Part shown: piece after piece, positions 1 through 64,000 of the stretch
Layout of the letters: each line of letters begins with the position of its first letter
Numbering within the stretch: position 1 is the stretch's first letter
IMG/VR virus record: IMGVR_UViG_3300012001_000010
Coordinates: 6,356 to 70,355 of that record
Direction: 5' to 3' (one strand)
DNA from: a virus
Length of the DNA stretch: 64,000 nucleotides
Made by a program: the position numbers and the translations under genes
The notes under the pieces: model-generated
What the model saw: only the letters and a program-made list of their open reading frames with translations
The model's database searches: none
What the model was told of the DNA's origin: nothing

Positions 1-83
1 ATCGCGACCAGACCTCCAAGGAATTGACCGTCGATCATCGTGGCCTCCGTCCCGAGTATCGTTTCAATCCGTCCTCATATAAG

Positions 84-111
84 GATCGGACTGAAACGTC
101 TTGTTGGCGCG
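84..111 (-). promoter_or_regulatory. Putative phage promoter motif A, copy 1 (minus strand CGCGY-N16-TCCGATC)
   Basis: Plus strand GATCGGA-N12-GTTG-GCGCG; same spacing as the copies at 3925, 7198 and 10019; intergenic. Confidence 0.55.
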
Positions 112-119
112 GTTATCTT

Positions 120-872
120 TCAGAGGACGAATTCTTCCGACTCGGGTTCGTCGCTGGCGGCTTCGGGTTCCGCCTCAACATGCTTGGGTTCGGCGTTATC
201 GCTGGGACCGGGACCGCTGAGCGCCGCGAGTGCCGCCTTTGCTTCGACCATTTCCAGCTTCGTTCGTCGCTTCTTCCTCGGCTTGTCTTGGCCGTCCTGG
301 AAATCAGACATAGCCTCAACCGCATCGAGATGATCAGTCACGCTTGCGGCGATGTGGGCTTTGGTATCCGAGATTGCCGTCCGTTGACCGAGCAGGCGGG
401 CGATTTCGGGGATATCGCGCAAATCCCATCCACCGATCCCGTTGAAGAATCCTGACTTGCGAAGCTCGGCAAGCTTATCGGCGTTAGCGTCGAGGAAGGC
501 GATGTTATCCGCCGTGAGGGTCGCACCAGGGCCTAGGAGATGATCCTTCGACAGTTCCGGGTCGAGGATCGAAGACTGGACGGCGCACAAGCATCCCCAC
601 GACGCATGTTCAAGATGCGGCTCGGATCGGTCCCCCAGGATATAGGAGTAGAGATGGCCGAAGACGTGGTTAAGGATGTCATGGACCGGCATCCCCTTCA
701 TAAAATTGTAGCGGCCGTACTTCTCGGCCCCCTCTTGGGCCGTCTTCGCCACGCCGATGATCCCGACGATGGGCATCGACGTGAAATCGAGATGATTCTT
801 GTCGGACGAGCGGCGAGCGCCTGTCGAGAAGTTCGTTTCATTAGAGACGACTTCCGCACTGGAATCTGACAT
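120..872 (-). CDS. dATP/dGTP diphosphohydrolase domain protein (DUF5664-like) with acidic C-terminal extension
   Basis: FSTGARRS...GAEKYGRYNFMKGMP...HLEHASW pattern typical of this phage family. Confidence 0.75.
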   Translation of the reverse strand: MSDSSAEVVSNETNFSTGARRSSDKNHLDFTSMPIVGIIGVAKTAQEGAEKYGRYNFMKGMPVHDILNHVFGHLYSYILGDRSEPHLEHASWGCLCAVQSSILDPELSKDHLLGPGATLTADNIAFLDANADKLAELRKSGFFNGIGGWDLRDIPEIARLLGQRTAISDTKAHIAASVTDHLDAVEAMSDFQDGQDKPRKKRRTKLEMVEAKAALAALSGPGPSDNAEPKHVEAEPEAASDEPESEEFVL

Positions 873-897
873 CTGTCATACCTTGGGACGGGGAGTT

Positions 898-930
898 AAA
901 AGGCAAAGCTCATTATGACCTTTGCCTTTC
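898..930 (+). repeat. 33-bp palindromic repeat, copy 1
   Basis: AAAAGGCAAAGCTCATTATGACCTTTGCCTTTC, intergenic. Confidence 0.95.
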
Positions 931-932
931 GG

Positions 933-1739
933 TTAGCTCTCGTCGCACATTGCGACGGGATGCTTGATCGACAGGAGATGGGTTCGGATCGACTCGATCG
1001 CTCGGGCCTTAATCTGCCTGATTTCTGACTGTTCCCGGCAGGAGTCGAACGCCACCTTACTGATGTTCTGTTTCTTGTTGCCGAATAAGCCGGACAGCTT
1101 AGATATAACCATTGACTCGAACGGCGGGAGCGACTTGATCGCCTCGATGATCGCTTCGGTGATATTTTCGCTCGTCTCCTGATCTGATATGATCGAAGAC
1201 GGCTCGCTCGTCGTGACCCCGGTGAGCATTGCCTCATTCGACTGGCCTTCGCCACCCGATATCGGATGGATTCCCTCAGATGTTCGCCTGATGTCGTCGG
1301 CGGTCATCCGCCTCCGCGTGGATATTGAACCTGATTCCTCCTCTATTTTGTATTCTTTCATACGGCACGAGCTATTCCGGGGAGACTGAACGGTCCTGGC
1401 CCGGTCACGCAAGGCACAGAGAAGTCGGTCGACAAGGACGCCCGCGAATGTGATGTAGCGGCCCCTTTCTGGACTCCAGAGATGATCTTTTTCGAGCAAT
1501 GCTAAAAATAATTCCGAGAGCGTGTCTTCTGGGTCGCAATTAACCCGTTCTCGCACTTTCAGTGTGCTCTGAAAAATACGGACACGGCCGACGATGAATG
1601 GCCAGATCGACTGGATTCGTTCCTCGGGTGTCGCCGCGACGGACTCGGCGGCGTCGAGGAATTTGTGCGTCTCGCCGTAAGCGTAGAAGAGTGGGTACTT
1701 CTCGCGGATTCGTTCGCGTTGACTCATGGATTGCCTCAC
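933..1739 (-). CDS. Phage sigma-70 family sigma factor
   Basis: Region 2-like ALLEKDHLWSPERGRYITFA and region 4-like LPPFESMVISKLSGL...IRQIKARAIESIR. Confidence 0.7.
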   Translation of the reverse strand: MRQSMSQRERIREKYPLFYAYGETHKFLDAAESVAATPEERIQSIWPFIVGRVRIFQSTLKVRERVNCDPEDTLSELFLALLEKDHLWSPERGRYITFAGVLVDRLLCALRDRARTVQSPRNSSCRMKEYKIEEESGSISTRRRMTADDIRRTSEGIHPISGGEGQSNEAMLTGVTTSEPSSIISDQETSENITEAIIEAIKSLPPFESMVISKLSGLFGNKKQNISKVAFDSCREQSEIRQIKARAIESIRTHLLSIKHPVAMCDES

Positions 1740-2272
1740 TCGACCGGATCGCCGTGGCCGGGGAAGTCTTCGGGTTCTATCGCGTAGACCGACACGATAA
1801 CCCCATCCACCGGGCCGAAAACGGTGATCGCCGAGATAACGCGGGTCTGTACGTCATCGGTAAGGATCGTGCCTTGGATCGCGTCCTCCGTGCCCTTGAA
1901 CATATTCGCGAGGTCGGGTTCAGGCTTACTCCGTGGTTGAGTCTTGACGAATTTACCGGCCTCGTCATTCCACTTCAGGGGGACTTCCCATAGCTGGCCG
2001 TGCCTCTTCCCTTTCGGCGTCCTGGCGTGGAATTCGATATGCAGTCGGATCGGGCCGATCGGTATGGGGATCGTCGCCATCGCCTCACGGGCGGCTTCGG
2101 CGACGAACTTCTGCCAATCTTCGAGGCTCGCCTTCCCAAGAAAGAGCTTGGACTTCTTCGACCGTTTCGTGAACCGGACTGGTTTCGCACCGCGACGATT
2201 GACCCCGATTTCGGGGACGGACCAGGGGACCACGGCGAGGCCGAAGGCTTGGAAGGTGACGAGCTTTTTCAT
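1736..2272 (-). CDS. rusA: RusA-family Holliday junction resolvase
   Basis: PDLANMFKGTEDA...DDVQ catalytic Asp/Lys motif. Confidence 0.8.
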   Translation of the reverse strand: MKKLVTFQAFGLAVVPWSVPEIGVNRRGAKPVRFTKRSKKSKLFLGKASLEDWQKFVAEAAREAMATIPIPIGPIRLHIEFHARTPKGKRHGQLWEVPLKWNDEAGKFVKTQPRSKPEPDLANMFKGTEDAIQGTILTDDVQTRVISAITVFGPVDGVIVSVYAIEPEDFPGHGDPVE

Positions 2273-2274
2273 GG

Positions 2275-2742
2275 TTACTTCTTACCGACCCAATCGAAGA
2301 GGTAGTCGAGCTTCCCGGATGACGACTCGATATTCACGTCGGTGTCGAAGTGAAGCGTACCCTCGATCACGGTGTCCTCGTGGGGGAATCCTTGCACATA
2401 GGCGATGATCCCCTTGCACGGGAACATGAGGAGTAGTTCCCGGTTAAAGGTCGCGAACGCAACCTCGACGGTGCCATCGTCATTGAGGGTGAGATCGGGA
2501 TAAGTTATCCGTTCCGGGAGGAATCCCGTCTTCGTGTAAGTGTCGAAGAGTTCCGGCACGAATTCGGCGACATCGGGACGGATCGGGAGGTTCGACGTGC
2601 CCTTGTCTCCGTACTCCTGGAGCCTGAAGTGCTCGATCGACGACCTGATGTGATTTAGCGTCACGTTTTCCAAGTTATTTCCCGTCCCCGGTTCGGATGC
2701 CGCCGCCGACACCGGGCTGATAGCCCAATGGGAACCTGGCAT
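2275..2742 (-). CDS. Hypothetical protein (true start probably near 2664)
   Basis: ORF in operon between the MazG-like gene and rusA. Confidence 0.5.
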   Translation of the reverse strand: MPGSHWAISPVSAAASEPGTGNNLENVTLNHIRSSIEHFRLQEYGDKGTSNLPIRPDVAEFVPELFDTYTKTGFLPERITYPDLTLNDDGTVEVAFATFNRELLLMFPCKGIIAYVQGFPHEDTVIEGTLHFDTDVNIESSSGKLDYLFDWVGKK

Positions 2743-3610
2743 CTAATTTCTTCATGTTGGACTTGATCGCGTCCTCGATCGACGAGTTGGCGAGCACAAG
2801 GATGACGTTGGTCGCGAAGATCGCCTGCATGATCCGGTTGACCTGTTTATCCGTGTCCTGTTCACGACGCTGGAATTTGAGCTTCTTGAAGGCGTTAGCC
2901 GTCAGACCAGCGTTCGTCTGGATCGTGAGGAGTTGATGAAGGGTCGACTGGACGAGTGCGGCGACGAACGTGGGGTTCTGTAGCGCCTTGTACATCGGGA
3001 TACTGGCGACGACCCGCGCGAAGGTCGCGAGGTCTGTGTCCTCTTCGACACGCACGAATTCGAGGTCGTCGCACTCTTCGAGAGGGTTTACGCCCCAGGC
3101 GTCGAGCGCCCACGACGCACAGAAGAGGATGTCACCGCACTCGTCGATCAGCTTGACGCGATGGTCGCCGAAGAACGTCGCGGGGCCGAATTCGGCAAAT
3201 AGCTCGCCAAGCTCAGCGGTTTCCCCGACCAGTTCGTGCGTGGCCTGGTCGATCTCCTCGATCCATTCCTGCTTAGGCCAAACCTTACGAAAGGCGTCCT
3301 CAAGTTCAGGCTGAACCGGAGACGGGAGTACATCCCGGTTAAGATTGCGCGGCATACACTTCGTCCTGCGCCACGCCGCGTATTCGGGCCATTCGAGCGA
3401 GGTCAGCGTCTCGCCGGTCGCGTCAATGATCTGCTCGTTGACGCTAAGGATGACGCCGGTCCTGTTGCTGAAGGTGCCAAGAGTCCGGTTCGCAGCGGCG
3501 TCGATCTCGGATTGCAGGATGACCGGCTTGCGCGGCTCTGACGGGGCGATCCCAATGTTGAACGGGATGATTCCGCGATCATCGACAGTTGTCAGTTCGT
3601 AAGCACTCAT
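2675..3610 (-). CDS. MazG-like nucleotide pyrophosphohydrolase
   Basis: LVGETAELGE...LIDECGDILF motif and N-x-x-K-L-x-x-R-F-P C-terminus. Confidence 0.7.
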   Translation of the reverse strand: MSAYELTTVDDRGIIPFNIGIAPSEPRKPVILQSEIDAAANRTLGTFSNRTGVILSVNEQIIDATGETLTSLEWPEYAAWRRTKCMPRNLNRDVLPSPVQPELEDAFRKVWPKQEWIEEIDQATHELVGETAELGELFAEFGPATFFGDHRVKLIDECGDILFCASWALDAWGVNPLEECDDLEFVRVEEDTDLATFARVVASIPMYKALQNPTFVAALVQSTLHQLLTIQTNAGLTANAFKKLKFQRREQDTDKQVNRIMQAIFATNVILVLANSSIEDAIKSNMKKLDARFPLGYQPGVGGGIRTGDGK

Positions 3611-3870
3611 AGCGTTTCCTTGATCTTGAGGTAATATTTCGTGACCTTCTTTCCGCCCGTGCCGCGTACTTTTTGGTTGCTGACCTGATTTCTCAGGCCG
3701 CAGAGAACGTCATTGATTCGACAGAGGTTCCACGGACGCGGGAGCGCGTCGAGTTCGTTCAGCTTGGCCAGAATCTCGTCCATCGACAGACCTTCGTGGT
3801 CGGTCTGTGCGAGGATCATTAGGATCGTCTCACAGTCGTCGGCGTGGGTCGGGAGCGTCTTTCCAGCCAT
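3607..3870 (-). CDS. Small hypothetical protein, possible winged-helix DNA binder
   Basis: 87 aa, coupled to next gene, GLSMDEIL helix and terminal beta-hairpin-like KVTKYYL. Confidence 0.45.
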   Translation of the reverse strand: MAGKTLPTHADDCETILMILAQTDHEGLSMDEILAKLNELDALPRPWNLCRINDVLCGLRNQVSNQKVRGTGGKKVTKYYLKIKETL

Positions 3871-3924
3871 GATCTCTTGGTCTCATTGTGGTTTGAATAC
3901 GTTTTCATTCTTCCCGTAATATAG

Positions 3925-3952
3925 GATCGGATCGAGTACGGCGGTTGACGCG
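3925..3952 (-). promoter_or_regulatory. Putative phage promoter motif A, copy 2
   Basis: GATCGGA-N12-GTTG-ACGCG in intergenic gap. Confidence 0.55.
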
Positions 3953-3953
3953 G

Positions 3954-4217
3954 TTATGTTCCAAGAATTCCGCTTTTCCTGTTTTCCAAGTAAACCGAGA
4001 TCATCTGTGGGATACCAACGAACTCGGAACCTTTGAATAGACTGACCGCGAGGCCGAGACTCACGAACTTACTCAACCAGTCTTCGACACGAACCCTATC
4101 TTCTCCCCAGATCGCCGCGAGTTCTTCCGCCGTGGTCGGTACTTGATTGGCGAGAGTCCTCAGTAGGAGAACGTCGATCGTCGCGGGAGGGTCGGGGTGG
4201 CTAGGTCGGTGTGCCAT
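3954..4217 (-). CDS. Small winged-helix-like protein
   Basis: TAEELAAIWGEDRVRVEDWLSKFVSLGL HTH-like segment; GGAGA RBS. Confidence 0.5.
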   Translation of the reverse strand: MAHRPSHPDPPATIDVLLLRTLANQVPTTAEELAAIWGEDRVRVEDWLSKFVSLGLAVSLFKGSEFVGIPQMISVYLENRKSGILGT

Positions 4218-4309
4218 TAGTGTCTCCAGAAAAAAGAAAAGACTCGTTCATTGCCACATGGAGTATTAGCAACAAACGAGTCCGCGTAAGTCTAATCGGC
4301 AGGATTTTC

Positions 4310-5944
4310 TTAGGTGAATAGCTGTCGCTGCTTAGGGACCGCAGTCCGTTGCAGGTCGATGATCGCGGCTGTCGCGGACTCGACCGACATCGAGCGGGCG
4401 ATGTCAGTGTTAACGCCGCACATGAGCATCGCCTTGACCTGATTCATCGAAGCTAAGCCTTCTTTTTTGCGCTTCATGAGCTTGTCGATCATCTTCGACG
4501 CTCCCCATTTTGACAGGCCCTCTGGCGTGTCGATCCCAAGCGACCGAAGCATTCCAGTCTGCTTATCGCTCGCCGGATTCGTCCCCCTCTTGTCGAGGTC
4601 GTACTTCCTGTTGAGGTTGATATCAAGGAGCTTCGAGACGCCGATCGGGTCGTACTCCAGCGCCGCATAAGTCTCCTCGCGGCCGGTGAGCGTGACCATG
4701 AATTTCGTGCGAGTCCTAATGATCCGCTCAGCCTCCTCGATCATCTCCAGCGGGTCGACATCGACCGCGCACTTCGAGGCGAGTTCCCGCGCGACCGCGA
4801 AGACTTCCTCGTCGATCGAGCCGTCGTCGAATAGCTCGACCGTAGTACATAGGTCTTTGTTCTCCTTGTCGGTCTGCCAATCGAAGTCGATGACCAGGCA
4901 TTCCGTCTTGCCGGTCGACGGGCATGGCCGCGTGCCGCGACCGACCATCTGCGTGTAGCGATATTGCTGTTTCGTCGGCCTAAGTATCCCGACCGCCTCG
5001 ATTTTCGGGCAGTCCCAGCCTTCGACGAGAAGTTCACAGCACACAATGATTTGATATTCGTTCGCGTTAAATGCGTCGAGGTTAGCCTTTCGTTCGGCCT
5101 TGGTCATGCCGAAGGCCCCGCCAGTCCCGGCGACATATCGAGTTGGTGTCCCAAGGTCGGTGCAGACCTGTGCGAAGGCCATCGCCGACCCAACATCAGG
5201 TGTGAAGACGACGGCGGGCTTCTCGCCCACTTCCTTAATGAACCCACGCGCGAGGGCTTCGATCCGGGGGCCGATACGCTCCTCAAGTTCGCCGTTAGAT
5301 AGGTCGCCGCCGAACATCTTGATCCCGCGTAAATCGACGGAGACACGGCATTCTCGCGTCTTTATCGGCACGAGCCACCGAGACTGGATCGCCCTACGTA
5401 AGCCGTACTGATACGCTTTCGTCTTGAATCGGGCACCGAGGTTGCGTTCGTCGCCGCGTTTCGGCGTGGCGGTGATCCCGATCAGCCAGTAGTCGCGGAA
5501 CCAATTCAGAGTCTTCGTGTAGGAGTTAGCCAAAGCCCTATGGCACTCGTCGATGATAATGAGTCCGAAGGAATCAGGTGCCCACCTCATGAGCCTGTCG
5601 TCCTGTAAGGTCTGAATCGACCCGACGACGACATCGGGATGGCCGAGCGCGGCGACGTGGCTCCGTGCGTCTCGGGAACCCATCTCGACCGCGCACGAGA
5701 AGCCGAACGCCGTCATCGTGCTCGCGGCCTGATCTATTAACTGCTCTCTATGAGCCACAAATAGGGTCGGCTTGTCGTGTTTATCTTTTGCGTATTCAAC
5801 GCACATCCCGGCAAGTACGGTCTTGCCCGACCCCGTAGGCATCACGACAAGCGTTGATTCGGTTTTACCGCTCTCGAATTCGCGGAATGCCGCGTCTCGG
5901 GCCTCAATTTGGTAGTCACGATACACGATTCCGTGGTCGTTCAT
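4310..5944 (-). CDS. SF2 DEAD/DEAH-box helicase
   Basis: MPTGSGKT, DECH, TAT, EGWD, QMVGRGTR motifs. Confidence 0.93.
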   Translation of the reverse strand: MNDHGIVYRDYQIEARDAAFREFESGKTESTLVVMPTGSGKTVLAGMCVEYAKDKHDKPTLFVAHREQLIDQAASTMTAFGFSCAVEMGSRDARSHVAALGHPDVVVGSIQTLQDDRLMRWAPDSFGLIIIDECHRALANSYTKTLNWFRDYWLIGITATPKRGDERNLGARFKTKAYQYGLRRAIQSRWLVPIKTRECRVSVDLRGIKMFGGDLSNGELEERIGPRIEALARGFIKEVGEKPAVVFTPDVGSAMAFAQVCTDLGTPTRYVAGTGGAFGMTKAERKANLDAFNANEYQIIVCCELLVEGWDCPKIEAVGILRPTKQQYRYTQMVGRGTRPCPSTGKTECLVIDFDWQTDKENKDLCTTVELFDDGSIDEEVFAVARELASKCAVDVDPLEMIEEAERIIRTRTKFMVTLTGREETYAALEYDPIGVSKLLDINLNRKYDLDKRGTNPASDKQTGMLRSLGIDTPEGLSKWGASKMIDKLMKRKKEGLASMNQVKAMLMCGVNTDIARSMSVESATAAIIDLQRTAVPKQRQLFT

Positions 5945-5991
5945 TTATCGCCCTCGTCTTAAACCGGGGCATCCTTGCCCCGTGGTGCCGA

Positions 5992-7152
5992 TCAAAGGTA
6001 GACTTCGAGCTTGATCTGATAGCACGCGCCGTTACATTTTGTGCATTTGACGCCGAGCGAGTGGCCGCCGGTCCCCTTGCAGTCGCCGCAGATAAGCCAA
6101 TCCTTCGGGTGGCTTGATGAGATGATCCGGGTGGCGAGCCAGTAGAACGGGCCGAGGATTCCGCCCTTCTTCGCGGCGGCTACATAGTTCTTAACCTTGG
6201 TGCGGAAGACGTGACGCGGCTCCACGATCGAGCGGAAGAGGATCGCGTCGGCCTTGAATTTGGCGTCGTCGCCGAGCATCGCGGCCTTCTCTCCGCAGTA
6301 AGTCGCATACCATTCGTCGTCAGTGAGGTCGACCTGCTTGACCGCCTTCGCGGCGGCTTTCCCTTCGGCGTCATCCTTCGCCTTACTCTCGGCCTCGCTC
6401 GCCTTCGGGGCCTGATCCTTCAAGATTTCCTTGATCGCGTTTTCAGCCTCCATCCCGGCCGCGACAAGGCTGACAACCTGGCCGCGTAGCTGTTCGTCCT
6501 TGATCTTGGCGATCGCAGTCATATCCTTCGACGACACGCTCATCTGCTCAAAGACTTCAAGCTGCTCGTCATTGAACGCCTTGGCGACACGGATGTCCCG
6601 CTTCGCGGCCGAGTCAGACTTACCCGTTGCCCCGGCGACCATCTCGGCGAAACCGGAGACCGCTGATTCCGTGTCAGCGTTGGTATTCGTAGTCTCTCCG
6701 TTTTCGAGCTTAGTCTTACGCTCATCGCTAGCCTTCTTCGTCGCGGCACCGCCCGCGAGTCCCTTGCCGACCATATCGGGATGTTTGGCTACGTAATGCT
6801 CGTGCCATTTCTTGATGGCTTTGAAGTGCTGATTCTTTGTGAGCGGGTTCCGCCAGAGGTTCTCGGCGATCATCGCCATTTCGGCGTCCTGGTCGTCCAT
6901 CTCGGCCATAATGTTGCACGCGATGAACTGTTCCTTGAGGACTTTCGAGACCGCATAGTGCCGGTGTCTTCCTTGGACGAGTAGATAGCGACCAGGTTCG
7001 GTCGGGTGAGGCCGGATCACGATCGCGTTATAGAGTCCTTCGACCTTGATCGAGGACGCTAGCGTTTGCGCGAACTCCTTATTGAACGAGCGATACTCCG
7101 CGTCGTTCTTCGGGATGTCGATCAGTTTGCATTCGATCAACTTGACTTCCAT
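5992..7152 (-). CDS. ParB-like N-terminal domain protein with HTH and C-terminal CxxCxGxG zinc finger
   Basis: LASSIKVEGLYNAIVIR...LVQGRHRH...AENLWRNPLT; CGDCKGTG...CTKCNG. Confidence 0.8.
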   Translation of the reverse strand: MEVKLIECKLIDIPKNDAEYRSFNKEFAQTLASSIKVEGLYNAIVIRPHPTEPGRYLLVQGRHRHYAVSKVLKEQFIACNIMAEMDDQDAEMAMIAENLWRNPLTKNQHFKAIKKWHEHYVAKHPDMVGKGLAGGAATKKASDERKTKLENGETTNTNADTESAVSGFAEMVAGATGKSDSAAKRDIRVAKAFNDEQLEVFEQMSVSSKDMTAIAKIKDEQLRGQVVSLVAAGMEAENAIKEILKDQAPKASEAESKAKDDAEGKAAAKAVKQVDLTDDEWYATYCGEKAAMLGDDAKFKADAILFRSIVEPRHVFRTKVKNYVAAAKKGGILGPFYWLATRIISSSHPKDWLICGDCKGTGGHSLGVKCTKCNGACYQIKLEVYL

Positions 7153-7197
7153 CGGGCACTCTCGTTTCGGGTTCGTGGTGGACGCGACAAGATTGAA

Positions 7198-7225
7198 GAT
7201 CGGATTAAAACCGACGTTCGGCGCG
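7198..7225 (-). promoter_or_regulatory. Putative phage promoter motif A, copy 3
   Basis: GATCGGA-N12-TTCG-GCGCG upstream of the ParB-like gene. Confidence 0.55.
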
Positions 7226-7230
7226 TTTAT

Positions 7231-8241
7231 TTAGTAAGAATGAGGATATGATGCGTCTTTGCATCGTTTCCCGAGGTAGCGTTCGCCGAGATCATCCCGG
7301 CAATCCTGCCACTTCGCGTAACGCCCCAATAGGACGCTTAGGTCGAAAAACGAGATTGTCGTCATATCTTTCCGATCCTGCATCGTTCCGTCCTTCCAGT
7401 GGAAGGAGCCGGACGGGCGACTCGATCGGGGGTCTTCTCGGCCGGGGACGAAACAGCTTACCCATCCGTTCGCGTTCGGAGAGCCGAATGGCGTCTTGAG
7501 GCCCCATTCGCCCACGGCGATTCGGAACTTGTCGTCGCCGATCGCGTTTAAGACTTCCTCCCTCCTGTAGTAATTGCCGGATTGACCGAGGAAAGGCTTC
7601 GGTTCGGGAATCTTCAGCGGCTCCCAGAGCTTAGGTGCCGAGAGCCTAGGCATCGCGAGAAGCCAGTCGGGGGCCTCGGCGGGGAGGGGCACCGCTCTGG
7701 GATTGGAGTTTGGATCGAATTCGTACCGTTCCCCGGTCTCGACATGGATCGACGGCGCGGAGATAACAAGTGCGTTGTCGGCCAAAAGCCTGATCTCTTT
7801 GTGAGTTTCCCATTTCCCCTTTCCGTCGTCTCCCCATGTATTCCAAATGCCCCAAATCATTCCCGAAGGGCATTGAATAACAGTAGAGTCCAACGAAAAA
7901 TAGAAGTGATAACCCCCGCTCCCGGTGCGACTCACCCATATCCGATCTGGGACGTATGAGTTCTTCTTGCACATTTCCAGCCATACGGGTAATGCCTCCG
8001 GGCCGTCGCAATCTACGACGACTATTTTGGTTGGAGTTGGTGATTTCGTTCCGGTGATGATTTGAATGTTGGTCGTCGCCCATTCTTCGTAAACGCTTTC
8101 CGGTACAGGTTTAGGCCCGTAGTGCTCGGCAAAGGTTTTCATCATTGGTCTTTTTTGGTCCATCCTGGACGGAAGAGGGCATAAGCCGATCTTCCTGTAA
8201 TACTGAGCACACTTTCTTGCGCGGTCGAAATCTGTGTTCAT
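7231..8241 (-). CDS. Bifunctional DNA primase/polymerase (Prim-Pol) domain protein
   Basis: VVVDCDG, SRTGSGGYHFYF, VISAPSIH, APDWL motifs. Confidence 0.85.
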   Translation of the reverse strand: MNTDFDRARKCAQYYRKIGLCPLPSRMDQKRPMMKTFAEHYGPKPVPESVYEEWATTNIQIITGTKSPTPTKIVVVDCDGPEALPVWLEMCKKNSYVPDRIWVSRTGSGGYHFYFSLDSTVIQCPSGMIWGIWNTWGDDGKGKWETHKEIRLLADNALVISAPSIHVETGERYEFDPNSNPRAVPLPAEAPDWLLAMPRLSAPKLWEPLKIPEPKPFLGQSGNYYRREEVLNAIGDDKFRIAVGEWGLKTPFGSPNANGWVSCFVPGREDPRSSRPSGSFHWKDGTMQDRKDMTTISFFDLSVLLGRYAKWQDCRDDLGERYLGKRCKDASYPHSY

Positions 8242-8678
8242 GGCTCTAAATTCAACTCTCTAAGCTGCTTAAGGAACCATTTGATTCCAACTCGACCTCC
8301 GCGAGCTATTCCTATTCCTGTTGTTCCGTGCATTTTTCTGTCCTCATGGTTAAGTTTGCTTGTCTTACAGCTAAGATTGCTTGGAATATTATTGGTTTGA
8401 TTACCATCGTTATGGCATGTGTCAAGTCCAAGCCGTCGCGGTCCATGAAATGCTTCGTAAACTACTTGGTGAATCCTCTTTGATACGCTTTTCCCTTCTC
8501 TTTGCATTCCGACAATAAGATAGCCGTTCGTATCCGGTGATGGTTTTAATGTTCGCCATTCGTTTGAAAGGCCCCATCTTTTCCCAAATCCAGCCTGTTT
8601 TAGACAACTTTGGACTTCCCCGTCTGATGTGGCTCGATATCCAGGCCACCCAGGTATGTCTCGGTATTCTATTTCCAT
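8238..8678 (-). CDS. NUMOD4-motif HNH homing endonuclease
   Basis: YRDIPGWPGYRATSDGEV N-terminus; IHQVVYEAF...CHNDGNQTNN...NL HNH; AT-richer than flanks. Confidence 0.88.
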   Translation of the reverse strand: MEIEYRDIPGWPGYRATSDGEVQSCLKQAGFGKRWGLSNEWRTLKPSPDTNGYLIVGMQREGKSVSKRIHQVVYEAFHGPRRLGLDTCHNDGNQTNNIPSNLSCKTSKLNHEDRKMHGTTGIGIARGGRVGIKWFLKQLRELNLEP

Positions 8679-8784
8679 AACGGCTTCTCCACGGCCACCG
8701 GGACCGCACTAAACAGGGACTCGACCGCATCTAAAAAGGGGTCGACAGGCGGCAAAGCGTTAGCCGCCGCCTGGCCCCATAGGG

Positions 8785-9978
8785 TCAGAAAGGGCAGTCT
8801 TCTTCCTCTTCCGGCGTGAGGGCTGGCGTGATGAGCTTGCCGCTGACATAAGCCAACATCGCGACGATCCAATCCTTGTCGATGCACTTCGCGAGCGACT
8901 CGCAGACTTCTCCCGAGTGGCCCGATGCGTTGACCGTCGAAGACGAGATCGTCACGAGTGCCGACTTAAGCTCGGCCGGGGTCGCGTCGGCTCCGGTGTG
9001 CTTATAGATGAGAGCCTTGATCTTCTCGGCGAGTTCCTTGCGGAGATCGGTGAGGTTGATGCCAGCCGGTTCGGCGGGACGCTTGGGGTCGGGTGCCTGG
9101 ACGGGGAGGCCATTCGGGAACAAGTGCTCGAATTGGCCCTTATACGTCGGCAAGTCGCGAATATAGGTGATCGTGCCCATCGCGATCTCTTGGACCTGAT
9201 CCTGGGTCCATTCGGCGAACTTATTCCCCCATCCGCGATTCTCGCCCTCGCGACCCATCCCGGAGACTAGTGTCGTCTCGAAGGTTTTTTCCATTTCTTT
9301 GGACCAGGCGAACACGCTCTTTCCGGCCTTGGGAATCTTGAAGTTGTCGTAGACCGGAGCGGCAGGTGCTGGTGCCGGTGTCAGTTTCGGTGCCGGGGTC
9401 GGGGCCGGTGCGGCGGGCGCGTCGGACACGGAATGGTCCGCAGGGGCGGCGGTCGGAGCCGACTTGACGGGCTTGGCTGACGGCTCGGGGGAGGAAGCGT
9501 TGGGGTCGAGGAAGGTCGGGATACCCTTGCCGTAGAGGTAACGGCCGATCCCCCATGCGTCCTGAGCGGCACGCCTCAACGCATTCGTATAACCTGATTT
9601 TTCATCATTATCCACGTCATACTCGAACTCGCCAGTCGTCTTATTTGTCGAACCCATCTCCTCGAAACCGGCACCATCTTCCTTGGCCATCCAAACCCAG
9701 ACGTTATCGCCATCCATCGGCACGAGGATCGAGAGCTTACACTTGTATCCCCGGTTAGTGGCCTCATACTCAGGGAACCAACCGTGCGGCCCACAGACCG
9801 AATCGAGCCGGTTCGTGATCGAACGCTTGTCGATATAAGTGAGTTCCTTGCCGCCTCGCTTCGTCGTGCTTAGTTGGTTCGGGGCGAATGGCGCTAGCAA
9901 CTCTCGCCAGAATCCTAATTGCTCGGGAGACATCTTGACGGGCATCGTTTCATCCTCGGCGGTTTTTCGGGTGGGCAC
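8785..9978 (-). CDS. Rad52/Sak-family ssDNA annealing protein
   Basis: LTYIDKRSITNRLDSVCG...EKSGYTNALRRAA...WGIGRYLY; Pro/Ala linker; acidic tail ending CPF. Confidence 0.85.
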   Translation of the reverse strand: MPTRKTAEDETMPVKMSPEQLGFWRELLAPFAPNQLSTTKRGGKELTYIDKRSITNRLDSVCGPHGWFPEYEATNRGYKCKLSILVPMDGDNVWVWMAKEDGAGFEEMGSTNKTTGEFEYDVDNDEKSGYTNALRRAAQDAWGIGRYLYGKGIPTFLDPNASSPEPSAKPVKSAPTAAPADHSVSDAPAAPAPTPAPKLTPAPAPAAPVYDNFKIPKAGKSVFAWSKEMEKTFETTLVSGMGREGENRGWGNKFAEWTQDQVQEIAMGTITYIRDLPTYKGQFEHLFPNGLPVQAPDPKRPAEPAGINLTDLRKELAEKIKALIYKHTGADATPAELKSALVTISSSTVNASGHSGEVCESLAKCIDKDWIVAMLAYVSGKLITPALTPEEEEDCPF

Positions 9979-10018
9979 GCTGAAAGTTACCCAACCTGAA
10001 TCACTCGGCCACGATGAA

Positions 10019-10046
10019 GATCGGATTGAAACCGACGGTTGACGCG
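10019..10046 (-). promoter_or_regulatory. Putative phage promoter motif A, copy 4
   Basis: GATCGGA-N12-GTTG-ACGCG at the head of the replication operon. Confidence 0.6.
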
Positions 10047-10095
10047 GAAACCTCTAGATATTTTAACGTTTCGCTAAAATTAAGCCCCGTAGGTT

Positions 10096-10128
10096 AAAAG
10101 GCAAAGGTCATAATGAGCTTTGCCTTAG
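10096..10128 (-). repeat. 33-bp palindromic repeat, copy 2 (reverse core)
   Basis: AAAAGGCAAAGGTCATAATGAGCTTTGCCTTAG. Confidence 0.93.
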
Positions 10129-10234
10129 AGTGGGCAAGATAGGTAGCTTAGATAACTTTTCGCATCAACGTATGTGGAGTATGACTTATGCGAAAACATG
10201 GCGACTATAAGGAAGTCAGATTCGCGCGCGCCTG

Positions 10235-10301
10235 GAATTGAATTGAATTGAATTAAGCAATTGAATTGAATTGAATTGAATTAAGCAATTGAATTGCATT
10301 G
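10235..10301. repeat. Tandem (AATTG)n array interrupted twice by AATTAAGC
   Basis: Directly visible in the AT-rich divergent intergenic region. Confidence 0.9.
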
Positions 10302-10461
10302 GGCCGACGAGAAAGGGATGATTTATATTTAGATATATTCTTGTGTTTAGTGGTGTTTTTTTATAGGGATTTTCTTTCTTTGCTTTTCTTGATCGTCCGC
10401 CCTTGTTTTTTCTTTAGGTGCGAGCGTAGTGAGCCTTTGTTTTTATTCAAGGGGTCTGGTT

Positions 10462-10494
10462 AAAAGGCAAAGCTCATTATGACCTTTGCCTTTT
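10462..10494 (+). repeat. 33-bp palindromic repeat, copy 3
   Basis: Exact consensus; lies between two copies of the 20-bp direct repeat GATCGTCCGCCCTTGTTTTT (10391-10410, 10496-10515). Confidence 0.95.
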
Positions 10495-10518
10495 GGATCG
10501 TCCGCCCTTGTTTTTCCC

Positions 10519-10530
10519 TTGGGTATTTCT
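10519..10530 (+). promoter_or_regulatory. Putative late promoter motif B (TTGGGTAWNTCT), copy 1
   Basis: Same motif recurs at 13717, 29353, 57823 and 59157, each upstream of structural genes. Confidence 0.5.
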
Positions 10531-10549
10531 CTTGAGGGGGATTCATGCG

Positions 10550-10942
10550 ATGGCGAAAAAGACGGTCCCGAAGGTTAGGGCAATCCCGAAGGGATTAGCC
10601 CGAGCGTTGATCGAGCGTAAGGCGAGCGCTGATTCTGAGGCGCTGCTTAATGACCTGATCGACGTTTGGGGTGGGACTCGTCGCCTCGCGTTGGATATCC
10701 ACGGCGAGTTCCAGAAGGCGGCAGCGGGCGGCATGACCCGGCAGCGCATTCTGGAAATGATGCAGCGGCTCATCATGAACAACACGAATCACGAGATTGG
10801 CCGGTCTGCCCGCCCTTCGGACTTGACCGATGATGAGCTTGAAACTGTGGCGATGTCTTACATGAAAAAGGTCTCGGGCCATGCCGAAACAACCGATATC
10901 CCCGATCCCGGACCCCCTTCCCCGGAGGAGGGGGAGTGGTAA
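10550..10942 (+). CDS. Putative terminase small subunit / hypothetical protein
   Basis: Helical 130-aa ORF with GAGGGGG RBS directly upstream of terL; PSDLTDDEL C-terminal motif. Confidence 0.5.
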   Translation: MAKKTVPKVRAIPKGLARALIERKASADSEALLNDLIDVWGGTRRLALDIHGEFQKAAAGGMTRQRILEMMQRLIMNNTNHEIGRSARPSDLTDDELETVAMSYMKKVSGHAETTDIPDPGPPSPEEGEW

Positions 10943-13724
10943 GCGGGTTATCACTGGGTCGGTCGCGCCGATCATGTCGCCTCGGGACATCTACCGGCTC
11001 ACGAACCCGATCCTCGACGACGAGCTTGACGACATTAGGGCGAGCATCCCTCCTGTCTTTGACGACCCGACCCGTCTAACCGTCGTCGAGAGTGAGGAGC
11101 TTAAGGGCGTCCTGTACGAGCTTGCCTCGCGACAGAGCGAGTCGCTGAAGATATTCCAGCCGATGATTGAGCAGGAGCGGTTCTTCGCTTCGGACTCTTC
11201 GGAGCGGATCGCGCTCGGCGGTAATCGCGGCGGCAAGACTACGGCGACGGTGATCGAGATCGCCAGGGCGGTGACGGGGCAAGACCCGCACGACAAATAC
11301 CCCAAGACTGATGGCCGCTGTATTCTCGTCGGCAAAGACTTGACGCATTGCTCGAAGGTGTTTTATCAAAAACTCTTCAAGGCGGGTGCGTTCAAGATCA
11401 TCAAGGATGAATTGACAGAGGAATGGCGTACATACAACCCGAACGATCCCGCCGACAAGGCTCGGGCGCATGAGGCGAAGAAAGCTCCAGCTTTGATCCC
11501 GTCGCGGTTTTATGACTTTAAGAAGATCGCATGGGAAAATAAAAAGGATGAAATCCCTAAGACGATCCCGTTAAAGAACGGCTGGACTATCCACTGCTTT
11601 TCGTCGCTCGGTGCCCCGCCGCAGGGGTGGAATGTGGATATGGTCGCGTTCGACGAGGAGATCGAGCATCCCTTGTGGTATCCCGAGATGTCGGCCCGGC
11701 TCCTGGACAACCGCGTTGAAGACCCGGTGACAGGAAAGGTTCGATCGGGGAAGTTCCTCTGGTCGGCCACGCCACAGGCCGGGACTCAGCAACTCTACGA
11801 CCTTAAGGTGCGCGGCGACGAACTGATCGGCGATCCTTCTCCGGCGATCCAGATTTTCGAGTTCGGCATGTTAGACAACCAATGGGTGTCAGACACAGCC
11901 AAAGCCGAGTTCATCGCAAAGTTCCGCGACAATGAGGACGAGATTAACGTCCGTGTCTACGGCAAGTTCGCGCTGTTAGGTACCCGAGTCTACAGCGAGT
12001 TTATGCCGAAGGGCGTTCATGGGATGGCTGACATGCCGATCCCGGAGGACTGGACGAGCTACGCGATCATCGACCCAGGCAGACAGGTTTGCGCAGTCCT
12101 ATTTATCGCGGTCCCACCTCCTCACAGCGAATGGGCTGGTCGGAAGATTGTCTACGACGAGCTTTACATAAAGAAATGTAACGCTAAGATATTCGCCGAG
12201 ACGTTTGTGCGAAGAGTTAATGGTAGGCCGATCGAATACGCAATCATTGACCATCGCGCGGGACGAATCACAGAGATTGGGTCGGGCTTGACTCACGAGG
12301 AACAATACTCGCGGGCGCTCAAGGAGGCGAACTTTAAGTTCGAGAAGGGCGGCACGACGTTCGTGTGGTCGAGCGACGACGTTAAGGCGGGGATCGAATC
12401 GGTGCGGAACGCCTTACACATCATTGATGGGCGCAGCGAGCTTGTTGTGATCCCCGACAAGACGAAACACTTGCTCTGGGAGATCGAGCGGTATAGCTAC
12501 CGTAAGCTCCCGAGCGGCGTCGTTACCGACGAACCGATCAAGCTAAACGACCATGCGTGCTTTGTCGCCGGGACTCAAGTTCTCACCAAGAGGGGCCAAT
12601 TGGCGATCGAGCTTGTCCGTGTCGGCGATATGGCGTGGACAAGGGGTGGATGGAGGAAGGTCGTGGACGCGGCCTGTACGGCTCGCAACGCGAAGGTTAT
12701 GCGGGTGGAGTTCAGCGACGGTCGATCTTTGACCGGAACGTCAAATCATCCAATATTCGTTGATGGCGTTGGGTACATATCCCTTGGTGAGTTGCGTCAA
12801 GGCGACGTGCTCGTGAATCCTTCGGGAGATATCCAATGCCGGGACCAGTCGCAAAGAAAAGTATCGCGATCATCCATAACGGGATCACTTTCAGGAGATA
12901 CCCGGATTCGCCGCGAAGGAGCGATCGTGTCTATTTCAAGCCGCCAACTCGATTGTCGGCACAAGGGGTCGGTCGCTTGCATCAGGAGGTATGGAAAGAC
13001 GCGAACGGCCCGATTCCTGAAGGATTCCACATCCACCACGTTGACGAGAATCCGCTCAATAATTCGATCGAGAATCTTGAGTGCAAGCCTGAATCCGAGC
13101 ATTTATCAGATCACAACCGGAACGTATCCGCTGAACGATCCGATAATCGTCTCGTTCAGCTTGAGCGGATTCGGCCACTTTCCGCCGACTGGCACTCATC
13201 CAAGGAAGGAACCGATTGGCACAGTAAAAACTCGATCTCTATGTGGAAGAATCGGGAATTTTCTGAGCGAAAGTGCGATCACTGCGGCGAGTCATATTCG
13301 TCTCGCGATCGCAAGGCTGCGGGGTTCTGCTCGAACAAATGCAAGTCGGCCGCTCGCCGAGCTTCCGGCGTCGATAACGTCACTCGACCTTGCGGGGTTT
13401 GCGGAAAGCCATTCTCAGTCAACAGATATTCAAAGGTCCGACACTGTTCCCTGTCATGTGGTGTCCGTTCACACCGAAGCGGGCCGTCATCCGGTTTACA
13501 ACCTAACGGTATCGGATCGGCATGAGTATTTCGCGAACGGAATTCTCGTGTCGAATTGCGATTGCCTACGTTACGCCTGCATGGCAAAACTCCGATATGT
13601 TCGACCGAGGAAGCGGAAGGAAAAGCCGGGATACACGACGGTTTGCCTCGAACGGAAGAAGCAGCGGGCGAAGGAGAAGGCGAAAGAGGAATCGGGCTGG
13701 GGAGGCTCCTATAAAGTTGGGTAA
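10881..13724 (+). CDS. terL: Terminase large subunit containing an intein
   Basis: Walker A GGNRGGKT, Walker B VAFDEE, SATP, nuclease IIDPG and NDHA|CD motif split by the intein. Confidence 0.92.
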   Translation: MPKQPISPIPDPLPRRRGSGKRVITGSVAPIMSPRDIYRLTNPILDDELDDIRASIPPVFDDPTRLTVVESEELKGVLYELASRQSESLKIFQPMIEQERFFASDSSERIALGGNRGGKTTATVIEIARAVTGQDPHDKYPKTDGRCILVGKDLTHCSKVFYQKLFKAGAFKIIKDELTEEWRTYNPNDPADKARAHEAKKAPALIPSRFYDFKKIAWENKKDEIPKTIPLKNGWTIHCFSSLGAPPQGWNVDMVAFDEEIEHPLWYPEMSARLLDNRVEDPVTGKVRSGKFLWSATPQAGTQQLYDLKVRGDELIGDPSPAIQIFEFGMLDNQWVSDTAKAEFIAKFRDNEDEINVRVYGKFALLGTRVYSEFMPKGVHGMADMPIPEDWTSYAIIDPGRQVCAVLFIAVPPPHSEWAGRKIVYDELYIKKCNAKIFAETFVRRVNGRPIEYAIIDHRAGRITEIGSGLTHEEQYSRALKEANFKFEKGGTTFVWSSDDVKAGIESVRNALHIIDGRSELVVIPDKTKHLLWEIERYSYRKLPSGVVTDEPIKLNDHACFVAGTQVLTKRGQLAIELVRVGDMAWTRGGWRKVVDAACTARNAKVMRVEFSDGRSLTGTSNHPIFVDGVGYISLGELRQGDVLVNPSGDIQCRDQSQRKVSRSSITGSLSGDTRIRREGAIVSISSRQLDCRHKGSVACIRRYGKTRTARFLKDSTSTTLTRIRSIIRSRILSASLNPSIYQITTGTYPLNDPIIVSFSLSGFGHFPPTGTHPRKEPIGTVKTRSLCGRIGNFLSESAITAASHIRLAIARLRGSARTNASRPLAELPASITSLDLAGFAESHSQSTDIQRSDTVPCHVVSVHTEAGRHPVYNLTVSDRHEYFANGILVSNCDCLRYACMAKLRYVRPRKRKEKPGYTTVCLERKKQRAKEKAKEESGWGGSYKVG
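12558..13556 (+). mobile_element. Intein (333 aa) in terL
   Basis: Block A CFVAGTQV, block B TGTSNHPIF, block F/G VYNLTVSDRHEYFANGILVSN followed by +1 Cys. Confidence 0.93.
12836..13525 (+). CDS. HNH homing endonuclease with C-terminal Zn-finger repeats, nested out of frame in the intein
   Basis: LHQEVWKDANGPIPEGFHIHHVDENPLNNSIENLE...H; CDHCG...FCSNKC and CGVCG...CSLSC; GGGAGA RBS 6 nt upstream of ATG. Confidence 0.9.
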   Translation: MPGPVAKKSIAIIHNGITFRRYPDSPRRSDRVYFKPPTRLSAQGVGRLHQEVWKDANGPIPEGFHIHHVDENPLNNSIENLECKPESEHLSDHNRNVSAERSDNRLVQLERIRPLSADWHSSKEGTDWHSKNSISMWKNREFSERKCDHCGESYSSRDRKAAGFCSNKCKSAARRASGVDNVTRPCGVCGKPFSVNRYSKVRHCSLSCGVRSHRSGPSSGLQPNGIGSA

Positions 13725-13728
13725 ATCT
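13717..13728 (+). promoter_or_regulatory. Putative late promoter motif B, copy 2
   Basis: TTGGGTAAATCT overlapping the terL stop codon. Confidence 0.45.
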
Positions 13729-13781
13729 CAGGGACGCCCGACGTGGCCACGATAAACCGTTCGACTCCCTGGAGAGACCCA

Positions 13782-14123
13782 ATGAGTACCGCTTCCATCT
13801 CGTCCGCGACTTCCACAGGCCCCCCGAACCCGTTTAATCGCAACGAATTACTGTCCATCGCGCTGATCGCCGCGTGCTTGATCGTCCTGATCTTCGGGAT
13901 GAAGCTCTACTTCGACACCGAGGCGAAGGTGGTCCCACACGCCCCTTTGGTCGTCGCGCCCGACAAGTCCGCGACTTGCCCGTGCAAGACGCCTGCTCCG
14001 GCCTATGCTAAGCCGTTCCGGGTGACTTGCCCTCATTGCCGGTTCGACCTCACGGTCATGCCGCCGAACACCGGCGAGTTCGGCGCGGTCGCCAAGACGG
14101 GCAATGGACAACCCCTCAAGTAA
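13782..14123 (+). CDS. Membrane-anchored hypothetical protein with CxC/CxxC
   Basis: GGAGAG RBS; hydrophobic TM segment LLSIALIAACLIVLIFGM. Confidence 0.55.
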   Translation: MSTASISSATSTGPPNPFNRNELLSIALIAACLIVLIFGMKLYFDTEAKVVPHAPLVVAPDKSATCPCKTPAPAYAKPFRVTCPHCRFDLTVMPPNTGEFGAVAKTGNGQPLK

Positions 14124-14161
14124 CGCACATTCCATCATTATTCTCGATCGAGGACTCAAGC

Positions 14162-14503
14162 ATGCCGCCCGTTGCCAAGAAACCTGTCCCGCCTTATGTG
14201 ATGCCCGTTCCGCCCGCGATGGTTGTGTGGCGTAACGCCCCAGGAGGCGAGCCGAACTACGCGGCCGTCACCAGGCTCGGCAAGTCGGCGATTAGTGTGA
14301 TGATCTTCGCGCCCGAGTCGCGGGTCGGGACGCCGAAGGATGGTGTCCGGCACATTAGCGACCCGCTCAATGCCAATCAAGGATTGTCTGACAGTGGTGT
14401 ATGGGAATTCACCGAGGAGAGTAAGCAATTGCGGATTCTCCAGGATCGTTTCGTCCCAGGCCCCGACGGCAGCGTCAAGCCGATGCCCCACGAAACCAAG
14501 TAA
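14162..14503 (+). CDS. Hypothetical protein
   Basis: GAGGA RBS; ORF immediately upstream of the portal gene. Confidence 0.6.
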   Translation: MPPVAKKPVPPYVMPVPPAMVVWRNAPGGEPNYAAVTRLGKSAISVMIFAPESRVGTPKDGVRHISDPLNANQGLSDSGVWEFTEESKQLRILQDRFVPGPDGSVKPMPHETK

Positions 14504-14515
14504 GCGAGGCCAGCC

Positions 14516-16486
14516 GTGCGTGATTCCTACGATGAGTCTGAAATAGACCCAGTGTTTAGAACTGTAGTCGCGCATTGGCTCACAAAAATTCAACATGCCA
14601 GGGATCATAAGCGCAAGGTGTTCCAGGAAGCGGCCGACGAGTGTATGGGGTTCTATAACGGGCCGAAGTCGTGGCAGGACGTGACCGGTGGGACTCTCGG
14701 GGTCGATAACTCTTCGGATATCGCCGACCCGACTTTTAAGGTGTCAGTCAATAAGACTTTTGAATTCGTCACGATTTTCGGACCCGCCCTTTATTACGAG
14801 AACCCGGTTCGCACAGTTAAGCCAAGGATGCCGGTTATCATCCCGCCCGAATTCTTTGGGCAGGACATCATGACCTATAACGCCCTTGTCCAGCAGGAGA
14901 ACACGCGGGTCCAGACCGATGGCCTTCGCTCGACATTGATCGAGGCGATGTTGAACTGGACTCCAAGTGAATTTCTGCTCGGGACCGAGGCCCGATCGGC
15001 GATCGACGAGGCACTTATCAAGGGTCGCGGTTGCCTCTGGACCGAACTCTACAGCCCGCCCGGCACCGACATGAAAGTCGTGCGGTCGCTCTATGACTCG
15101 ACCGACAACCTCATGGTCGATCCCGACGCAACGAGCTTCAAGAAGGCCCTCTGGGTCGCGAAGAAGTGCGTCCATCCGGTCTGGCAGGTTGAGAGAGACT
15201 TTGGATTGAGGGTGGGTTCGCTCAAGGGGAACCTTGAAAGCCAGGCGAAACAGGCCGATGTCGATACGAGCGATGACATGCTCTACGACCGCAAACGCGG
15301 CTTCACGAACGACCTCCTTATCTACTGGAAAATCTACAGCAAGATGGGTATCGGTGGCAGACTCCAGGGTATCCGCAAGGACTTGCGCGGGCCTCTGGAG
15401 ATGTTCGGCGATTACTCTTATATCTGCGTGGCCGAGAACACGCCATTTCCGCTCAACCTCTCGCCCGACGACACGAACGACCCGCAATTTATGGCCGACC
15501 CGCAGGCTGTGTTCGCTAAGGTTGCGTGGCCGACCCCTTATTGGGGCCAGGATGAATTCCCGGTCAGCGTGCTCGACTTTCATACGATTCACCAATCGCC
15601 GTGGCCGCTCCCGCACCTTAAGGCGGGCATGGGCGAACTCAAGTTCCTCAACTGGTGTACCTCTTTCCTCATGGGGAAGATCAGGAATACCACTCGCGAC
15701 TTCATCGCGATCAAGAAAGAGGCTGGCGAGGAGATCAAGACGAACATCCTCGAAGGCAAGGACTTGACACTCCTTGAACTTGAATCGACGCACGGCACGA
15801 TCTCCGAACTCGTCCAGTTCCTACAGCATCCCGAAGTCAACGGGGACATCTGGAAGATGATCGCGGCGGTCGAAGAGAATTTCGACAAGCGGGTCGGCCT
15901 CACGGAACTCATGTACGGCAATCAAGGGGCGACCCAAATTAGGTCCGCGTCTGAAGCCAAGATGCGCAATCAAAATATGAACGTGCGGCCCGACGACATG
16001 CGTAAGCAGGTCGAGGCGTGGATGAGCCTTGTCGCCGGTAAAGAGGCATTGTGTTCGCGATACCATCTGGTCTCGGCGGATATCCAGCCCGTCTTGGGCC
16101 AGATGGCGGCGTGGGCTTGGACTCAGTTCGTGTCGACCAGGGACATTAATATCGCCTGCCGACAGTTGGAGTACCGGATCGAGGCGGGTTCGACCGCTAG
16201 GCCGAATAAGGATTGGGAAGTCCAGACGATGAGTGATGCGTTCACGAGCCTTGCTCCCGTACTTCAAGCTTATTCCCAGCAGACGATGGACGTGATGCCC
16301 CTGAATAATCTCCTCAGCGACTACGCTAAATCGCTCGATCTCGACCCGGCTCGATACCAGTTGCGGATGCCGATGCCGCCGCAGGCCCCGCCTGGACAGG
16401 GCGACCCGAACGCGCAAGGCGGCGACCCGAACGCACAAGCCGGTCATCAATCTCAGGCTACGAGTAACGTCCCGCCTCCCGGTTAA
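14516..16486 (+). CDS. Portal protein
   Basis: 656 aa after terL; helical N-terminus, VGLTELMYG...SASEA, YRIEAGST, Gln/Pro-rich tail typical of podovirus-like portals. Confidence 0.8.
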   Translation: MRDSYDESEIDPVFRTVVAHWLTKIQHARDHKRKVFQEAADECMGFYNGPKSWQDVTGGTLGVDNSSDIADPTFKVSVNKTFEFVTIFGPALYYENPVRTVKPRMPVIIPPEFFGQDIMTYNALVQQENTRVQTDGLRSTLIEAMLNWTPSEFLLGTEARSAIDEALIKGRGCLWTELYSPPGTDMKVVRSLYDSTDNLMVDPDATSFKKALWVAKKCVHPVWQVERDFGLRVGSLKGNLESQAKQADVDTSDDMLYDRKRGFTNDLLIYWKIYSKMGIGGRLQGIRKDLRGPLEMFGDYSYICVAENTPFPLNLSPDDTNDPQFMADPQAVFAKVAWPTPYWGQDEFPVSVLDFHTIHQSPWPLPHLKAGMGELKFLNWCTSFLMGKIRNTTRDFIAIKKEAGEEIKTNILEGKDLTLLELESTHGTISELVQFLQHPEVNGDIWKMIAAVEENFDKRVGLTELMYGNQGATQIRSASEAKMRNQNMNVRPDDMRKQVEAWMSLVAGKEALCSRYHLVSADIQPVLGQMAAWAWTQFVSTRDINIACRQLEYRIEAGSTARPNKDWEVQTMSDAFTSLAPVLQAYSQQTMDVMPLNNLLSDYAKSLDLDPARYQLRMPMPPQAPPGQGDPNAQGGDPNAQAGHQSQATSNVPPPG

Positions 16487-16499
16487 TTTTATCTCGACC

Positions 16500-16532
16500 A
16501 AAAGGCAAAGCTCATTATGACCTTTGCCTTTT
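16500..16532 (+). repeat. 33-bp palindromic repeat, copy 4
   Basis: Exact consensus just after the portal stop codon. Confidence 0.95.
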
Positions 16533-16557
16533 AACCACCACATGAAGAGAAGAATCC

Positions 16558-17175
16558 ATGCAAGCCTATATCGTACTGCCAGATGGACGACTGGAAGCTA
16601 TCGCGTCAGAATTGATCCCGCCCGACGTGGCGTTGTCGCCGATCGTCTTTCCGGTCATCTCACAGGATATCGTCGCGCAAGCACGCTACGAGAACATGCG
16701 TCTCGCCGGTGAATCTCACAAGATGGCCGAAGTGCTCGCATGCCGAAGCTTCCCAGGCGTCAAGTCGGACGCGATCTTCAACGAGGGGAAATTCTCGTCA
16801 AGTTCGGGCAAGGTCGGGATCGAGCAGGAATGGCTCTCGAAGCAGGCCGAGGACGTTGGGGTCTCGACGACGGGGAAGTGGTATTGCCGTGGCCTCGCGA
16901 GCTTCCCAGGCGACCCGACCGCGTGGGTCGACAGTCGCGGCGACGTGCTCAGGATCGCCAAGGAGAAGAATATGACCGTCCACGGTTACGTCGAGCATCA
17001 GGGTTACGAGACTGATGGCGGCGGCGACACGGTGATCGGCGACGACATTATCGAGAATGAGTGCCTCGATATCTTCGACTCGAATCCCGGAATCGACCAG
17101 GAGCAGGTCCGCGAGGAAGTGTATAAGCTCCGCACTGGGGCCGTTGACCCTAACCCGCTGCTCGTCGAGGATTGA
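16558..17175 (+). CDS. Hypothetical phage protein
   Basis: 205-aa ORF in the late operon. Confidence 0.65.
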   Translation: MQAYIVLPDGRLEAIASELIPPDVALSPIVFPVISQDIVAQARYENMRLAGESHKMAEVLACRSFPGVKSDAIFNEGKFSSSSGKVGIEQEWLSKQAEDVGVSTTGKWYCRGLASFPGDPTAWVDSRGDVLRIAKEKNMTVHGYVEHQGYETDGGGDTVIGDDIIENECLDIFDSNPGIDQEQVREEVYKLRTGAVDPNPLLVED

Positions 17176-17179
17176 GATT

Positions 17180-17296
17180 ATGTACGGATACACGTTAGTC
17201 CTAGGGATATGCTTCTTTTGGGTCATCTTCGCACCGTTGACGCTTGCGATGACCGAGTGGCTCTTGGGAATCGGCGATAAGGGGGACTGGAGATGA
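17180..17296 (+). CDS. Small membrane peptide
   Basis: MYGYTLVLGICFFWVIFAPL; GAGGA RBS; ATGA overlap with next gene. Confidence 0.45.
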   Translation: MYGYTLVLGICFFWVIFAPLTLAMTEWLLGIGDKGDWR

Positions 17297-18510
17297 TCTC
17301 GCAGACGACCTTCCAAGACTTGATCGACCACGGGATTGATTATCTCGGGTCGAACCCGTCGAGCAACGCCCAGCGGGATTGCGTCCGCGCGGCCCTCGAA
17401 GCTTACCGAGACCTCGCGAACGCATTCAACTGGACCTATCTCTACACCCACGGCCGAGTGATGACGAACGCGGCCTATGACGGGTCGCTTAATCTCGTCT
17501 TGCCGACCGTAAAATATCAGCAATCGACCGGCGCTTATCCTCTCATGGTCACGTTGACCGGGGATATGTGGCCGGTGTGGGCGGGAGACGGTTCTTATAT
17601 CAGGCTCGGCCTAGTCGATTCTAGCGGCAACACGACCCTCGTCACCTATCGGGTGGCCCAGCGGGTCAGCGCGACCGTGCTGACGCTCACTCAGTCGTTA
17701 AACCCCGGTGCCGACATGCCAGCGGGCACGACGTTCATTCTCTATCAAGACACACTCTTGTTGCCGAGCGACTATATCTCCCAGGATCAAGCCTTGTACG
17801 AGCGGAACTTCGGCGGGATGGATTACACTCATCCTCGTGAATGGCTTTATGAGAACAGGTATATCTTCGCGCAAGGGACTCCACTCTACTACACGATCAC
17901 CGGCGACCCCCAGTATCCCGGCCGTCTCTGCCTCAAGGTGTTCCCGTGGCCGATCGAGACGAAGACGATTGATTTTGTCTACAAGCGCAGGCCACGCCCG
18001 CTCGTCCACATGCTCTATTCTTCGTCGGCCATGTCGGCGTCGATCACGGCGGGGACTCAGATCGTAACAGGTGTCGGGACGACATTCACGCCAGCGATGG
18101 TTGGGTCTGTGATTCGTATCGCTTCGGGCGGAACGACGGCCCCGTCATCGCTCATTATGGGCGAAGGCCGAGTTATCCTCGAATCGGTCATCACGACTTA
18201 CGTCTCGGCGACGAGCGTGACGATCTCCGACGTGGCTGACATCACCTATGCGGCTTGCCCGTTCACGATCAGCGATTCGGTCGATATCGAGCAGGGGGCG
18301 ATGCTTAACGCCTTGCTCCGTGGGATCGAGAAACACTTAGGGATGAATCGCACACTGAAGGATAAGCCTTCGGCGATCAAGCAGTATGACTTGGCGCTAT
18401 CGGAAGCGAAGTCGGCTGACTCACGGAGCTTCGCGGGACGATCGGCGGGCCAGCGTATCCCGGTTCGACTCAGGCTCAGGGATTACCCGTATACCTCGAA
18501 CATCGAGTAA
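17293..18510 (+). CDS. Putative head-tail adaptor / tail tubular A-like protein
   Basis: TFQDLIDHGIDYLG N-terminus, LLLPSDY, GTPLYYTI, LKVFPWP, terminal helix. Confidence 0.55.
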   Translation: MISQTTFQDLIDHGIDYLGSNPSSNAQRDCVRAALEAYRDLANAFNWTYLYTHGRVMTNAAYDGSLNLVLPTVKYQQSTGAYPLMVTLTGDMWPVWAGDGSYIRLGLVDSSGNTTLVTYRVAQRVSATVLTLTQSLNPGADMPAGTTFILYQDTLLLPSDYISQDQALYERNFGGMDYTHPREWLYENRYIFAQGTPLYYTITGDPQYPGRLCLKVFPWPIETKTIDFVYKRRPRPLVHMLYSSSAMSASITAGTQIVTGVGTTFTPAMVGSVIRIASGGTTAPSSLIMGEGRVILESVITTYVSATSVTISDVADITYAACPFTISDSVDIEQGAMLNALLRGIEKHLGMNRTLKDKPSAIKQYDLALSEAKSADSRSFAGRSAGQRIPVRLRLRDYPYTSNIE

Positions 18511-18513
18511 ATC

Positions 18514-18705
18514 ATGTCAACGCCGCGCGATGCCAAGAAGCCGGATAGTCGGGTCGTGATCCGTGACTTTCCGGGATACCAGCCCAATGTCGACCCGCAC
18601 GACATCCCTCCTGGTGTCGCGGTTATCCAAATTAACGCGATGAGTTGGAAGCCGGGCGAGCTTCGGGTTCGTCCCGGATATACCGCCGTTCAATTCGACC
18701 TCTAA
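18514..18705 (+). CDS. Small tail-associated protein
   Basis: DFPG...DPHDIPPG...GELRVRPGY resembles the N-terminal segment of podovirus nozzle proteins. Confidence 0.45.
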   Translation: MSTPRDAKKPDSRVVIRDFPGYQPNVDPHDIPPGVAVIQINAMSWKPGELRVRPGYTAVQFDL

Positions 18706-18719
18706 TGTGAGTCACGACG

Positions 18720-19127
18720 ATGAACCTCGGTCGATTCCAGCTTGGCCAGTTCGTGACATTGGGACTATCGACGGTCAACACTGTCGGCGTCCCGACCGCA
18801 CCCGACGCGGCACCGATGGCGACAATCACGACTCCGGGTGTGGTTGCTGGTGCGCCATTTAAGCTCGCGATGAACGGTGGACCGCTCGCGTTCGCGCTGT
18901 CGATCCAACTCGGCTTAGCTTACGGCTTGGGTACATTTTCTGTGACGTACACCTATTCTGTCAATGGTGCGGCTCTGACGGGCGGCGACACCTTCACGGT
19001 GATCGCGGGCGGCGATCCCGGTGGCGGTATCATCGCGATGGCCTACTACGAGCGACCCGAGGCCGGATACGTGGTGACACAGTTGACCAGCGGGCGAATC
19101 GTCCAAGGTCGCAACCCGAGTTTATGA
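18720..19127 (+). CDS. Beta-rich virion protein (Ig-like)
   Basis: Gly/Thr/Ala-rich beta pattern in the structural operon. Confidence 0.55.
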   Translation: MNLGRFQLGQFVTLGLSTVNTVGVPTAPDAAPMATITTPGVVAGAPFKLAMNGGPLAFALSIQLGLAYGLGTFSVTYTYSVNGAALTGGDTFTVIAGGDPGGGIIAMAYYERPEAGYVVTQLTSGRIVQGRNPSL

Positions 19128-19137
19128 GGAAACTACG

Positions 19138-19731
19138 ATGTTTGGACGATTTGGCTTCCGAGATAAGGCGACCGCCGTGATTGAGCGAGCTAAGGCGTTT
19201 TTTTACTCTCGCTTCCTTGCCGCTAAGTTTGCGATCGGCGGCGTCTATCGCGTCGATTGTTTTGACTCGGGTGGGAACCTGCGATGGTCAACTCTTGCGA
19301 AGAACGGCGTAACCGACCTCGGGATCGCGACGATCCTAAACGTGTTCCTGCGCGCACAAGCAGGTATCGCGTCGTGGTACATCGGCTTGATCGACAACGC
19401 GGGCTTCACGGCGCTGGCTTCATCCGATATTGCAACGTCTCATGTTGGATGGTCTGAAGTTGCCGGAACGAACTATAGCGATGCAAACCGGATTGTGTGG
19501 TTGGCCGGTGCGGCTGCTTCGGGTGCCGTGGTTAATCCGACATCGAGCGACTTCCACATGATCCCCTCCGCCGCCCTCACTGTGAGGGGGCTGTTCCTGA
19601 TCTCCGACAACACCAAGGGCGGGACGATCGGGACTCTGTTCTCGACCGCCGCATTTACGGGCGGCAATCAGATTGTCAACAACGGGGATACTTTGAAAGT
19701 TACGTACACAGTTTCCGCCGTGTCAACCTAA
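19138..19731 (+). CDS. Putative tail/baseplate-associated structural protein
   Basis: GAGGA RBS; WYIGLI...GTLFSTAAF...GDTLKVTYTVS pattern. Confidence 0.6.
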   Translation: MFGRFGFRDKATAVIERAKAFFYSRFLAAKFAIGGVYRVDCFDSGGNLRWSTLAKNGVTDLGIATILNVFLRAQAGIASWYIGLIDNAGFTALASSDIATSHVGWSEVAGTNYSDANRIVWLAGAAASGAVVNPTSSDFHMIPSAALTVRGLFLISDNTKGGTIGTLFSTAAFTGGNQIVNNGDTLKVTYTVSAVST

Positions 19732-19812
19732 GATTGTTCCGGTCGGCGCAAACGGGCCGGGCCGGGTAGGGGATTTTCCTTTGCCCGGCTTCTTTTCCAG
19801 GGGGTTGGCGTT

Positions 19813-20865
19813 ATGTTGCGATTTATTGATGGATTCGACCATTATCCTACCTTGGATTTATTGCTTAAGTGGACCTCTGCGTATGAAGGTGGCGTTGGAT
19901 CAGTTAGCGGTTCAAGTCTTACGTCTAATTTTCCTATAGGATTGACTGGGCGAAATTCCACTATGGGGTGTACTCTTGCTGGTACTAGCGGATTCAACAA
20001 CTCATTAAGAAAGACGCTTAATAATCAACAAATCTGGATTGTCGGTTGCGCGTTTAATTTTGCGGTATTACCGTCGTCAACTGCGGCGATCTTTCGGTTT
20101 CTTGATGGTACGACTACGCAGAACGAGATTAATGTCAACGCAGCGGGCAATATGGTTTGGACTCGCAATGGAACCGTCTTAGCGACGGGAACGGTTGTCT
20201 TGTCAGCCGGTGTCTTTTATTACATCGAGTGTATGACGACGATCGCGGCGTCAATTACAGCCGGATCATGTGTTCTTCACGTTAACGGTATCGCTGATAT
20301 TACTTTAGCGGCTACAACGAACACGCAGAACACGGCAAACGCTTACGCACAAACCGTCGAAATACTCACGTTCGCCGGGGTTAATACGGCTATCGACGAC
20401 GTTTACATTTGCGACGGTACGGGTACGGCTAATAATTCTATCCTCGGCGATGTTCGCGTTGAAGCGATCCTTCCTAATGCGGCTGGAGCTTTTTCGGCGT
20501 GGACACCTTTGTCTGGAACGAACTTCTCACAAGTCGATCAAACCTCAGAAGACGGCGATACAACTTATGTCTCGTCGGCTACTGCGGGAAATGAAGATAC
20601 TTACTTATTTGGGTCTATGGTTTCAAGCCCGCTTAATATTTTTGGAATCCAAACGACGGTCGTCAACCGAATGGATGACGCCGGGCCGCATACAATCAAG
20701 TCAATTATCAGGATCGCCGCCGTCGACTACCCTGGTGCGACAGTCGGCCAGGCGAGCACTTACGCATTCGATACGGAAATTCACGAAACGAATCCCGCGA
20801 CCGCCGCTGCGTGGACTGCCGCCGCCGTTAATGCGTTGGAGGCGGGCGTGTCGCTCGTGAGTTAA
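19813..20865 (+). CDS. Lectin/LamG-like virion protein (receptor-binding candidate)
   Basis: MLRFIDGFDHY start, FYYIEC, IDDVYICD...LGDVRV. Confidence 0.55.
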   Translation: MLRFIDGFDHYPTLDLLLKWTSAYEGGVGSVSGSSLTSNFPIGLTGRNSTMGCTLAGTSGFNNSLRKTLNNQQIWIVGCAFNFAVLPSSTAAIFRFLDGTTTQNEINVNAAGNMVWTRNGTVLATGTVVLSAGVFYYIECMTTIAASITAGSCVLHVNGIADITLAATTNTQNTANAYAQTVEILTFAGVNTAIDDVYICDGTGTANNSILGDVRVEAILPNAAGAFSAWTPLSGTNFSQVDQTSEDGDTTYVSSATAGNEDTYLFGSMVSSPLNIFGIQTTVVNRMDDAGPHTIKSIIRIAAVDYPGATVGQASTYAFDTEIHETNPATAAAWTAAAVNALEAGVSLVS

Positions 20866-20867
20866 TC

Positions 20868-21779
20868 ATGAGTGTTCGTATCACACAGGTCGTTACCGAA
20901 GTTCTGCGTAACTCATCAGCGGCAAAAGCGAGAGTTACACAAGTTGTCGCCGAAGTTCTGCGTAACTCATCAGCGGCAAAAGCGAGAGTCACACAAGTCG
21001 TCGCTGAAGTTTTAGTTACCAGTGCTGGTAATTTTCGGCCAGTTTCAGCAACCTCTGGATTAACTTTCTCTTATAGCAGCACGAATCCTGGTAAGAGGTA
21101 TGTTTCGGCCAAAAATAACCTCTTGATGTCCATTAACGCTTATGGACGAACGTCTCCGGTTCACGCTTCGGCGTCGACCGGGATCATCTTAAGCGGGCCG
21201 GGATCGGCTTATGGATACGGCAATAAGGTCGTCTCGGCAAAAAGCGGCTTCATCCTCTCGATCTCCGATCAGACGCACTCTTATGGGAATAAAGTCGTCT
21301 CAGGGTCGAGCGGAGTAATTCTCTCAATTTCAGATAACACCTTAAATAATGGAAGTAAGCCCGTCTCGGCGACATCGGGACTCGTTTTCTCTCTCGACAC
21401 TGAAGTTCTCGATATCGCGGTCTGGAGGGTTTCGGCGTTGTCGAAACTCACCATGTCGGTCATTAGCACGGCGAGCTTTAATCGGTCAGTCAAGGCCCAG
21501 TCGGGGGTCATCCTTTCTGGCCCAGGCAAGTCTGGCAAGAATATCAGTGTAGCGGCGACGACAAATATGAGCTTGTCAGAGAAGCCGATCCCGAGCAATT
21601 TTTTCCATATCTCGTCAACGTCTTCTATACTCTTGTCGGTCAACGCAGCAGTCGTGCTCGGCCACACGCCCGCGTTGACGGGACTGATCTTCACGACTGC
21701 CGCGTTCGCGACGACCCGGTTCCCTTGGCGGTTCTCCCCGCTCGTCCTGCCGACGGGCGGCGGCTTGCCCCACTCTTGA
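20868..21779 (+). CDS. Ser-rich repetitive tail protein
   Basis: 18-aa N-terminal tandem repeats (54-bp period) then VSAxSGxxLS repeats. Confidence 0.6.
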   Translation: MSVRITQVVTEVLRNSSAAKARVTQVVAEVLRNSSAAKARVTQVVAEVLVTSAGNFRPVSATSGLTFSYSSTNPGKRYVSAKNNLLMSINAYGRTSPVHASASTGIILSGPGSAYGYGNKVVSAKSGFILSISDQTHSYGNKVVSGSSGVILSISDNTLNNGSKPVSATSGLVFSLDTEVLDIAVWRVSALSKLTMSVISTASFNRSVKAQSGVILSGPGKSGKNISVAATTNMSLSEKPIPSNFFHISSTSSILLSVNAAVVLGHTPALTGLIFTTAAFATTRFPWRFSPLVLPTGGGLPHS

Positions 21780-21802
21780 TTATTCCTCGCGAGGGTAGAG
21801 TT

Positions 21803-22636
21803 ATGCTGACTCCAGTGACAGCCGGGCTGGCCGTTGGAAACGCCGTAGGGGGCGGCACGGCGAACGGCGTGCTCTACGCCAACGGGACCGGCAATCTGGC
21901 CACGTCGGCGGGCCTCGCGTTCAATGGAGCGACGCTCACTCTCCCGCTTGGCTCTAGCGCGACTCCCTCGCTTATCCTTGGGAATAACGCGACAAACGGC
22001 TTGGTCGGAATCGGTGCTAATATCTATATAGTCGTTGGCGGCGGCTATTGGGGTACGCTCGATTTATCAAACAATATTTTCGCCTTAAACTCATCCACCA
22101 CGTTCGCTTGGTCGAGCGGCTCCAATTCATCGACAGGCTGGGATGTAACCCTTAATCGCGTCTCCGTAGGTGCTCTCCGTGTCGGCAATGGCAATAGCGG
22201 AATCAACTACGGCTCGATTATTACCGGCACCACTGACGCCGCAACAACCACCACTCCCGTTGGGTCAACGGTTACCCATACGACCTCAGGCGTACCCGCC
22301 GCTGGGTTCGGGTGCTCACAACTCTTCACCGCCCAGTCGAGCACGACCGTCGGCCAGCACGTCGGATCGGTCGTCGCATCATGGGTCGTCTCGACCGACG
22401 CGAGCCGCACGGGCCGGGTTGCCCTGTTCGCGTCGGATTATTCGGGGATCGACCGCGAAGGGCTTCGCGTCGAATCTGACGGTACACAAGCAAAGATAGG
22501 CCTCTATGGTGTCGCGGCCACCGCTCGACCAACACTCACGTATTCACGAGGCGGTGCCGGTGAGACCGCCGCCGTCGCCGCGATCCGTGTCGCTCTTGCC
22601 TCGCTCGGTATCGTGCTCGATTCGACCATCGCCTAA
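21803..22636 (+). CDS. Tail fiber-like protein
   Basis: Gly/Ser/Thr-rich; GVLYANG, DVTLNR, KIGLYG...LASLGI C-terminus. Confidence 0.6.
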   Translation: MLTPVTAGLAVGNAVGGGTANGVLYANGTGNLATSAGLAFNGATLTLPLGSSATPSLILGNNATNGLVGIGANIYIVVGGGYWGTLDLSNNIFALNSSTTFAWSSGSNSSTGWDVTLNRVSVGALRVGNGNSGINYGSIITGTTDAATTTTPVGSTVTHTTSGVPAAGFGCSQLFTAQSSTTVGQHVGSVVASWVVSTDASRTGRVALFASDYSGIDREGLRVESDGTQAKIGLYGVAATARPTLTYSRGGAGETAAVAAIRVALASLGIVLDSTIA

Positions 22637-22661
22637 CCACCACTACTAGAGGGGAAGTTTC

Positions 22662-22925
22662 ATGCTTAACGCTAATCTTATCACTAAGTACCGCACTGGA
22701 ATCGCCACGCTGCTTAGCGTGTTCGCGGACCTTCGCGACCTTGAACTTCAGATTTCGGCAGAAGGAGGAGTAGCGATCTTCCTTTCCACGGATTTCGCGG
22801 GGGCTAATGCCGATCTAACGCCTTCACAATTCGGGTCACTTGTAACAAGCCGGACTGCACTTGAAGCTATCCTGTCGGCAGGCGGGAATGCTCACTACAC
22901 GAATCTTATGAAGGCTCGTGCTTAA
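22662..22925 (+). CDS. Hypothetical protein (possible fiber chaperone)
   Basis: GAGGGG RBS; helical 87 aa after the fiber gene. Confidence 0.55.
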   Translation: MLNANLITKYRTGIATLLSVFADLRDLELQISAEGGVAIFLSTDFAGANADLTPSQFGSLVTSRTALEAILSAGGNAHYTNLMKARA

Positions 22926-22945
22926 TTTTACAACGGAGACCCGTC

Positions 22946-23722
22946 ATGCCTCAAGAAATCTTTCTACCTTATGGTGTGACGGGTCTCACGACCCTCTATG
23001 CCGCGATCCGACGCCCGTCCGATGGCTATTACTGGTACACGGTGACTCCCGCTTGGGAAATTTACAATGCGGCCCATGTCGCGGCCGGGTATGCGATCCC
23101 GCTCACTGAAGAAGGTGTGAGCGGTGATTATTACGCCAGCTTCCCGGTCGGTATCACTCTTGCGGGCCGATACGATATCGTCGCCCGGAAGCAAGCCGGT
23201 GCATCTCCGGCGTGGCCGACTGACTCCATTATTGGGACTCAGACTGGCTTCCCCTGGTCGGGTAGTAGTGTGTCGATTCCTGCCGTCGTGGATTCAGCGG
23301 GCCGTTCGACGCTTACGCCAGCCGAACATACGGCGATATCAGGAACTGACGTGCCAACCGCGATGACGACCCAGGGTTACACATCCGCTAGGGCTGTAAA
23401 AGTCGATAATCTCGACGCCTCGGTGAATGCGGTTCTCACCCAGGCGACCAACGTGAATACCTCGATCGCGGCGGCTCAAACGAATGTGACCGTCGTCGCG
23501 GACGGCGCAAACAGCACGAACGTCTTTACCGTATCAGGAGTGACAGCCGTTCCCGCAAGCCTGGTCGGGATGTCGGTCGAGTTTAGTGGAGGATCGGCCG
23601 GGAACCTAAAGGCCCGCAAGACGATCATTAGTTCAGTCGTCAACGGGGCGAACGTCCAGGTTACGGTCGGCAATGCGTTCGGCGTGATCCCGGCAGTCGG
23701 CGATACCGCCGCGATCTTCTAA
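22946..23722 (+). CDS. Virion structural protein
   Basis: GGAGA RBS; beta-rich domain, RAVKVDNLDA coiled segment, PAVGDT end. Confidence 0.6.
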   Translation: MPQEIFLPYGVTGLTTLYAAIRRPSDGYYWYTVTPAWEIYNAAHVAAGYAIPLTEEGVSGDYYASFPVGITLAGRYDIVARKQAGASPAWPTDSIIGTQTGFPWSGSSVSIPAVVDSAGRSTLTPAEHTAISGTDVPTAMTTQGYTSARAVKVDNLDASVNAVLTQATNVNTSIAAAQTNVTVVADGANSTNVFTVSGVTAVPASLVGMSVEFSGGSAGNLKARKTIISSVVNGANVQVTVGNAFGVIPAVGDTAAIF

Positions 23723-23734
23723 GCGAGGCGAATC

Positions 23735-26173
23735 ATGCCGCTCCTTTGGCCCTATAAAGCTAGACGACTTTCGGTTGGTCCATCTGTACTTGCGGCCTCA
23801 GCGAGAAGTGGATTCGCGTTAGCGGAAGTCGTGATTCTATCAGGAGGCACACCTACGTCTTCTCCGGGATCAAAGGAGCGTGGACTCGGCGTCCAGAATG
23901 TGATTCGGAGCGGCATCAGCGGCGATTTCCCGCTCAGTTTCGCCGAGACGCCATCGGGACTGCTCCTGATGGCGAACGGGATCGACCCGATGATGAAGTG
24001 GGACGGGCTTGTGGCGAACGCGCCGAATGCGGGCGTGACGCCGCCATCGACGGCGATGCAGCTTGGCGGGGTCGGCTCGGGATATATCACCGGGACGCTC
24101 GCGGCTTATCAGCGGTTCGTCGATGACCACGGCAACGTGTCGGACCTCTCGCCGATCTCGAACCTCGTCGTCGCTGGGATGGACGGCTTGATTGAGTCGG
24201 TCAATTACAGCAAGGCAACCGGACTTGTCACGATGGTCTCATTCAGCCACGGCCTCGCGTCGGGCGAGCGTATCATGATCGACGGTGTTCAGGGGATTAG
24301 CCTCGTCAACGGCAGTTTCGTGATTACCGTGGTCGATCAGGATACGTTCACGATCAACGGCCTGATTAACACACAAGGCGTCTATTCCCAGGGTGGTGCC
24401 TGGACGCTCGGGGTGATGTCTTTGATCTATGGGGCGGTGCCAGTCTCGACCCAGGCGAATGTGGTGCGTCGGCAAATCCTCCGTAATCTCTCGGGTAACG
24501 CTGATGCTGTCTATGTCGATATCGACACGACCGACCTCATATCGACCGCGTTCGCCTCGACCTTGACCGACAACCTCCTCTGCGCCAACGAGCCGGTGCC
24601 GATGTTCAGCGAGGAGAATGGGTTGCCATTCGCGTCGAGACACGGCGTACCGCCATCTCATAAGTCCGTCTTGGCTCTCCACAAGGGCCGAGTCTTCGCG
24701 ACGGCGGAAACCCCCTATGACGACGGTCATGTTGAAGCGGCGTTTAATAGCGTGTTCGTTCACGGTGTTGGGACGGCATGGCCCGCTAACTTCGCGGGCA
24801 GGTGCATCTATATCAATGGTGCCAACTCGCGATATCTGATCGACTCGGTTGACCCGATCAACCAGATACTCACGCTCGACAGCCCTTTTCTTCAGCCGCC
24901 CGCACCTTATGCGCTCTACACGATCCTTCCCGACCCTGGCGAGCGGCGGCTGGTCTACTACAGTGAAGCGGGACTGGTCGAGTGTTGGCCCGCGTTTAAT
25001 GCGATCGCGGTCCCGGAGAATAATGATTCGATCGTTGGAATGGTGACTCTTGAGAGTTACTTGTACATTATCGAGCGAAGACATATCCATCGGTTGACGT
25101 TCGACAAAGACCCCGCTTCGGACGGATTCCTCTTTCGGTCGGTCAACCGTGGGAGTCTCAATAATCGGACTTATGCGAGCGTCGAGGATGCGATCTACTT
25201 CCTCGACGAGATTGGGATTCATAAGTTCGACGGCCAGGAGACGAAGCCGGTGAGCGGCCCGATCCAGACCGTGTTCCAGCAGGATGAGACCTCTGACATC
25301 TCGATCGACTGGACCTCGGATCAGTCGATCTGGCATGCCGCCGCCGATCCCGTCCGTGACACGATCCGTTGGTTCGTGACGATGGTCGGCTTCTCGGCCC
25401 CTTATCACGCGATCTCCTACAACTACCGGACGGATCGTTGGTGGATCGAGCAATATCCGACGCCGATGACCGCTTCTTGTAACGCAACGATTGGGCATCG
25501 TCGATCGCTGGCTGGTACTGACGCAAGGCGGGTCGTTTGCCTTTCAGAAGGGGTTTATGATGGAGTTGTCGGTGTTGGGACACTTCGTGGTTCACCGACC
25601 TTAGCCGACGCCGACTCATTAACTGACTCGTCAGCCTCTTTTGACGCGATCGAGGGTGCGCCTATTTCGATCGTCGATGGGACAGGCATCGGACAGACTC
25701 GGATCATTGCCTCAGTATCGACGAATGCGAATACTATTTTTATTATTCAACCGTGGACGGTTATCCCCGACGCTACGAGCGTTTATCAGGTTGGTGGAAT
25801 CCCTTGGAATTGGCAGTCGGGATGGTTCCAGTATGTCGAGGACGAGGAGGATAATTGCCGAGACATCGAGCTTGTCTTCCGGCCGGTCAAGGTTCCGACA
25901 TTGCTCGACATGCAGCTATTCTTCGACCACTCGTTCGTCCCCCGGAACTGGTCGCGATCGCTGATCCAGGATAACGTCCAAACTGAGGCTGGACTTCCGC
26001 AGATTACTGTTCAACTCGCGGCGGCGGTTGGTTGGGCGCGGCAGCAATACAGCGGACACGCGAATCGCGGAGCTTATGGCGATCGGTTCGTGTCAGTTTC
26101 GCTCTCAGGTGTCCAGGCTGGCGAGCCGGTTCGGGTATCCCAAGTGGTCATTAACGGCGTGGAGGCGGTCTAA
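23735..26173 (+). CDS. Tail nozzle / tail tubular B-like beta-propeller protein
   Basis: 812 aa; HKGRVF, LVYYSE, IYFLDEIGIHKFDG, SYNYRTDRWW repeats. Confidence 0.65.
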   Translation: MPLLWPYKARRLSVGPSVLAASARSGFALAEVVILSGGTPTSSPGSKERGLGVQNVIRSGISGDFPLSFAETPSGLLLMANGIDPMMKWDGLVANAPNAGVTPPSTAMQLGGVGSGYITGTLAAYQRFVDDHGNVSDLSPISNLVVAGMDGLIESVNYSKATGLVTMVSFSHGLASGERIMIDGVQGISLVNGSFVITVVDQDTFTINGLINTQGVYSQGGAWTLGVMSLIYGAVPVSTQANVVRRQILRNLSGNADAVYVDIDTTDLISTAFASTLTDNLLCANEPVPMFSEENGLPFASRHGVPPSHKSVLALHKGRVFATAETPYDDGHVEAAFNSVFVHGVGTAWPANFAGRCIYINGANSRYLIDSVDPINQILTLDSPFLQPPAPYALYTILPDPGERRLVYYSEAGLVECWPAFNAIAVPENNDSIVGMVTLESYLYIIERRHIHRLTFDKDPASDGFLFRSVNRGSLNNRTYASVEDAIYFLDEIGIHKFDGQETKPVSGPIQTVFQQDETSDISIDWTSDQSIWHAAADPVRDTIRWFVTMVGFSAPYHAISYNYRTDRWWIEQYPTPMTASCNATIGHRRSLAGTDARRVVCLSEGVYDGVVGVGTLRGSPTLADADSLTDSSASFDAIEGAPISIVDGTGIGQTRIIASVSTNANTIFIIQPWTVIPDATSVYQVGGIPWNWQSGWFQYVEDEEDNCRDIELVFRPVKVPTLLDMQLFFDHSFVPRNWSRSLIQDNVQTEAGLPQITVQLAAAVGWARQQYSGHANRGAYGDRFVSVSLSGVQAGEPVRVSQVVINGVEAV

Positions 26174-26886
26174 TGTTTGGACTTGACAGGCCAAACAGGC
26201 TTCTTCAGCCGTGGAAGAACGTCAAGCAGTTCAGCGAGGAACTGTACGCGATGCTCACACAGGATAAACCGATCCAACATGACGGGCCAGTGACGATTCG
26301 GGTTCCCGAGGGCCAGACGGCACTGAAGCTTGTGCGCGGCGAGCCTGGCAAAGACGCGGAACCAGCCCCTAGTATTCGGGCGAGACCGATCCCTACAGTC
26401 CCGACTCCTCTATCTACTGGCAGTAAACCTGCGTCTCCGGGCGGTCAATCCTATGGGTCTAAAGAGTCGAAGTATGAGCCGCTCATCTCGATTCATGGCG
26501 GGACAGACTTTAAGGGCCACGAGCCTGTTCGATTTGATACGCCTCCGCAAATTTATAACCCAAAGAATCGAAAATATGAAGTTGTGGCTCCGTTCGATTA
26601 TTCAGGCCCTAACCCTAAAAAGAACACGCGAATATACACGGAAGACGCAGCAACATCAGTGTATGTTGGAAAAGTAAGCTCGGGGACCGGAAATTCTTAT
26701 CAGGTTGCTATTTATCCGCTTGGACCTAATGATATTACTTCTGCGTTTACTGTCACGGTGACAGTCCCTATGATTGACCCAGATGAGACGATTGACGCCG
26801 GTACGTGGATATTCGGCATACACGTATTTACTGACTCCGAGGGCGTCGATTCGTATTTCTATCAGCCCGCCGTATGGGTGTCATGA
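26173..26886 (+). CDS. Hypothetical structural protein
   Basis: TAATG-coupled to the nozzle gene. Confidence 0.55.
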   Translation: MFGLDRPNRLLQPWKNVKQFSEELYAMLTQDKPIQHDGPVTIRVPEGQTALKLVRGEPGKDAEPAPSIRARPIPTVPTPLSTGSKPASPGGQSYGSKESKYEPLISIHGGTDFKGHEPVRFDTPPQIYNPKNRKYEVVAPFDYSGPNPKKNTRIYTEDAATSVYVGKVSSGTGNSYQVAIYPLGPNDITSAFTVTVTVPMIDPDETIDAGTWIFGIHVFTDSEGVDSYFYQPAVWVS

Positions 26887-28157
26887 TGTTTAAGATTAAC
26901 CAAAAAAAAGGACTACCCAGGCTCGCCGCTGTTAATCCAGCTTCAAATTCCTCTTTTACTATGAGTCGCGGGGATATCTTGACGGGGAAGCTGCCCGTCT
27001 TTTGGGGTCCATCTCAGCCCGCCCCGGACGTATTTGGTGAATATTTTCCTCCAAATGATTGGGCGAAAGTTAACACATTACTACGTGTTCCTCGTGTGGC
27101 TCGGTTCTTCTTTGAGACTGTAACGATTTTAACTGACGTGACGATCGCGAGTTGGATGACGGGAACTTACAGTTACGGCGTCCACACGGATTCGTTTGAT
27201 CTTGATATAACAACCCCTTCTAGCTTTTATCCAACGCATACTCACACGACCAGCCTTGCGGACGCCGGTACAGCGCAGTACGCGATTGAATTCGACAAGG
27301 GTTTCAGTGGACACGATTATTTGCCAGGTGTCGGTAGTTTCGACGCGACAGGAACACAAAAGAACTGGTATAGTACGTTTTATGTCGCGCCTTTTCATCT
27401 TGAAGTTTATGAGGATCGGAGCAGTACTCTATACGAATTGATCGGGATTATTGATGCGCTTCAAGGGCAACATTTAAACTTACCGCCTTCGACGGCTCTT
27501 TTTGGCCTTCCTCATATCACGACGACTTCTTATGGTCCCTATAGCGGTGGATTATGCGCCCCAGTAAAAGTGGGTACTTTTTCCATAAATGGGATTGGAT
27601 ATGGAACAGCGATCCCTTACCCTGAACTCGGAATGATTATCCCGGCTGGGTGGGCACAGCCGCCTCCACTTCAGGTTCCGAGCCAGACTGACGCGATTCA
27701 CGCCGTTGCTAATGCTCAGTACGCCGCATACAATCAGCCAAAGAGCGTTTCGTTCGATTGGTTCGACCGATCGAGCGGATATAATTTTCTCGATCTCGTG
27801 ACGCCATCAGCGACAGGTTTTTTTGGAACCCGTACCGTATCCTTCTTGATGTTCTCGACGTGGCATACGATCCCGGATCAATCTGACCCTCGTATCGCGT
27901 TGATAAAAGCGAGCTTCGCTGGTTTCGCGGACTACAAAGTCGTCGTCTTGATTGACCAGGATAGCTTTGACGATATTCTCGCCGCGACTTCCACGAATGA
28001 CACGTCAGTTGCGTCGGCTGTCGGGTTGTTTATGGGAGGCATCAATTCGCTCGTGTCTTCGCTAGCTGAATACGGATGGACGATGGAGACCGTTGGGTAC
28101 AAGAATCTCAATTCCGTGAGTTCTATTGTCTCTCGGTATATCGGCCTTATTGGTTAG
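26874..28157 (+). CDS. Hypothetical structural protein (AT-richer, variable)
   Basis: 427-aa ORF in operon. Confidence 0.55.
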   Translation: MGVMMFKINQKKGLPRLAAVNPASNSSFTMSRGDILTGKLPVFWGPSQPAPDVFGEYFPPNDWAKVNTLLRVPRVARFFFETVTILTDVTIASWMTGTYSYGVHTDSFDLDITTPSSFYPTHTHTTSLADAGTAQYAIEFDKGFSGHDYLPGVGSFDATGTQKNWYSTFYVAPFHLEVYEDRSSTLYELIGIIDALQGQHLNLPPSTALFGLPHITTTSYGPYSGGLCAPVKVGTFSINGIGYGTAIPYPELGMIIPAGWAQPPPLQVPSQTDAIHAVANAQYAAYNQPKSVSFDWFDRSSGYNFLDLVTPSATGFFGTRTVSFLMFSTWHTIPDQSDPRIALIKASFAGFADYKVVVLIDQDSFDDILAATSTNDTSVASAVGLFMGGINSLVSSLAEYGWTMETVGYKNLNSVSSIVSRYIGLIG

Positions 28158-28194
28158 ACTTTTCTTTTCTTCTCTAGAAAAAAGGAACCATGCG

Positions 28195-29349
28195 ATGAGC
28201 AATTTTTTATCTCCAGATGAGACTAAACTCATCATTGAACAAACCACGTTATCAGGCGGTACTAGCAATACAAACAGGAACTCTAATTATAACGATTCGC
28301 ATGCCGAAAGCACTTCGGTATCCACGAATACGAATACCGAAAATTCCACGTCGAAATCCACGTCGTTCAATCAGAACAACTCGATCAGTAGTTCGCTCAA
28401 TTCCTCGGTGAGCCTGAACACGTCGAACAGTTCGAGCTTCGACACGTCAAATAGTACGTCCAATAACACGTCGAACTCGACCTCGACGGCGAACAATACA
28501 AACTTCTCCCAGAGCGACATCCAGGTCGCGACGATCAACGCGGCGGCTAGCAATTATCAGGCGGATCAAGGTTTAGCGGGCGTTAACCTGCATGAGCAGG
28601 CCGAGACATATCGGCTCAACCTTAAGCTCGCGTTCGCCGGTGCGAAGTTCGAGGAAGTTTTCCCTCTCGTGTCGGGTGTCGCTGGGGCTGCTTCTGGTAC
28701 TGTTTCGAGCGCACCGATCGGATTCTCGGCATTCATGAAGCCGTCTGGTCTAGTTATGTCGGGTCCGGTTCCGGGTTCGGCTTCGGGTTCTGGCGGCGAC
28801 TACACGGTCGGCGGCGGTATGGAGATGGGATATTACAGCCGGACGCCGATGCGAGACTTCGGCGACCTCCGCATGGGCGGCGGCGACACGAAGACGGGCG
28901 GGATCGGGTTCGCGTCGGGTTCCTCGGTAGCCGATGCTGTGGCCGCGACTCAGTTGCCATTCATCTCGACCTCTGGTGTCCTAACCCCGGCCCAAATCCA
29001 GCAACAGGTCAACTCGGCCTCGGCGCGGTCGGACACGCGAACCCAATCTGAGATCAGGCGGCTCATCGGCGACCTATCGGGACGCGGATTCTCGACGAAC
29101 TCGCCCATATTGGCCGCTCTCCGGGTCGGATTGGCGGGCCAGAACCTCAAGGCTACGCTCGAAAACGCGACCCAGATTCAGCTTGAGTCGGCAAAACTTA
29201 ATGCGGACGCGACTTTTGCTGGCCAAAAGGCTGTCGCCGATCAGTATAACGCACAGGAACAAGTGCTCGTCTCGATCGCGGTCAATAATACGACCAGGAC
29301 AGTTGGCGTCCTTAAGGCTGTGACCGAGATGGTCGGCAACGCCTTGTAA
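28195..29349 (+). CDS. Putative ejection/pilot protein with Asn/Ser/Thr-rich tract
   Basis: Low-complexity N/S/T region, Gly-rich middle, coiled-coil C-terminus. Confidence 0.55.
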   Translation: MSNFLSPDETKLIIEQTTLSGGTSNTNRNSNYNDSHAESTSVSTNTNTENSTSKSTSFNQNNSISSSLNSSVSLNTSNSSSFDTSNSTSNNTSNSTSTANNTNFSQSDIQVATINAAASNYQADQGLAGVNLHEQAETYRLNLKLAFAGAKFEEVFPLVSGVAGAASGTVSSAPIGFSAFMKPSGLVMSGPVPGSASGSGGDYTVGGGMEMGYYSRTPMRDFGDLRMGGGDTKTGGIGFASGSSVADAVAATQLPFISTSGVLTPAQIQQQVNSASARSDTRTQSEIRRLIGDLSGRGFSTNSPILAALRVGLAGQNLKATLENATQIQLESAKLNADATFAGQKAVADQYNAQEQVLVSIAVNNTTRTVGVLKAVTEMVGNAL

Positions 29350-29352
29350 GTC

Positions 29353-29364
29353 TTGGGTATATCT
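29353..29364 (+). promoter_or_regulatory. Putative late promoter motif B, copy 3
   Basis: TTGGGTATATCT, intergenic. Confidence 0.5.
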
Positions 29365-29412
29365 CTATCAGGCGGGCGTAATCGTGCGTGACCGCTCCGG
29401 GAGCGCCACGCC

Positions 29413-30687
29413 ATGCCGTCTAATCCCTATGTGTTCAAAGAAGTTAACGACACGGAAAAGCCTCCAGTCCAGTCCCCTAAGATTGGCATGGCAGGAGCGG
29501 TCAATCCCACGGCGAATGTCGGTGTCGCCCGTCCGAAGCCAGTCGAGGATGATTCGCATCTCGCGCCTTGGGCGGCGGCACAGGTCCGACAAAACGGGGG
29601 TCGGCCTTCGGAATATCAGATGCTCGATCAGAAGACTCTGGCTCGTGCTCCCCAACAGGAAATTGCCACGACTCCGACCTCGGCGACATCTTCCGAGCCG
29701 GGCCAATTGAGTCCGTGGGCGGGCGACCTCGCGAAATCCAAGGATGTCGACCCTTCCGCCTTCAAGATGATTAACGGGGCGATGGCCGACGCCAATACTC
29801 CGGTCCCGACCTCGACCGCGAAACCTCTTCCGAGGATCGGCGTGGGTTCAGTTCCCCAGGGCGGTGACGAGCCAGTTCGATCGGCGACCCAATCGACGTT
29901 ACCCGCTAAAGTCGGGGTTGAGCCGACCGCCCAACTCAGGCCGCAAGGGGAATCAGACCCATTGCGTGAAGCCTTGATGAATGATTTTCATAATCACACC
30001 TACTGGCTAGGTCGAGAATCCAGGAATCCCGGCACTTTAGAAGGCAACGGTAGCAGCTTGGCCGCGACGAAACAGGGTCAATTCGACGCAATCGCTCGGC
30101 TCCAAGCATACGATCACCAGAAGGCGGCGTTGGCCGGACTTGATCCAAGTAAGATTCGCAAAAATATAGAGGAGATCATGGCGAGTCCAGCCGCCCGAGC
30201 CGCTTATTTCGCTGGAAAGGGGATGCCAGACCCAGGCCCCACGCCTAACCCGACCGGGCCGGTCGACATCAATAATTACGACCGAACAGTCTCGTCGCCC
30301 GAGAACGCCGGGATCAAGGGGTTGTTCGACAATAAAGACCTCGACCTCCATGCGATCCTGTCGCAAGCCGCAGGTCTTAATGGCATCGCCGATCCCGGAC
30401 ACGTCAATCACCAGTTGATGCAGCAGGGAATTAATCGGCGCTGGCCCGAACAGAAGCAGTGGGACGAGGAGACTTACGTCCCGCCCAACCCCGATGGTGG
30501 TCAATTGAACGGGAATGCGGTTCTCAGGGGACTTAAAAGGTTCGGCGGGGTCGGCCACGCGGCGGTCGAGTCGCTATTCGGTGACACGTCGGCGGGAACC
30601 GGTCTCCATTGGCGCGAGAATTACGCCAATCGCACGAAGCAGCGCGATCTCTTGTCGCGATACGGATTCCACGGTCCCGTCAAGTAA
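29413..30687 (+). CDS. Putative internal virion protein (Pro-rich, disordered)
   Basis: 424 aa; LAPWA/LSPWA repeats; GGGAG RBS. Confidence 0.55.
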   Translation: MPSNPYVFKEVNDTEKPPVQSPKIGMAGAVNPTANVGVARPKPVEDDSHLAPWAAAQVRQNGGRPSEYQMLDQKTLARAPQQEIATTPTSATSSEPGQLSPWAGDLAKSKDVDPSAFKMINGAMADANTPVPTSTAKPLPRIGVGSVPQGGDEPVRSATQSTLPAKVGVEPTAQLRPQGESDPLREALMNDFHNHTYWLGRESRNPGTLEGNGSSLAATKQGQFDAIARLQAYDHQKAALAGLDPSKIRKNIEEIMASPAARAAYFAGKGMPDPGPTPNPTGPVDINNYDRTVSSPENAGIKGLFDNKDLDLHAILSQAAGLNGIADPGHVNHQLMQQGINRRWPEQKQWDEETYVPPNPDGGQLNGNAVLRGLKRFGGVGHAAVESLFGDTSAGTGLHWRENYANRTKQRDLLSRYGFHGPVK

Positions 30688-30719
30688 TATTCAACCTCTA
30701 TCAGTAGGGAGCTTATGCG

Positions 30720-31316
30720 ATGTTTCCCCCGAAGAAGCCAGCCGGTCCCAGTGGACCCCCAGACCCGTTCGGCCCCCCTCTCGGTGGCCCTCTCGGTGGT
30801 GCCCCGCCTATGGGTGGACCTCCCGACCCGTTCGGCGGCGGTGGCCCACCGATGGGACCGCCTCCCGGTCAAGGCATGGACCCGATGCAGGCTATGATGG
30901 GAGGTCTCGGTGGACCGCCAGACCCGATGGGTGGCGGCGGCATGCCGCAAGGCCCCCCGGTCGGACCTGATGGTTTGCCGGTTGGCGGCTCGATGCCCCC
31001 GATGGACGGCGACGGCGATTCGGACCCGACGATGGGTGGTTCCGATCTCCTCCAGGCGCTTCAGCAATCCATGTCGGGCGGCGGTGGAGGCGACCCCGGC
31101 GACCCCTACGGAGTCGGGCCGATGCAACCCGGCCAAGGGTTTGAGGGCATGGGGACCGGCGACCCAAACATGGGGATCGAACAACTTCTCCAGATGATCG
31201 CAATGGGCCGAATGGGTGTCGGCGGCGGTCCTGGTGGACCTGGACCCGGAAGTCTAGTTGACCCGAGCCAGGGCGGTCAAATGGGCGGAATGGTCGGTAT
31301 GGGCGGCGGTTACTAA
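30720..31316 (+). CDS. Gly/Pro/Met-rich low-complexity protein
   Basis: GGPP/PMGG repeats; AGGGAG RBS. Confidence 0.6.
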   Translation: MFPPKKPAGPSGPPDPFGPPLGGPLGGAPPMGGPPDPFGGGGPPMGPPPGQGMDPMQAMMGGLGGPPDPMGGGGMPQGPPVGPDGLPVGGSMPPMDGDGDSDPTMGGSDLLQALQQSMSGGGGGDPGDPYGVGPMQPGQGFEGMGTGDPNMGIEQLLQMIAMGRMGVGGGPGGPGPGSLVDPSQGGQMGGMVGMGGGY

Positions 31317-31352
31317 GTCACGATCGAGCACTTTATTCAAGAGGATCATCCA

Positions 31353-31673
31353 ATGGGCGTCATTACCCAGCGTCTCCGAAATTGCCTCAAAGTCGCGCTC
31401 GGCAACCCCGGCGCGGAAGCCGAGATCGAGTCGGTCCTGAATACCGTCTTAACTCCTGTAGCGGATATCGACCCGATTACGGGCGGCAAAACCCCGGTCG
31501 TGCCCGTCGTCGTGACCTATACGGCGAGTCCCCCTCCTGCCGCGACCGACGCTATGACGATCGCGGCAGGTGCGACCCCGACTAACGTCGAACTGCTTAA
31601 TTTTTGCGTCAATCTCCAGGCGAACGTCGCCTCGCTCCAAGCGGTCCTTCATGCTTCGGGGATCACCACGTAA
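31353..31673 (+). CDS. Small virion protein (head fiber-like)
   Basis: GAGGA RBS; C-terminal VASLQAVLHASGI helix. Confidence 0.5.
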   Translation: MGVITQRLRNCLKVALGNPGAEAEIESVLNTVLTPVADIDPITGGKTPVVPVVVTYTASPPPAATDAMTIAAGATPTNVELLNFCVNLQANVASLQAVLHASGITT

Positions 31674-31694
31674 TCCGCAGAAAGGGGCCGGTCG

Positions 31695-33974
31695 ATGGGC
31701 GATCTATGGAGTTCCACTCTCGACACGATTGGCCAGGTCGGCGACGGGATCGACAAGTTCACTGGCGGGCGTGCCCTTCGGGGATTGGTCGGGGGGAAGG
31801 GCAGGGAAGCCCTCTCGATCCTTCCGTTCTCCGATACACTCGGCATCACGGACGCCAAGGATAAGACGAGCGGCAGAGACCTTACGGATAAATACGGATT
31901 GACGAGCAAGGGTGACAACTCGTTCGGCTCGCACGCGGCGGGATTCTTGGCCGATAACATCCTTTCGCCTGGAAACATGCTCGGGGCTTACGGTGCGTTC
32001 AAGGCGGCTCCTACTATCGCTAAGGGTCTCAAGAGTGGTGCCAAGGCTCTCACTGGACTCGACCTCTTGGATCACGTCCGCTCTGGCGGGAAGGCGATCG
32101 GCGGGATGTTCTCAAAGAAGGCCGATAATATCCTTGATTCTAGGCTGTCATCTCTGAATCCCGTGAGCGAATCGAGGCTGGATTCTCGATTGAATTCCCT
32201 GAAACAGCCGCCCGATAATCCGCTCAACTTACACTCATCGCTGGCGGATAAGGTTGAGACTGGCTTCAAACACCCCGATTTCGATGTCGCTAAAAATAAC
32301 GCCGATATGGCGATATCGAATGCGGCCGACGGACTCGGATATACCGACCAAGATAAATCCTTGGCGTTAAAATTCTTCCGTCATCCCGATCTAAACGGTT
32401 CCGCCGATCCACTTTCACTCGCTGACCGTTTCGGCACTGACTTAAGAAACGGAGTGGAAAGCGCATCGCAATACAGGGGCAATCCATCCAACGAAATTAA
32501 TGAAGCTCTCCGTAATTTCGGCGGAAATCTAGACCCGATGATCTCGAAGATCAGGAACACCAATGATTACAACACCATCGAACATTCTGCCATGATGAAC
32601 GTCGATATTCCGAAGGTTAATCCCGATTTCGTCGCCGATCCGACGTTGATGCAAAGGTTCACGGAAGCTCATCCGCATGAAACTCCCGATAGTTTTATCA
32701 GCAATAACAGTCAATTCAAGAAATACCTTCCTGATGAATTCAAGAAGATTTTCGGTGAAAGGTCGGATGATTACCTCGGCCACTTCAGAGCCGTCGCCGC
32801 CCGGAATGCTTACGAGACTTCCGATGCGTTCGCGAACAAGAATTCGACGCTGAGGTCAATAAGCGGGCTGATGGATTTATTGGACCACAGCCGTACCCCT
32901 CGTCCTATGGAACTCTACCGTGGGGTCGCGGTTGACGGCCTCAAGAAGATCGAGGATATGATCGGTGTCCCGCTGTCGAGTCCCGAGGCGATCGGACGAG
33001 AATTCACCGACAATGGATTCCTTTCGACTTCTATGGATAAAAATGTATCAAATATGTTCGCTCATTTAACGCCAACATTCAAAGGTCATGCCTCTGGTGC
33101 TGTATTCCATTTCCCGGACGTTCCCGAGGGTAAATCGGCTTCATATATGAACCCAATGGAGCGGGAAATTTTATTTCCTCCGGGTCGCAAGATCAAGATC
33201 GACGACAATTCCGACTATCCGAACAGCATCAGGGCTACACTGGCGACCATGCTTCCTCCAGGGACGGCACCACCGAAGCCTGGTAATACTATTTCATCGC
33301 TATATGATGAATTCCTGAAGAGGCCGGGCCATGAGTCGGAGCCGTGGTTCCACGCAGTCAAGGAAGCCGAACGCGAGGGCGTTGAGGCTATACCTGTCCC
33401 TGGTAAAACTTGGTCGGACAAGCACTTTAACGCTTACGATATTGCCCATTATCAGCCGGGCTTTCAGCAAAATTTCATCCGTCTAAATGCCGATCTCCGC
33501 ACACCCGAGGGATCGCCTTGGCTCAACCCGAATGCGATGTGGCTTATGCTTAATGATCGTTTTAGTTCTAAAATTTCCAGCAGTTCGCATCCTCTGGCGA
33601 TCATTGATCACGAATTAGGCCATGCCTTCCACTATCAGTCTGTTGGCGATGATACGTGGAGGAAGCTCAAACAGATGGGGCAGTTCGACGGCAAGGAGAA
33701 TCGCCTCGTCACGAATCGCGTGAGCGAATACGCCAAGACGAATCCGCTAGAGTTCGTGGCCGAGACTTACGCGGGCCTCAAGGGCGGCAAGGATTACCGC
33801 GATGCGCCTAACGTCGGTAAGTGGTTCCGCAATTATGCGGGCACTCCGTTCCTGGACAGGATATCCAATTCGGGACTCGGCAAAGGTCTAGGTCTCTCGC
33901 TTCTCGGCGCTTATGGTTACGGTTCCATGAATTCACAACCGGAGGCGTCCAATGAACAGCGACCCGTTCTCTAA
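31695..33974 (+). CDS. Polyvalent protein: virion-type N-domain + R-S-E ADP-ribosyltransferase + HExxH zincin-like domain
   Basis: LYRGV / FTDNGFLSTS / EREILF ART motifs; HELGH...SEYAKTNPLEFVAE. Confidence 0.8.
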   Translation: MGDLWSSTLDTIGQVGDGIDKFTGGRALRGLVGGKGREALSILPFSDTLGITDAKDKTSGRDLTDKYGLTSKGDNSFGSHAAGFLADNILSPGNMLGAYGAFKAAPTIAKGLKSGAKALTGLDLLDHVRSGGKAIGGMFSKKADNILDSRLSSLNPVSESRLDSRLNSLKQPPDNPLNLHSSLADKVETGFKHPDFDVAKNNADMAISNAADGLGYTDQDKSLALKFFRHPDLNGSADPLSLADRFGTDLRNGVESASQYRGNPSNEINEALRNFGGNLDPMISKIRNTNDYNTIEHSAMMNVDIPKVNPDFVADPTLMQRFTEAHPHETPDSFISNNSQFKKYLPDEFKKIFGERSDDYLGHFRAVAARNAYETSDAFANKNSTLRSISGLMDLLDHSRTPRPMELYRGVAVDGLKKIEDMIGVPLSSPEAIGREFTDNGFLSTSMDKNVSNMFAHLTPTFKGHASGAVFHFPDVPEGKSASYMNPMEREILFPPGRKIKIDDNSDYPNSIRATLATMLPPGTAPPKPGNTISSLYDEFLKRPGHESEPWFHAVKEAEREGVEAIPVPGKTWSDKHFNAYDIAHYQPGFQQNFIRLNADLRTPEGSPWLNPNAMWLMLNDRFSSKISSSSHPLAIIDHELGHAFHYQSVGDDTWRKLKQMGQFDGKENRLVTNRVSEYAKTNPLEFVAETYAGLKGGKDYRDAPNVGKWFRNYAGTPFLDRISNSGLGKGLGLSLLGAYGYGSMNSQPEASNEQRPVL

Positions 33975-36900
33975 CAGTGGACTTAGCGATCCATTTTCGT
34001 CACGAGACCCGTTTTCGAGCGGCGACTTGTTCGGCGGCTCCGGCCGTCCCCAGCGTGCCGCTTTCCGCAAGCCTTTAGCCGATGATGAGTCGGAATCGTT
34101 CGCGAAGAAGGCGCTCAATACCGGGGCGAGCGGTCTACAATATGTCCTCGGTACTCTCGATAAGCCGGGGCAGGCGGTTCGCGGCGTGCTCGCTGGCAAG
34201 GGTGTTTCGGCACTAAAACATCTCGTGCCGTTCGCCGACACGGCGGGACTCGTGACCGACGCCGACCACACGAGCGGGCGTGACCTCACGAATAAGTATG
34301 GGTTGACCCAAAAGAACGACAAAGGTTGGGGGGCATGGGGACTCGGGCTTGGGGCCGACCTCCTGACCGACCCGCTCTCTTACACGACGCTCGGTGCGAC
34401 GCATGCTCTAACAGGGATGGGCAAAGGACTCCAAAAGACGGGCGCTCTGAAAGGGTGGAGCCGCAAGGCGATGCTCGAAGGGTTTGACGGCACGGAATCC
34501 GCGATGAGGGCGGCTGGCGGGACGACGGAGAGCATCGCCCACATGGTCAATCAGGGCAAGAGGATCGCCACGCCCGAGATGGAAGCGGCCGGTGCGGTCG
34601 CGGGCAAGCCGATGTCGAGCCTCGCCAGGATCGGCGTCCCGTTCGGTGGCCCGAGCGTCAATGTTGGGACGGGTCCGTTCGCCCAGAGGGTCGCCGGGAA
34701 GATGGACGCGATCGGCGACAAGCTCAAGTTCGGCAACGCGATCGGCCGCACGCTCAATGCGAACTTCGACCACTCGGTCGGCGGTGCCGTCGATGAGATT
34801 ACACAGAAGGGATGGAAGAAGTACGGACAGCCAACCCTTGAAGCTGCCAAGGCGACCGGGAGGGACGACGCATTCCAGGTTCTCCAGCATCTCGATCCGC
34901 TCATCTCGTCCGGTAATCATTCCGAGTCGGTCGTGACGAATGCCGCCAGGGCGGCGGCGGAAGGCGTCCCGCATAACTTCGACCCGGCCCTGATCGCCTC
35001 GCTCGACCCGCTCACGCAACACATCGGCGCGACGAGAACCCGCCAGTTGGCGACGGAGCAAGCGGCCGGTCTGCCGATCAGTGGCCTAGGCGACGACTAC
35101 GCCAAGTACGTCCATCGCCAGGCGATTGACGCCAGCCACCAAAGTCTCCAGTTGGGCGGGAAGTGGGACAAGTCGAAGAATCTCTACCCGGTCAAGAGCG
35201 GCGCGAATATTCAGCGCGATCCCGTCCTCTCGAATATCCCAGGCGGCACGAATCGCATCAATGATTGGTTCGAGCGGCTCGCGGGAGAGAAGCCTACCGT
35301 CACGCTCCCGCAAGTTAGGAGCGACCTCGAACGAGACTTACTCCAGAGCGGCAAGCCTATGACTCCCGAACTCCACAAGGCGTTCGACGATAAAGCGGTC
35401 GAGGTTGCCGAGCGGCTCAAGGTCGCCAATCCTCGATACAAGACGACGTTGAATCCCAACGGCGATCCCGTGCCCGGTATCCCGTTCTTCACGCCGGACC
35501 TCGCGGGTGACTTGAGCCAGCGCGGTGCCCAACACGCCAGGACTCTCGCCTCGGCGAAGGCGGCGGTCGGGACCATCGGGGACGCCGCGAAGCCGTTCGT
35601 GAACGACGGGACGATGACCAGCCTACCCGACTTGCTCAAGAGGATCGGGCTTAAGACTCAGAGATCGGGACTCGGCGGTGCCGGTGTCGATGCTCAGGGG
35701 GCGCTCGTCGAGATGCAAAAGTCTCTTGCGCAGCACGGTGCCGGGCCGGTCGATGCCTTCCTCCAGAATCCGACCAATGTGGCGCTCCGCAAGCAAGTCG
35801 GCAAGTACGGAGTCCTTAACGAGCATGCCGAGCAGATCGCCAAGGCGTATGCGGGATGGAAGGCCCCTGAGCAGATTAAGGCCCCGCTTAAGTTCGTGGA
35901 CAGTTTCACGAATGCGTTTAAGGCGCTCGCGTATCCGATCTGGATTCCGTCGCACGTTCGGAACGCGATGACGGCTGGCGTCAATAACACAAGGCGTGGT
36001 GTTGGTCCGGGCGACTATCTCGACCAACTCAAGGTCATGACGGGACGGGGCGGTCGCGACCTTGGCGCGGTCAGTCCGGCGTTCAAGGCGCTCCCGGAAG
36101 CCGAGAGGATCAACGCGATCCGTCGCCAGCAATACGGGTCGGCCAACCTGTACGGCGGTCATGGGATGAACGACGACATCTCTAAGGACGTAACCGAGGC
36201 GTTGTCGCGTCCCAATGGTCGGTTCACGCCGAACATCCCAGGCTCGGATCGGGCGGGGCCTCACGGCAATGTCGCCACTGATACCGCTGATCTCGTGCTT
36301 AAGCAGGGACTACTTGGCTCGTTCAAGGGGGCCGGGAACGCGGCTAAGGATTCGATCATGGGCCTGTTCGATAAGAACAGGACGTGGGGCCAAGGGGTCG
36401 GAGAGAACCTTGGCATCAAGGGCGTCGGCGGCGCGGCCAGGGACGTGAATCCCGCCGTGAAGGCGGGTCGAGTCGCGGGCACGAACATCGAGGATTTCTT
36501 CCGTGGTGCCCAGTGGCTCCGCGAGGTTAAGAATGGCGCGACACCCGAGATGGCGGCTGGACAGGTCAACAAGCTCCACTTCGACTATGACGCCCTCGCC
36601 CCGTTCGAGAAGAACGTGATGCGGCGTGTCGTGCCATTCTACACTTTCGCTCGGCGTAACTTACCGCTCCAAATGGAGACGGTGATGCACACGCCTGGGG
36701 TCGTGAACGCCCAATACAAGCCGTTCTATCAGAAGGGGCCGGACGATAAGGGGTACACTCCCCAGTACCTCGCGAACGGCGTGGCGATCCCGACCGGGCC
36801 GGAAGTGGACGGTAAGAGGCAGTATGTCAGTAAGCTTGGCCTGCCCGCCGAGGAGGCGTTCGGCAATTTCAAATTCAAGAACGGCATGCCTGATATCGGC

Positions 36901-37416
36901 GCGACCGCGATGAGCTTCATGGGCCAGATGAACCCGCTCATCAAGGGGCCGATGGAGCAGTTATTCGACCGCCAGTTCCACACGGGCCGCAAACTCAGCG
37001 ACCTCCACGCGACCGGGACGGCCGGTGCGATCGGCAAGATGTTCGGCGACGACAATCCGCAGCTTATCAGTCAGATTCTCGCGAACACGCCCGCAACTCG
37101 GTTCGCCTCGACGGCCGATAAGCTCCTCGATAGTCGCAAGGGTTGGTTGCCGAAGGCAGCGAACCTTCTATCGGGCGTTAAGGTGACGGACGTTGACGTG
37201 GACAAGCAGCGGGCGATAGAGCTACGCAACGCGGTCGAGGACATGATGAAGGGTCACTCAAACCTCTCGAAATACTCGAACTTCTACGTTAAGCCCGAGG
37301 ATGTGGCCGACTTGACGCCCGAAGAAATCCAGATGATGAGGATGTACAGCGGTATCCAGGATAAGGCCAAGGCTTACGCCAAAGATAAGCGGGAGCGGAT
37401 CGGCGTCAAACCTTAA
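33952..37416 (+). CDS. Large internal virion/ejection protein
   Basis: 1154 aa, last gene of the late operon; HVRNA, HFDY...FEKNVMRRVVPFYTFARRNLP, NPLIKGPME motifs. Confidence 0.7.
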   Translation: MNSDPFSNSGLSDPFSSRDPFSSGDLFGGSGRPQRAAFRKPLADDESESFAKKALNTGASGLQYVLGTLDKPGQAVRGVLAGKGVSALKHLVPFADTAGLVTDADHTSGRDLTNKYGLTQKNDKGWGAWGLGLGADLLTDPLSYTTLGATHALTGMGKGLQKTGALKGWSRKAMLEGFDGTESAMRAAGGTTESIAHMVNQGKRIATPEMEAAGAVAGKPMSSLARIGVPFGGPSVNVGTGPFAQRVAGKMDAIGDKLKFGNAIGRTLNANFDHSVGGAVDEITQKGWKKYGQPTLEAAKATGRDDAFQVLQHLDPLISSGNHSESVVTNAARAAAEGVPHNFDPALIASLDPLTQHIGATRTRQLATEQAAGLPISGLGDDYAKYVHRQAIDASHQSLQLGGKWDKSKNLYPVKSGANIQRDPVLSNIPGGTNRINDWFERLAGEKPTVTLPQVRSDLERDLLQSGKPMTPELHKAFDDKAVEVAERLKVANPRYKTTLNPNGDPVPGIPFFTPDLAGDLSQRGAQHARTLASAKAAVGTIGDAAKPFVNDGTMTSLPDLLKRIGLKTQRSGLGGAGVDAQGALVEMQKSLAQHGAGPVDAFLQNPTNVALRKQVGKYGVLNEHAEQIAKAYAGWKAPEQIKAPLKFVDSFTNAFKALAYPIWIPSHVRNAMTAGVNNTRRGVGPGDYLDQLKVMTGRGGRDLGAVSPAFKALPEAERINAIRRQQYGSANLYGGHGMNDDISKDVTEALSRPNGRFTPNIPGSDRAGPHGNVATDTADLVLKQGLLGSFKGAGNAAKDSIMGLFDKNRTWGQGVGENLGIKGVGGAARDVNPAVKAGRVAGTNIEDFFRGAQWLREVKNGATPEMAAGQVNKLHFDYDALAPFEKNVMRRVVPFYTFARRNLPLQMETVMHTPGVVNAQYKPFYQKGPDDKGYTPQYLANGVAIPTGPEVDGKRQYVSKLGLPAEEAFGNFKFKNGMPDIGATAMSFMGQMNPLIKGPMEQLFDRQFHTGRKLSDLHATGTAGAIGKMFGDDNPQLISQILANTPATRFASTADKLLDSRKGWLPKAANLLSGVKVTDVDVDKQRAIELRNAVEDMMKGHSNLSKYSNFYVKPEDVADLTPEEIQMMRMYSGIQDKAKAYAKDKRERIGVKP

Positions 37417-37424
37417 GGCCCCTC

Positions 37425-37457
37425 AAAAGGCAAAGCTCATTATGATCTTTGCCTTTT
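37425..37457 (+). repeat. 33-bp palindromic repeat, copy 5 (one C>T variant)
   Basis: AAAAGGCAAAGCTCATTATGATCTTTGCCTTTT between convergent genes. Confidence 0.95.
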
Positions 37458-37677
37458 AGTTCCTCTCTTCGGTCTCTTTCGCCTTGTCGTGACAGAAGTC
37501 GGCACAAAGCTGAGCGAGTGCCTCGACTTCATTGAATATCATCGAGGCTTCGACGGTGTTCAGGATCACGTACATAGCTTTAAGCTCCGCGTCGTCCAAG
37601 AATCTCTTTTGACTCGTCAGATAGTCTTTCGCGGCGTCCATCGCCGAGACCAGCCGCCGTCGCTGGATCGCATTCAT
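37456..37677 (-). CDS. Small helical hypothetical protein
   Basis: AAGGA RBS; 73 aa; divergent from the xis-like gene. Confidence 0.55.
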   Translation of the reverse strand: MNAIQRRRLVSAMDAAKDYLTSQKRFLDDAELKAMYVILNTVEASMIFNEVEALAQLCADFCHDKAKETEERN

Positions 37678-37766
37678 GAATCCGTCCTTGTTAATTTAAG
37701 TCTGAGACCTAAAGAACGTCTCACGAGGATACCATGCCGAGTCTCTTGCAACAAGTTGATGAACAA

Positions 37767-37952
37767 ATGAGCAACGTGACCGTGATCGAGAAGGCATTCT
37801 ACACGATACCCGAGCTTATGGCCCGATGGTCTGTCGGGAGATCGACGATCTATCGCGAGATAGGACGCGGTGCGATCAAGCGTAAGCACGTCGCTGGAAC
37901 AGTTCGTATCGCTGCGGAAGACGTTAAGGCTTACGAGAATGCGATGAGTTGA
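37767..37952 (+). CDS. Excisionase-like HTH protein
   Basis: FYTIPELMARWSVGRSTIYREIGRGAI...VRIAAEDV, directly upstream of the integrase. Confidence 0.8.
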   Translation: MSNVTVIEKAFYTIPELMARWSVGRSTIYREIGRGAIKRKHVAGTVRIAAEDVKAYENAMS

Positions 37953-38033
37953 TTTTTATAAACATCCTTGCTTTATTGACACATCGAAACCAAGATAGCC
38001 TACCTTGTTACTCTAAAAACGAGGGAGGCTATC

Positions 38034-39332
38034 TTGGCGTTCATCTACTCGAAGAAAGACCCGAGTTCCGGGCAATCGCGATGGTATGCGAGGCTTAAGG
38101 TAGGCGGCAAGCTGGAGACGATCAGCTTGAGGCTCGTCGAGGACGGCAACAAGAGACTCGCTGAACGTCGCGCCCAGAAGCTCCAGTTCGAGGCTGACGC
38201 GGGCAGTCTATCCGAAGAGACGAGGATTTGGCTAGGCACTTCCGCCGTCCGGCTCTCGACGCTCGTCGCCAGGTCGTCCGCAGAGATCAAGACGGACGCA
38301 GTGGGCGTCGAGGGTTGGCTCGCCGCTTTCGATTCCCACTTGAAAGCGATGGAGACCAAAGACACAAAGCGTCACGTCCCCGGCAAGGCCGCGAAAGACG
38401 AGGAGTATACACTCATACAGAGGATGATGACCCTCCGTCGATTCGTGCGGTGGACTGAGGATAACAAGATCAAGTTCCACGCCGCGACGTTCACGGACAC
38501 GATGATTGATTTCCTCCGATGGCGCGGTACGACCGTAGGCCCTGGGACGCTCTGGACAAAGGATTATTCTTACCTTTGCAGCTGGGGGGACTGGATGGCG
38601 AAGCGCGGCCTCTGCGAGCGTCCCAACAGGGATCGAGTCAAAGAGAGCCTCCCCCAGAAGATCGCCCCCAATATTAAGCTGATCGGTTGGCGTGAAGACC
38701 TAGAATCGCTCCGATATTTCCGTGACAACCGCATCAAGTCCTGGAAGGGCAGGAATCATCACGCGGGCCGGGGGTGGTTCTCACTCTGGTCATTGGTCGC
38801 CATCGTCCGTGGGACCGGATGCCGCCCGAGCGAGGCGACACGATTGACGTGGCAGACGGTCGACCTCGAAGGCGGCAAGATCAGGTTCCTCAAGTCTAAG
38901 ACAGGTGGCAACCGGACGGTCCCTATCTTGTATCAATGGTTGCATGATGCGATGGTCGAGATTCGCGATTTGACGGGCGACACTGGCCCTGTCTGTAAGA
39001 CGGTCTACGGAACTCCTTTCCTGAAGCTGGCCAGCGCATGCGCGCTGATGAATCGTTTTTCGTCGAAGTGCGGCCGAACTACCTATCATCTCAAGATGGC
39101 GCAAAAGCTCCAGCTTAACCATTTGATCCGCATGGGATTCCCGCCCCACGTTATCTCGAAATGGAGCGACCATTCGCTGTCGATGCAGGAGCGGCATTAC
39201 ATGGAGGAGCAGGCATATTTCCCGCCAGACGCCGCCGAGGATTACGAGGAATTCGGCGTGCTCACGCCCTTCGGCCAGAAGGTTAAGGATCACCTTTCCG
39301 GCTTCTCCAAGGACTTAGACACGGCCCACTAG
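38034..39332 (+). CDS. int: Tyrosine recombinase / integrase
   Basis: TGCRPSEA, KSKTG, HLK, DH, HY catalytic pattern; TTG start with GGGAGG RBS. Confidence 0.88.
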   Translation: MAFIYSKKDPSSGQSRWYARLKVGGKLETISLRLVEDGNKRLAERRAQKLQFEADAGSLSEETRIWLGTSAVRLSTLVARSSAEIKTDAVGVEGWLAAFDSHLKAMETKDTKRHVPGKAAKDEEYTLIQRMMTLRRFVRWTEDNKIKFHAATFTDTMIDFLRWRGTTVGPGTLWTKDYSYLCSWGDWMAKRGLCERPNRDRVKESLPQKIAPNIKLIGWREDLESLRYFRDNRIKSWKGRNHHAGRGWFSLWSLVAIVRGTGCRPSEATRLTWQTVDLEGGKIRFLKSKTGGNRTVPILYQWLHDAMVEIRDLTGDTGPVCKTVYGTPFLKLASACALMNRFSSKCGRTTYHLKMAQKLQLNHLIRMGFPPHVISKWSDHSLSMQERHYMEEQAYFPPDAAEDYEEFGVLTPFGQKVKDHLSGFSKDLDTAH

Positions 39333-39664
39333 AGTAACCTGGTCGAGTAACCTTAAGCCCCGGACAACCTGGTACGCGGTGGGACGGAGCGATACAGTGT
39401 GGTACATCGTAAGTCTTTGAATAACAAGGGGTTAAAGCTAGATATCGTTGCCGCCGTTAGACTTATGAAAAGCGGCTCTTGGGCGTTAATCATGCCTGTT
39501 TAGGTGAAAATACCGATCCTTAATCCCCTTTTGTGACAAGGAGTTACGTCATCGGCGGCGGCTTGAGTAACTTTTAGAGTAACATAGAAGCGAGTAACCA
39601 GGTTTTCCGAAACCGAGTGGGCGAATAGGTTACGGTCTCGATTGGAAAGTAACTCGCGAGTAAC
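39332..39664. other. Putative attP region
   Basis: Arm-type direct repeats GAGTAAC at 39332, 39345, 39565, 39577, 39592, 39658; IHF-like TAACAAGGGGTTA and TGACAAGGAGTTA. Confidence 0.65.
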
Positions 39665-39680
39665 AAGGGCGATCTAAACG

Positions 39681-39719
39681 AAAAGGCCCGGCAACCCCGA
39701 TTGGGAATTGCCGGGCTTT
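39681..39719. terminator. Intrinsic terminator between convergent int and helicase genes
   Basis: AAAAGGCCCGGCAA...TTGCCGGGCTTT hairpin. Confidence 0.65.
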
Positions 39720-39724
39720 GGCGG

Positions 39725-42700
39725 TCAAGCGACGAACACCGCTTCCATCTCGCCGTGGGCGATCAGGTTGGCGAACATCTTGGCGAGCATCTCGGGGGTC
39801 AACGCCGGGATGACGTAATCGTCGTCGTCATCCTCTTCCTCGTACTTCGACTCGACGACGGGGACGTGGATCGCCAGCTTCGGCGGGACGTAGGCCCGTT
39901 TCACTTCCTTGGGGATCGGCTTCGACTGGCTCTCGATCAGGGATTCGGCGACCATCTGGAGCGGGATCGAGAGGTCGTCGAACGGGCTTGGGATGACGAC
40001 CGGCTTGGGCTTCTTTGGCGCGGCCTTGACCTTGCTCCATGATCGCTGCATGTCGGCACCGTTGATCCGCTCGGAGAGGTTTTTGGCCAGGGCCATCTGG
40101 AGGTTATCTTCCCCGGCCATCGCCGCCAACCCTTCCTCGCTGAACTCGCCTTCGAGGGCCTGCGCTGCCGCCATCTTCTTGCTCATGAGGCTCATCGCCT
40201 TGTGCTGCATGGTGTCACGATAGTACATATAATAGACGCGGCAGTCGCGGGGTTGGCCGATCCGCCAGGCACGGCGGGCGGCTTGCCTCATGGTGAACAG
40301 ATTGTACCCTGTCTCATAAAAGACGATGGTCGAGTAGTTGTGCCCGCCAGGGTTGGGCGAGAACAGGTCGAGGCCCGTGCTCACAAGCTGGGGGTGGGAG
40401 ATCATCACGTCGTAGTCACGACCGTTCTTCTCGATCCACTCCTCGCGCTCGATCGGCTCAACGTCGTTCGCACGGAGGATGCCGACCTTGAGGCCCTCTC
40501 TTTCGAGCAACCCCTTGAGTCGATCCTGGATATTCCTCTTGCCGGTCATCTGGACATAGACCCAGGTCTGCGTCCCATCGGCCTTCTGCTTGAGGCAAAT
40601 GTCGATGAGCGCCTGCTCCTTTGGATATGTCACGTCCTCGGGGAGCGACTTAGGCGTGACGACCCCGGTGAAGTTGTCGATGGTTCGGATGCCGGGCTTC
40701 TCCCAATACCCGACCGTGTGGCCGAGCTTCGGGGGATAGGCGTCAACCTTGACTCCGTGGATTAAGGCGTCTTCCCGTTCGGCAACTGCCCTGTCTAACG
40801 CCTTCTTAACTTCCGGGTCATGATCCCATCCGAACGGGCGATCGGGGTAATCCATCGTCGTCCAGAGGTAAGCACCGAGGAGCTTCATGCTCCCACGGAT
40901 GAGGAGGTCGCGGTTGGCGAGTTCGAGGGTCGCGGTGACTCGTTCGTACTCGATTTTTTGATCGGGTTCCATGTCGCACGCGGTATCGAACCATCCGTCG
41001 CTCGCGGCCTTGCTTCGATCGTCGTCGCCGTGGTCGAGGTTAGGTCCGCCGATATACTCGAACAGGTCGGGTAAGTTGTCGGACACGTCTTCGAGCTTAA
41101 TGAACATCGAACTGCCGATCATGTGCCTCCCGAACATCGTCGGCATAACGCCTGGCCGCACCACTTTACGTTCGGATCGTGAACCGCTCGACGCCCGCCG
41201 CATCGACTTGACGTTGCCGCCAACCGATGGCCCGTCGTTGCCCTGCTCTTTCGTGGTGATAATATGGTCGATCTTGCCATACGCCTCAGAGAAGGCCATA
41301 TCCTTGCCCCACTCGAACCCTTCTTCCTTGAGGCTATTCGGCGTGATCCTCATCATCAAGGGGAAGAGATGGTTGGCATAGCCGCCGATGATCGTGCCGG
41401 TCATCGCGAGGACATGATCGACGCCCGCGAGGAGCTTGCCGCAGGCCATCGACTGAGCGCTCTCGTCGCTCTTCTGCTCTTGACATTCGTCCACGATCAA
41501 GTAACTGAACATCCGCTTGAGCTTCTTCTGGACGAGCCGGGCGAGCGACCATCGGTACGGTCGGCTCGTGTAGTTGTACATCGGCTCGCCGCAGACCTTG
41601 ATGACCCATTGGCGATTCTTCCATGTGAATTGAACGTCGGGCTTACGCTCGGAGAAGTCGAGCGGAACCGGGCAGAGCCGGTCGCGACCGTGATCCTTGG
41701 GCCGCTCGGCGGTAGGGATCATCTCCATGTAGGTTCCGATGCACCGTTCCTGTTTCCCATCCTTGTTGGACTTCCCGTTCCTCAGTTTGGCAGACAAACT
41801 CTTCTCGGCAAGCGGGACGCCTTTCTTGTCTCGGGCTACCGTGCCGCACTTCGGGCAGCAGAAGACACGGCCGCTGACGTTATCCATCAACGGCTCGCCG
41901 CGATCACTGTAGATCGGACGGCCACGTTCGTTCAACTTCGCGATCTTCTCGACAACGACGCTCTTGCTCGCGGGACTCTTCTCGGACACCTGGCCGTTGA
42001 ACCCGCGATGCAAGTCGCCGATCCCGGTCCAGTCGGACAACCACTTGGCCTGGTTCCGGCCGATGACGTACCACTCAGCCCCCTTCGGCTTCTCCCATCG
42101 GTTGCCCGATCGCTTATCGAGGAGTCCGATCATATCCCGGAGCGACCGCTTACTGTTCGTGTCGACCTTCTCGGCCTTCTTACCCTTGACCTTTTTAACC
42201 TCGGTCTCGCCGCCTTGCGGGCCGAAGCGGGTGACGATCGCCCCTGGGATCGTGCCCTTGATTTCCCTCACCCATTTAGCGATCAAGTGGTCGGGACAAA
42301 GAGCGATCGCCCGGTACTTGCCGCCTTTACCGCCCTGATTTCGCGATCGCTGGGCATGCTTATGGATCGCGGTCATTCCGAGGAGCGTCTTTCCCGTGCC
42401 CATTTCGCCGCAGATGAAGCCGCTGTTAACTTCATCCATCATTTTAATCGTGGCCGCGATGACGTGCTTTTGGGCCTCAAACGGCTCGCGGATCATGTCG
42501 TCGAAGTCGGGCAACTCGTCGCGGCTGGGCAGGTGGAGCGGGTCGAGCGCCGTGATGGCCTTCTTCCCGAGGATGGAACCGTAATTTTGCAAATACTGAT
42601 CCATCGTGGTGATCTCGCTGATGGGCAAGATCGCCTTCGGCGGCTCAATCGTGGTGATGTCTGTGTCGTCGCATTCCATAGTAGGTTCAGTCCTGGATCG

Positions 42701-42727
42701 TGGTGGGATTAAGTAGGAGGTTGGCAC
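39725..42727 (-). CDS. SNF2-like SF2 helicase/ATPase with inserted Zn ribbon
   Basis: GEMGTGKT, VDECQE, MTGT, TGLDL, QAARRAWRIGQ. Confidence 0.88.
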   Translation of the reverse strand: MPTSYLIPPRSRTEPTMECDDTDITTIEPPKAILPISEITTMDQYLQNYGSILGKKAITALDPLHLPSRDELPDFDDMIREPFEAQKHVIAATIKMMDEVNSGFICGEMGTGKTLLGMTAIHKHAQRSRNQGGKGGKYRAIALCPDHLIAKWVREIKGTIPGAIVTRFGPQGGETEVKKVKGKKAEKVDTNSKRSLRDMIGLLDKRSGNRWEKPKGAEWYVIGRNQAKWLSDWTGIGDLHRGFNGQVSEKSPASKSVVVEKIAKLNERGRPIYSDRGEPLMDNVSGRVFCCPKCGTVARDKKGVPLAEKSLSAKLRNGKSNKDGKQERCIGTYMEMIPTAERPKDHGRDRLCPVPLDFSERKPDVQFTWKNRQWVIKVCGEPMYNYTSRPYRWSLARLVQKKLKRMFSYLIVDECQEQKSDESAQSMACGKLLAGVDHVLAMTGTIIGGYANHLFPLMMRITPNSLKEEGFEWGKDMAFSEAYGKIDHIITTKEQGNDGPSVGGNVKSMRRASSGSRSERKVVRPGVMPTMFGRHMIGSSMFIKLEDVSDNLPDLFEYIGGPNLDHGDDDRSKAASDGWFDTACDMEPDQKIEYERVTATLELANRDLLIRGSMKLLGAYLWTTMDYPDRPFGWDHDPEVKKALDRAVAEREDALIHGVKVDAYPPKLGHTVGYWEKPGIRTIDNFTGVVTPKSLPEDVTYPKEQALIDICLKQKADGTQTWVYVQMTGKRNIQDRLKGLLEREGLKVGILRANDVEPIEREEWIEKNGRDYDVMISHPQLVSTGLDLFSPNPGGHNYSTIVFYETGYNLFTMRQAARRAWRIGQPRDCRVYYMYYRDTMQHKAMSLMSKKMAAAQALEGEFSEEGLAAMAGEDNLQMALAKNLSERINGADMQRSWSKVKAAPKKPKPVVIPSPFDDLSIPLQMVAESLIESQSKPIPKEVKRAYVPPKLAIHVPVVESKYEEEDDDDDYVIPALTPEMLAKMFANLIAHGEMEAVFVA

Positions 42728-43145
42728 GCTCGATCAGTTCAAGCGTCTCTTGGAAGCAAGTGTCGCTATCATCGGGGGCGAGCGATTTAAGCTCGTCTAA
42801 CATCTCGGAGGCCAACAATTTCATTTCGGCCAACATCTCGCCCGGAGATTTCTTCCATCGCTTCTGGATCGTGACGATGAAGTGGCCCCACGAGTCGTCG
42901 CCCAACGAAAGCTCGACGAAGTTAATCGCACCAGCATCGTTGAACGAGTCGGCGAACGACGCGACCATGAGCTTGCTCGCCCAATGCTTCATGGATACGT
43001 CGGAAGAGGTTAGGTTGATAGCCTCTTCGATCACGATCTTGAGAAGCTCAGGCTTGGAGAGTAGGCTAAGGAGTCGATCGTTCTCCGCGTTAAGAGCATC
43101 AATTTCAGCGAGGGCCGGGATAAACTTTCGTGCCAATTTGAACAT
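42687..43145 (-). CDS. Hypothetical protein
   Basis: AGGAGA RBS next to repeat copy 6. Confidence 0.6.
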   Translation of the reverse strand: MFKLARKFIPALAEIDALNAENDRLLSLLSKPELLKIVIEEAINLTSSDVSMKHWASKLMVASFADSFNDAGAINFVELSLGDDSWGHFIVTIQKRWKKSPGEMLAEMKLLASEMLDELKSLAPDDSDTCFQETLELIERANLLLNPTTIQD

Positions 43146-43169
43146 TTACGGTCTCCTGAAAGGTGGCCT

Positions 43170-43202
43170 AAAAGGCAAAGGTCATAATGAGCTTTGCCTT
43201 TT
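43170..43202 (-). repeat. 33-bp palindromic repeat, copy 6 (reverse core)
   Basis: AAAAGGCAAAGGTCATAATGAGCTTTGCCTTTT. Confidence 0.95.
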
Positions 43203-43223
43203 GTTGCGAACTTGGATCATCGT

Positions 43224-43820
43224 TCAGAGCGAGATAGCCGGGATCGGGATGAGGATGTCTTGTTGGGTGAGTCCCTTGCTGACAACCTCGTCGAGACTCT
43301 TTGTGGTCGCCGAGAGGATGCCGCATTGGCAGTTGAAGCAGTCAGCGTGTTCGAGGCGATTCGCTTTCCTCAGCTTCTTCTCGATGTAGGGAATCCACTC
43401 CTTAAGGATAGGGGTCGTGAACCGGACATTATTTAGTTCCTGCCAGAGCGATTCGGGCGTAACCACCTTCATGAATCCCGGCATCCTGGTTATGAACAGG
43501 GCGTGGGCCATGCCGTAGCCGATCTTGTGTGTGTAGCACTGGTAGCCGTCCTCGGTCGGATAAAGACGGCCGGGAGTCCTAGACCTCCATTCGTCGTCAC
43601 CGAGCTTATTGACTTGAATCCCACCGGCCATGACGACCGCCTTGGCCCCGCCGGATAGGATCGCCCTGATCTGCTTGACCCGCTGGGTGTCGGCGATGAG
43701 CGAGATCATGAGCAATTCGCCACGTCCACTCACGGCAATCTTGTCAAACTTCACGTTCGGCGTGGAGATATCCTTGCCCATGAACTCCACGTCTCCCATC
43801 TGCTTATCCTGTTCGCTCAC
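43224..43820 (-). CDS. Hypothetical protein between methyltransferase and helicase
   Basis: 198 aa; TTPILKEWIPY motif. Confidence 0.6.
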   Translation of the reverse strand: MSEQDKQMGDVEFMGKDISTPNVKFDKIAVSGRGELLMISLIADTQRVKQIRAILSGGAKAVVMAGGIQVNKLGDDEWRSRTPGRLYPTEDGYQCYTHKIGYGMAHALFITRMPGFMKVVTPESLWQELNNVRFTTPILKEWIPYIEKKLRKANRLEHADCFNCQCGILSATTKSLDEVVSKGLTQQDILIPIPAISL

Positions 43821-44005
43821 GGTTTGTATTCCTTATCGGACGAGTTGATGCGACGGATGAACTCGGTCGCCATGATCTTGCTGTACACGATAATCTCGAC
43901 GTTCAACCAGCGGATCGAGAAGTACCAGAGATTGCCGTATTTGGAGTGCTCGACCACCGGAAGCCAGTAGAACCTCGCGAGGCCGGTGAAGTTGAACAGG
44001 ATCAT
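43817..44005 (-). CDS. Small aromatic-rich protein, paralog of 46924-47124
   Basis: NFTGLxRFxWxP...LWY...MATE shared. Confidence 0.6.
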   Translation of the reverse strand: MILFNFTGLARFYWLPVVEHSKYGNLWYFSIRWLNVEIIVYSKIMATEFIRRINSSDKEYKP

Positions 44006-44100
44006 ATTCCACTCTCCTGGGTGTGGTAGATGGAGACTTTGTAAAGTCTATCCAACGAGGTCTCCGTTGACGGTCTCGATCTTGTAAACGGGAAAGTCGC

Positions 44101-44367
44101 TCATGGCTTATATTCCTTCTTTGCGAGGGTGATACCCTTTGGCGTGACGTGGTAGTAATATAGATTTTCTGAATCATACTGGCCTTCGTACATAAGACCA
44201 AGATCAATCAGTTCAAGTACAGTATCGAAATCACAACCTTTTCTAAATGTTGCGAAACAGTTTCGGTGGTTGTCGTTTTCTAACCACCATGACAACTTAC
44301 GTCGATAATTGCACCGCTTCATTCCGAGCGAGTGCCGAAGTAGATTAAGCTGATTCTGTGTAATCAT
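44101..44367 (-). CDS. Small phage protein
   Basis: LLRHSLG...HRNCF...LIDLGLM...YHVTPKG; AT-rich. Confidence 0.6.
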   Translation of the reverse strand: MITQNQLNLLRHSLGMKRCNYRRKLSWWLENDNHRNCFATFRKGCDFDTVLELIDLGLMYEGQYDSENLYYYHVTPKGITLAKKEYKP

Positions 44368-45122
44368 CGGTTTCCCCGTTGTTCGAGTAATTGGAGCCGA
44401 AGCTCAGCCTCGCACGTCCTTCGGACCCGGTTAACATCCCACGTCTTGCCATCCTTGGTCTTGAACTTAAGCGTGTAGTTAAGGTGATCCGAAATCTCAC
44501 GCCAGGTCAGCGGCTCGTCCTGCATCCTCCATTGGACGATCGAACGCATGACGTTGCGTTCCTGATCCTCACGCTCGCGGACCTTGACGAGCTTGCCGTC
44601 GAGCCAGACCTTCTTGTACCGGAACCCGTAGCCGGGATACCGGGCATGTGCGACACCGGCCCGCTTCTTCTTCGCCATCCCATCCTTCGTCCGCTCACTG
44701 ATAAAGGCGCGTTCCAACTCGGCGAAGGACGCAAGGATATGGATCATAAAGCGTCCCATAGGCGAGCTTAGGTCAATAGCCCCGCCCATGAGGTTGCAGA
44801 TGTGGAGCTTGATGTTCATCCTCTCGAACTGCTCCAGGACTTGAACGCAGTCGGCGAGGCGACGGAAGGCCCTGTCGAGTTTTGCGATGATGACGTGATC
44901 GCCGGGTCGAAGCTGAAGGAATAGCTCTTTACCGGCGTCACGGTCATTCCAGGCAACCTTGCCGCTCTTAGACGAGTCGACAAAGTAAGAAGGTTCACCG
45001 AGTCGGTTGAACTCGGCGTAACGCTTAATGTGGTCCTTTTGTGTCTCTGGTGAGTCAACCTGTTTTTTAGTGCTCGCACGGGCATAGCCGTGGACTTTAG
45101 GGTCAGTCGGCATCAATACCAT
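44364..45122 (-). CDS. Serine recombinase (resolvase/invertase family) with C-terminal extension
   Basis: GYARAST, KLDRAFR, SFAELERAFISERTKDG; GAGGAG RBS at the 45122 start. Confidence 0.9.
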   Translation of the reverse strand: MVLMPTDPKVHGYARASTKKQVDSPETQKDHIKRYAEFNRLGEPSYFVDSSKSGKVAWNDRDAGKELFLQLRPGDHVIIAKLDRAFRRLADCVQVLEQFERMNIKLHICNLMGGAIDLSSPMGRFMIHILASFAELERAFISERTKDGMAKKKRAGVAHARYPGYGFRYKKVWLDGKLVKVREREDQERNVMRSIVQWRMQDEPLTWREISDHLNYTLKFKTKDGKTWDVNRVRRTCEAELRLQLLEQRGNR

Positions 45123-45405
45123 CGGGATGCTCCTCTTCAAATTGACACGGTGCGCATCGGCCATGCTCTTTGAAGCCTGAAAACTCTTCCCGAAAAATAT
45201 CACACCCGCATTTAATGCAGGAGTCCGCCGGTCCTTCCTCGTCGAAGCCTTCATTCTCGTCGCAATCCGAGTCGTCATGCGCCTCGGGGATATCTTCGAT
45301 GCAGAGGATACCTTCATTATCGCTGACCATAAATTCTAACCCTCGTCTTCGACGTTCCTGGAAAGGTGTCCGTAACGCTTTTGCATGTAATTCGTTCCCA
45401 ACCAC
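45103..45405 (-). CDS. Small acidic Zn-finger protein (start likely at MVSDNEG)
   Basis: D/E-rich with CIKC and CAPC. Confidence 0.45.
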   Translation of the reverse strand: MVGNELHAKALRTPFQERRRRGLEFMVSDNEGILCIEDIPEAHDDSDCDENEGFDEEGPADSCIKCGCDIFREEFSGFKEHGRCAPCQFEEEHPDGIDAD

Positions 45406-45737
45406 ACTTTACCGTTAAGCTTCCATTGCACGTAGGTTGGGTTATTGCGGTGAATGAGATATTGGATGACTTGGCAATCACGCCAAATCTCGGCCTGGAA
45501 CTCCAGTCCGTAGTGCTTTGAAGGATTGTCTGGGATTCCCGCCTTTCGGTTGATCGAGACATTAATGAGTCTCGTGAGTTCGCGTTGAGCCTCGGGCTTT
45601 TTGATATAGGAACCCCACTGGAATGGACGTGGGGCTTCATGGCAATCTGACGCGATAAACCGCTTGTACCACTTGAGCAACTTGACGGTGCCTGTGAGTT
45701 GCCGCTTCGTGATCTCTTGGCCTGCTTGCGTCAGCAT
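45336..45737 (-). CDS. Hypothetical protein
   Basis: 133 aa, overlaps the methyltransferase stop. Confidence 0.5.
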   Translation of the reverse strand: MLTQAGQEITKRQLTGTVKLLKWYKRFIASDCHEAPRPFQWGSYIKKPEAQRELTRLINVSINRKAGIPDNPSKHYGLEFQAEIWRDCQVIQYLIHRNNPTYVQWKLNGKVWLGTNYMQKRYGHLSRNVEDEG

Positions 45738-46927
45738 TCGACCTCCTCTTCTTCGACTTTCTCACTCTTGGGTTCGTTACTGTAGGTTGCCAGGTTGCCG
45801 TTCTGCTCGGCGCAACGGATGACAGTAATCATGCGTTGAGAGAAGACATCCTTCGTGGTGACGGCCCCACTGTCCGGGTTGGCCTCGGACGTGGACGCGG
45901 CGACGTTGTGATACTTGATCTTGTGCGAACTACCACGGACGACATGGACTCCATGCGGCCCTTCGACCACGCCATTAAGCATGCCCGACGCGAGGATCAG
46001 GCCCAGGTGCCCCTTGTCGAGCGGTAGCGGAGGTCTGGCTGGCGGCGGGATTGTGACTTCATCGAGTAGGCGATTAAGTGGACTCTCGCTGATGACGTGG
46101 AGTAATTCCGCCTCGGTGAACATCGTCTTCTTGAAGGTATGCGGCTTCCACGCGAGGGGTATCTCCCAGGTTCGGATATCCTCGTCCTTATCGTAACTGC
46201 CGCTCCCGTTCCGCCACGACTTCGGCTGCAACTGCCCCAGCGATGGGAGATTGTTTATATAAACGCAACCCCAGTGCATTTGCATCTGGGTGAGTGCGCC
46301 CACTTTGTCGAGCATATCCTTCGGGACGGCATCCTTTCGTTTCTTGCCGAACACGACGATCTCATTGTAACACCTGATCTGCTTGTGATCCTCGTCGTAG
46401 CCATCGGGGAACTTATAGACCGCGACATCAGAGTAATGCGAGTCGATAAACTCACAGAAGTTCCTGTTATTGCTCAGTGCGCCGAGCGGGCAGACAAGGG
46501 CGAGGATACCGCCGATGCAGAGGGTTCGGGTCGCCTTCTCGGTGAAAGCCTGCTCCTCTCGTCTTCCGCCACCAAGCTCCGCGTCGAACGGTGGATTAAC
46601 ATAGGCTAATCCAAAGCTGAACCCAGTGATCTGGACGCCAAGGAAGCTCGCGGGGCCGAGCAACTGGACGCCGGGGATACGCTCCCTGATCTTATCGACC
46701 CGGCCCGCGTCTAGCTCGACCGCGTAAGTCAGCGACGGCGGGATGTCGAGCGCCTTGCGGAGTTGTTCGAGTGCGGCACCTTCACCGGCACATGGGTCGA
46801 TGATGTTAACCGTGTTAAGCGGCCTCACTGGGTCTGGCTGTCTCTTGTAGAGATGGACGAGAATCCCGTCGAGTGCCGCCGCGTTAATCGGGAAGTATCC
46901 TAATTTCGCCTGTCCAGCCGGTCTCAT
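45731..46927 (-). CDS. Amino-DNA methyltransferase (DUF6094-like)
   Basis: AKLGYFP, DPCAGEG (SAM binding), VELD, NPPF. Confidence 0.85.
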   Translation of the reverse strand: MRPAGQAKLGYFPINAAALDGILVHLYKRQPDPVRPLNTVNIIDPCAGEGAALEQLRKALDIPPSLTYAVELDAGRVDKIRERIPGVQLLGPASFLGVQITGFSFGLAYVNPPFDAELGGGRREEQAFTEKATRTLCIGGILALVCPLGALSNNRNFCEFIDSHYSDVAVYKFPDGYDEDHKQIRCYNEIVVFGKKRKDAVPKDMLDKVGALTQMQMHWGCVYINNLPSLGQLQPKSWRNGSGSYDKDEDIRTWEIPLAWKPHTFKKTMFTEAELLHVISESPLNRLLDEVTIPPPARPPLPLDKGHLGLILASGMLNGVVEGPHGVHVVRGSSHKIKYHNVAASTSEANPDSGAVTTKDVFSQRMITVIRCAEQNGNLATYSNEPKSEKVEEEEVEC

Positions 46928-47124
46928 GACTCTAACTCCTCTTTAAGATGACACGATTCATTGAAGCGTTTCGTGTATTCTGTTGCCATCTCGATACTCA
47001 GGAAAGTCACCGAGAAGTCGAGAAACCTGAACGTGATATACCAGAGACGCCTCTTATTCGATCGCCTCTCGATCGACGGCCACCAGTGGAATCGGTCTAG
47101 CCCGGTAAAGTTAATCTGGATCAT
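46924..47124 (-). CDS. Small aromatic-rich protein, paralog of 43817-44005
   Basis: MIQINFTGLDRFHWWP; ATGA-coupled on both sides. Confidence 0.55.
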   Translation of the reverse strand: MIQINFTGLDRFHWWPSIERRSNKRRLWYITFRFLDFSVTFLSIEMATEYTKRFNESCHLKEELES

Positions 47125-47618
47125 GACCCTAACTCCTCTTGAGGAATGCATCGCCCGAGGATCGAACCGACTCGGTGGTCTTGCCGTGGGTCGTCGGCGT
47201 CACCTTGTAGGTAAGCGAGCATCAGCGCCCGCACGTCTTTAATGAATCTCTCGGGGTCGGCGATCCCGGCGCAGGCGTTGACGCAAGCCGCGATCCGCTT
47301 GGCAATATCCGCGTGTTCGACACCGAACTTGGGGTAAGGCTTCTTTGCGAGGGCGATGATGCCCTGGTCGGTCGCCATTGTTAGCGAGCCGTTGATGTTA
47401 TTACAGGGGCCTGGTTCGTGGATATTTGATCCACGGATGACCCAATCGGCGTCACGCTCGGCCCGATGCTTCGACGCTTCCCACTCAGATGTCAGTTCGG
47501 ACAGCCGCTCGGGATCGTGGTTGAAGTTAGGGGGGCCGAACCTGTAGGGGCTATCCCAGATGACGCTCTTTGTCGCGGTCCACGGTTCGTAGTAAGACTT
47601 CGGCTTGCCGATATCCAT
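47121..47618 (-). CDS. Hypothetical phage protein
   Basis: AAGGAG RBS; AKRIAACVNACAGI motif common in phage early proteins. Confidence 0.65.
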   Translation of the reverse strand: MDIGKPKSYYEPWTATKSVIWDSPYRFGPPNFNHDPERLSELTSEWEASKHRAERDADWVIRGSNIHEPGPCNNINGSLTMATDQGIIALAKKPYPKFGVEHADIAKRIAACVNACAGIADPERFIKDVRALMLAYLQGDADDPRQDHRVGSILGRCIPQEELGS

Positions 47619-47926
47619 GCTCTCTTCTCCTTATGTAATGGCGAAGAGAGCATAGACAATTATTTTGAATCAACCACAGCCACCAAGTCGGAATCGTTCA
47701 GTAGTAATTCCTTTTGTTCAGCGAGCAGCGATTCTATAGTCATACTCGCATTATTGTACTCGATGAAATGCCTGTACTTGTCTCGCCCCTGTTTCTTGTG
47801 GTGATGTAGAGCAAATGATCCCTGTTTGATTTTTGGTCGTTTCATTGATTCTGCCTTGTGATTTTAATGAGAAGTAATTAGCCGGGCCGAGAGACCCGGC
47901 TATGTGAGTTCAGTCTGTGCGGCGGT

Positions 47927-48436
47927 TTACGCGACCATATCTTCTCTGAGGAAGACCATCGCTTCGCTATGTATCTTTCGTCCATGCTTCTCGCTCAACC
48001 CGAGCGATAACCCAGCCTCTGCCGCTGATAGGCCTTGGGTGTAGACGAGATCACATAACTCTCTGTGCTTCGGGGGTAAGCCGCAGAGTATCTTTCTCAC
48101 ATTGGCGTTCGACTCGTCCTGGTCGAGATCGGCGGACATTTGCCGCATGTCCGGTATAAGTTCGGTGAAGTTGAGGCTCTGGAACCGCTTATAGTACGGC
48201 GCGTCGATGAGATCGAGGATTTCCCCCTCCATCGCCAGCGCCGACCATCGTTCCCAGATATCACCCTTGTCGGGGTCGAAGGATGAGGCGGCACGCATGA
48301 CACCCCAGAGCGCGGAAGACTTGAACTCTTGCTCGTGCTTTGGGAAGATTTTCGCGTACCGCTCGGCGATCCTATCGGCCCGACCGACCGCCTCGGCGGC
48401 GAGGCACTGTTGAGCTTCAGTCAGAGGCTCGATCAC
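47927..48436 (-). CDS. Second sigma-70 family sigma factor (compact, FliA/ECF-like)
   Basis: GVMRAASSFDPDKG...MEGEILD region 2; LPPKHRE...GLSAAEAGLSLGLSE region 4. Confidence 0.75.
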   Translation of the reverse strand: MIEPLTEAQQCLAAEAVGRADRIAERYAKIFPKHEQEFKSSALWGVMRAASSFDPDKGDIWERWSALAMEGEILDLIDAPYYKRFQSLNFTELIPDMRQMSADLDQDESNANVRKILCGLPPKHRELCDLVYTQGLSAAEAGLSLGLSEKHGRKIHSEAMVFLREDMVA

Positions 48437-48438
48437 GG

Positions 48439-48735
48439 TTATTCCTCGTCGTCAACCCCGAACTCGTCGTCATTAGGGCCGTTGTCATAAGGGACCGGCT
48501 CATCATTGGACTGGACCGGCTCGTCTTCATCGACGCCGAACTCGTCGTCGTGCGGGCCTTTCGAGTAGTCGAGCGGGGTCGTGTCATTCGACTTATGGCT
48601 TGTTTTTTCCGGTTGATCCGTGTGCATCATGTGATGTGGAAACGGCTCAGGAACTCGCTCTTTTGTCGTCTCGACGAATCGAGGATCATTGTAGATAACT
48701 GGAGTCATCCACTCGGGTCTCGGCTTGTCACTCAC
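48439..48735 (-). CDS. Acidic repeat protein
   Basis: GPxDDEFGVDxxE present twice. Confidence 0.5.
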   Translation of the reverse strand: MSDKPRPEWMTPVIYNDPRFVETTKERVPEPFPHHMMHTDQPEKTSHKSNDTTPLDYSKGPHDDEFGVDEDEPVQSNDEPVPYDNGPNDDEFGVDDEE

Positions 48736-48895
48736 GCAACTTTCCTTCCCTTGTTAGAGCTTCGCTGCTTTTCCATGAAGCGGTTCGGATGCTTGAGGGA
48801 GTCGAGTCCGGCTTCCCCTAGCTTAATCGCGACGACCTGGGCGTTACACTGATAGGCCCACGCCCGATTACGACGCTCTTGCTTTGTTCGCTCGA

Positions 48896-49813
48896 TCACG
48901 TATGGATGCTCCAGGTAATATTACCAACCTCTTCCGGGGTGGCATCCCTCTCTTTCTTCTCGGTATAGTCCCACGTCTTGAACTGGTACGAGCCGTCGAG
49001 GGCTATGGTCGGGGTGGGGCCATGTTGGATCAGTCCACCGTTTATCCCTCGCTTCTTCGACCCATCCTCCATGAATATGACCGTGTTCCATGCGAAGCTG
49101 AACTTATCCTCCTTGAACAGCCTCGTCTGGCTCGGCCTTGACCCGCAGAATCCCTGGCTTATATGAGCGATGTTCTGCTCGAAGCGGACGCGGCAATTAT
49201 CCCGATCCGTGACGATCCTCCTGTCGAACATCTCATCAAGGAAGCTCGCGAGTTTTCGACAACGACTGATCTGATCCTTCGTGTCCTCGTCGTAGACGAG
49301 TCCTGTGAAGTCGCAATCACGGCACACAAGCTCGCCATTGACCATGCAGGCCGACTTGTCGGATCGCCGACCGTAGTCATCCTTGTAGAGCCATTTCCCG
49401 CACTTCGAGCATTCATAAGCGGACACATCCTCGCCGGGAGCGTCCTTGTCGCCATCGACGACCGTGTATAGCCACATATCCTCGCGGTCGTCGAAGTACG
49501 TATCGAGGCTGTGATCCCTGTATAGACCCGCATTATAATGGTGGCCGAACATCTCGACCTCGACCGAATCCATTGACCCAATGCGGACGACGGGGCCGAA
49601 GATCATGCCGCTCGGATTCTTCGTGGTCTCCTGAGCCTCGTACTTCTCCATCCTCACGAACAAGGGGACCGTCGTGTCATTGACGAACTTCGGCCAGTCG
49701 ACGTTATCATCGTAACCCGATTTAGCTCGAAGGATTCCGTTGAGTCTCGCCTCGGTTCGGAACCAAGTGCCGTCGATGGGGGCACGCCGCCTCGGGATGT
49801 GTCGCAATGCCAT
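48896..49813 (-). CDS. Zn-finger protein with DUF4120-like C-terminus
   Basis: CSKC...CRDC; INGGLIQHG...WSIHT; AGGAG RBS at the 49813 ATG. Confidence 0.65.
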   Translation of the reverse strand: MALRHIPRRRAPIDGTWFRTEARLNGILRAKSGYDDNVDWPKFVNDTTVPLFVRMEKYEAQETTKNPSGMIFGPVVRIGSMDSVEVEMFGHHYNAGLYRDHSLDTYFDDREDMWLYTVVDGDKDAPGEDVSAYECSKCGKWLYKDDYGRRSDKSACMVNGELVCRDCDFTGLVYDEDTKDQISRCRKLASFLDEMFDRRIVTDRDNCRVRFEQNIAHISQGFCGSRPSQTRLFKEDKFSFAWNTVIFMEDGSKKRGINGGLIQHGPTPTIALDGSYQFKTWDYTEKKERDATPEEVGNITWSIHT

Positions 49814-49837
49814 TCGATCTCTCCTGAAAGGTGGCCC

Positions 49838-49870
49838 AAAAGGCAAAGCTCATTATGACCTTTGCCTTTT
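49838..49870 (+). repeat. 33-bp palindromic repeat, copy 7
   Basis: Exact consensus. Confidence 0.95.
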
Positions 49871-49874
49871 TGTG

Positions 49875-50141
49875 TCAGATGTAGCGGACGCCGCTACGCC
49901 AATCAGCCTGTACCGTCTCGTGTTCGGCCTTGGTTAGGCTCATGATTATTTTTATGACGCGATTCGGATAAAACATAGGCGGTTTCGGGATTCCCCTTGC
50001 TTCATCGGCGAGGATCGCGAGCTTGCGGCCGATTTGACTCACAGAGTCCAACTTGGCGGCTTCCTTAGTGGAGCCTTGTCCGACGAATCCTTCGACTTCG
50101 CCGTTTTCGTGTCGGTACACGGTTCGATACTCGTATAGCAT
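49875..50141 (-). CDS. Hypothetical protein
   Basis: MLYEYRTVY start directly after the upstream stop codon. Confidence 0.5.
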   Translation of the reverse strand: MLYEYRTVYRHENGEVEGFVGQGSTKEAAKLDSVSQIGRKLAILADEARGIPKPPMFYPNRVIKIIMSLTKAEHETVQADWRSGVRYI

Positions 50142-50142
50142 T

Positions 50143-50889
50143 TTAGTTCCCGATAGCCTTTCGGCCGTTGACCTTGCCGCCGATGGCACGATTGAGATTG
50201 AGCGACTTGCCCGCTTCATATCCCGCCCGGAGTGTATTCTTGTCTCCTTCCAGTTTAGAGAAGTGAGCTTTGCTCGCGGTTCGACTCGGATGCTTCTCGT
50301 GGAAAGCGATCTCGGTTTCCTTGTTGACGTTGACAAGGGCCAGTGCGGTGCCGCCGCTCGAACCACTCGCAATGTCCCGCTCGATCTCGATAACCTCACG
50401 CTCGTCGCGGAGCTTCTCGGTGAATCCTTTAGCGAGACCGGCGACGTAAAGCCGACGTTCCGAGGCAGGTTGACCGTTGATGATCTTGTAGTTCGTCCAG
50501 AGCCGATCGAATGCCGCATGGAGTGCGTTCCATGTCCACTTGGCGACCTGGACATTGGAGTCCTTTCCGAAGAACACGAGAGTCTTCGGCCCTGCTATAG
50601 TCGATTTTGTGAATACGCCCTCAATGAAGAAGAATTCCTTGACGATCCCGTAGACGAGATTGTTCTCCAGCGACCATTTGCCCGTCTCGAAGACGTTCTG
50701 CTCATCCCAGTCATCGCCGCCGCTGGCCGACTTAACCTCATCTATGCTCAGGTTGTGTTCAGCCATCATGCGGGACGCCATCGCGAAAGCCGTCTCGGCC
50801 TCGGATGACGTGCAGTTGTTGCGCTCAGTCCTCTCAAGAATCTTGCGGACCTTCTCGATCACGTCTGCCTTGGGTCGTTCGTCGTTCAC
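50143..50889 (-). CDS. DUF2786-domain protein
   Basis: VIEKVRKIL...EAETAFAMASRMMAEHNLS; AGYEAGKSLNL end. Confidence 0.8.
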   Translation of the reverse strand: MNDERPKADVIEKVRKILERTERNNCTSSEAETAFAMASRMMAEHNLSIDEVKSASGGDDWDEQNVFETGKWSLENNLVYGIVKEFFFIEGVFTKSTIAGPKTLVFFGKDSNVQVAKWTWNALHAAFDRLWTNYKIINGQPASERRLYVAGLAKGFTEKLRDEREVIEIERDIASGSSGGTALALVNVNKETEIAFHEKHPSRTASKAHFSKLEGDKNTLRAGYEAGKSLNLNRAIGGKVNGRKAIGN

Positions 50890-50903
50890 ACAGTTCTCCT
50901 TTC

Positions 50904-50953
50904 GGCCTCATCAGGTATGGATTCACCACACAAGCCCCGAAGGGCTTTCGGCC
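50904..50953 (-). ncRNA. Hammerhead ribozyme type II (HH1)
   Basis: GGCC GAAA GCCC-UUCG-GGGC UU^ GUGUGG-UGAAU-CCAUAC CUGAUGA GGCC. Confidence 0.88.
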
Positions 50954-50959
50954 TTGGAT

Positions 50960-51556
50960 TTAAGCGCTTCTAAGGCGGCAGTAAAAGACGCTGTAGAAAT
51001 CCCCACTTTGGCCTCGCATCGGGTTTGAGGTTCGGATTCGCCATCGCGATCCATCCGCCGAAGTATAGTCGTCCGTGTGGATATCCTTCGCCATAGTGTC
51101 ATCGGGTGTATATTGAACGAATTTAGGCGTGGCCGTATACTCTTCCCCCGTGACCGAGAAGGTTTCGTAAGGCTGAAATGTATCCCTGATATCAACGGGA
51201 AGTTGCGACTCTGGGATATCGGAATCCACCCTTAAGTCTGGCATCTCGGCCCCGATCGTCGGCTTATTGACTCCGACGATCGACTTGTCATCCGTCTTGA
51301 TCGTCACGGATTGCTGGAGCTTCACCATGTCGTCGCATGCGTCGATCAAGTTGCGAGCCAACGCAGACAGCATTGTGATACCGCCGAACACGCGAAGCTC
51401 CCTAATCTTAGGCGTACTGTCTACCCCTCCTTTGTTGTCAGGAAAATAGTGACGCTCGGCGACGATGATGACCATTTCGCAAGTCGCTTCCAACCTGGTT
51501 GGATCATCTTGCGGCATGAGGAAGAGGTTCCTCGCGGAACCGATAACCTGTAACAT
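50960..51556 (-). CDS. Hypothetical protein
   Basis: GGGAGA RBS downstream of HH2; MLQVIGSARN start. Confidence 0.6.
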   Translation of the reverse strand: MLQVIGSARNLFLMPQDDPTRLEATCEMVIIVAERHYFPDNKGGVDSTPKIRELRVFGGITMLSALARNLIDACDDMVKLQQSVTIKTDDKSIVGVNKPTIGAEMPDLRVDSDIPESQLPVDIRDTFQPYETFSVTGEEYTATPKFVQYTPDDTMAKDIHTDDYTSADGSRWRIRTSNPMRGQSGDFYSVFYCRLRSA

Positions 51557-51577
51557 TCTTCTATCTCCCGTAATATT

Positions 51578-51629
51578 GGCCTCATCAACATGGTATACAA
51601 CCACGTACCTGCTTACAACAGGTTTCGGC
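51578..51629 (-). ncRNA. Hammerhead ribozyme type II with U3 core variant (HH2)
   Basis: GCC GAAA CCUGU-UGUAA-GCAGG UA^ CGUGGU-UGUAU-ACCAUG UUGAUGA GGC. Confidence 0.75.
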
Positions 51630-51635
51630 TTTATG

Positions 51636-51785
51636 TCACATCCAGCCTCGAAACCTGTTGTAAGCAGGTACACACTCTGGATTACGCTTCGCCTCACGCC
51701 GCTCCCGGCGTGCCTTCAATTTCTTATGGAAACCACGGCAACGCAGATTGAATCCTTGGCAATCAGCTTTGACACATAGCGACAT
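51636..51785 (-). CDS. 49-aa basic Cys-containing peptide (below the ORF-track cutoff)
   Basis: GAGGA RBS; MSLCVKADCQGFNLRCRGFHKKLKARRERREAKRNPECVPAYNRFRGWM. Confidence 0.45.
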   Translation of the reverse strand: MSLCVKADCQGFNLRCRGFHKKLKARRERREAKRNPECVPAYNRFRGWM

Positions 51786-51844
51786 GGGCTTATCCTCGTG
51801 TCCCGGTTTAGTGTGGGTGTGCGTGTGCGTGTGAACCGACAGTC

Positions 51845-52102
51845 TTAGCGGTTGGGCGACAATTCAGTGACGCTCGCGAGTTGCCGGAACGAATGAGGGG
51901 TTGCGAGTCCTTCATCGGGAGTCTCAGTGACGTACTTCGCGAGCATCTTTGTCCGTGCCCTCATGAGCGCCTGTTCGCGGCCTTCGCATCCGACCTCGAT
52001 CACACTGATTCCTTTGAACGTGACCCGATAGCGGACGATCCGGGCCTTGACGCGGCGGGCATTCTCCATCGAACCGAGATAGCGTTCCATCATTGCGCCC
52101 AT
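51845..52102 (-). CDS. Hypothetical protein
   Basis: AGGAG RBS directly after HH3. Confidence 0.6.
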   Translation of the reverse strand: MGAMMERYLGSMENARRVKARIVRYRVTFKGISVIEVGCEGREQALMRARTKMLAKYVTETPDEGLATPHSFRQLASVTELSPNR

Positions 52103-52122
52103 CGTTGTAGCTCCTGGTTTGT

Positions 52123-52174
52123 GGCCTCATCAGGCACCGACCTACGGTGCGACCCCTTCCTTGGGGTTTCGGCC
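52123..52174 (-). ncRNA. Hammerhead ribozyme type II (HH3)
   Basis: GGCC GAAA CCCC-AAGGAA-GGGG UC^ GCACCG-UAGGU-CGGUGC CUGAUGA GGCC. Confidence 0.93.
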
Positions 52175-52483
52175 TTAGTCGATCCGGTTGTTTAGCGAGT
52201 GCTGCTCGGCCAGATTCATCGCCGCCGCGATCTTGTCCGCTGTATTCTTTGAGACGACGCGAACAAAGACGGTCTTCCTGTTTCCTGTTTTTCCGGTTGC
52301 CTTCATAGTGTTGACAGCGACTTCGACGACCGCGAAATTAAGGTCCGGCCTAGGGGTAGTCCCGCTGGTCGTTCTCAGCTTAACTAGCGTGACTCCGATT
52401 GAGTCGTCTTTCCTCCCGTCAATAACTTCGTAACGTCGCGCTGTCGTAAAAGGAACGGTTTCGTGATTCTTCTTGGCGTCCAT
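52175..52483 (-). CDS. Hypothetical protein
   Basis: MDAKKNHET start, bracketed by HH4 and HH3. Confidence 0.6.
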   Translation of the reverse strand: MDAKKNHETVPFTTARRYEVIDGRKDDSIGVTLVKLRTTSGTTPRPDLNFAVVEVAVNTMKATGKTGNRKTVFVRVVSKNTADKIAAAMNLAEQHSLNNRID

Positions 52484-52511
52484 AAAAATCTTCCGTAGTA
52501 AGAGTTGATAT

Positions 52512-52563
52512 GGCCTCATCAGTGTGGGAGAAACCCACATACCCCTTCCTTGGGGTTTCGGCC
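52512..52563 (-). ncRNA. Hammerhead ribozyme type II (HH4)
   Basis: GGCC GAAA CCCC-AAGGAA-GGGG UA^ UGUGGG-UUUCU-CCCACA CUGAUGA GGCC. Confidence 0.93.
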
Positions 52564-52569
52564 TTGATT

Positions 52570-52821
52570 TTATCCGAGCATATCGTCCTCGTCGTCCTCG
52601 TCATCCTCGGCCGCGATGATCTCTTCGAGTCGATGAATGATCTTCGACATTGATTTCTCGTATCCAGCCTTGATGATCTCATCAAGCTTCTCTCTTGCTT
52701 CGTCGTAGTCGGAGTCGACCGTATCCCAATCGACGACTATAAACTCGGGGTCGCATCCAAACCCAGTCGTCTCGGTGACGACTCCTCCCTCGACCTCAAC
52801 AACGATGTATTGCTTTGCCAC
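52570..52821 (-). CDS. Small highly acidic protein
   Basis: IVVEVEGGVV...VVDWD; EDDEDDEDD tail. Confidence 0.65.
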   Translation of the reverse strand: MAKQYIVVEVEGGVVTETTGFGCDPEFIVVDWDTVDSDYDEAREKLDEIIKAGYEKSMSKIIHRLEEIIAAEDDEDDEDDMLG

Positions 52822-52867
52822 GATATTGAATCCCCTGTAGTGTTTCCACGTTTCGATAAAGGTACTC

Positions 52868-53140
52868 TTAGATCACGATTCCGAACCTTGCGCGGTGTTT
52901 CAATTCCTCGAACTTGGAGCAGAGTGCGTTGACCAGTACCCGGCACTTAAGCCAGAGCACTCCCGTATTCTCCTCTCCAGTGATAAGAGTCGATTCGCTG
53001 TAATTATGTTCGCCGTCTTGATGCTTGATCGTGACCCAGACTCCCGCGTCCGTGTAGTGGCAATCCATCTCCGGGCGATCAAGCATCGTGTTGATCGCGG
53101 AGATAGCGCGGGAGGCCGCAAGTTCCTGATTGGCTTTCAT
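52868..53140 (-). CDS. Hypothetical protein
   Basis: AGGAG RBS; 90 aa. Confidence 0.55.
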   Translation of the reverse strand: MKANQELAASRAISAINTMLDRPEMDCHYTDAGVWVTIKHQDGEHNYSESTLITGEENTGVLWLKCRVLVNALCSKFEELKHRARFGIVI

Positions 53141-53173
53141 TCCTTGGACTCCTGTTTGTGAGGATAGAGTAGG

Positions 53174-53476
53174 TCACGTAAAGAAGCTCTCTACGTCCTT
53201 GCGGTTAAAATCGTGGATATCAATCCATTTAACCGTTTGACGATGCTCGATAAACGATTCAACGAGCGATGAGCAATCATTGATAATTTCGTCTTGACTT
53301 AGATTCAAGGCGAACGCCGATTCAACGGAAAACTCCCTTTGGTGTCCATCGTGAATCTCGGCATGGATAATCCTGACGATGACACTTCCGTTTCGTTTAA
53401 AAGTGTAAACGAAAGGATTGCCAATCTTTGACTTGACGAACTCGATCGCTAAACGAGAGATGTCGTGTTCTGTCAT
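53174..53476 (-). CDS. Hypothetical protein (AT-rich)
   Basis: MTEHDIS start after AGGA. Confidence 0.5.
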   Translation of the reverse strand: MTEHDISRLAIEFVKSKIGNPFVYTFKRNGSVIVRIIHAEIHDGHQREFSVESAFALNLSQDEIINDCSSLVESFIEHRQTVKWIDIHDFNRKDVESFFT

Positions 53477-53478
53477 TG

Positions 53479-53682
53479 CTAGTCCTGCTCCGTTAGAGAG
53501 AACTCCTCGCAAATTTGATCCGCGATGGCGATAGCCAACGCACTCTCGATTGTGATTTTCAGCCGATCCCCGATCTCCTTGATCCTCTCTGGGTAACGCT
53601 TGGCGTACCACATGTGGTCTTGCGCGATCCTCGCGATCCTTTCGTAATAAGGAGGGAGATTCCGCTTCATTTTATCGCTCAT
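53479..53682 (-). CDS. Hypothetical protein
   Basis: 67-aa ORF in the early operon. Confidence 0.5.
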   Translation of the reverse strand: MSDKMKRNLPPYYERIARIAQDHMWYAKRYPERIKEIGDRLKITIESALAIAIADQICEEFSLTEQD

Positions 53683-53715
53683 GATTTTCCCTGCGATGAT
53701 TCCTTTGTAAGACCA

Positions 53716-53862
53716 CTACTTGCTTTCGAGGAGTGACACTTTGGCCCAAGGGAGTTTGGCCTTGATCTGGTCGATACAGGCATGAGCGAGTTCCGAGGTC
53801 TTGAACGCCCCGGCGTCCATCCATGTCTTTGTGGACGGGTTGAACAGTATGACGTAGAACAT
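53716..53862 (-). CDS. Small hypothetical protein
   Basis: AGGGAG RBS; MFYVILFNP start. Confidence 0.5.
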   Translation of the reverse strand: MFYVILFNPSTKTWMDAGAFKTSELAHACIDQIKAKLPWAKVSLLESK

Positions 53863-53914
53863 GGGCTTCTCCCTTGGATTCGGCGTGATAGTGAGTGGTG
53901 GATGCAGATGTAGG

Positions 53915-54328
53915 TCAGGATTTCCGACCTGCAACTAAAACGGTCTCGACCTTGGGCGGGACACGACGCCCCGGCTTCACTTCATCCCACGGATCAAATG
54001 GTTTCCGCTCGCGTTCGATCGGGAACATCCGATCCCCTGTCTCACGGATGACATGGACGAGACGATCCGATTTCTTGGTCAAGAGGACTGGAAGCCACTT
54101 AACCGCTCCGATTCCGGGGATGATCGAGAAGATAGCTACTTCGCTGAATCGCCCAGTCTCTCGGATCGCCAATTCGATTCCGGCGGGGTTTCCGTCCCGC
54201 GTTGCCTTCGAGTAAGCCTTGAGGAATGATCGGCAATTCGCCGATTCCGTTTTGTCAGCGCATCCAAGGCGGCTTTCGATATATTCCTTGAGCAGAGCCG
54301 TCCGCTGCTGATCCGGCTTGAGGATCAT
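53915..54328 (-). CDS. Hypothetical protein
   Basis: MILKPDQQ start inferred. Confidence 0.45.
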   Translation of the reverse strand: MILKPDQQRTALLKEYIESRLGCADKTESANCRSFLKAYSKATRDGNPAGIELAIRETGRFSEVAIFSIIPGIGAVKWLPVLLTKKSDRLVHVIRETGDRMFPIERERKPFDPWDEVKPGRRVPPKVETVLVAGRKS

Positions 54329-54457
54329 GATCCGTCTAGGACGTGCGGGAGGATCATTGCGTGTCGTTGCCGTAAAAATCCCCGTTCGATCCCGTATAGG
54401 CCCAAGGATCGGGCGGGGATTGCATGCAGTCATGCAGGCTCATTTCGAGTAGGCATG

Positions 54458-54492
54458 AAAAATCAACCCCCTAGGCATTACCTAGGAGGTTG
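54458..54492 (-). terminator. Intrinsic terminator
   Basis: CAACCUCCUAGG/CCUAGGGGGUUG stem followed by AUUUUU on the minus strand. Confidence 0.6.
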
Positions 54493-54618
54493 TCTTATCT
54501 TCCGATTCCATTTCGTTCCCGTTTGGTTGTTTCTAGGGGACGCATCCCCCAGGCCACCCGTTCGCGGTCCTTCCACCCGTTTCGTTTATGTCCGGGTGGA
54601 AGGCTTGCGAACGGGGGA

Positions 54619-55635
54619 TTAACCCGCTTTGGTCGTGATGAGAGCGTTGTCGATGACCTTGAGCATCTGATCCAGCGTGTCGCGAAGGACACGCATTTCG
54701 GAGACCTTGCCCGCTGCTTGCAGACCTTGTGCGAGCATGCGAACGTCGTTCTTGGTGCAATTCTCGATGTCGAAACCGCCGACGACGGGCATCTCAAGGT
54801 TGTGGAGCTTGAGAACCTTGGCGGCAATCTCGGCCACATCGGCGGGAGTTGCATGATCCGTGTCGAGCGCTTTGGAAATGGCGTCCGAAATCTTCGACTG
54901 GGCAGCTTCCTTGTCGGCGCGGAGCTTCCGATCCGCGACCTTAGCCGCAGCGGCGCTGATCTCTTCCGGGGTCTTAGCCTTGCCGCGAGATTCCTTCTCG
55001 GCCGCGATCTTAGCCTTCTCGGCGTCGATAGCGTCATTGAGTTCCGCGATCGACAAGGGGAACTTGCTCAACTGGCGATCGACGTAGCATGCCGCGAAAC
55101 CGATCCAGCCCTTGCGGATTTCTCCGGTAAGGGCTTCGGGATCGAATTCGAGCATTGGCAGGAAGTTGTGGTAAACCTGCCCGTAAGGCATGTCGTCCAC
55201 ATTCGCGACCATCGGCCGGACGGCTTCGATGAACAAGTGCATGCGAATATACTTGTCGAACTCAACCGTCTTGATGGCGATCCGGCTCTTGACGAGCAAC
55301 TCGCAGTCGTCGCAGACTTTCTTCAAGTCCTTGACGCCGTTCCACGATCCAGCCTTGAGACTCGCCTTGCGGCGATTCGCCAGCTTAAGCGCGTGCTTGC
55401 CGAGCTTCGCGTACTTCTTGAGCTTGTCCTTCGGGTCAAGGGTATCGGCCGCGAGGGTGACGAGTTGCTCTTCATCCTTGCCGTAGCCGATCTGCTCGGC
55501 CACGAACTTCGGATCGGGCTTCAACGAATCCTCTTCGACGGGGGGGAGACCCTTGGCGTCGTCGTCCATCAATTCGGCCTCGATAACCGTGGACCCGCCG
55601 ACGTACTTGACAAGTTCCGTGCTGTTGGTGAACAT
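54619..55635 (-). CDS. First gene of the leftward early block, helical Lys/Ala-rich protein
   Basis: 338 aa from MFTNSTEL; strong codon bias. Confidence 0.65.
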   Translation of the reverse strand: MFTNSTELVKYVGGSTVIEAELMDDDAKGLPPVEEDSLKPDPKFVAEQIGYGKDEEQLVTLAADTLDPKDKLKKYAKLGKHALKLANRRKASLKAGSWNGVKDLKKVCDDCELLVKSRIAIKTVEFDKYIRMHLFIEAVRPMVANVDDMPYGQVYHNFLPMLEFDPEALTGEIRKGWIGFAACYVDRQLSKFPLSIAELNDAIDAEKAKIAAEKESRGKAKTPEEISAAAAKVADRKLRADKEAAQSKISDAISKALDTDHATPADVAEIAAKVLKLHNLEMPVVGGFDIENCTKNDVRMLAQGLQAAGKVSEMRVLRDTLDQMLKVIDNALITTKAG

Positions 55636-55641
55636 GGTACT

Positions 55642-56450
55642 GGCGTTCCGTTCTCTTGACGGAATGCCGCCGGAGTGGGGGATGCTTGTCGCATCCCTCA
55701 CTCCACTTGCTTTCCCGGATATGACATACCCGATCAAAGCTTGCGGCAAGTGGATCATCGGAGAGTTGCACTCCGATATCGACTTCGCCTCTGCATCACG
55801 ACCAAACTAGTCCAGCGTTGTCACGATCGGCACAATGCCGACACGCTTGGCTAGCTTGGATATGTTGCAACGAACATTAGGCCACGACCGCCCTTTGCAG
55901 GCGACTAAGGAGAGAATTACACTCTCCATTCCGTTTTATGTTACGGTCGTTTAGAACTGGCCTAACTATGTCACAATGGAAACCGGCATGCCGGAACACC
56001 ATTGCATTATCCAAATGCTGACGAATCGTTTCGGCGAGTTACAGTAACGAGTTACGTCGTTACGTGAGGGAGTTTCGCCCTCTTTGACTTGCCTACCCTG
56101 CGATTGTCGCGAACCATTTCAGGCTCTAGCTTTGTTCCTAGTCATTCCATCGCGAGTGTACAGGTACACAAACGCGAATCAGACTCCATGAACATTTGGA
56201 CTACGTTTTTTCTTCCCGATCCGAGCAAGGCGGTTTGTTTCGTGTCTCGTTTCCTTCCCAGTGTAGGGGATGAATCCCCTAGGCCATTTCAGTCCGCACC
56301 ACGATCCGTACCGCTTTAGGCGGGTTTTCGTGGGCGGGTTAAACTCGGCCACTAAAAGTTAGTGGCACTACCCTAGGCACACTGGCCATTGTGGGCTTGC
56401 GTCCGGCGGGTCTCATTAGGCCCGTCTGACACTCCAAATCTAGGCCCCAC
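55642..56450 (+). ncRNA. Candidate large structured non-coding RNA (or ssDNA structure)
   Basis: Dense nested inverted repeats, no credible ORF, G-U wobbles mostly on the plus strand. Confidence 0.5.
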
Positions 56451-57205
56451 AAACCAAACGTCAAATCAAAATGGCAAACCGCTTGAAACGTGTTTATAAA
56501 AAGCAACGCTTACAAGTGTGGATACTATAACGGCGCACGCGCACGCCTATGTACGCGCAGGCGCACGAGATTTTGCCCCAAAAACCAAGTGTCCAAATCT
56601 CGCGCATGCGCCTGTTTCATTACTGGAAAAAATCAACACCTGCCTGCCTGCCTGCATAGGCACGCGAATAACGGGCGCGTTAGTAACTAAGGCGTGCATA
56701 CGCGGAGAACTAAACGCGTGTAAGGGGCCTAGGGCTTGCTCTAGGGCATGGTAAGGCTAAATTTTGCGGCGAGCCTACGGCGTTTAGGGTACAGGTGGAC
56801 ACTAGGGGACAAGCGGATAGTTAACCCTCGGGCGTAGGCGTATACGCGCACGCACGCGGGATGCTTAGTGGGCAATCGTATAGTAGGTGCAGTTAGTTAG
56901 TGGGCAAATGCTAAGTTAGTGGGTTTAAGTATAGGTAATTTAAGAGGGTAGTGTTCGTAAGAGCAGTTAAAATTAAGAGGATTCAAGCAATGAATATATC
57001 GGCAAATGCTTATCTGTCAGTGAGAGGCACCATAATGAGTACCCTAACCCTATACCCTGCCAGGGGTTATGGCGACACCCGCCGAGTCCCCCCAATTCAA
57101 AAACTTCGCGGGCTAACCTTCACAGCCTGGAATTTTTTAACCCTGGGGTAATTTGCCCCTATCCGCCCCTTCCTTATATATAGGGACCATGTAGGCACCT
57201 AAGCT

Positions 57206-57238
57206 AAAAGGCAAAGGTCATAATGAGCTTTGCCTTTT
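57206..57238 (-). repeat. 33-bp palindromic repeat, copy 8 (reverse core)
   Basis: AAAAGGCAAAGGTCATAATGAGCTTTGCCTTTT; flanks shared with copy 5. Confidence 0.95.
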
Positions 57239-57291
57239 GAGGGGCCTTAAATTTAACGGGCGGAAGGAACGCCCGAATCCGGCATGGATGC

Positions 57292-57708
57292 TCAGGTCTT
57301 AAATCTCATCTTGGCCGGTACAGATACTGCCTGCGTCGATGGATATGAGAGATTCTTAAGGATCGCGATCATCTTGACTTGATTCCGGTTCAGCTTCTCA
57401 AGGAGCCGTTCTGTCCTCGCCATGCTCTCCATCTGCTCCCGCCGCCATGAGTCGTGCATCTGAAGAGGCTTGAGGCCGACATGATCCTCTTCGGACTGGA
57501 TCGACCTTCTGCGGTTCTCGCTAGCAACCCAATCCTCGAACCATTTAACCTGAGACATCGCGGTGATCTTACGCCGACGAGACATAGGTAGGGTTCGCAT
57601 TGCGGCTCTAAGGAGCGGCAGTCCCGAAAGTTCGGGCTTGGAACGCTGGATGTCTATCGCTTCCTTGGCGACCAGAGCCTTCTCGGGGTCGGACCAGAAG
57701 ACTTTCAT
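57292..57708 (-). CDS. Hypothetical basic protein (possible DNA binder)
   Basis: 138 aa; WSDPEKALV start. Confidence 0.55.
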   Translation of the reverse strand: MKVFWSDPEKALVAKEAIDIQRSKPELSGLPLLRAAMRTLPMSRRRKITAMSQVKWFEDWVASENRRRSIQSEEDHVGLKPLQMHDSWRREQMESMARTERLLEKLNRNQVKMIAILKNLSYPSTQAVSVPAKMRFKT

Positions 57709-57822
57709 GGATCATCCCTAATTGGATTGAAGCGTGGATAATATCATGCAAGGTTAACCAGCTAATTAAGCCCATGTCAACACCTTAATATAAAATCACA
57801 CCATCCATTGATCTTATGGAAG

Positions 57823-57834
57823 TTGGGTATCTCT
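57823..57834 (+). promoter_or_regulatory. Putative late promoter motif B, copy 4
   Basis: TTGGGTATCTCT upstream of the scaffold gene. Confidence 0.5.
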
Positions 57835-57889
57835 AAGGTAATGGAATGCGTATTCATGCCTTGAGCGACACCCTTTATCCGAGGATCAG

Positions 57890-59101
57890 ATGCGTCGTAA
57901 ACTTAGACTGCCGAATGTCATGTATCGTTTCCTCCTCGACGTGGACGGCGATCCGTTCGGCGGTGCTGGTGGCGGAATCCCTGCCAGCCCGCCCCCGGCC
58001 GCTCCGATTGCCGAGGATATCGCCCCGGTTAATGGCGGTCCCGATCGCGGGTTAGATGAAGGCTTGTCGGGTGTCGGCGACACGTCCGCTCCTAATCAGG
58101 GCGGAAATCAGCCTGCTCCGGTTCGCGCCCAACCAACCGATCCGAACAATCGGGCCGGTTCATTTAACGCCCCAGTCGCTCCGGTCGCCGGTAACGATTG
58201 GCAGTCGATCCGCGATGCGGGGACCGCGATCGGCTATCAGTTCCCGGCGAACATCACCGATGACCGCGCCGCGCTCACACACCTAATCCAACTTGCGCAG
58301 TCGAATCGCAACGCGGATATGTACGCTCAGCTTGGCCGGAAGCTCGCGCCGAACGCGGAAGGTATTCAACAGTATCTCCAGCAAAAGAGCACGCCTGCCG
58401 CGCCGAGTCGTCAGCCATGGGAAGCTCCCGAGTTCGACGAACGATGGGCCGGACTGGTCGAACGTAATGAGGCGACGGGAATCTTTGTGTCGAAGCCCGG
58501 CGTCCCGCATGAGATTGCGAACAAGGTTAACGCCTATGTCGAGTGGAAGTCAGCTTACGATCGCGACCCAGCGAAGATGATTAACGGGATGGTCGAGGCC
58601 CGAGCTAAGACGATCGCCGAATCGACGTTCCGTGAACAGTTCCAGGCACAAGCGCACGAGCAGACGATCAACTCGATCGTCCAGGGTAATGGGACTTGGC
58701 TGTATCAAGTTAACGAGCAGGGCCAGAGGGTCGCCGATTATAACGGCCGTCCAATGCTCTCTCCGCTCGGTGCCCGTTATATGCACCACCTGGAAGGTGC
58801 GAAGAACATGGGGGTTCGCGATCCTCGTCAGCAAGACGCCTTGGCTAAGAATCTCGTCCGTGGCGAGATTGCCCAACAGGCACAACATCAGGCGTGGGCA
58901 GCAAATCAGGTTCCCGCGAATCCGCAAGCGGTGGCGAATCCGAACCGAAACCCGCTCCAGGCGATCCCCGCCGTACAGAGGGCCAACACTCCGGGGGCCA
59001 CTGATCCGTCAGCCACAGGTAAGAGTCTTTCGGAGATGCTCCGTGAGGGGTTTGCCGCCGAAGGCGTCAATGATAGCGATTTCGCGCACAGGAACGACTA
59101 A
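57890..59101 (+). CDS. Putative capsid scaffolding protein
   Basis: Disordered Pro/Gly N-terminus, helical core, SLSEMLRE tail; directly upstream of the MCP. Confidence 0.6.
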   Translation: MRRKLRLPNVMYRFLLDVDGDPFGGAGGGIPASPPPAAPIAEDIAPVNGGPDRGLDEGLSGVGDTSAPNQGGNQPAPVRAQPTDPNNRAGSFNAPVAPVAGNDWQSIRDAGTAIGYQFPANITDDRAALTHLIQLAQSNRNADMYAQLGRKLAPNAEGIQQYLQQKSTPAAPSRQPWEAPEFDERWAGLVERNEATGIFVSKPGVPHEIANKVNAYVEWKSAYDRDPAKMINGMVEARAKTIAESTFREQFQAQAHEQTINSIVQGNGTWLYQVNEQGQRVADYNGRPMLSPLGARYMHHLEGAKNMGVRDPRQQDALAKNLVRGEIAQQAQHQAWAANQVPANPQAVANPNRNPLQAIPAVQRANTPGATDPSATGKSLSEMLREGFAAEGVNDSDFAHRND

Positions 59102-59156
59102 AAATAGCGGGGTCGCGAGGGGAGTATTGGCGTCCTCTTCTCGCGATTACTTTTTC

Positions 59157-59168
59157 TTGGGTAAATCT
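59157..59168 (+). promoter_or_regulatory. Putative late promoter motif B, copy 5
   Basis: TTGGGTAAATCT after a terminator-like hairpin (about 59111-59156) and upstream of the MCP. Confidence 0.5.
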
Positions 59169-59245
59169 TTAATAGAGCGGGGGCGCTTGCCCCAGAATTA
59201 GAAATCGTTCGGGGCATAACTAGCCTCCAACATAGGAGTCTGAAA

Positions 59246-60352
59246 ATGGGCGCTCCCTGGAGTAGAGTGGTCAATTCGACCATTAAGAAGTATATCCGCG
59301 AGAGGGAGATCAATATCTTGCGCAATCGCAAGTTGACCGCCCTCTTGAAGAAGAAAGGCCGGATCAGTTTCAACTGGTCGGGCATCGCGATGGACTGGAA
59401 GGTTAAGTACAAGCGAGTGAGGCTCACGCCTTTCGCTGATGGCGACACCTTGGAGTTCTCGCGAAAAGACAGGAATAAGACGGCCGGACTCGACTGGCGT
59501 GGCTATTCGGCCACCGACAGTATGACGAAGGGCGAATTCCTTCAGAACCGCAACGCCGAGGCTATCGTCAAGTTGTATTCTGACATCAGCAGCGACTTGA
59601 TTGATGATATGGAAGATGCGTTCGGCGAGGAATTCTACGTAAACGGCTACGCGGCCGGTAATTCCAAGCGGCTCCACGGCATCGAATCGTTCATGCAGGC
59701 GACCATTAACGCGGGTAATGGAGCGGCCACCCCGACCGGCCAGTTCGCGGGACTGTCTTGTGTTCCCGGCGCGTTCGGCGGTGTCTGGGATTCTGGCAAT
59801 CTCCCGTCGTGGCCCAACGGTCGCGGCGATGCCCAGTACGATTTCTGGTCGCCAATTATCGTCGATTACGGCGATACCCTCTTCGACCCGACCACTCACA
59901 CTTGGGCGAACAACTGCGTCGAGGCGATCTCGTTCGGGATCATCAAGACGAAGAAGTCGAAGTCGGTCAAGGGTCAACTTGACATGATTATGATTGACGA
60001 TGAAATGTATCGTCAATATGTCGCTCAAATGCGTGTCAAGGAGCGAATTCTTGTCGAGCGATCGGCAGAGAAGTCGCCGCTGATCGCGCTCGGATTCAGC
60101 GACGTTATCAACCAGGACGGAACCGATATCACCTGGGAATACGGCATGCCAGCCGGTGCCGGTTACGGGTTTAATTGTGACATGATGGAGCTTCGGAGCC
60201 AGCAAGCCCAAGTTTTCGTGCCCGAAGGCCCGGATCAAGATATCGCCAGTAAGTCGTGGCGGTTTTCCGTGGATTTCTTTGGTAACGCCGTGTGGAATCC
60301 CAAATTCTTCCTGAAGATGATTAACATTACTAATCCGTCTGACGCGGTGTAA
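59246..60352 (+). CDS. Major capsid protein
   Basis: 368 aa; AGGAG RBS; HK97-like pattern (DMEDAFGEEFYVNG...LHGIES; ALGFSDVINQDG). Confidence 0.8.
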   Translation: MGAPWSRVVNSTIKKYIREREINILRNRKLTALLKKKGRISFNWSGIAMDWKVKYKRVRLTPFADGDTLEFSRKDRNKTAGLDWRGYSATDSMTKGEFLQNRNAEAIVKLYSDISSDLIDDMEDAFGEEFYVNGYAAGNSKRLHGIESFMQATINAGNGAATPTGQFAGLSCVPGAFGGVWDSGNLPSWPNGRGDAQYDFWSPIIVDYGDTLFDPTTHTWANNCVEAISFGIIKTKKSKSVKGQLDMIMIDDEMYRQYVAQMRVKERILVERSAEKSPLIALGFSDVINQDGTDITWEYGMPAGAGYGFNCDMMELRSQQAQVFVPEGPDQDIASKSWRFSVDFFGNAVWNPKFFLKMINITNPSDAV

Positions 60353-60438
60353 TGTTAATGGTAATCTATACGAGGGTGGGACGAACACCCTTTTCCATTT
60401 ACTAACGATCACCATAGGTAAAGAAAGACAGGTCCAAA

Positions 60439-61089
60439 ATGGCTCGCGATGACGCTCCTCCTTTTGCTCGTGGCGAAACCTGGTATAACGGCGGTCCTAT
60501 TGACCCGACCAGTGATGCCACCCTCGGCGGCGTGAATATCGAAGGTAAGGAGTTCATCTTCGAGGCTAACTCGCAAGATAACTTCACGAACAGCTACTCG
60601 AACGCCTCGATGGACCCGTGCGGTCGCCAAATTCACGTCAAGGTTGTCCGTAACGCGAGCGGCGTCAACCTGCTCCCGTCGCGTGTCGCCCATTACCAGG
60701 CGACCGATCACCCGTATGAGACTCGGATCGACGGCTACTGCTACAATCTTGCCGATCGCCCGGCCGGGATCGTCGATGAATTCCTGCCCGCCGCTGGCGT
60801 GGCCCCTAACGACCTCTTCTACGTCGTGGTTAAGGGGCCGTCGCGCGTGACCCAGCCGCACGTCAGCCCAGCGGCCCTCTTGTGCGGAAGCGTGATCGTC
60901 CCGACTAACTTCGGCACTCCCGCGAGTGTCACTGACCCGCTCGGCGGTCGAATCGCCCTTCAAGACTTGACCGGCAGCGGGGCCGTTCTCGGCAACAACC
61001 TCCAGAATCGCATTGGTTACGTCTCGACCCCGAACGCTAGCGTCATCGACGCCAGCCTGAACATGATCGTCCATCTCGGTTGCGTCTAA
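60439..61089 (+). CDS. Capsid decoration/cement-like protein
   Basis: Follows the MCP; VRNASG...LLP, GVAPNDLFYVVVKGP. Confidence 0.6.
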   Translation: MARDDAPPFARGETWYNGGPIDPTSDATLGGVNIEGKEFIFEANSQDNFTNSYSNASMDPCGRQIHVKVVRNASGVNLLPSRVAHYQATDHPYETRIDGYCYNLADRPAGIVDEFLPAAGVAPNDLFYVVVKGPSRVTQPHVSPAALLCGSVIVPTNFGTPASVTDPLGGRIALQDLTGSGAVLGNNLQNRIGYVSTPNASVIDASLNMIVHLGCV

Positions 61090-61122
61090 TACCAATCCTT
61101 CCTAACTGGACAAGGCGAGATT

Positions 61123-61145
61123 AGGAGGCTTCGGCCTCCTTTTTT
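61123..61145 (+). terminator. Rho-independent terminator
   Basis: AGGAGGC-TTCG-GCCTCCT followed by a T run. Confidence 0.85.
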
Positions 61146-61322
61146 CGTTTCAATTCGCAATAAACTGCATAATCGCACTGAGTCTTGATGTATTCTTAAT
61201 AGAACCGTTTCCATCTTATTGACGATTAAAAATCAATATTCCATGATCCTCGTGTCCCGTGGGCGACGATGATGTCGTCTCCGGGGTTCTCTTCGCGATA
61301 CCACAGCCAGGGATCGACACCG

Positions 61323-61601
61323 ATGAGCAAGATCGCCATCAGCGCAACGCCGCGCACGGTCGTCACAACGCACGAGAGGGCCATGAGGGCGACGAATGCC
61401 CGTCATGGCAAGAATCGGACAATGGGACGCGGCCACCCGGCCACTTCCGAGATGGATTACTCGGCCCGCGAGGTCGAATTTATGATGGCAGTCGAGGCGT
61501 TTAAGGTTTCGACCAAACGCCAGTTCCCGACGTGGAGCGAAGTGCTCAGGATCGTCGATTCGCTCGGTTACGCGAGGGATAATACGCGGATTCAGCCCTG
61601 A
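61323..61601 (+). CDS. Small conserved protein resembling a Planctomycetota family
   Basis: DYSAREVEFMMAVEAFK...FPTWSEVLRIVDSLGY. Confidence 0.65.
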   Translation: MSKIAISATPRTVVTTHERAMRATNARHGKNRTMGRGHPATSEMDYSAREVEFMMAVEAFKVSTKRQFPTWSEVLRIVDSLGYARDNTRIQP

Positions 61602-61627
61602 TTCGCGGCGTATTTTGACCGGGAATA

Positions 61628-61669
61628 AAATTGGCCGCTATCAGACGATCATCTGATAGCGGCCAATTT
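61628..61669. terminator. Long hairpin / bidirectional terminator between convergent genes
   Basis: AAATTGGCCGCTATCAGA...TCTGATAGCGGCCAATTT. Confidence 0.7.
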
Positions 61670-61678
61670 GAGTCGAAA

Positions 61679-62605
61679 TCAGGCCGTTTTCGACTTCTTT
61701 TTCGACCACGGGGTAATCACGTCGCTCATGAAGTCCTGCTCGACCTTTAATTCTCCGCCTAGGTCGAACTTCGGCGTCATACAGAGGAAGATTCCGCCCA
61801 TTGGCTTCGGAGGGTGGGCACTCCGGGCGGCGTAGCTGTAATCAAGGACTTCATCGTTCTTGAGTTGGCGATAATTCTGATAGTAGCTCCCGGTCTGGAG
61901 GTTGAGTTGACGGCGCTCGACGTACTTCCCCGCGTCAGACACGTCGGCGATCTGATCGGCCGAGCATACGTAGTTGTGCTTGTGTCCGAAGGTCAAGCAA
62001 TCATAATTCCAGTTGCGGCCCTTGCGGTTGAAATCAATCGTCCCTTTCGTCACCGGGCTGTCGCCACCGGTCCCATGCAGATAGAACAATTTATGCTTCG
62101 GTCGCTTACGGTAGCCCTCGATCTTGAAGCTCGTCTTGATGTAACCCATCACCGAAGCGTGCTCGATCTTGGCACCGTCCCGTATTAGCTCCTCAATGAG
62201 CCGCTGAACGGGATCATTGTACCCGTAGTTGATCCAGGACTCCTCATGGTTGCCAATTCCTATCAAGTCGATGTTCGAGATGAAAGGAAAGAGCAATTCC
62301 TTTGCAAGTTCGACGATCGCTTTGGCCAAATCTTTCTTCCGTTCAACGAGTGGGTGGAGGACGGTAAGATCAAACCGCTTATCCTTGGGGCCGATCGCGT
62401 CAAATACGTCGCCATTAATGAGGACTCGGGCACCGATATCCTTGGCACGCTGAAGATCATGGACGATCTTGTCGTGGTCGGCGCATTGCGACCCGAGATG
62501 GAGGTCGGACATAAGGAGCCGGAAGAACGGCTGGCCGATTACGGCGGGTTCGGTGATATTCGTGATTTTCATCGGATGCTGACTCCTAGTGATGGAGTGA
62601 AACAA
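61679..62605 (-). CDS. Calcineurin-like metallophosphoesterase
   Basis: SDLHLG, NGDVFD, GNHE, HG, GHKH. Confidence 0.88.
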   Translation of the reverse strand: MFHSITRSQHPMKITNITEPAVIGQPFFRLLMSDLHLGSQCADHDKIVHDLQRAKDIGARVLINGDVFDAIGPKDKRFDLTVLHPLVERKKDLAKAIVELAKELLFPFISNIDLIGIGNHEESWINYGYNDPVQRLIEELIRDGAKIEHASVMGYIKTSFKIEGYRKRPKHKLFYLHGTGGDSPVTKGTIDFNRKGRNWNYDCLTFGHKHNYVCSADQIADVSDAGKYVERRQLNLQTGSYYQNYRQLKNDEVLDYSYAARSAHPPKPMGGIFLCMTPKFDLGGELKVEQDFMSDVITPWSKKKSKTA

Positions 62606-62655
62606 AATGGGCCGACCCGGATGGTTGCGGATCGGCCTATTTGCGATGATCGCGA

Positions 62656-63090
62656 TTAGGCGACGGGGAATTCAAACACGGTCTGGACGAAATGCGGTTC
62701 CAGGCTCGGCTTCACGTTCGGGACGTTAAGCGTGAGCGATCCATCAGCCAAGGCAGCGCCGATGTGGATCGACGCCGATGGCGAGCCGGACTTGAAGAAC
62801 CATTCCGGGGTTCGCTCGGCGACGGGAGGGATCGAGGCGACCGGCTGGACGAAAAACGCATAGACGTTAATCGGCAACACGTCAGTCGCGACGAGCGGCG
62901 GCTGGATCACCAGATGGACGTTGCCTCCTGGGGTCGTCGGCATGGTCGCGAAGAGGATTTGACGCCTGCCGATGAACGGCAGGTTGACGCCAGCCTCCGC
63001 GAGCGGGAACGGCTCGATCACATTGTCGAGACACGGACCTAGGACCAGGATCGTTTTAGGCGGCACGATAGGCTCCGTTTCAGTGGACAT
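62656..63090 (-). CDS. Hypothetical Pro-rich protein
   Basis: 144-aa ORF. Confidence 0.55.
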   Translation of the reverse strand: MSTETEPIVPPKTILVLGPCLDNVIEPFPLAEAGVNLPFIGRRQILFATMPTTPGGNVHLVIQPPLVATDVLPINVYAFFVQPVASIPPVAERTPEWFFKSGSPSASIHIGAALADGSLTLNVPNVKPSLEPHFVQTVFEFPVA

Positions 63091-63153
63091 GGCGTAGCTC
63101 GCAATCGGTTCTTAGGCAAGGTTCAAAGTGGAGTGTCGAAGGGCCGCAACCCT

Positions 63154-63570
63154 TTACGGCGACAGCTTGGGGCCTGTTTGGCTCGGGGCCTGCCCGACAG
63201 GCACGGGCGGCACGAAAGGGGCCTGGAACGTCGCGGTGATCGTGTCACCGGCCTGTTTGGCGATCGTGTTGGCGAGTTCAAGGTGAGCTTCGGTCATCTT
63301 GGCTCGGGCGAACAGGACGCCTAGCTCGTGACTCGTGTAGGTGGCGATGTCGCGGATCGCGGGAATCGCGTCAGCGCCCGCCTTGGCCCAATTCCCGGTC
63401 GAAGCGTCGATCGCGACGACACCGGCGTCCTTAAGGATCGCCACCGGCCCGACCGTGGGCGTGAACGTCGTCGATCGGGCCGGGAGCTTAACGTATCCCT
63501 TCCACCAAAGGGACGCGATCACGATCAGGGTAATGATGATCCAAGGCATGAGGTTACTCGTATTCGTCAC
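63154..63570 (-). CDS. Membrane-anchored hypothetical protein
   Basis: N-terminal TM WIIITLIVIASLWW. Confidence 0.55.
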   Translation of the reverse strand: MTNTSNLMPWIIITLIVIASLWWKGYVKLPARSTTFTPTVGPVAILKDAGVVAIDASTGNWAKAGADAIPAIRDIATYTSHELGVLFARAKMTEAHLELANTIAKQAGDTITATFQAPFVPPVPVGQAPSQTGPKLSP

Positions 63571-63574
63571 GGGA

Positions 63575-64000
63575 TTAGCCGACCTTTCTGGGGAGTTGAG
63601 TCAAAATGAAACCGAAGACAATCAGGCCGACGACGATCGGAAGGTGTTCGTGGGTGAATCCGAGCGGGCAACCGCTCTTGATTCCGGTCGCCGGGCCGGG
63701 GGTCAAATTGGGCTTGTAGTCGGGGTTCGCCTTACGGAGTTCCTCGGCCAATTTCTCAGGCCCCATTTCATAGTTGGCGGCGCGATAAATTTCCTTGCCG
63801 CCCTTGGGGTCGCCCTTGTGTTTACCGAGTTGGACGATAATCGAGGGTGATCCGTCCTGGAATCCGAGCGACTTATCGACCGGCCACTCATTAGGCAGAT
63901 AACCTTGGACCTGGATATCGTCGCGGAGACCGGCGAACGCCGCGTGGTTCGCGAGATCATTAATGACGGGCGCTCGGGCGTCGTCAGAGCCGATCACGGT
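63575..64000 (-). CDS. Partial protein with C-terminal TM helix (5' end outside the window)
   Basis: LRKANPDYKP; C-terminal LPIVVGLIVFGFIL. Confidence 0.55.
   Translation of the reverse strand, partial: TVIGSDDARAPVINDLANHAAFAGLRDDIQVQGYLPNEWPVDKSLGFQDGSPSIIVQLGKHKGDPKGGKEIYRAANYEMGPEKLAEELRKANPDYKPNLTPGPATGIKSGCPLGFTHEHLPIVVGLIVFGFILTQLPRKVG

Follow-up and report, generated by a model that had tools for sequence, protein, structure and literature searches.

The window analysed here is a stretch of 64,000 nucleotides of viral DNA in which the gene of the large terminase subunit, terL, is interrupted by an intein. Wholly inside the intein, on the same strand and in another reading frame, lies an ORF for an HNH endonuclease (Table 1). 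The start of terL is ambiguous, and may be the ATG at 10881 or the ATG at 10974, the latter being the start used in P0121, a database call of 916 aa. In TerL the intein is inserted between ..KLNDHA and CDCLRYA...

Table 1. Features of the terL locus in the window.
Feature	Coordinates	Strand	Size or residues	Remarks
terL (large terminase) precursor ORF, including intein	10881..13724	+	947 aa	
Intein	12558..13556	+	333 aa (999 nt)	C1, TSNH block B, C-terminal SN, then Cys
N-terminal Hint splicing lobe	12558..12827	+	intein residues 1-90	pLDDT 87-98
TTGGGTACATAT	12769..12780	+		one of five + strand copies of TTGGGTA.AT; also encodes intein residues GVGYIS
HNH-frame stop codon before the ATG	12788..12790	+		HNH frame open only from 12791
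Shine-Dalgarno-like GGGAGA	12824..12829	+		6 nt before the HNH ATG
Intein-frame linker	12828..13448	+	intein residues ~91-297 (~207 residues)	predicted disordered; off-frame shadow of the HNH gene
HNH_3 endonuclease ORF	12836..13525	+	229 aa	frame +2 of terL, wholly inside the intein
C-terminal Hint splicing lobe	13449..13556	+	intein residues 298-333	blocks F/G; pLDDT 95-98
TerL C-extein	13557..13724	+	55 aa plus stop	first residue is the +1 Cys

A sequence-only reading of this DNA had proposed a terL intein with complete splicing blocks, and both its borders and its blocks hold. The insert matches the Pfam family Intein_splicing (PF14890) with 39.5 bits (cut-off 35.8), as well as PT-HINT and Hint_2. 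Its first residue is the Cys nucleophile (codon 12558-12560), present in all 84 inteins of the family. Block B has the TxxH form found in 80 of the 84, here TSNH at residues 61-64, and His64 is invariant in an alignment of 64 sequences that draws on 63 of the 79 related inteins available. The intein ends with ..VSN before the Cys of the C-extein (Asn codon 13554-13556); the terminal Asn is common to 84 of 84 family inteins, and the +1 extein residue is Cys in 73, Ser in 10 and Thr in 1. A penultimate His is common in inteins and not obligatory. The window has Ser at this position, and 52 of the 84 family members end in His-Asn and 23 in Ser-Asn. In the AlphaFold2 model of the intein the β-rich lobes formed by residues 1-90 and 298-333 are confident, and residues 91-297, with pLDDT of 43-58, are without secondary structure. 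The bias of this linker towards Ser, Arg, Ile and Thr, already remarked on, amounts to 32, 25, 20 and 20 of 205 residues, respectively. The 999-bp insert is very probably a class-1-type intein with a Hint splicing core of ~125 aa and, since its motifs are intact and terL is essential, we infer that the protein splices.

The codons of the nested ORF begin two bases after those of terL. Its product, recognized earlier as an HNH endonuclease with zinc fingers, matches HNH_3 (PF13392; E 5.4e-15, 55.2 bits against a cut-off of 24.8) and has the HNH motif at residues 48-93, two Cys4 zinc ribbons (C147/C150/C165/C169 and C186/C189/C204/C208) and a tail, residues 209-229, that overlaps intein block F. 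An alignment of 50 HNH sequences, the window copy included, was built with 49 of the 120 listed matches; the window copy holds all 30 of its invariant residues, among them His67, His68, Asn76, Asn80, His89, His93 and the eight Cys. The AlphaFold2 model of the enzyme has a pLDDT of 92.4. When this model was compared with the PDB by Foldseek no match was obtained at E ≤ 0.001, a profile search of PDB sequences gave weak matches, the best of them I-HmuI (E 0.17), and Endonuclease_7 had no Pfam match in the nested HNH at E ≤ 0.1. The ribosome-binding site and ATG attributed to the gene are in place, and because an HNH-frame stop codon precedes them a long in-frame N-terminal extension of HNH is excluded. 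The motif pointed out at 12769 is likewise present. Three of the other four + strand copies of TTGGGTA.AT sit just upstream of genes, and the copy inside the intein is a possible internal promoter, the motif being suggestive only. A scan for sigma-70-type promoters gave one weak + strand site, at 12729-12757.

The overprinted layout is real and widespread. Among 94 loci with HNH homologues, the window included, 85 have the HNH gene inside a terL intein in the same fixed frame relation; in these 85 the frame HNH+1 is open over the whole HNH gene and is part of an ORF of 2.2-2.6 kb, and the frame +2 relative to HNH is open in none. Besides the window, the nested loci comprise 5 phage loci of GenBank, 75 contigs of IMG/VR and 4 genome contigs. 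In 84 of the 85, Cys1 and a terminal His-Asn or Ser-Asn followed by Cys, Ser or Thr stand at the same extein site, and 83 of the nested ORFs have a start codon (ATG, GTG or TTG) a few codons past an in-frame stop; no start codon was found for the nested ORF of L029 and L058. Relatives are encoded in at least 361 IMG/VR stretches, with the nested layout in 75 of the best 80. In the viral contigs a single HNH protein as query gave no match, and the relatives were found with the HNH alignment as query.

This recurrence weighs against the reading in which the HNH domain truly belongs to the intein frame and is put out of it by compensating sequencing indels, or is reached by two programmed ribosomal frameshifts. 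The frame switches would coincide with the domain borders, ~12830 and ~13455, and in one database protein, P0241, IntN and HNH are joined in a single frame. However, P0241 is truncated and lacks IntC, and the same offset is seen again in 84 further independent loci, which differ in assembly and GC content, with an HNH-frame stop just before the start in nearly all of them. Moreover, an HNH read in frame would not require a stop-free terL frame. The sequence is the same (0 differences, 0 gaps) in a second, independent assembly of the likely source run. The compensating indels that the sequence-only reading had named as its refutation are excluded by the recurrence in independent loci, and an artefact or recoding of either kind is extremely improbable. 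A search for longer proteins, aimed at the canonical in-frame form, returned two matches, P0241 and P0242, the second an HNH N-terminus followed by unrelated sequence; the canonical intein-HNH form was not found in this search, an absence that is weak evidence.

Across the HNH ORF of the window terL is the sole other frame without stops, in agreement with the claim that both frames remain open. In three shuffle tests the chance of no stop in the terL frame at this single locus was 0.015-0.055, and off-frame open runs reach 185 codons in other genes of the window; the openness of both frames at this locus alone is only modestly improbable. The significance of the open terL frame comes instead from the family comparison. 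The nested HNH genes, with GC contents of 0.29-0.67, have no terL-frame stop in 84 of 84 cases, where synonymous permutation expects a mean of 2.4, and the free-standing HNH homologues have 3-12 stops in the corresponding frame in eight of eight. Identity in the HNH frame at codon positions 1, 2 and 3 is.53,.56 and.33 for the nested genes and.54,.59 and.34 for the free-standing ones, a pattern shared by the two groups, and amino-acid identity in the linker frame is.205, against.22 in the virtual +1 frame of the free genes; these codon analyses exclude L006, in which HNH is partial, and L007, an older and fragmented sequence. In the only 2 of 4141 pairs that have 70-98.5% nucleotide identity, all others being saturated, the HNH frame gave dN/dS values of 0.28 and 0.12 and the linker frame values of 0.93 and 1.90, as had been predicted from the sequence. 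Purifying selection acts on the HNH frame and the linker frame is under stop avoidance only.

The same data bear on the idea of a relic, that is, an intein that still splices around an HNH gene no longer expressed or active and open only through incomplete decay. Decayed forms do occur in the family: the HNH of Brochothrix phage BL3 is reduced to its last zinc ribbon, the two nested ORFs mentioned above have no detected start, and P0241 is truncated. The window copy, in contrast, keeps its ATG and Shine-Dalgarno sequence, its whole set of invariant residues and a confidently modelled fold, and the purifying selection on the HNH frame is family-wide; a relic is very unlikely. The dual-coding reading fits all the tests that were run, from the fixed frame and the starts to selection, folds and the identical assembly.

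The intein-HNH element looks mobile, because 115 of the best 120 TerL homologues, including all those with 60-77% identity, have 522-663 aa and no intein. In P0122 the uninterrupted site reads KLNDHACDCLRYA, and among the best 120 only the window's own protein, P0151, P0158 and P0182 have an intein at the window's site. When loci are compared in pairs, leaving aside eight with <250 aa of upstream extein, identity averages.20 in the extein,.37 in the intein core and.39 in HNH; for the pair L089/L090 the corresponding values are.35,.87 and.81. The excess of intein and HNH similarity over that of the exteins is only suggestive of transfer, since the segments differ as proteins. Other arrangements exist besides the nested one. 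In Lactobacillus phage CL2, in L030 and in Brochothrix phage BL3 a split intein occurs with a free-standing HEG, and the host terL is broken into two ORFs by the HEG in the relatives L008, L030 and L006. Free-standing homologues are located just upstream of terS in Acinetobacter phage BP10 and between terL and portal in L010, L012, L028 and L091. In a quick HNH tree of poor resolution, with stars on 11 of its 86 inner branches, the free-standing forms require 7 changes, against 7.8 with shuffled labels.

The vicinity of these free-standing homologues to terminase genes could mean that the nested HNH assists TerL at the genome ends as a packaging cofactor, a role described for HNH proteins encoded beside terminase genes, and is not, or not only, a homing endonuclease, its location reflecting functional coupling. 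Such an association is proposed for the nested HNH of brucellaphages in PMC4422536. But terL adjacency is equally expected of a HEG that targets terL, the intein and HNH of L089/L090 are far more alike than their exteins, and the window enzyme belongs to HNH_3, a family seen in matches annotated as homing endonucleases, and not to PF01844. Furthermore, with the insert missing from those 115 TerL relatives it is not a fixed part of the packaging machine, and the insert lacks the consistent partnership with the terminase that marks packaging HNH proteins (Kala et al. 2014, as cited in PMC4422536). A packaging role is unlikely, and the nested enzyme probably spreads the intein.

We propose that the locus is a mini-intein with an out-of-frame, independently translated HEG, an explanation that we hold with considerable confidence as a whole. 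In the model, the linker codons would be the +1-frame shadow of the HEG, located at the usual position of the endonuclease and devoid of a protein-level function of their own. Ribosomes translating terL would read through the stop-free linker, and the two Hint lobes of the product would come together, remove the entire insert and ligate TerL. Internal initiation by other ribosomes at GGGAGA-N6-ATG (12836) would yield HNH as a free enzyme. During co-infection with a relative that lacks the intein, HNH would nick or cut terL at or near the site coding for the NDHA/CDCLRY junction, and through recombinational repair the empty allele would acquire the intein along with HNH.

The sequence-only reading did not recognize this layout as the standard architecture of inteins. 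The layout is indeed non-standard, but it is not unprecedented: brucellaphages (2015, PMC4422536) and actinophages (2025 preprint) provide earlier cases. As described in the 2015 paper (Tevdoradze et al.), Brucellaphage Tb, Pr and relatives (Perisivirus; NC_019446) likewise have a contiguous intein ORF in terL and, wholly within it, a same-strand, out-of-frame HNH gene of ~228 aa with zinc ribbons. The brucellaphage insertion is located at TerL residues ~181-506, whereas that of the window is at the C-terminal NDHA/CD motif; the frame offset is +1 instead of +2, the HNH belongs to PF01844 instead of PF13392, and the domain order is reversed, with N-terminal zinc ribbons. Given these differences in site, offset, family and domain order, and that the HNH of the window and of Brucella phage Tb share only short local similarity, we infer that the two lineages are independent. 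The actinophage inteins, called rare and limited to PhagesDB in the 2025 preprint, resemble the window in the same-strand out-of-frame nuclease between the splicing blocks, the structureless linker, terL among the hosts and a proposed origin by a free-standing HEN invading an intein. Going by that published description, they are set apart by an endonuclease VII-like nuclease (IPR004211), in place of HNH_3. Tetrasphaera phage TJE1 is the only actinophage among our own matches listed (30 of 167; 60 of 455) and organism tallies.

Three further systems share some of these traits. In fractured genes (Dassa et al. 2009, PMC2677866) the intein is split, and a free-standing HEG occupies the endonuclease position between its halves and runs into the beginning of the C-terminal part. 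A phage terminase is among the hosts, and the split loci of CL2, L030 and BL3, relatives of the window element, have exactly the fractured-gene layout. In the window, unlike there, the intein frame is unbroken and terL is one ORF, and the nucleases of fractured genes are GIY-YIG and Vsr-like; an unbroken intein carrying an overprinted HEG was not among the observed states in the 2009 model. The cyanobacterial dnaX intein (Gorbalenya 1998 as cited; Phillips et al. bioRxiv 10.64898/2026.09.14.751524) carries an out-of-frame or antisense LAGLIDADG endonuclease, antisense according to the citation in the 2025 preprint. It is alike in having the endonuclease outside the intein frame, in purifying selection and in sporadic distribution, and differs in its cellular host gene and LAGLIDADG enzyme. 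The ShiLan-domain insertion in phage methylases (Arsenault et al. 2025, PMC11855218) also hides an HNH gene in another frame of a stop-free host ORF, but it has no splicing domains and the insert is thought to be retained in the protein, whereas the window has complete flanking Hint lobes. The window lineage differs from the published cases in nuclease family, insertion site and frame, and a limited literature search did not find the HNH_3 terL-intein lineage described as a family.

Inteins are taught as single polypeptides with the endonuclease domain in frame. The window locus is part of a large lineage whose nuclease has a separate, overprinted gene of its own. According to a 2026 preprint, inteins that combine a broad distribution with an out-of-frame endonuclease are documented in few cases, to which the HNH_3 terL-intein lineage would add a broad, cross-phylum example. 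Gene callers overlook at such loci either HNH or the true terL. Judging from the structural models, a Hint core of ~125 aa may tolerate a disordered loop of 207 aa, and the candidate natural split inteins of cultured phages may interest protein engineers.

It is conceivable, though we lean slightly against it, that the out-of-frame state is no short-lived accident and represents an evolutionarily stable third form of the partnership between intein and endonuclease. A HEG with HNH_3 domain and zinc ribbons would then have been captured once, long ago, by a terL mini-intein, and its one fixed frame would have persisted across hundreds of phages from several bacterial phyla. A disordered, stop-free linker could be favoured by letting the Hint lobes fold, separate translation could uncouple the dose and timing of the nuclease from those of TerL, and the lineage would repeatedly yield split terL inteins (CL2, BL3, L030) and free HEGs beside intein-less terL genes. 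The free HEG beside an intein-less terL, the contiguous intein with an overprinted HEG, the fractured terL with a split intein and the split intein with a decayed HEG form a natural series of four states, directly relevant to the 'splicing first, endonuclease later' model as well as to how split inteins arose.

In a virus record of 70,355 bp, complete according to CheckV, of which the window is part, the gene of the large terminase (terL) is interrupted by an intein that encloses, in another frame, a separate HNH open reading frame (ORF). This layout had been read from the sequence alone, and every coordinate proved correct when re-checked (table). Among the 573 TerL-like homologues few are named, Planctomycete names being found among those. 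The intein begins with Cys, its block B is TSNH and it ends in VSN, followed by the Cys of the extein (the TerL flank); in Pfam it matched Intein_splicing above the gathering score, and also PT-HINT and Hint_2. The 229-aa ORF gives a strong HNH_3 match (E 5.4e-15) and contains two Cys4 zinc ribbons. Because a stop in the HNH frame lies upstream of its ATG, it is not a long in-frame continuation of upstream sequence. Elsewhere in the same phage genome the nested HNH has two more HNH_3-like matches, both weak (E 8e-4 and 1e-5).

Features of the terL locus and related motifs (window coordinates unless a contig or an HNH-homologue locus, L, is named; a slash marks the insertion point)
Feature	Position	Strand	Remark
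terL ORF, 947 aa	10881..13724	+	weak Terminase_6N match; 573 TerL-like homologues
Intein insert, 999 nt	12558..13556	+	interrupts terL at ..KLNDHA/C..
HNH ORF, 229 aa	12836..13525	+	within intein; codons begin 2 bases after terL codons
GGGAGA, SD-like	6 nt spacing, upstream of HNH ATG	+	from sequence
Stop codon in HNH frame	12788-12790	+	upstream of HNH ATG
Weak HNH_3-like matches	~8346-8480	-	one of the two within 1105-aa open frame
	G000:C1:3174-3368		outside window
TTGGGTA.AT, five copies	12769, 13717, 18927, 29353, 59157	all +	from sequence
..ADALRYSLC..	L091 3456-3482		directly after terL stop
..LDATRYAV..	L014 141-170		too close to contig end to show terL
..TTRYAL.., weaker	L010 3477-3506		directly after terL stop

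Identity at HNH codon positions 1, 2 and 3 was.53,.56 and.33 over 3486 nested pairs, the same signature as in free-standing HNH genes (.54,.59 and.34). Translations of the linker, the intein-frame stretch between the two Hint lobes, were 20.5% identical, no more than free-standing genes read in a virtual +1 frame (22%), and in the only two unsaturated pairs dN/dS was 0.28 and 0.12 for HNH versus 0.93 and 1.90 for the linker. These codon-position, linker-identity and dN/dS results indicate that purifying selection acts on HNH as a protein and that the linker is constrained only to avoid stops, just as the sequence-only reading had predicted. That the nested HNH is a silent relic is very unlikely given its intact catalytic residues.

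Structure prediction agrees with the selection result. The HNH model has a mean pLDDT of 92.4, with low confidence only in the final ~15 residues, the stretch that overlaps intein block F. For the intein, residues 1-90 and 298-333 are modelled as beta-rich Hint lobes (pLDDT about 95-98) and residues 91-297 are predicted without secondary structure (pLDDT 43-58). On the DNA there is hardly any overlap between the structured parts of the two proteins: HNH starts at 12836, after the end of the Hint N-lobe at ~12827, and the C-lobe starts at ~13449, shortly before the last zinc-binding Cys codon (13457).

At the window locus alone, double openness exceeds chance only modestly: with the HNH codons given, the terL frame was stop-free in 1.5-5.5% of shuffles, and off-frame open runs reach up to 185 codons in other genes of the window (GC 56%). 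The weight of the case against chance lies in the relatives. A tblastn search of GenBank phages with HNH gave matches, with identical frame offset, inside a terL annotated as one contiguous CDS in four phages: Tetrasphaera phage TJE1, Acinetobacter phage Highwayman, Clostridium phage phiCDHM19 and a Rhodobacteraceae phage. A profile of 50 HNH homologues, searched against IMG/VR and genome contigs, yielded at least 361 confirmed stretches in the former, of which the best 80 were kept, and five matches in the latter (Chloroflexota, Streptomyces, Opitutae, Dehalococcoidales). Counting the window, the terL frame (HNH+1) is open over the entire HNH, inside an ORF of 2.2-2.6 kb, in 85 of 94 loci, and the other remaining frame in none of the 94. 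The long ORF has C1 ... [HS]N/[CST] and a common extein site, ..[DN][DN]H(x)/C-D[AS]xRY.., in 84 of the 85 nested loci.

Nested HNH genes, with GC from 0.29 to 0.67, had no terL-frame stop in 84 cases out of 84, where synonymous permutation leads to an expectation of 2.4 per gene (median P(0) 0.03) and eight free-standing homologues have 3-12 stops in the corresponding frame. Sequencing error, including the compensating indels named in the sequence-only reading as a counter-explanation, is therefore excluded as a general explanation; at the window locus, the sequence was identical in an independent assembly of what is probably the source run. Hence a frameshift or artefact, with HNH really lying in the intein frame, is barely credible against the upstream stops and the recurrence across loci.

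In GenBank, terL of TJE1, Highwayman, phiCDHM19 and locus L005 is a single long CDS with the nested ORF unannotated, and the phiCD119 record has 'ter2' and 'hypothetical protein' as separate genes in this region; standard gene callers miss one gene of the pair. Distant HNH homologues (24% identity to that of TJE1) underlie features annotated 'hedgehog/hint domain protein' and 'terminase large subunit' in Vibrio phages 1.245.O, 1.238.A and 1.238.B (MG592610 and others, ~5900-6960), which probably are additional members of the kind, or split forms of it.

Distribution of the element is patchy. Of the 120 best TerL homologues, 115, with lengths of 522-663 aa, lack the intein, including all relatives at 60-77% identity, and the site is uninterrupted in the relative P0122 (KLNDHACDCLRYA). 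Within this set it occupies the same site only in the window's own protein and in the more distant P0151, P0158 and P0182, whose linkers show 'TSTT', the same off-frame shadow of the HIHH motif. This patchiness makes it unlikely that the nested HNH serves as a packaging cofactor. Mean pairwise identity over 76 loci was 20% in the 300 aa of upstream extein, 37% in the Hint core and 39% in HNH, and between L089 and L090 35%, 87% and 81%, respectively. The pattern suggests an element moving as one unit between diverged terL genes, and is supportive rather than conclusive because protein segments differ in evolutionary rate.

A 217-nt contig from run X2, another soil sample of the same study, perfectly matches window 12400-12548, ending 10 nt short of the insertion site; the assembly graph could branch here between alleles with and without the intein, or the end could mean nothing. 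P0123, a TerL relative of 999 aa (82% identical over the aligned part), has the NDHA site without intein and a different intein at an ATPase Walker-B-like site (..NVDLV/C ... SHN/CFDEE..). Its linker of ~300 aa, S/L/R-rich and off-frame or antisense in look, may be another hidden endonuclease gene.

We infer splicing, internal initiation, cleavage and homing in the following model. The terL precursor would be translated through the stop-free linker, and the Hint lobes would fold around the disordered loop and then splice. HNH would be made separately by internal initiation; the start codon lies a few codons past an in-frame stop in 83 of 85 nested ORFs, many with an SD-like motif. The enzyme would cut a terL that lacks the intein, close to the insertion site, and repair would copy the element into the cut gene. 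The phage-specific TTGGGTA.AT (six matches at up to two mismatches versus 1.75 expected) could be a phage promoter motif, three copies (13717, 29353, 59157) lying 26-90 nt upstream of ORF starts, and a possible internal promoter is the copy that precedes the HNH ATG by 67 nt. This copy also encodes GVGY within the intein, matched by GVGY in P0151 and LGY in P0158, and therefore its position before HNH may be coincidental.

Other states of the family were found. In L010, L012, L028 and L091, terL is intein-less with the target motif intact, and the HNH gene lies directly downstream, ahead of portal; in Acinetobacter phage BP10 it stands free upstream of terS. In Lactobacillus phage CL2 (KR905067; 455-2760) and locus L030, terL stops after the Hint N-lobe, HNH follows, and an ORF of C-lobe plus C-extein overlaps the HNH 3' end, the 'fractured gene' layout of Dassa et al. 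2009 (PMC2677866). In Brochothrix phage BL3 (HM144386; 709-2607), gp2 comprises TerL-N and N-lobe, two stops follow, gp3 comprises C-lobe and TerL-C, and all that is left of HNH is the last zinc ribbon. In these two cultured phages, CL2 and BL3, terL appears to be split by the same intein as in the window, and the halves are candidates for natural split inteins within an essential gene. A complete in-frame, canonical intein-HNH form was found in none of the 85 nested loci, a search for longer proteins with in-frame HNH gave just one truncated IntN-HNH fusion, and the HNH tree did not resolve the ancestral state. Just upstream of the HNH start, in the HNH frame, free-standing loci carry a C-extein-like motif (table) that resembles a second copy of the target motif, left as a relic, and hints at how the homing endonuclease gene (HEG) moved.

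The dual-coding reading, a HEG overprinted within an intein, is supported by the fixed frame in 85 of 94 loci, HNH-frame-only selection and the folds. The architecture, thought non-standard from sequence alone, does differ from the canonical in-frame form, but its principle is already published for brucellaphages and actinophages. Tevdoradze et al. 2015 (PMC4422536) describe a brucellaphage terL with nested HNH, and the GenBank record of phage Tb has terL annotated 'intein present' and a nested HNH. That case is an independent lineage, which differs from the window in insertion site, offset (+1), Pfam family (PF01844) and domain order; the two HNH share only short local similarity. For actinophage inteins, Gosselin et al. 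(bioRxiv 2025) report LAGLIDADG or Vsr-like nucleases encoded in antisense and, on the same strand, an endonuclease VII-like one 'in reading frame 3', and propose the same invasion model. The Pfam search gave no Endonuclease_7 match for the window HNH, and TJE1 is the only actinophage among the matches listed (best 30 of 167 and 60 of 455 records) and in the organism tallies. A 2026 preprint (bioRxiv 10.64898/2026.09.14.751524) deals with a dnaX intein and Arsenault et al. 2025 (PMC11855218) with an out-of-frame HNH without splicing domains. A literature search, which covered the main text of the 2025 preprint, found no paper that treats the HNH_3 lineage as a family. The observed feature is thus real, and its arrangement known, if recently recognised; the window lineage is independent, very widespread and apparently undescribed, and adds to the published principle its scale, the fixed frame, a clean selection signature and a series of states (free, nested, fractured, decayed).

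What the first reader, a model, noticed from the sequence alone, without database searches (positions are those of the whole stretch)
50904..52563. Four hammerhead ribozymes separate consecutive early genes
Seen: four type II hammerheads on the coding (minus) strand within 1.7 kb, each with GAAA, stem III, NUH (CUU, GUA, GUC, GUA), stem I, (C/U)UGAUGA and a GGCC-type stem II. Stem sequences differ between copies but pairing is kept. Each starts 0-6 nt after a stop codon and ends just before the next ribosome-binding region. Known: hammerheads occur in phages, mostly with unknown roles. Inference: the early polycistronic mRNA cuts itself into near-monocistronic units with 5'-OH hairpin ends, without needing host RNase III. 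Units flanked by two ribozymes could be circularised, and shared sequence (CCCCTTCCTTGGGGTTTCGGCCTT in HH3 and HH4) could let genes swap as cassettes.
Basis: partly seen in the sequence, partly recalled or inferred. Interest (0 to 1): 0.85.

Follow-up and report, generated by a model that had tools for sequence, protein, structure and literature searches.

The report
Four hammerhead ribozymes between phage genes
Four small self-cutting RNA motifs (type II hammerhead ribozymes) really do sit between consecutive small genes of an uncultured 70-kb soil phage and probably cut its long message into gene-sized pieces, but this layout has been known in phages since 2011, so it is a clean new example rather than a new kind of thing.

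Summary
Four complete type II hammerhead motifs lie on the minus strand at 50904-50953, 51578-51630, 52123-52174 and 52512-52563. A descriptor scan finds only these four in the window, against 0.01 per shuffle. All four fold as three-way junctions, and stems I and III covary. A covariance model built only from other viral contigs scores them at 40-59 bits, with the next hit at 14.5 bits.

Rfam's Hammerhead_II model misses all four. They belong to a subfamily with a GGCC stem II and no pseudoknot, found in 57 IMG/VR stretches and 25 genome stretches.

In that subfamily, 50 of 73 copies have a stop codon just before the ribozyme and a ribosome-binding site and start just after it. Random positions show this 4.2% of the time.

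The self-processing reading is plausible, but Perreault et al. 2011 already proposed it and tested it in vitro for prophage clusters. Arrays of 11 copies exist, and this scan has reported such arrays before on other DNA.

HH2 has a variant core (U3), a 3-bp stem II and a 23-bp competing hairpin, so it is probably slow or conditional. Circular RNA and cassette swapping are untested. Ribozyme halves are mosaic between copies.

Verdict: new member of a known kind, low to moderate interest.

The parts
50904..50953 (-). HH1, a type II hammerhead with triplet CUU. Predicted cleavage is 3' of U50932, between 50932 and 50931. Stem III is closed by a UUCG loop. AAGGAG follows stem II directly.
   Evidence: Sequence read. 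Descriptor hit. Three-way-junction MFE fold, also kept in 140-nt context. Model R1 scores it 51.3 bits, E 2.3e-12.
51578..51630 (-). HH2, a variant type II hammerhead. The core is UUGAUGA (U3 instead of C3), stem II is 3 bp plus an A.C mismatch, and the triplet is GUA. Predicted cleavage is between 51606 and 51605.
   Evidence: R1 scores it 40.3 bits, the weakest of the four. None of the descriptor-listed copies from other contigs has T at this position.
52123..52174 (-). HH3, a type II hammerhead with triplet GUC. Predicted cleavage is between 52151 and 52150. The TAA stop of g7 abuts stem II.
   Evidence: R1 scores it 59.3 bits, E 1.2e-14.
52512..52563 (-). HH4, a type II hammerhead with triplet GUA. 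Predicted cleavage is between 52540 and 52539.
   Evidence: R1 scores it 56.8 bits, E 6e-14.
51649..51671 (-). Upstream arm of a perfect 23-nt inverted repeat. Its partner, 51605-51627, is the GAAA, stem III and cleavage site of HH2. The resulting hairpin competes with the HH2 fold.
   Evidence: Inverted repeat I1. In a 141-nt context the MFE and centroid contain this hairpin, not the ribozyme (-57.5 kcal/mol, z -6.78, 0 of 200 shuffles). It also appears as a spurious mir-981 hit.
52570..52821 (-). g6, an 83-aa ORFan that ends 6 nt before HH4.
   Evidence: ORF list. Codon score 0.54 in frame against -0.48 and -0.94 in the shifted frames of the same strand and 0.35 for the best opposite-strand frame. 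No Pfam or PHROG family.
52175..52483 (-). g7, a 102-aa ORFan flanked by HH4 and HH3. The unit from cleavage site to cleavage site is 389 nt.
   Evidence: No family found. Protein Atlas best score 0.78.
51845..52102 (-). g8, an 85-aa ORFan downstream of HH3.
51786..51844 (-). CA-rich spacer (CACACGCACACGCACACCCACAC). This is the one junction in the run that has no ribozyme.
   Evidence: Sequence read. No R1 hit here.
51636..51785 (-). g9, a doubtful 49-codon ORF. Its 3' end carries the lock arm, and its TGA lies in the lock loop.
   Evidence: Codon score -0.09, the best of the six frames but not clearly coding.
50960..51556 (-). g10, a 198-aa ORFan flanked by HH2 and HH1.
   Evidence: Only itself was found in the protein search (1 protein with E <= 0.001 among 45 candidates). 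Atlas best score 0.87.
50143..50889 (-). g11, a 248-aa protein with DUF2786 and DUF7168 (phrog_421). Its GTG start lies 14 nt after HH1.
   Evidence: Pfam E 6.9e-11 and 7.7e-13. phrog_421 E 5.3e-33.

Best explanation
These are four type II hammerhead self-cleaving ribozyme motifs. They are transcribed as part of a minus-strand multi-gene message of small ORFan genes in a complete 70-kb uncultured soil phage.

Each is expected to cut itself 3' of H17, at 52540|52539, 52151|52150, 51606|51605 and 50932|50931. The upstream piece would end in the stem III hairpin with a 2',3'-cyclic phosphate. The downstream piece would begin with a 5'-OH directly at the stem I hairpin, 14-28 nt ahead of the next start codon and its ribosome-binding site.

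The likely effect is to cut the message into gene-sized units: g7 alone, g8 with g9, and g10 alone. This would uncouple each unit's stability and translation from its neighbours, much as ribozyme insulators do in synthetic operons.

HH1, HH3 and HH4 have consensus cores. HH2 has U3, a 3-bp stem II and a 23-bp competing hairpin, so it is probably slow, or active only when the upstream arm is held open, for example by a ribosome.

Shown here: the motifs, their strand, their position at gene boundaries and their family membership. Inferred: transcription as one message, cleavage, and the consequences for mRNA stability and translation.
For: Motif and statistics:
- 4 descriptor hits in the window against 0.01 per shuffle.
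- Three-way-junction MFE folds for all four.
- 55 of 56 cells paired, with 8 of 14 pairs covarying among the four copies.

Family membership:
- Model R1 was built from 35 copies in other viral contigs. In that alignment 525 of 525 cells pair and 12 of 15 pairs covary.
- R1 scores the four at 59.3, 56.8, 51.3 and 40.3 bits. The fifth-best hit in 64 kb, with filters off, is 14.5 bits.
- Rfam RF02276 passes its cut-off on 4 of the 33 sibling copies that my descriptor listed in eight loci, which ties the subfamily to the curated type II family.

Position at gene boundaries:
- Of 73 non-own copies, 64 have the stop of an ORF of at least 40 codons within 15 nt upstream.
- 59 of 73 have an SD-like motif plus a start of an ORF of at least 40 codons within 80 nt downstream.
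- 50 of 73 have both.
- At 2,960 random same-strand positions the rates are 11.9%, 29.6% and 4.2%.

Context in this phage:
- The flanking ORFs g6, g7, g8, g10 and g11 score as coding on the minus strand.
- The consensus scan finds no terminator-like site on the minus strand between 54464 and 47902.
- Phage identity: terminase, structural protein, helicases, a serine recombinase at 44364-45317 and ParB-like proteins. The record is 70,355 bp and 100% complete by CheckV.

Precedent in print:
- Clustered hammerheads flank single genes in prophages. Three tandem arrangements cleaved during in vitro transcription of about 2-kb polycistronic fragments, and the A. tumefaciens set cleaved in vivo (PMC3088659, passages read).
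- Three type II hammerheads near phage-like genes of D. vulgaris cleave in vivo (PMC8782182, abstract and passages read).
Against: - No RNA data exist for this phage, so transcription and cleavage are unobserved.
- Rfam's Hammerhead_II does not detect any of the four, even at E <= 10.
- The loop I to 3'-tail pseudoknot that supports fast cleavage in most published type II examples is absent. Best complementarity is 2-4 nt, no better than with shuffled tails. The family mean is 3.06 against 3.08 for shuffled tails.
- The four loop I sequences (UGAAU, UGUAU, UAGGU, UUUCU) depart from the subfamily's usual U-N-A-N-G loop, so any tertiary contact may be weak.
- In 140-nt contexts only HH1 keeps the full ribozyme in the MFE. 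HH4 keeps stems I and III. HH3 keeps only stem III. z-scores are not significant.
- HH2 is outcompeted by the lock hairpin.
- R1 was built from copies retrieved with a pattern taken from these very elements (AAGGCCGAAA...CTGATGAGGCC). Its score for stem II and the core is therefore partly circular. Only the geometry and pairing of stems I and III are independent.
- A terminator-like hairpin at 54492-54464 and unknown promoters leave the transcript boundaries open.
Confidence: 0.7

Rival explanations
1. The motifs are real hammerhead descendants, but they are weak or inactive under cellular conditions. On this view they behave like minimal ribozymes with no tertiary contact. They would persist mainly as intergenic hairpin modules, acting as 3' and 5' stabilisers or as spreading repeats, with cleavage playing little part.
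For: - No pseudoknot signal.
- Loop I departs from the subfamily consensus.
- Stem II is only 4 bp and open.
- The larger-context MFE keeps the full fold only for HH1.
- HH2 has U3 and a lock hairpin.
- Perreault et al. say that some clustered hammerheads 'may not be functional'.
Against: - Three of the four keep every invariant core nucleotide and perfect pairs next to the core.
- Stems covary both within this phage and across the subfamily, which indicates selection on the fold rather than decay.
- Every tandem cluster tested in print cleaved.
Confidence: 0.15
2. Cleavage is conditional rather than constitutive, so the ribozymes act as translation-coupled switches. A ribosome terminating at the stop codon that abuts stem II covers the 5' strand and blocks folding. 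At HH2 the reverse applies: translation of the upstream frame melts the 23-bp lock and permits folding. Cutting would then report whether the upstream gene is being translated.
For: - The stop codon lies 0-6 nt from stem II in all four copies here. It lies -1 to 1 nt from stem II in 45 of the 64 subfamily copies that have a qualifying upstream stop.
- The perfect 23-nt lock has its 5' arm inside the 3' end of ORF g9 and the TGA in its loop.
- Perreault et al. raise regulated cleavage for slow phage variants.
Against: - g9 scores poorly as a gene.
- The search pattern forced AA before GGCC, which favours TAA stops, so the 0-nt mode is partly built in.
- There is no experimental evidence.
Confidence: 0.1
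3. The ribozyme pairs define mobile or circularising units. A piece cut at both ends carries a stem I half at its 5' end and a stem III half at its 3' end. The universal palindromic GGCC stem II lets these halves re-form a hammerhead that could religate the piece into a circle. Alternatively, the conserved halves serve as DNA recombination joints that exchange gene cassettes.
For: - Halves are mosaic. HH4 shares 25 of 25 nt of its 5' half with HH3, 76% of a 33-nt 3' half with HH2, and 86% of 21 nt including the stop flank with HH1.
- Half-only identity occurs in 11 of 101 within-contig pairs against 8 of 2,902 between-contig pairs.
- Identical whole ribozymes in L005 have different 3' tails directly after stem II.
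- Perreault et al. name circular or spliced products as a possibility.
Against: - Perreault et al. could not detect circular or spliced products (data not shown in their paper).
- There is no RtcB in the phage.
- The exact HH3/HH4 module is not found elsewhere (0 stretches in metagenome contigs).
- The two relatives found by terminase carry no copy and none of the neighbouring genes I searched for, so gene content cannot be compared.
- Mosaicism can also arise from gene conversion between short hairpins.
Confidence: 0.05

Closest known systems
Clustered hammerhead ribozymes flanking single genes or short gene blocks in prophages (Perreault et al. 2011, PLoS Comput Biol, PMC3088659; passages read)
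   Same: - Several hammerheads lie on one strand and flank individual genes of varying identity in phage DNA.
- A recombinase gene is nearby.
- The proposed role, cutting long phage transcripts into operon- or gene-length mRNAs, is the same.
- The type II topology is the same.
   Different: - This is an uncultured soil phage with four copies, and the flanked genes are ORFans.
- The copies lack the loop I to 3'-tail pseudoknot that the paper reports for most type II examples.
- Cleavage is untested here.
- I could not see the paper's figures or supplements, which may already include this subtype.
Rfam Hammerhead_II (RF02276)
   Same: - The core is the same (A-GGC-GAAA ... CUGAUGA).
- Stem II is open and stems I and III are capped.
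- Sibling copies in L005 and L054 pass the gathering score at 37.3-39.3 bits against 37.
   Different: - None of the four reaches even E <= 10.
- They have a 4-bp GGCC stem II, a 6-bp stem I with a 5-nt loop, short stem III hairpins and no pseudoknot tail.
Type II hammerheads of Desulfovibrio vulgaris shown active in vivo by cyPhyRNA-seq (PMC8782182; abstract and passages read)
   Same: These are type II hammerheads next to hypothetical and phage-like genes. Two of them lie close together.
   Different: Those were experimentally shown to cleave in vivo and in vitro. Here there is only sequence evidence.
Synthetic ribozyme insulators such as RiboJ
   Same: A hammerhead upstream of an RBS cuts off the upstream RNA and leaves a hairpin at the new 5' end, which standardises expression of the downstream gene.
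   Different: Those are engineered devices derived from a satellite-RNA hammerhead and placed after promoters. The elements here are natural type II copies placed between cistrons.

Membership tests
Hammerhead ribozyme (any type) | Invariant core: C3 U4 G5 A6 N7 G8 A9, G12 A13 A14, the A15.1-U16.1 pair, and H17 (not G) at the cleavage site. | tested here: met
   HH1, HH3 and HH4 read CUGAUGA ... GAAA, with the A-U pair closing stem III and H17 = U, C and A respectively.
Hammerhead ribozyme (any type) | The same invariant core, tested in HH2. | tested here: not met
   HH2 reads UUGAUGA, which gives U3 with G8, a wobble in place of the C3-G8 pair. Perreault et al. report natural U3/A8 covariants, not U3/G8. 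All other core positions are met.
Hammerhead ribozyme (any type) | Three helices around the core, with no mispair directly next to the core. | tested here: met
   The MFE is a three-way junction for all four. 55 of 56 cells pair. The single failure is the outermost stem II pair of HH2.
Hammerhead ribozyme (any type) | Self-cleavage 3' of H17, giving 2',3'-cyclic phosphate and 5'-OH ends. | not testable with these tools
   No RNA run was listed for this DNA. This needs in vitro transcription or end mapping.
Type II hammerhead (Rfam RF02276; Perreault et al. 2011) | Stem II open, with stems I and III closed by loops. | tested here: met
   The order along the RNA is stem II 5' strand, GAAA, stem III hairpin, UH, stem I hairpin, CUGAUGA, stem II 3' strand.
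Type II hammerhead (Rfam RF02276; Perreault et al. 2011) | Score at or above Rfam's gathering cut-off of 37 bits. | tested here: not met
   There are 0 matches at gathering in the window and no Hammerhead_II match at E <= 10 in 50500-53000. The only RF02276 hits in the record are 11.8 and 8.8 bits, elsewhere.
Type II hammerhead (Rfam RF02276; Perreault et al. 2011) | A pseudoknot of at least 4 bp between loop I and the 3' tail after stem II. The paper reports this for the majority of type II examples, not all. | tested here: not met
   Best complementarity is 3, 3, 2 and 4 nt for HH3, HH4, HH1 and HH2. This is no better than with shuffled tails: the fraction of shuffles at least as good is 0.47-1.0.
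GGCC-stem-II type II subfamily of viral contigs (defined here) | A significant match to a covariance model built only from copies in other contigs. | tested here: met
   R1 scores 59.3, 56.8, 51.3 and 40.3 bits (E 1e-14 to 3e-9), with the next hit at 14.5 bits. Caveat: the training copies were retrieved with a pattern taken from these elements.
Clustered phage hammerheads (Perreault et al. 2011) | Several copies on the coding strand that flank single genes or short gene blocks in phage DNA. | tested here: met
   Four copies in 1.7 kb flank g7, g8+g9 and g10.
Clustered phage hammerheads (Perreault et al. 2011) | A polycistronic transcript that is cut into the predicted pieces. | not testable with these tools
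   Only consensus scans are available. No terminator-like site lies on the minus strand between 54464 and 47902.

The most novel reading that the evidence does not exclude
The ribozyme halves, not whole ribozymes, are the inherited modules. Stems I and III are self-contained hairpins and stem II is the same palindrome (GGCC/GGCC) in every copy. Any RNA piece cut at both ends therefore carries a stem I half at its 5' end and a stem III half at its 3' end. These can re-form a complete hammerhead around the gene and bring the 5'-OH and cyclic-phosphate ends together. That would allow self-ligation into circular single-gene mRNAs. At the DNA level it would let genes be exchanged between arrays without ever breaking a ribozyme. 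The mosaic pattern of halves would be the footprint of such exchange.
Probability: 0.06. Interest if true: 0.75.

Novelty: new member of a known kind. Interest (0 to 1): 0.25.

Why it matters
The biological role of bacterial and phage hammerheads is still described as largely elusive (review PMC6765202, passages read).

This locus is a compact test bed. Within 1.7 kb it has three consensus ribozymes and one naturally handicapped copy that carries a built-in competing hairpin, all flanking short ORFs. One construct could therefore test three things: whether cleavage sets the stability and translation of each cistron, whether the lock makes cutting depend on translation, and whether pieces cut at both ends circularise.

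It also documents a type II subfamily without a pseudoknot. That subfamily is spread over many phyla and Rfam's model largely misses it, which matters for annotation.

As a discovery it adds little. The arrangement was published in 2011, much larger arrays exist (11 copies in about 5 kb in L005), and this scan has already reported such arrays on other DNA.

Tried and rejected
Searches that gave nothing useful:
- Rfam at gathering score on the whole window gave 0 matches.
- Rfam at E <= 10 on 50500-53000 gave 7 weak matches. None was Hammerhead_II. The one Hammerhead_3 match (19.4 bits against 48.5) is mis-registered: it joins HH4's stem I and core to a downstream CGAAAC. The mir-981 and MIR9555 matches are the HH2 lock hairpin.
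- RF02276 on the whole record gave two irrelevant hits of 11.8 and 8.8 bits.
- Rfam at E <= 1 on 43000-57500 found no twister, pistol, hatchet or other ribozyme.
- No RNA holder was listed for 50000-53500. The only run holding the DNA is a soil metagenome that may be its source.
- blastn of 49000-54000 against the phage collection gave no match.

Relatives:
- g11 and g10 found no relatives in viral contigs.
- The terminase found two partial relatives, L064 and L065 (records 58% and 43% complete). They have no R1 hit and no homologue of g11 or of the 379-aa gene, so the ribozyme region could not be compared.
- The exact HH3/HH4 module gave 0 stretches in metagenome contigs.

Function of the flanked genes:
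- Pfam and PHROGs found nothing for g6-g10.
- g10 finds only itself.
- Protein Atlas scores of 0.87 and 0.78 are below the level that means anything.

Other checks:
- The pseudoknot between loop I and the 3' tail was tested and rejected.
- A phage-encoded RtcB ligase is absent. Other RNA ligase families were not searched.
- I considered that the elements are chance matches or DNA-level repeats that only look like hammerheads. I rejected this because of the shuffle control and the covariation in stems I and III alongside an invariant catalytic core.

Rows dropped:
- 35 of the 69 distinct non-own copies were used for A2 and R1: those with a stem III hairpin of at most 20 nt and a stem I hairpin of 17 nt.
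- L043, which is cut by the contig end, was left out of the context count.
- Eleven of the 57 IMG/VR loci (L009, L020, L027, L028, L031, L033, L037, L041, L042, L049, L052, L058 are near-duplicates of listed ones) were not given. Remaining near-duplicates may still inflate the counts.

Supplementary files of the papers were not seen. Dataset S1 and the figures of Perreault et al. may already contain this subtype.


Full report
WHAT THE WINDOW IS

The window is bases 6356-70355 of a 70,355-bp IMG/VR virus record that CheckV rates 100% complete. The only sequencing run holding it is a soil metagenome.

PHROG matches identify it as a phage: a large terminase, a virion structural protein, helicases, a serine recombinase or invertase at 44364-45317, and ParB-like proteins. 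From about 57.7 kb down to 39.7 kb the long ORFs run on the minus strand.

THE OBSERVATION

Read on the minus strand, four elements have the full order of a type II hammerhead. That order is:
- stem II 5' strand (GGCC; AGCC in HH2)
- GAAA
- a stem III hairpin closed by the A15.1-U16.1 pair
- H17
- a 6-bp stem I hairpin with a 5-nt loop
- CUGAUGA (UUGAUGA in HH2)
- stem II 3' strand (GGCC)

Coordinates and cleavage triplets:
- HH1, 50953-50904, CUU
- HH2, 51630-51578, GUA
- HH3, 52174-52123, GUC
- HH4, 52563-52512, GUA

A descriptor I wrote for this architecture finds exactly these four on both strands of the window. In 100 dinucleotide-preserving shuffles the mean was 0.01 hits and the maximum 1. 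YTGATGAGGCC occurs exactly four times, all here and all on the minus strand. A fifth match needs one mismatch and lies at 33315 on the plus strand.

Each isolated element has the three-way junction as its minimum-free-energy and centroid structure. Among the four copies, 55 of 56 pair cells are standard pairs and 8 of 14 pairs change on both sides, including all six pairs of stem I. None of 500 shuffles reaches these values, and sliding the partners by 1-3 columns drops pairing to 30-44%. The pattern search over the whole record found no further copy outside the window.

WHY RFAM MISSES THEM, AND WHAT FAMILY THEY BELONG TO

- Rfam at gathering score reports nothing in the window.
- A permissive scan of 50500-53000 reports no Hammerhead_II match.
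- RF02276 run on the whole record gives only two unrelated hits of 11.8 and 8.8 bits.

This reflects the model, not the motif. The pattern AAGGCCGAAA-N28-48-CTGATGAGGCC occurs in 57 stretches of IMG/VR. It also occurs in 25 stretches of the species-representative genome collection. Their record titles name Acidobacteriota, Verrucomicrobiota, Planctomycetes (Pirellulaceae, Singulisphaera), Synergistales, Saccharibacteria, Pseudomonadota, Nitrospirae and one Hadarchaeota MAG.

My descriptor listed 33 copies in eight of the viral loci. Rfam RF02276 passes its cut-off for 4 of them, at 37.3-39.3 bits against 37. The subfamily therefore sits on the edge of the curated family.

I aligned 35 of the 69 distinct non-own copies, choosing those with short stem III hairpins. 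In that alignment 525 of 525 cells pair and 12 of 15 pairs covary. These rows had been pre-selected by a descriptor that demands short runs of pairs, so the 100% figure is partly built in. The covariation is not.

A covariance model from that alignment (R1) was run over the window with filters off. It scores HH3, HH4, HH1 and HH2 at 59.3, 56.8, 51.3 and 40.3 bits. The next hit is 14.5 bits. The training copies were fished with a pattern taken from these elements, so the stem II and core part of the score is circular. The geometry and pairing of stems I and III is independent evidence.

HOW THE FOUR COPIES DIFFER FROM THE PUBLISHED TYPE II CONSENSUS

Perreault et al. 2011 report that most type II hammerheads have a pseudoknot of four or more pairs between loop I and the tail after stem II, and that it is needed for fast cleavage (PMC3088659, passages read).

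I found no such signal here. The best loop-tail complementarity is 3, 3, 2 and 4 nt for the four copies, no better than with shuffled tails. Over all 78 aligned copies the mean is 3.06 against 3.08 for shuffles.

The subfamily instead has a conserved pentaloop on stem I, mostly U-N-A-N-G (UUAGG, UGAUG, UUAUG, UAAGG and others). The four copies here (UGAAU, UGUAU, UAGGU, UUUCU) keep only the first U consistently. How stems I and II are held parallel in this subfamily is therefore unknown. The copies here may be slower than typical natural hammerheads.

GENE CONTEXT

A codon-usage log-odds score, trained on 16 long ORFs of the window, puts g6, g7, g8, g10 and g11 clearly in frame on the minus strand. 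In-frame scores are 0.27 to 0.54, against -0.38 to -0.94 for the shifted frames of the same strand and up to 0.35 (g6) for the opposite strand. The genes are:
- g6, 52570-52821
- g7, 52175-52483
- g8, 51845-52102
- g10, 50960-51556
- g11, 50143-50889

g9 (51636-51785, 49 codons) scores -0.09 and is doubtful.

The ribozymes sit at the junctions g6|g7 (HH4), g7|g8 (HH3), g9|g10 (HH2) and g10|g11 (HH1). The g8|g9 junction has a CA-rich spacer and no ribozyme.

From the stop codon to stem II is 6, 0, 5 and 6 nt. From stem II to the start codon is 28, 20, 21 and 14 nt, with an SD-like motif in between.

The five upstream junctions of the same gene run (g1 to g6) have no ribozyme of any Rfam class. 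The consensus scan finds terminator-like sites on the minus strand at 54492-54464 and 47902-47879 and none between them. This is consistent with one transcript spanning the four ribozymes, but it does not prove one.

g6 to g10 have no Pfam or PHROG family. g10 finds only itself in the large protein collection. The Atlas gives nothing above 0.87. g11 carries DUF2786 and DUF7168 (phrog_421).

'Early genes' is an inference from small ORFans placed after a 1.5-kb non-coding stretch. I could not test it.

THE LAYOUT IS A PROPERTY OF THE SUBFAMILY

R1 finds 78 copies at E <= 0.001 in 46 sources. Four are in the window and 74 elsewhere. I examined 73 of the 74, leaving out L043 because the contig end cuts it. 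The results:
- 64 have the stop of an ORF of at least 40 codons within 15 nt upstream. The commonest distance is 0-1 nt.
- 59 have an SD-like motif and a start of an ORF of at least 40 codons within 80 nt downstream.
- 50 have both.

At 2,960 random positions on the same strands the rates are 11.9%, 29.6% and 4.2%.

Caveats: some contigs are near-duplicates, and the search pattern forced AA before GGCC, which favours TAA.

Arrays are common. L005 has 11 copies in about 5 kb and L039 has 7.

HH2 IS DIFFERENT

- Its core has U3. None of the descriptor-listed copies from other contigs has T there, although the descriptor allowed it.
- Its stem II is 3 bp plus an A.C mismatch.
- Its GAAA, stem III and cleavage site (51605-51627) have a perfect 23-nt inverted copy at 51649-51671.

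In a 141-nt context this hairpin, not the ribozyme, is the minimum-free-energy and centroid structure (-57.5 kcal/mol, z -6.78, 0 of 200 shuffles). The upstream arm is transcribed first, so HH2 should be blocked unless that arm is occupied.

An earlier first-reader note on this window (e1-6170373) made the same point and proposed a translation-coupled switch. I confirm the hairpin, but the ORF it depends on (g9) scores poorly as a gene.

For the other three copies, 140-nt contexts give the following. HH1 keeps the whole ribozyme in the MFE. HH4 keeps stems I and III. HH3 keeps only stem III. Ensemble frequencies are low and z-scores are not significant. This says little, because co-transcriptional folding favours the local hairpins.

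MOST LIKELY MECHANISM

The established chemistry of hammerheads is cleavage 3' of H17, giving a 2',3'-cyclic phosphate and a 5'-OH. Applied here, the cuts would fall at 52540|52539, 52151|52150, 51606|51605 and 50932|50931. The internal pieces would be 389 nt (g7), 545 nt (g8 and g9) and 674 nt (g10).

Each downstream piece would start with a 5'-OH directly at the stem I hairpin, followed by the core strand, GGCC, and the ribosome-binding site. Each upstream piece would end in the stem III hairpin.

From general knowledge of bacterial mRNA decay (recalled, not tested here), a 5' hairpin and a non-phosphorylated 5' end slow 5'-end-dependent RNase attack, and a 3' hairpin slows 3' exonucleases. 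The plausible effect is that each cistron gets its own stability and an RBS context that does not depend on what lies upstream. This is the reading that Perreault et al. proposed for prophage clusters and that the 2019 review repeats while calling the function elusive.

My confidence, claim by claim:
- about 0.95 that the motifs are genuine hammerhead-family members
- about 0.7 that at least three of them cut the transcript
- about 0.5 for the stability and insulation role

CIRCLES AND CASSETTES

Stems I and III are local hairpins and stem II is the same palindrome in every copy. A piece cut at both ends could therefore re-form a hammerhead from its own two ends.

There is a real mosaic pattern. 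HH3 and HH4 share a 25-nt 5' half exactly, while their stem I regions are 24% identical. HH4's 3' half is 76% identical to HH2's over 33 nt. HH4's 5' flank, including the stop codon, is 86% identical to HH1's over 21 nt.

Across the multi-copy contigs in the R1 alignment, including this window, 11 of 101 within-contig pairs are at least 90% identical in one half and under 70% in the other. That compares with 8 of 2,902 between-contig pairs. Copies within a contig are also more alike overall, 0.50 against 0.32.

This fits exchange or conversion of halves but does not show gene mobility. Against circles:
- Perreault et al. report that they could not detect circular or spliced products.
- The phage has no RtcB.

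I could not compare gene content in relatives. The two relatives found by terminase are partial and lack the region, and the exact HH3/HH4 module is not found elsewhere.

COMPARISON WITH WHAT IS KNOWN, AND VERDICT

The closest known system is the clustered type II (and I and III) hammerheads that flank single genes in prophages (Perreault et al. 2011). In vivo activity of type II copies next to phage-like genes is shown in D. vulgaris (PMC8782182).

My two further literature searches turned up no paper that establishes the function of such clusters. I did not find this subfamily described by name, but I could not see figures or supplements.

The scan itself has reported such arrays before on other DNA. 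A word search returned 149 notes in at least 125 genomes, including arrays of 8-30 copies and a note that a subclass misses the Rfam cut-off.

The finding is therefore real and cleanly documented, but it is a new member of a known kind. Its particular features are of modest interest: no pseudoknot, mosaic halves, and one locked variant copy.

Noticed in passing
window 51605-51671 (minus strand): A perfect 23-nt inverted repeat pairs the GAAA, stem III and cleavage site of HH2 with the 3' end of the doubtful 49-codon ORF g9. In context it outcompetes the ribozyme fold (z -6.78). Another first-reader note flags the same feature.
   Followed up: partly
window 51786-51844 (minus strand): A CA-rich spacer (CACACGCACACGCACACCCACAC) lies between g8 and g9. 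It is the only junction inside the ribozyme run without a hammerhead, and its function is unknown.
   Followed up: no
window 10881-13724 (+): The large terminase is 947 aa. In the two related contigs (L064, L065) query residues 6-947 match only about 1.8 kb of DNA. This phage's terminase therefore probably carries an insertion of about 330 aa, possibly an intein or homing element.
   Followed up: no
L014, L026, L034, L036, L045, L051, L058, L008, L024, L046, L057, L059; L039:10577-10618: In many subfamily copies the tail after stem II reads (C)CAUCAG, complementary to the CUGAUG core strand. One copy with a CUGACGA core has the tail CGUCAG, which is a compensatory change. This points to a hairpin that masks the core. 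The four copies in this window lack it.
   Followed up: partly
L005:170-5158 (minus strand of the locus): An IMG/VR contig of 67.6 kb carries 11 subfamily hammerheads in about 5 kb. Three of them are identical as whole ribozymes but have different downstream flanks.
   Followed up: partly
window 54464-54492 (minus strand): A strong terminator-like hairpin (13-bp stem followed by a T run) follows the 379-aa gene and lies just upstream of the small-gene run that contains the ribozymes. It may mark the start of a separate transcription unit.
   Followed up: no
window 55660-57200: About 1.5 kb upstream of the minus-strand gene block has no convincing ORF. It contains two sigma-70-like promoter matches on the minus strand (57020-56993 and 56464-56437). 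Another first-reader note flags it as a candidate ncRNA.
   Followed up: no

Follow-up and report, generated by a model that had tools for sequence, protein, structure and literature searches.

A densely folded, gene-free stretch beside the early operon of an uncultivated soil phage: a possible hairpin-rich 5' leader

The window, i.e., the whole 64-kb stretch of DNA analysed here, to which all coordinates refer, comes from an uncultivated soil phage with a genome of ~70 kb that is related to prophages from the Singulisphaera-containing order of Planctomycetota. A gene-free stretch of 809 nt (55642-56450) abuts, on its upstream side, the start of the first long gene in the early operon, which is encoded on the minus strand. 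The stretch is part of a control region of ~1.5-1.65 kb that extends from 55636 (or 55759) to 57291 (Table 1). The 338-aa product of the early gene belongs to no Pfam or PHROG family; it has 20 homologues, including the window's own, and is syntenic in three related loci (L021, L020, and L023). The protein of the small ORF at the right boundary of the gap is 52% identical to positions 5209-5601 of L009, a Singulisphaera prophage, and has tblastn matches in L016, L017, and L032. It possibly contains a helix-turn-helix (PHROG matches at E > 0.07; atlas scores < 0.9, with weak structural matches that are Myb- or HTH-like).

Several other elements were identified in the control region. The iteron-like repeats, which together with the adjoining AT-richer stretch span 56802-57015, probably bind a protein, as part of an operator or origin; the repeat zone has a GC content of 0.46 and shows no excess folding (z +2.2 on the plus strand and +1.1 on the minus strand). 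Conservation in the relatives is confined to a ~160-nt block of the gap (blastn/tblastx similarity at ~57015-57175) with a single-copy motif, which was found in the window and in three prophage relatives (1 match in the window vs 0.02 expected). The palindromic repeat next to it looks like a two-way terminator, situated just downstream of the small minus-strand ORF. The cumulative GC skew has a low plateau at 53-59 kb.

Both sigma-70-like promoter matches in 55400-58000 are on the minus strand, and none was found on the plus strand. The consensus scan is applicable here, as an alignment of rrn promoters from hosts of the relatives shows what reads as a sigma-70-like pattern (TTGACC ... TATTAT). 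The number of matches does not exceed that in shuffled sequence (2 vs 2.8 in the window, 1 vs 0.8 and 1 vs 1.9 in the other two gaps), while all four matches in the three gaps (two in the window and one each in L021 and L020) are on the gene-sense strand, with a chance probability of ~1 in 16. The left candidate (56464-56437) points into the folded stretch at its right edge.

Table 1. Features of the control region and of the neighbouring early genes
Feature	Coordinates	Strand	Remarks
Spacer just downstream of the 338-aa gene	54434-54618	minus	Ends in a hairpin, then a U run
First long gene of the leftward early operon	54619-55635	minus	338 aa as called
Left part of the folded stretch	55636-55758	minus	Three strong hairpins beside the start of the 338-aa gene
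Stem	55642-55651/55659-55668		10 nt, 90% complementary
Stem	55672-55704		14 pairs, 9 of them G-C
Stem TCCACTTGC/GCAAGTGGA	55702-55710/55746-55754
Stem ATCGGAG/CTCCGAT			Confirmed
Core of the folded stretch	55759-56018		Hairpin 55792-55869 and multibranch domain 55858-56013
Multibranch domain closed by GGAUA...UAUCC			Encloses TTAGGCCA (55877)/TGGCCTAA (55958)
Helices inside the same GGAUA...UAUCC domain			ACGACCG/CGGTCGT, GGAGAG/CTCTCC, CAATGG/CCATTG
Stem GTAACGA/TCGTTAC			Confirmed
Right part of the folded stretch	56020-56521		Moderately folded; domains 56020-56108, 56109-56250, 56258-56385, 56386-56521
Stem TAGGGGAT/ATCCCCTA	56264-56281
Hairpin module of 23 nt, TAGGGGA-loop-TCCCC-AGGCCA	56264-56286	plus	Second copy at 54534-54556
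Stem GCCACTAA/TTAGTGGC			Confirmed
Sigma-70-like promoter candidate	56437-56464	minus	TTGACG, 16 nt, TAGATT; 9/12 matches
Four iteron-like direct repeats (TTAGTGGG...)	56802-56934		Followed by an AT-richer stretch
Second sigma-70-like promoter candidate	56993-57020	minus (gene-sense)	CTGACA, 16 nt, TATATT; 10/12 matches
Single-copy conserved motif TAACCTTCNCNNCCNGGNNTTTTT	57114-57137	plus	Within a ~160-nt block
Palindromic repeat, 16-bp stem	57204-57250		Bordered by A and T runs; eight occurrences in the 70-kb genome
Small conserved ORF	57292-57708	minus	138 aa, basic; right boundary of the gap

Every stem named in the original prediction was found, at or near its predicted place. The multibranch domain is built of nested 8-, 7-, and 6-bp helices and a side hairpin. 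The 23-nt hairpin module has two matches in the window compared to none in 100 shuffles, the second copy being located in the spacer downstream of the 338-aa gene.

The stretch had been described as densely base-paired, and the folding energies bear this out on both strands: -316.1 kcal/mol (z -9.27) for the plus strand and -314.7 kcal/mol (z -5.56) for the minus strand, none of 20 dinucleotide shuffles being as good in either case. In a stricter control, the stretch was compared with 93 other 809-nt segments of the same phage, taken from the first 37 kb only, with GC content regressed out; it deviated by -3.1 SD on the plus strand (one of the 93 more extreme) and by -3.6 SD on the minus strand (none more extreme). 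The folding excess of the 809 nt is a real statistical outlier, its hairpins being far beyond chance.

This excess is uneven. It falls mainly in 55636-55971, equally on both strands: z is -5.8 (plus) and -5.5 (minus) for 55636-55911, -5.5 and -5.6 for 55636-55758 (40 shuffles), and -5.8 and -5.9 for 55792-55971, while 55620-55980 reaches -7.96 on the minus strand (100 shuffles). The multibranch domain has z -4.06 (plus) and -3.54 (minus; 200 shuffles). For 55912-56463, z is only about -2, and likewise for 276-nt blocks of the right part. Three of the four domains of the right part have plus/minus values of -3.5/-2.1, -4.5/-4.0, and -4.25/-0.15, the last of these, 56386-56521, folding on the plus strand only; the domain limits behind these values, as well as those for 55636-55758 and 55792-55971, had been drawn from the fold of the plus strand, a choice that favours structure. 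The spacer downstream of the 338-aa gene is similarly structured, with z -8.29 (minus) and -3.64 (plus; 30 shuffles), or -8.52 (minus) and -5.56 (plus; 200 shuffles) when taken as 54425-54630, and the other intergenic gaps of the phage are mostly unfolded (z > -3.5 on both strands in 12 of the 15 tested). The solid part of these observations is the concentration of excess folding in 55636-55971, mirrored in the spacer 54434-54618.

The stretch contains no convincing ORF, as predicted: there are 8 to 17 stops per frame in all six frames, which leaves at most 83 codons open in a row. The eight gap ORFs tested gave no Pfam match of meaningful E-value, and tblastx against the relatives gave nothing in 55636-56450. 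Small-ORF coding in the gap, having neither family nor tblastx support, was rejected. The non-coding nature thus holds for the stretch at large, with the exception of its left 60-120 nt (55636-55758), which may be coding.

The original prediction could assign the stretch to no known RNA family, and no assignment emerged here either. Rfam 15 covariance models, which take in large ornate RNAs, ribozymes, group I/II introns, and riboswitches, gave no match at the gathering score in the whole window; GOLLD and ROOL are presumably among these models. At E-values up to 10, only two noise matches (E 6-8) appeared in 55400-58000, mir-2450 (17.3 bits vs 59) and ncRv12659 (14 bits vs 209), and hammerhead and other small self-cleaving ribozymes were absent from the same interval. 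Elsewhere, in 50904-52563, the same search produced a single weak type III hammerhead match (52453-52547; 19.4 bits vs the cut-off of 48.5), which was rejected.

Two further suggestions, that the stretch is a GOLLD/ROOL-like large RNA transcribed from the plus strand and that it may form a new RNA class, are not supported. The stretch resembles GOLLD and ROOL in its size class of several hundred nt, its many helices and junctions, and its phage or prophage setting. The folds of these two families combine multistem junctions with pseudoknots and are conserved, with covariation, in many members. However, the stretch lacks an Rfam match even at E up to 10, its stems are mostly simple local hairpins, and neither conserved homologues nor covariation were seen in 11 related loci and one strain. 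Moreover, according to PMC5737381, GOLLD and ROOL often adjoin tRNAs in phage or prophage DNA, whereas no tRNA or tmRNA gene was found in the 64-kb window by ARAGORN. As for a new class, a single member does not make one, and besides the window itself no other turned up in the 11 related loci; the searches for homologues and for covariation yielded neither. The stretch is an orphan statistical outlier without conservation or family, which is insufficient for a new RNA class.

The sequence of the folded stretch picks out no strand. According to the original prediction, most non-canonical pairs were G-U on the plus strand, but the minimum-energy folds contain 23 such pairs among 253 (plus) and 27 among 262 (minus), and over the whole gap there are 59 (plus) and 56 (minus). 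The proposed plus-strand transcription has no strand signal in folding or G-U pairs and no sigma-70-like promoter on that strand in 55400-58000.

Relatives of the locus were sought in several ways. A blastn search in distant mode with 55600-57900 against GenBank phages gave no match, and neither blastn nor tblastx nor a covariance model matched 55636-56450 to anything in the 11 related loci. A covariance model (R1) of the domain 55858-56013 found only itself in 147,624 bases, i.e., the window and the 11 related loci. An IMG/VR search with a 403-aa protein of the phage retrieved L009; searches with the 338-aa protein alone and with the helicase retrieved nothing, those with alignments A1, A2, and A3 retrieved L009 again together with L022 and L023, and those with two DNA motifs only the same prophage. 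Searches of genome and metagenome contigs added L015 (= L009) and L016-L020. The 403-aa protein is present in two of 401 planctomycete genomes sampled across the phylum and in four of 121 in the order. The nearest relative that can be cultured is a prophage of Singulisphaera sp. GP187. Closer relatives are known as proteins, namely P0002 (69% identity to the 403-aa protein; encoded on a 14-kb contig) and P0071, P0072, and P0074 (57-64% identity to the 338-aa protein, with P0071 at 64%).

The three sequencing runs listed for the sequence consist of DNA contigs from a single soil study, with no RNA run among them. One close strain, X2, is ~92-96% identical to the window. It covers 55959-56392 of the stretch, whereas 55300-55958 lies outside its coverage. 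Of the 29 differences listed for the gap, X2 contributes 28; the remaining one, at 55685, comes from the source-sample run X1. In the minus-strand fold, 13 of them break a pair, 3 keep it by wobble, and 13 fall in loops; in the plus-strand fold, 12 break a pair and 6 keep it by wobble; compensatory changes number zero in both. Paired sites are not spared, as they take up 18 of the 29 differences and make up ~62% of the bases. X2 also has 21 inserted letters in the hairpin 56304-56324 and skips 184 nt at the right edge (56432-56615). Judged from the sequence, turnover of the stretch in this strain looks neutral.

The best explanation, to which we give a probability of roughly 45%, is that the 809 nt are a lineage-specific, hairpin-rich untranslated 5' leader of the leftward early genes. 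This reading is suggested, first, by the position of the stretch at the gene start and by the gene order, in which a 338-aa homologue on the minus strand, an ORF-poor gap, and a 403-aa homologue on the plus strand follow each other also in L021, L020, and L023. Second, 320-360 nt upstream of the homologous gene are folded on the sense strand in two of these three relatives (z -4.23 in L020 and -3.11 in L023, 100 shuffles), although their sequence is unrelated to the window. Third, the spacer downstream of the 338-aa gene is equally folded and has the 23-nt module in common with the stretch, which points to hairpin-rich untranslated RNA on both sides of the gene. Finally, there is no alternative content, as the stretch has neither ORF support nor an Rfam family.

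We infer from the sequence that the stretch is transcribed leftward and that its stems may act in cis on the mRNA. Transcription would start at one or more host-type promoters further right (candidates 57020-56993 and 56464-56437) or, alternatively, would read through from the small ORF past the palindromic terminator. It would then run through about a dozen independent stem-loops and end in the strong hairpins touching the start codon. The stems, probably lineage-specific and of fast turnover, could pause or attenuate transcription, shield the message from nucleases or mark processing sites, or occlude the start region of the 338-aa gene. Provided that the hairpins have a role in the early mRNA, the stretch would stand out among folded leaders by its unusual length and density, and it would have stayed folded while its sequence turned over. 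We know of no work on gene regulation in prophages of the Singulisphaera order and their soil relatives.

Several observations count against a minus-strand leader, beginning with the absence of any strand preference in the sequence. The gap of L021 is without excess folding (z -0.5 to -1.8, and -1.4/-1.2 in a second test). The minus-strand hairpins of the stretch have no U tails, while the four terminator-like sites inside it are all on the plus strand, and perfect Watson-Crick stems are equally what DNA-level palindromes look like. In addition, the promoter candidate at 56464-56437 is inside the part skipped by strain X2.

Known phage leaders offer partial parallels. Like lambda nut, HK022 put RNAs, and rrn-style boxA leaders, the stretch is rich in stem-loops and would be situated between the early promoters and the first long gene of its operon. 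In lambda, N and tL1 lie just upstream, and this phage likewise has a small basic protein gene and a terminator there. However, nut and put sites are much shorter, and no two-hairpin module is conserved among the relatives of the phage. Antitermination of the boxA/rrn style was rejected: with the consensus GYTCTTTGRCAAT, read from rrn leaders in the genomes of two hosts of related prophages, neither of which need be the phage's own host, no site with three or fewer mismatches was found in 55636-57291, and window-wide the 44 sites are not above chance (37.9 expected). T7 early mRNA carries RNase III processing and stabilising hairpins; with these and with intercistronic hairpins the stretch shares stable independent stem-loops on both sides of a gene, but about a dozen of them in one leader are unusually many.

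A bolder version of the leader interpretation, to which we attach little credence, is that the first long early gene sits in a large, fast-evolving RNA scaffold composed of a multi-hairpin leader of 0.35-0.8 kb and an equally folded trailer. Leader and trailer would share hairpin modules (at 56264 and 54534), and a perfect 13-nt complement between the leader (55794-55806) and the gene end (54628-54640) would also be part of it. Selection would act on the folded state, not on the sequence, so that three of four lineages are strongly folded while their leaders are unrelated. Its role could be to process or stabilise the message or, as a sensor, to time early gene expression. A leader-trailer duplex around the gene was considered and rejected, as its RNAduplex energy is ordinary, being equalled in 25 of 59 other genomic segments, and what remains of it is the exact 13-mer.

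Among the alternatives to a leader, a DNA-level feature or the absence of function survives best, though we regard it as rather unlikely. The palindromes would serve protein binding, replication, or recombination and belong to the neighbouring operator or origin-like region, or else the stretch would be a fast-evolving spacer whose many palindromes derive, for example, from small hairpin repeats such as the 8-copy palindrome and the 23-nt module. This reading is consistent with stems that are almost all Watson-Crick and fold equally on both strands, with the presence of those two hairpin repeats (eight and two copies) in the phage, with the iteron-like repeats and the conserved single-copy motif in the same gap, and with the plateau of the GC skew; the apparently neutral turnover in X2 and the lack of any conservation of the folded region in the relatives agree with it as well. 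However, nested helices interrupted by internal loops and meeting in multi-way junctions typify RNA rather than operator palindromes, and the stems all differ in sequence and, therefore, are not sites for one protein. Moreover, L020 and L023 repeat the folding in unrelated sequence ahead of the homologous gene, which suggests selection for folding, and the neighbouring spacer folds better on its sense strand.

A free-standing, lineage-specific, large structured non-coding RNA of ~0.35-0.8 kb, encoded on either strand and having a function of its own, is improbable. One variant would be a plus-strand RNA directed toward the iteron/AT-rich region and acting there as a pre-primer or regulator. 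The nested multibranch domains (z -4 to -6), the plus-only domain 56386-56521, the plus-strand terminator-like hairpins, and the excess of wobble-kept pairs on the plus strand (6 vs 3) would fit such an RNA; the two-way terminator at 57206-57238 could end it, and the iteron-like repeats and AT-richer stretch lie downstream. The ColE1 RNA II type of pre-primer is a heavily folded RNA next to an origin, and here, as there and in transcription-activated phage origins, a folded RNA of several hundred nt would adjoin origin-like repeats and an AT-richer stretch; however, no sigma-70-like promoter was found on the plus strand in 55400-58000, and the stretch has no antisense partner and no sequence relation to RNA II. 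Against a free-standing RNA of any kind stand the missing Rfam family, the zero copies in the 11 related loci by all three methods, the 12 pair-breaking and zero compensatory plus-strand changes with paired sites not spared, the insertion and the skipped segment in X2, and the balance of G-U pairs between the strands.

Least likely of all is that the stretch is partly coding, the 338-aa gene starting at the ATG at 55758 or at an in-frame GTG/TTG, or one of the short gap ORFs being real. The minus-strand frame is open up to this ATG, which would add 41 codons, and the peptide SR(E/Q)RNAS just upstream of the called start is common to the window and L009 via synonymous codons (TCA/TCG; AGA/CGT for Arg; AGT/AGC), followed by NST..Y..GS; L009, as read from its sequence, has no start codon between this peptide and the conserved N-terminus. 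However, the gene call of the stored protein (P0070) is 338 aa, the N-termini of the 17 other aligned homologues are unrelated or short, the composition of the extension reads as unprotein-like, the eight gap ORFs tested belong to no Pfam family at a meaningful E-value, and tblastx is empty for 55636-56450. A longer gene would place hairpins 1-3 within its first 20-41 codons and account for at most ~120 of the 809 nt.

The 809-nt segment 55642-56450 had been singled out as densely base-paired and possibly transcribed into a large non-coding RNA, and all stems listed in the original prediction are present in the sequence. Its folding energy was -316.1 kcal/mol on the plus strand (z = -9.27) and -314.7 kcal/mol on the minus strand (z = -5.56) relative to 20 dinucleotide shuffles each, which bears out the excess folding. 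Since native sequence tends to fold somewhat more stably than its shuffled versions, the segment was also compared with 93 further 809-nt windows from this phage, drawn from the first 37 kb only and with GC content regressed out; its plus-strand deviation was -3.1 SD (one of the 93 being more extreme) and its minus-strand deviation -3.6 SD (0/93). The one more extreme window on the plus strand (10126-10934, -3.2 SD) lies in the intergenic gap upstream of the terminase gene (9721-10934), sub-blocks of which give z of -2 to -3. The excess is concentrated in 55636-55911 (z = -5.8 on plus, -5.5 on minus), 55792-55971 (-5.8 and -5.9) and, on the minus strand, 55620-55980 (-7.96), while blocks in 55912-56463 reach only about -2 and 56464-57015 has no excess folding. 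The sequence observation is real, yet narrower than stated. Moreover, the segment carries no strand signal; the claimed plus-strand bias in G-U pairs disappeared on counting (23/253 pairs on plus, 27/262 on minus; 59 and 56, respectively, over the whole gap).

The source record (70,355 bp, IMG/VR; 100% complete by CheckV), of which the window comprises bases 6356-70355, represents a tailed phage whose plus-strand genes span about 10.9-39.3 kb and whose minus-strand genes span 39.7-55.6 kb. Among named relatives, the nearest is a prophage of the planctomycete Singulisphaera sp. GP187 (loci L009, L015 and L021 are the same prophage). The 338-aa protein has no Pfam or PHROG family. The conserved 403-aa neighbour protein had 67 matches in the protein collection, mostly from metagenomes and counting the window's own protein. 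Of 121 genomes of Singulisphaera's order, 4 encode it, as do 2 of 401 from a phylum-wide sample. The relatives compared were prophages (L021, L030-L032) and metagenome or IMG/VR sequences (L020, L023, L019, L018, L016, L017, L022). Further relatives, at 60-70% identity, are known as proteins only. The order of a minus-strand 338-aa homologue, a gap and a plus-strand 403-aa homologue is kept in L021, L020 and L023.

Features of the phage and of the region around the folded segment (window coordinates unless a locus is named)
Feature	Position	Strand	Remarks
Large terminase with intein	10881-13724		Intein_splicing, PT-HINT and Hint_2 domains inside a Terminase_6N / phrog_2 protein
SNF2-type helicase	39725-42727
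338-aa gene as called	54619-55635	minus	Last long ORF of the minus-strand block
ORF-poor gap	55636-57291		Right of the 338-aa gene; the segment 55642-56450 is its left half
Sigma-70-like promoter candidates	57020-56993; 56464-56437; L021 6642-6615; L020 4627-4599	gene-sense
Iteron-like repeats	56802-56934		Four TTAGTGGG repeats, then an AT-richer stretch
Single-copy motif TAACCTTCNCNNCCNGGNNTTTTT	57114-57137		Within a conserved block, ~57015-57175
Palindromic repeat	57204-57250		33-47 nt, with A and T runs on either side of a 16-bp stem; directly follows the small ORF
Small conserved ORF, 138 aa	57292-57708	minus
First plus-strand gene, 403 aa	57890-59101	plus

The best-supported reading, with a probability of 0.45, is that the segment serves the leftward early operon as an untranslated leader, packed with hairpins and specific to the lineage, the stems of which would act in cis on the early-operon mRNA. 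It would then belong with the folded early leaders already known from phages; lambda nut, HK022 put, the T7 RNase III sites and ColE1 RNA II serve for comparison. Excess folding on the gene-sense strand also occurs in the 320-360 nt preceding the homologous gene in L020 (z = -4.23) and L023 (z = -3.11), the sequence being unrelated; the same place in L021 has no excess folding (z about -1.2 to -1.4). Just downstream of the 338-aa gene, the 185-nt spacer 54434-54618 is as extremely folded as the segment itself and contains a 23-nt inverted repeat and, right before the next gene, a 13-bp hairpin followed by a U run; here the sense strand is favoured (54425-54630, z = -8.52 on minus versus -5.56 on plus). 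A 23-nt hairpin module occurs both in this spacer (54534-54556) and in the segment (56264-56286), giving two matches versus none in 100 shuffles. As most other intergenic gaps of the phage are not folded (12 of 15 tested had z above -3.5 on both strands), the folding is specific to the surroundings of the 338-aa gene. The rrn promoters of the relatives' hosts read as sigma-70-like in an alignment, which makes a consensus scan meaningful; all four matches in the three gaps scanned lie on the gene-sense strand, their number not being above chance. A role at the level of DNA, or a palindrome-rich spacer devoid of function, is the next reading in rank, at a lower probability.

A free-standing orphan ncRNA is less probable still, as neither an Rfam family nor homologues nor covariation was found for it. 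A GOLLD- or ROOL-like reading was not supported: Rfam 15 gave no match at gathering score across the whole window and, at E up to 10, only two noise matches in 55400-58000. No tRNA was found in the window. Searches of the related loci with blastn and tblastx returned nothing matching 55636-56450, similarity to the gap being confined to ~57015-57175 and the interior of the small ORF. A covariance model of the multibranch domain 55858-56013, limited in reach because it was built from a single sequence, matched only itself in 147,624 bases. The sequence occurs in no RNA run. A close strain from another run of the same soil study (X2), ~92-96% identical judging by differences per contig piece, covers 55959-56392 and parts further right. 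Differences listed in the gap number 29: X2 contributes 28, and the remaining one (55685) is from X1, the run of the source sample; 29 more lie in 55300-57900 outside this listing. In the plus-strand fold, 11 of those listed are in loops, 6 preserve pairing through wobble, 12 disrupt a pair and there is no compensatory change; the corresponding numbers for the minus-strand fold are 13, 3, 13 and 0. With 18 of the 29 at paired positions and ~62% of bases paired (510 pairs in 1656 nt), the differences do not avoid pairs. In X2, the hairpin 56304-56324 also carries 21 inserted letters, 56432-56615 (184 nt) is skipped and 56905-56979 is replaced with 42 other letters; through the skip and the replacement, close strains differ in the length of the gap's right half. 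Nothing in this comparison, which draws on low-depth contigs with the most strongly folded part outside their coverage, would support a conserved fold. With no homologue, covariation or transcript found, the segment cannot be called the new RNA class that had been considered.

The absence of a convincing ORF holds for most of the segment (8-17 stops in each of the six frames), except that up to about 120 nt at its left end may be coding. Upstream of the 338-aa gene, no stop interrupts the frame as far as an ATG at 55758 (55636-55758), from which the gene may start, giving 379 aa, and an SR(E/Q)RNAS motif upstream of the called start is common to the window and the Singulisphaera prophage, with codons differing by synonymous switches. 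However, this N-terminus is absent from the other homologues aligned, and a small coding overlap is the least probable of the alternatives.

The remainder of the gap resembles a control region. Many GTGAGTG repeats are present in the Singulisphaera prophage (L009, ~4620-4880), in the same relative position as the iteron-like repeats of the window, and the two sets suggest that a lineage-specific DNA-binding protein has its sites here, as in an origin or operator region. Besides the window, three prophage relatives have kept the motif TAACCTTCNCNNCCNGGNNTTTTT (L021, 5999-6022; L032, 2367-2390, minus; L030, 4523-4546), the gap outside its block not being alignable among relatives; in L030 it comes instead after plus-strand structural-looking genes. 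It may serve as promoter, operator or some other cis site. The palindromic repeat, resembling a two-way intrinsic terminator, occurs in eight places in the 70-kb source genome (G000:C1), the other seven being at 7253, 16450, 16817, 22854, 43768, 49523 and 56192. A boxA consensus was derived from the rrn leaders of two genomes that host related prophages; the gap contains no copy of it.

The 338-aa gene is bracketed by a perfect inverted pair of 13 nt (54628-54640 / 55794-55806), which sets the last codons of the gene against the leader; with up to one mismatch, at least two matches were obtained in 1 of 100 shuffles. A duplex calculated over a wider stretch is not special, as 25 of 59 other segments pair as well. 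Further left, Rfam at E up to 10 gave only one, weak, type III hammerhead match in 50500-53200 (52453-52547, minus; 19.4 bits versus a cut-off of 48.5), and a perfect long hairpin at 51605-51671 was flagged as a microRNA precursor, a long-stem artefact. In the Singulisphaera prophage, a 22-nt near-perfect palindrome, TTTATCACCTGTCAGTGATAAA (L009 5752-5773, equal to L021 6752-6773), sits between a divergent small ORF and a 405-aa gene; it appears operator-like, and a motif scan lists it as a terminator-like stem. A related half-site, CTGTCAGTGA, was read near 57017-57026 of the window.
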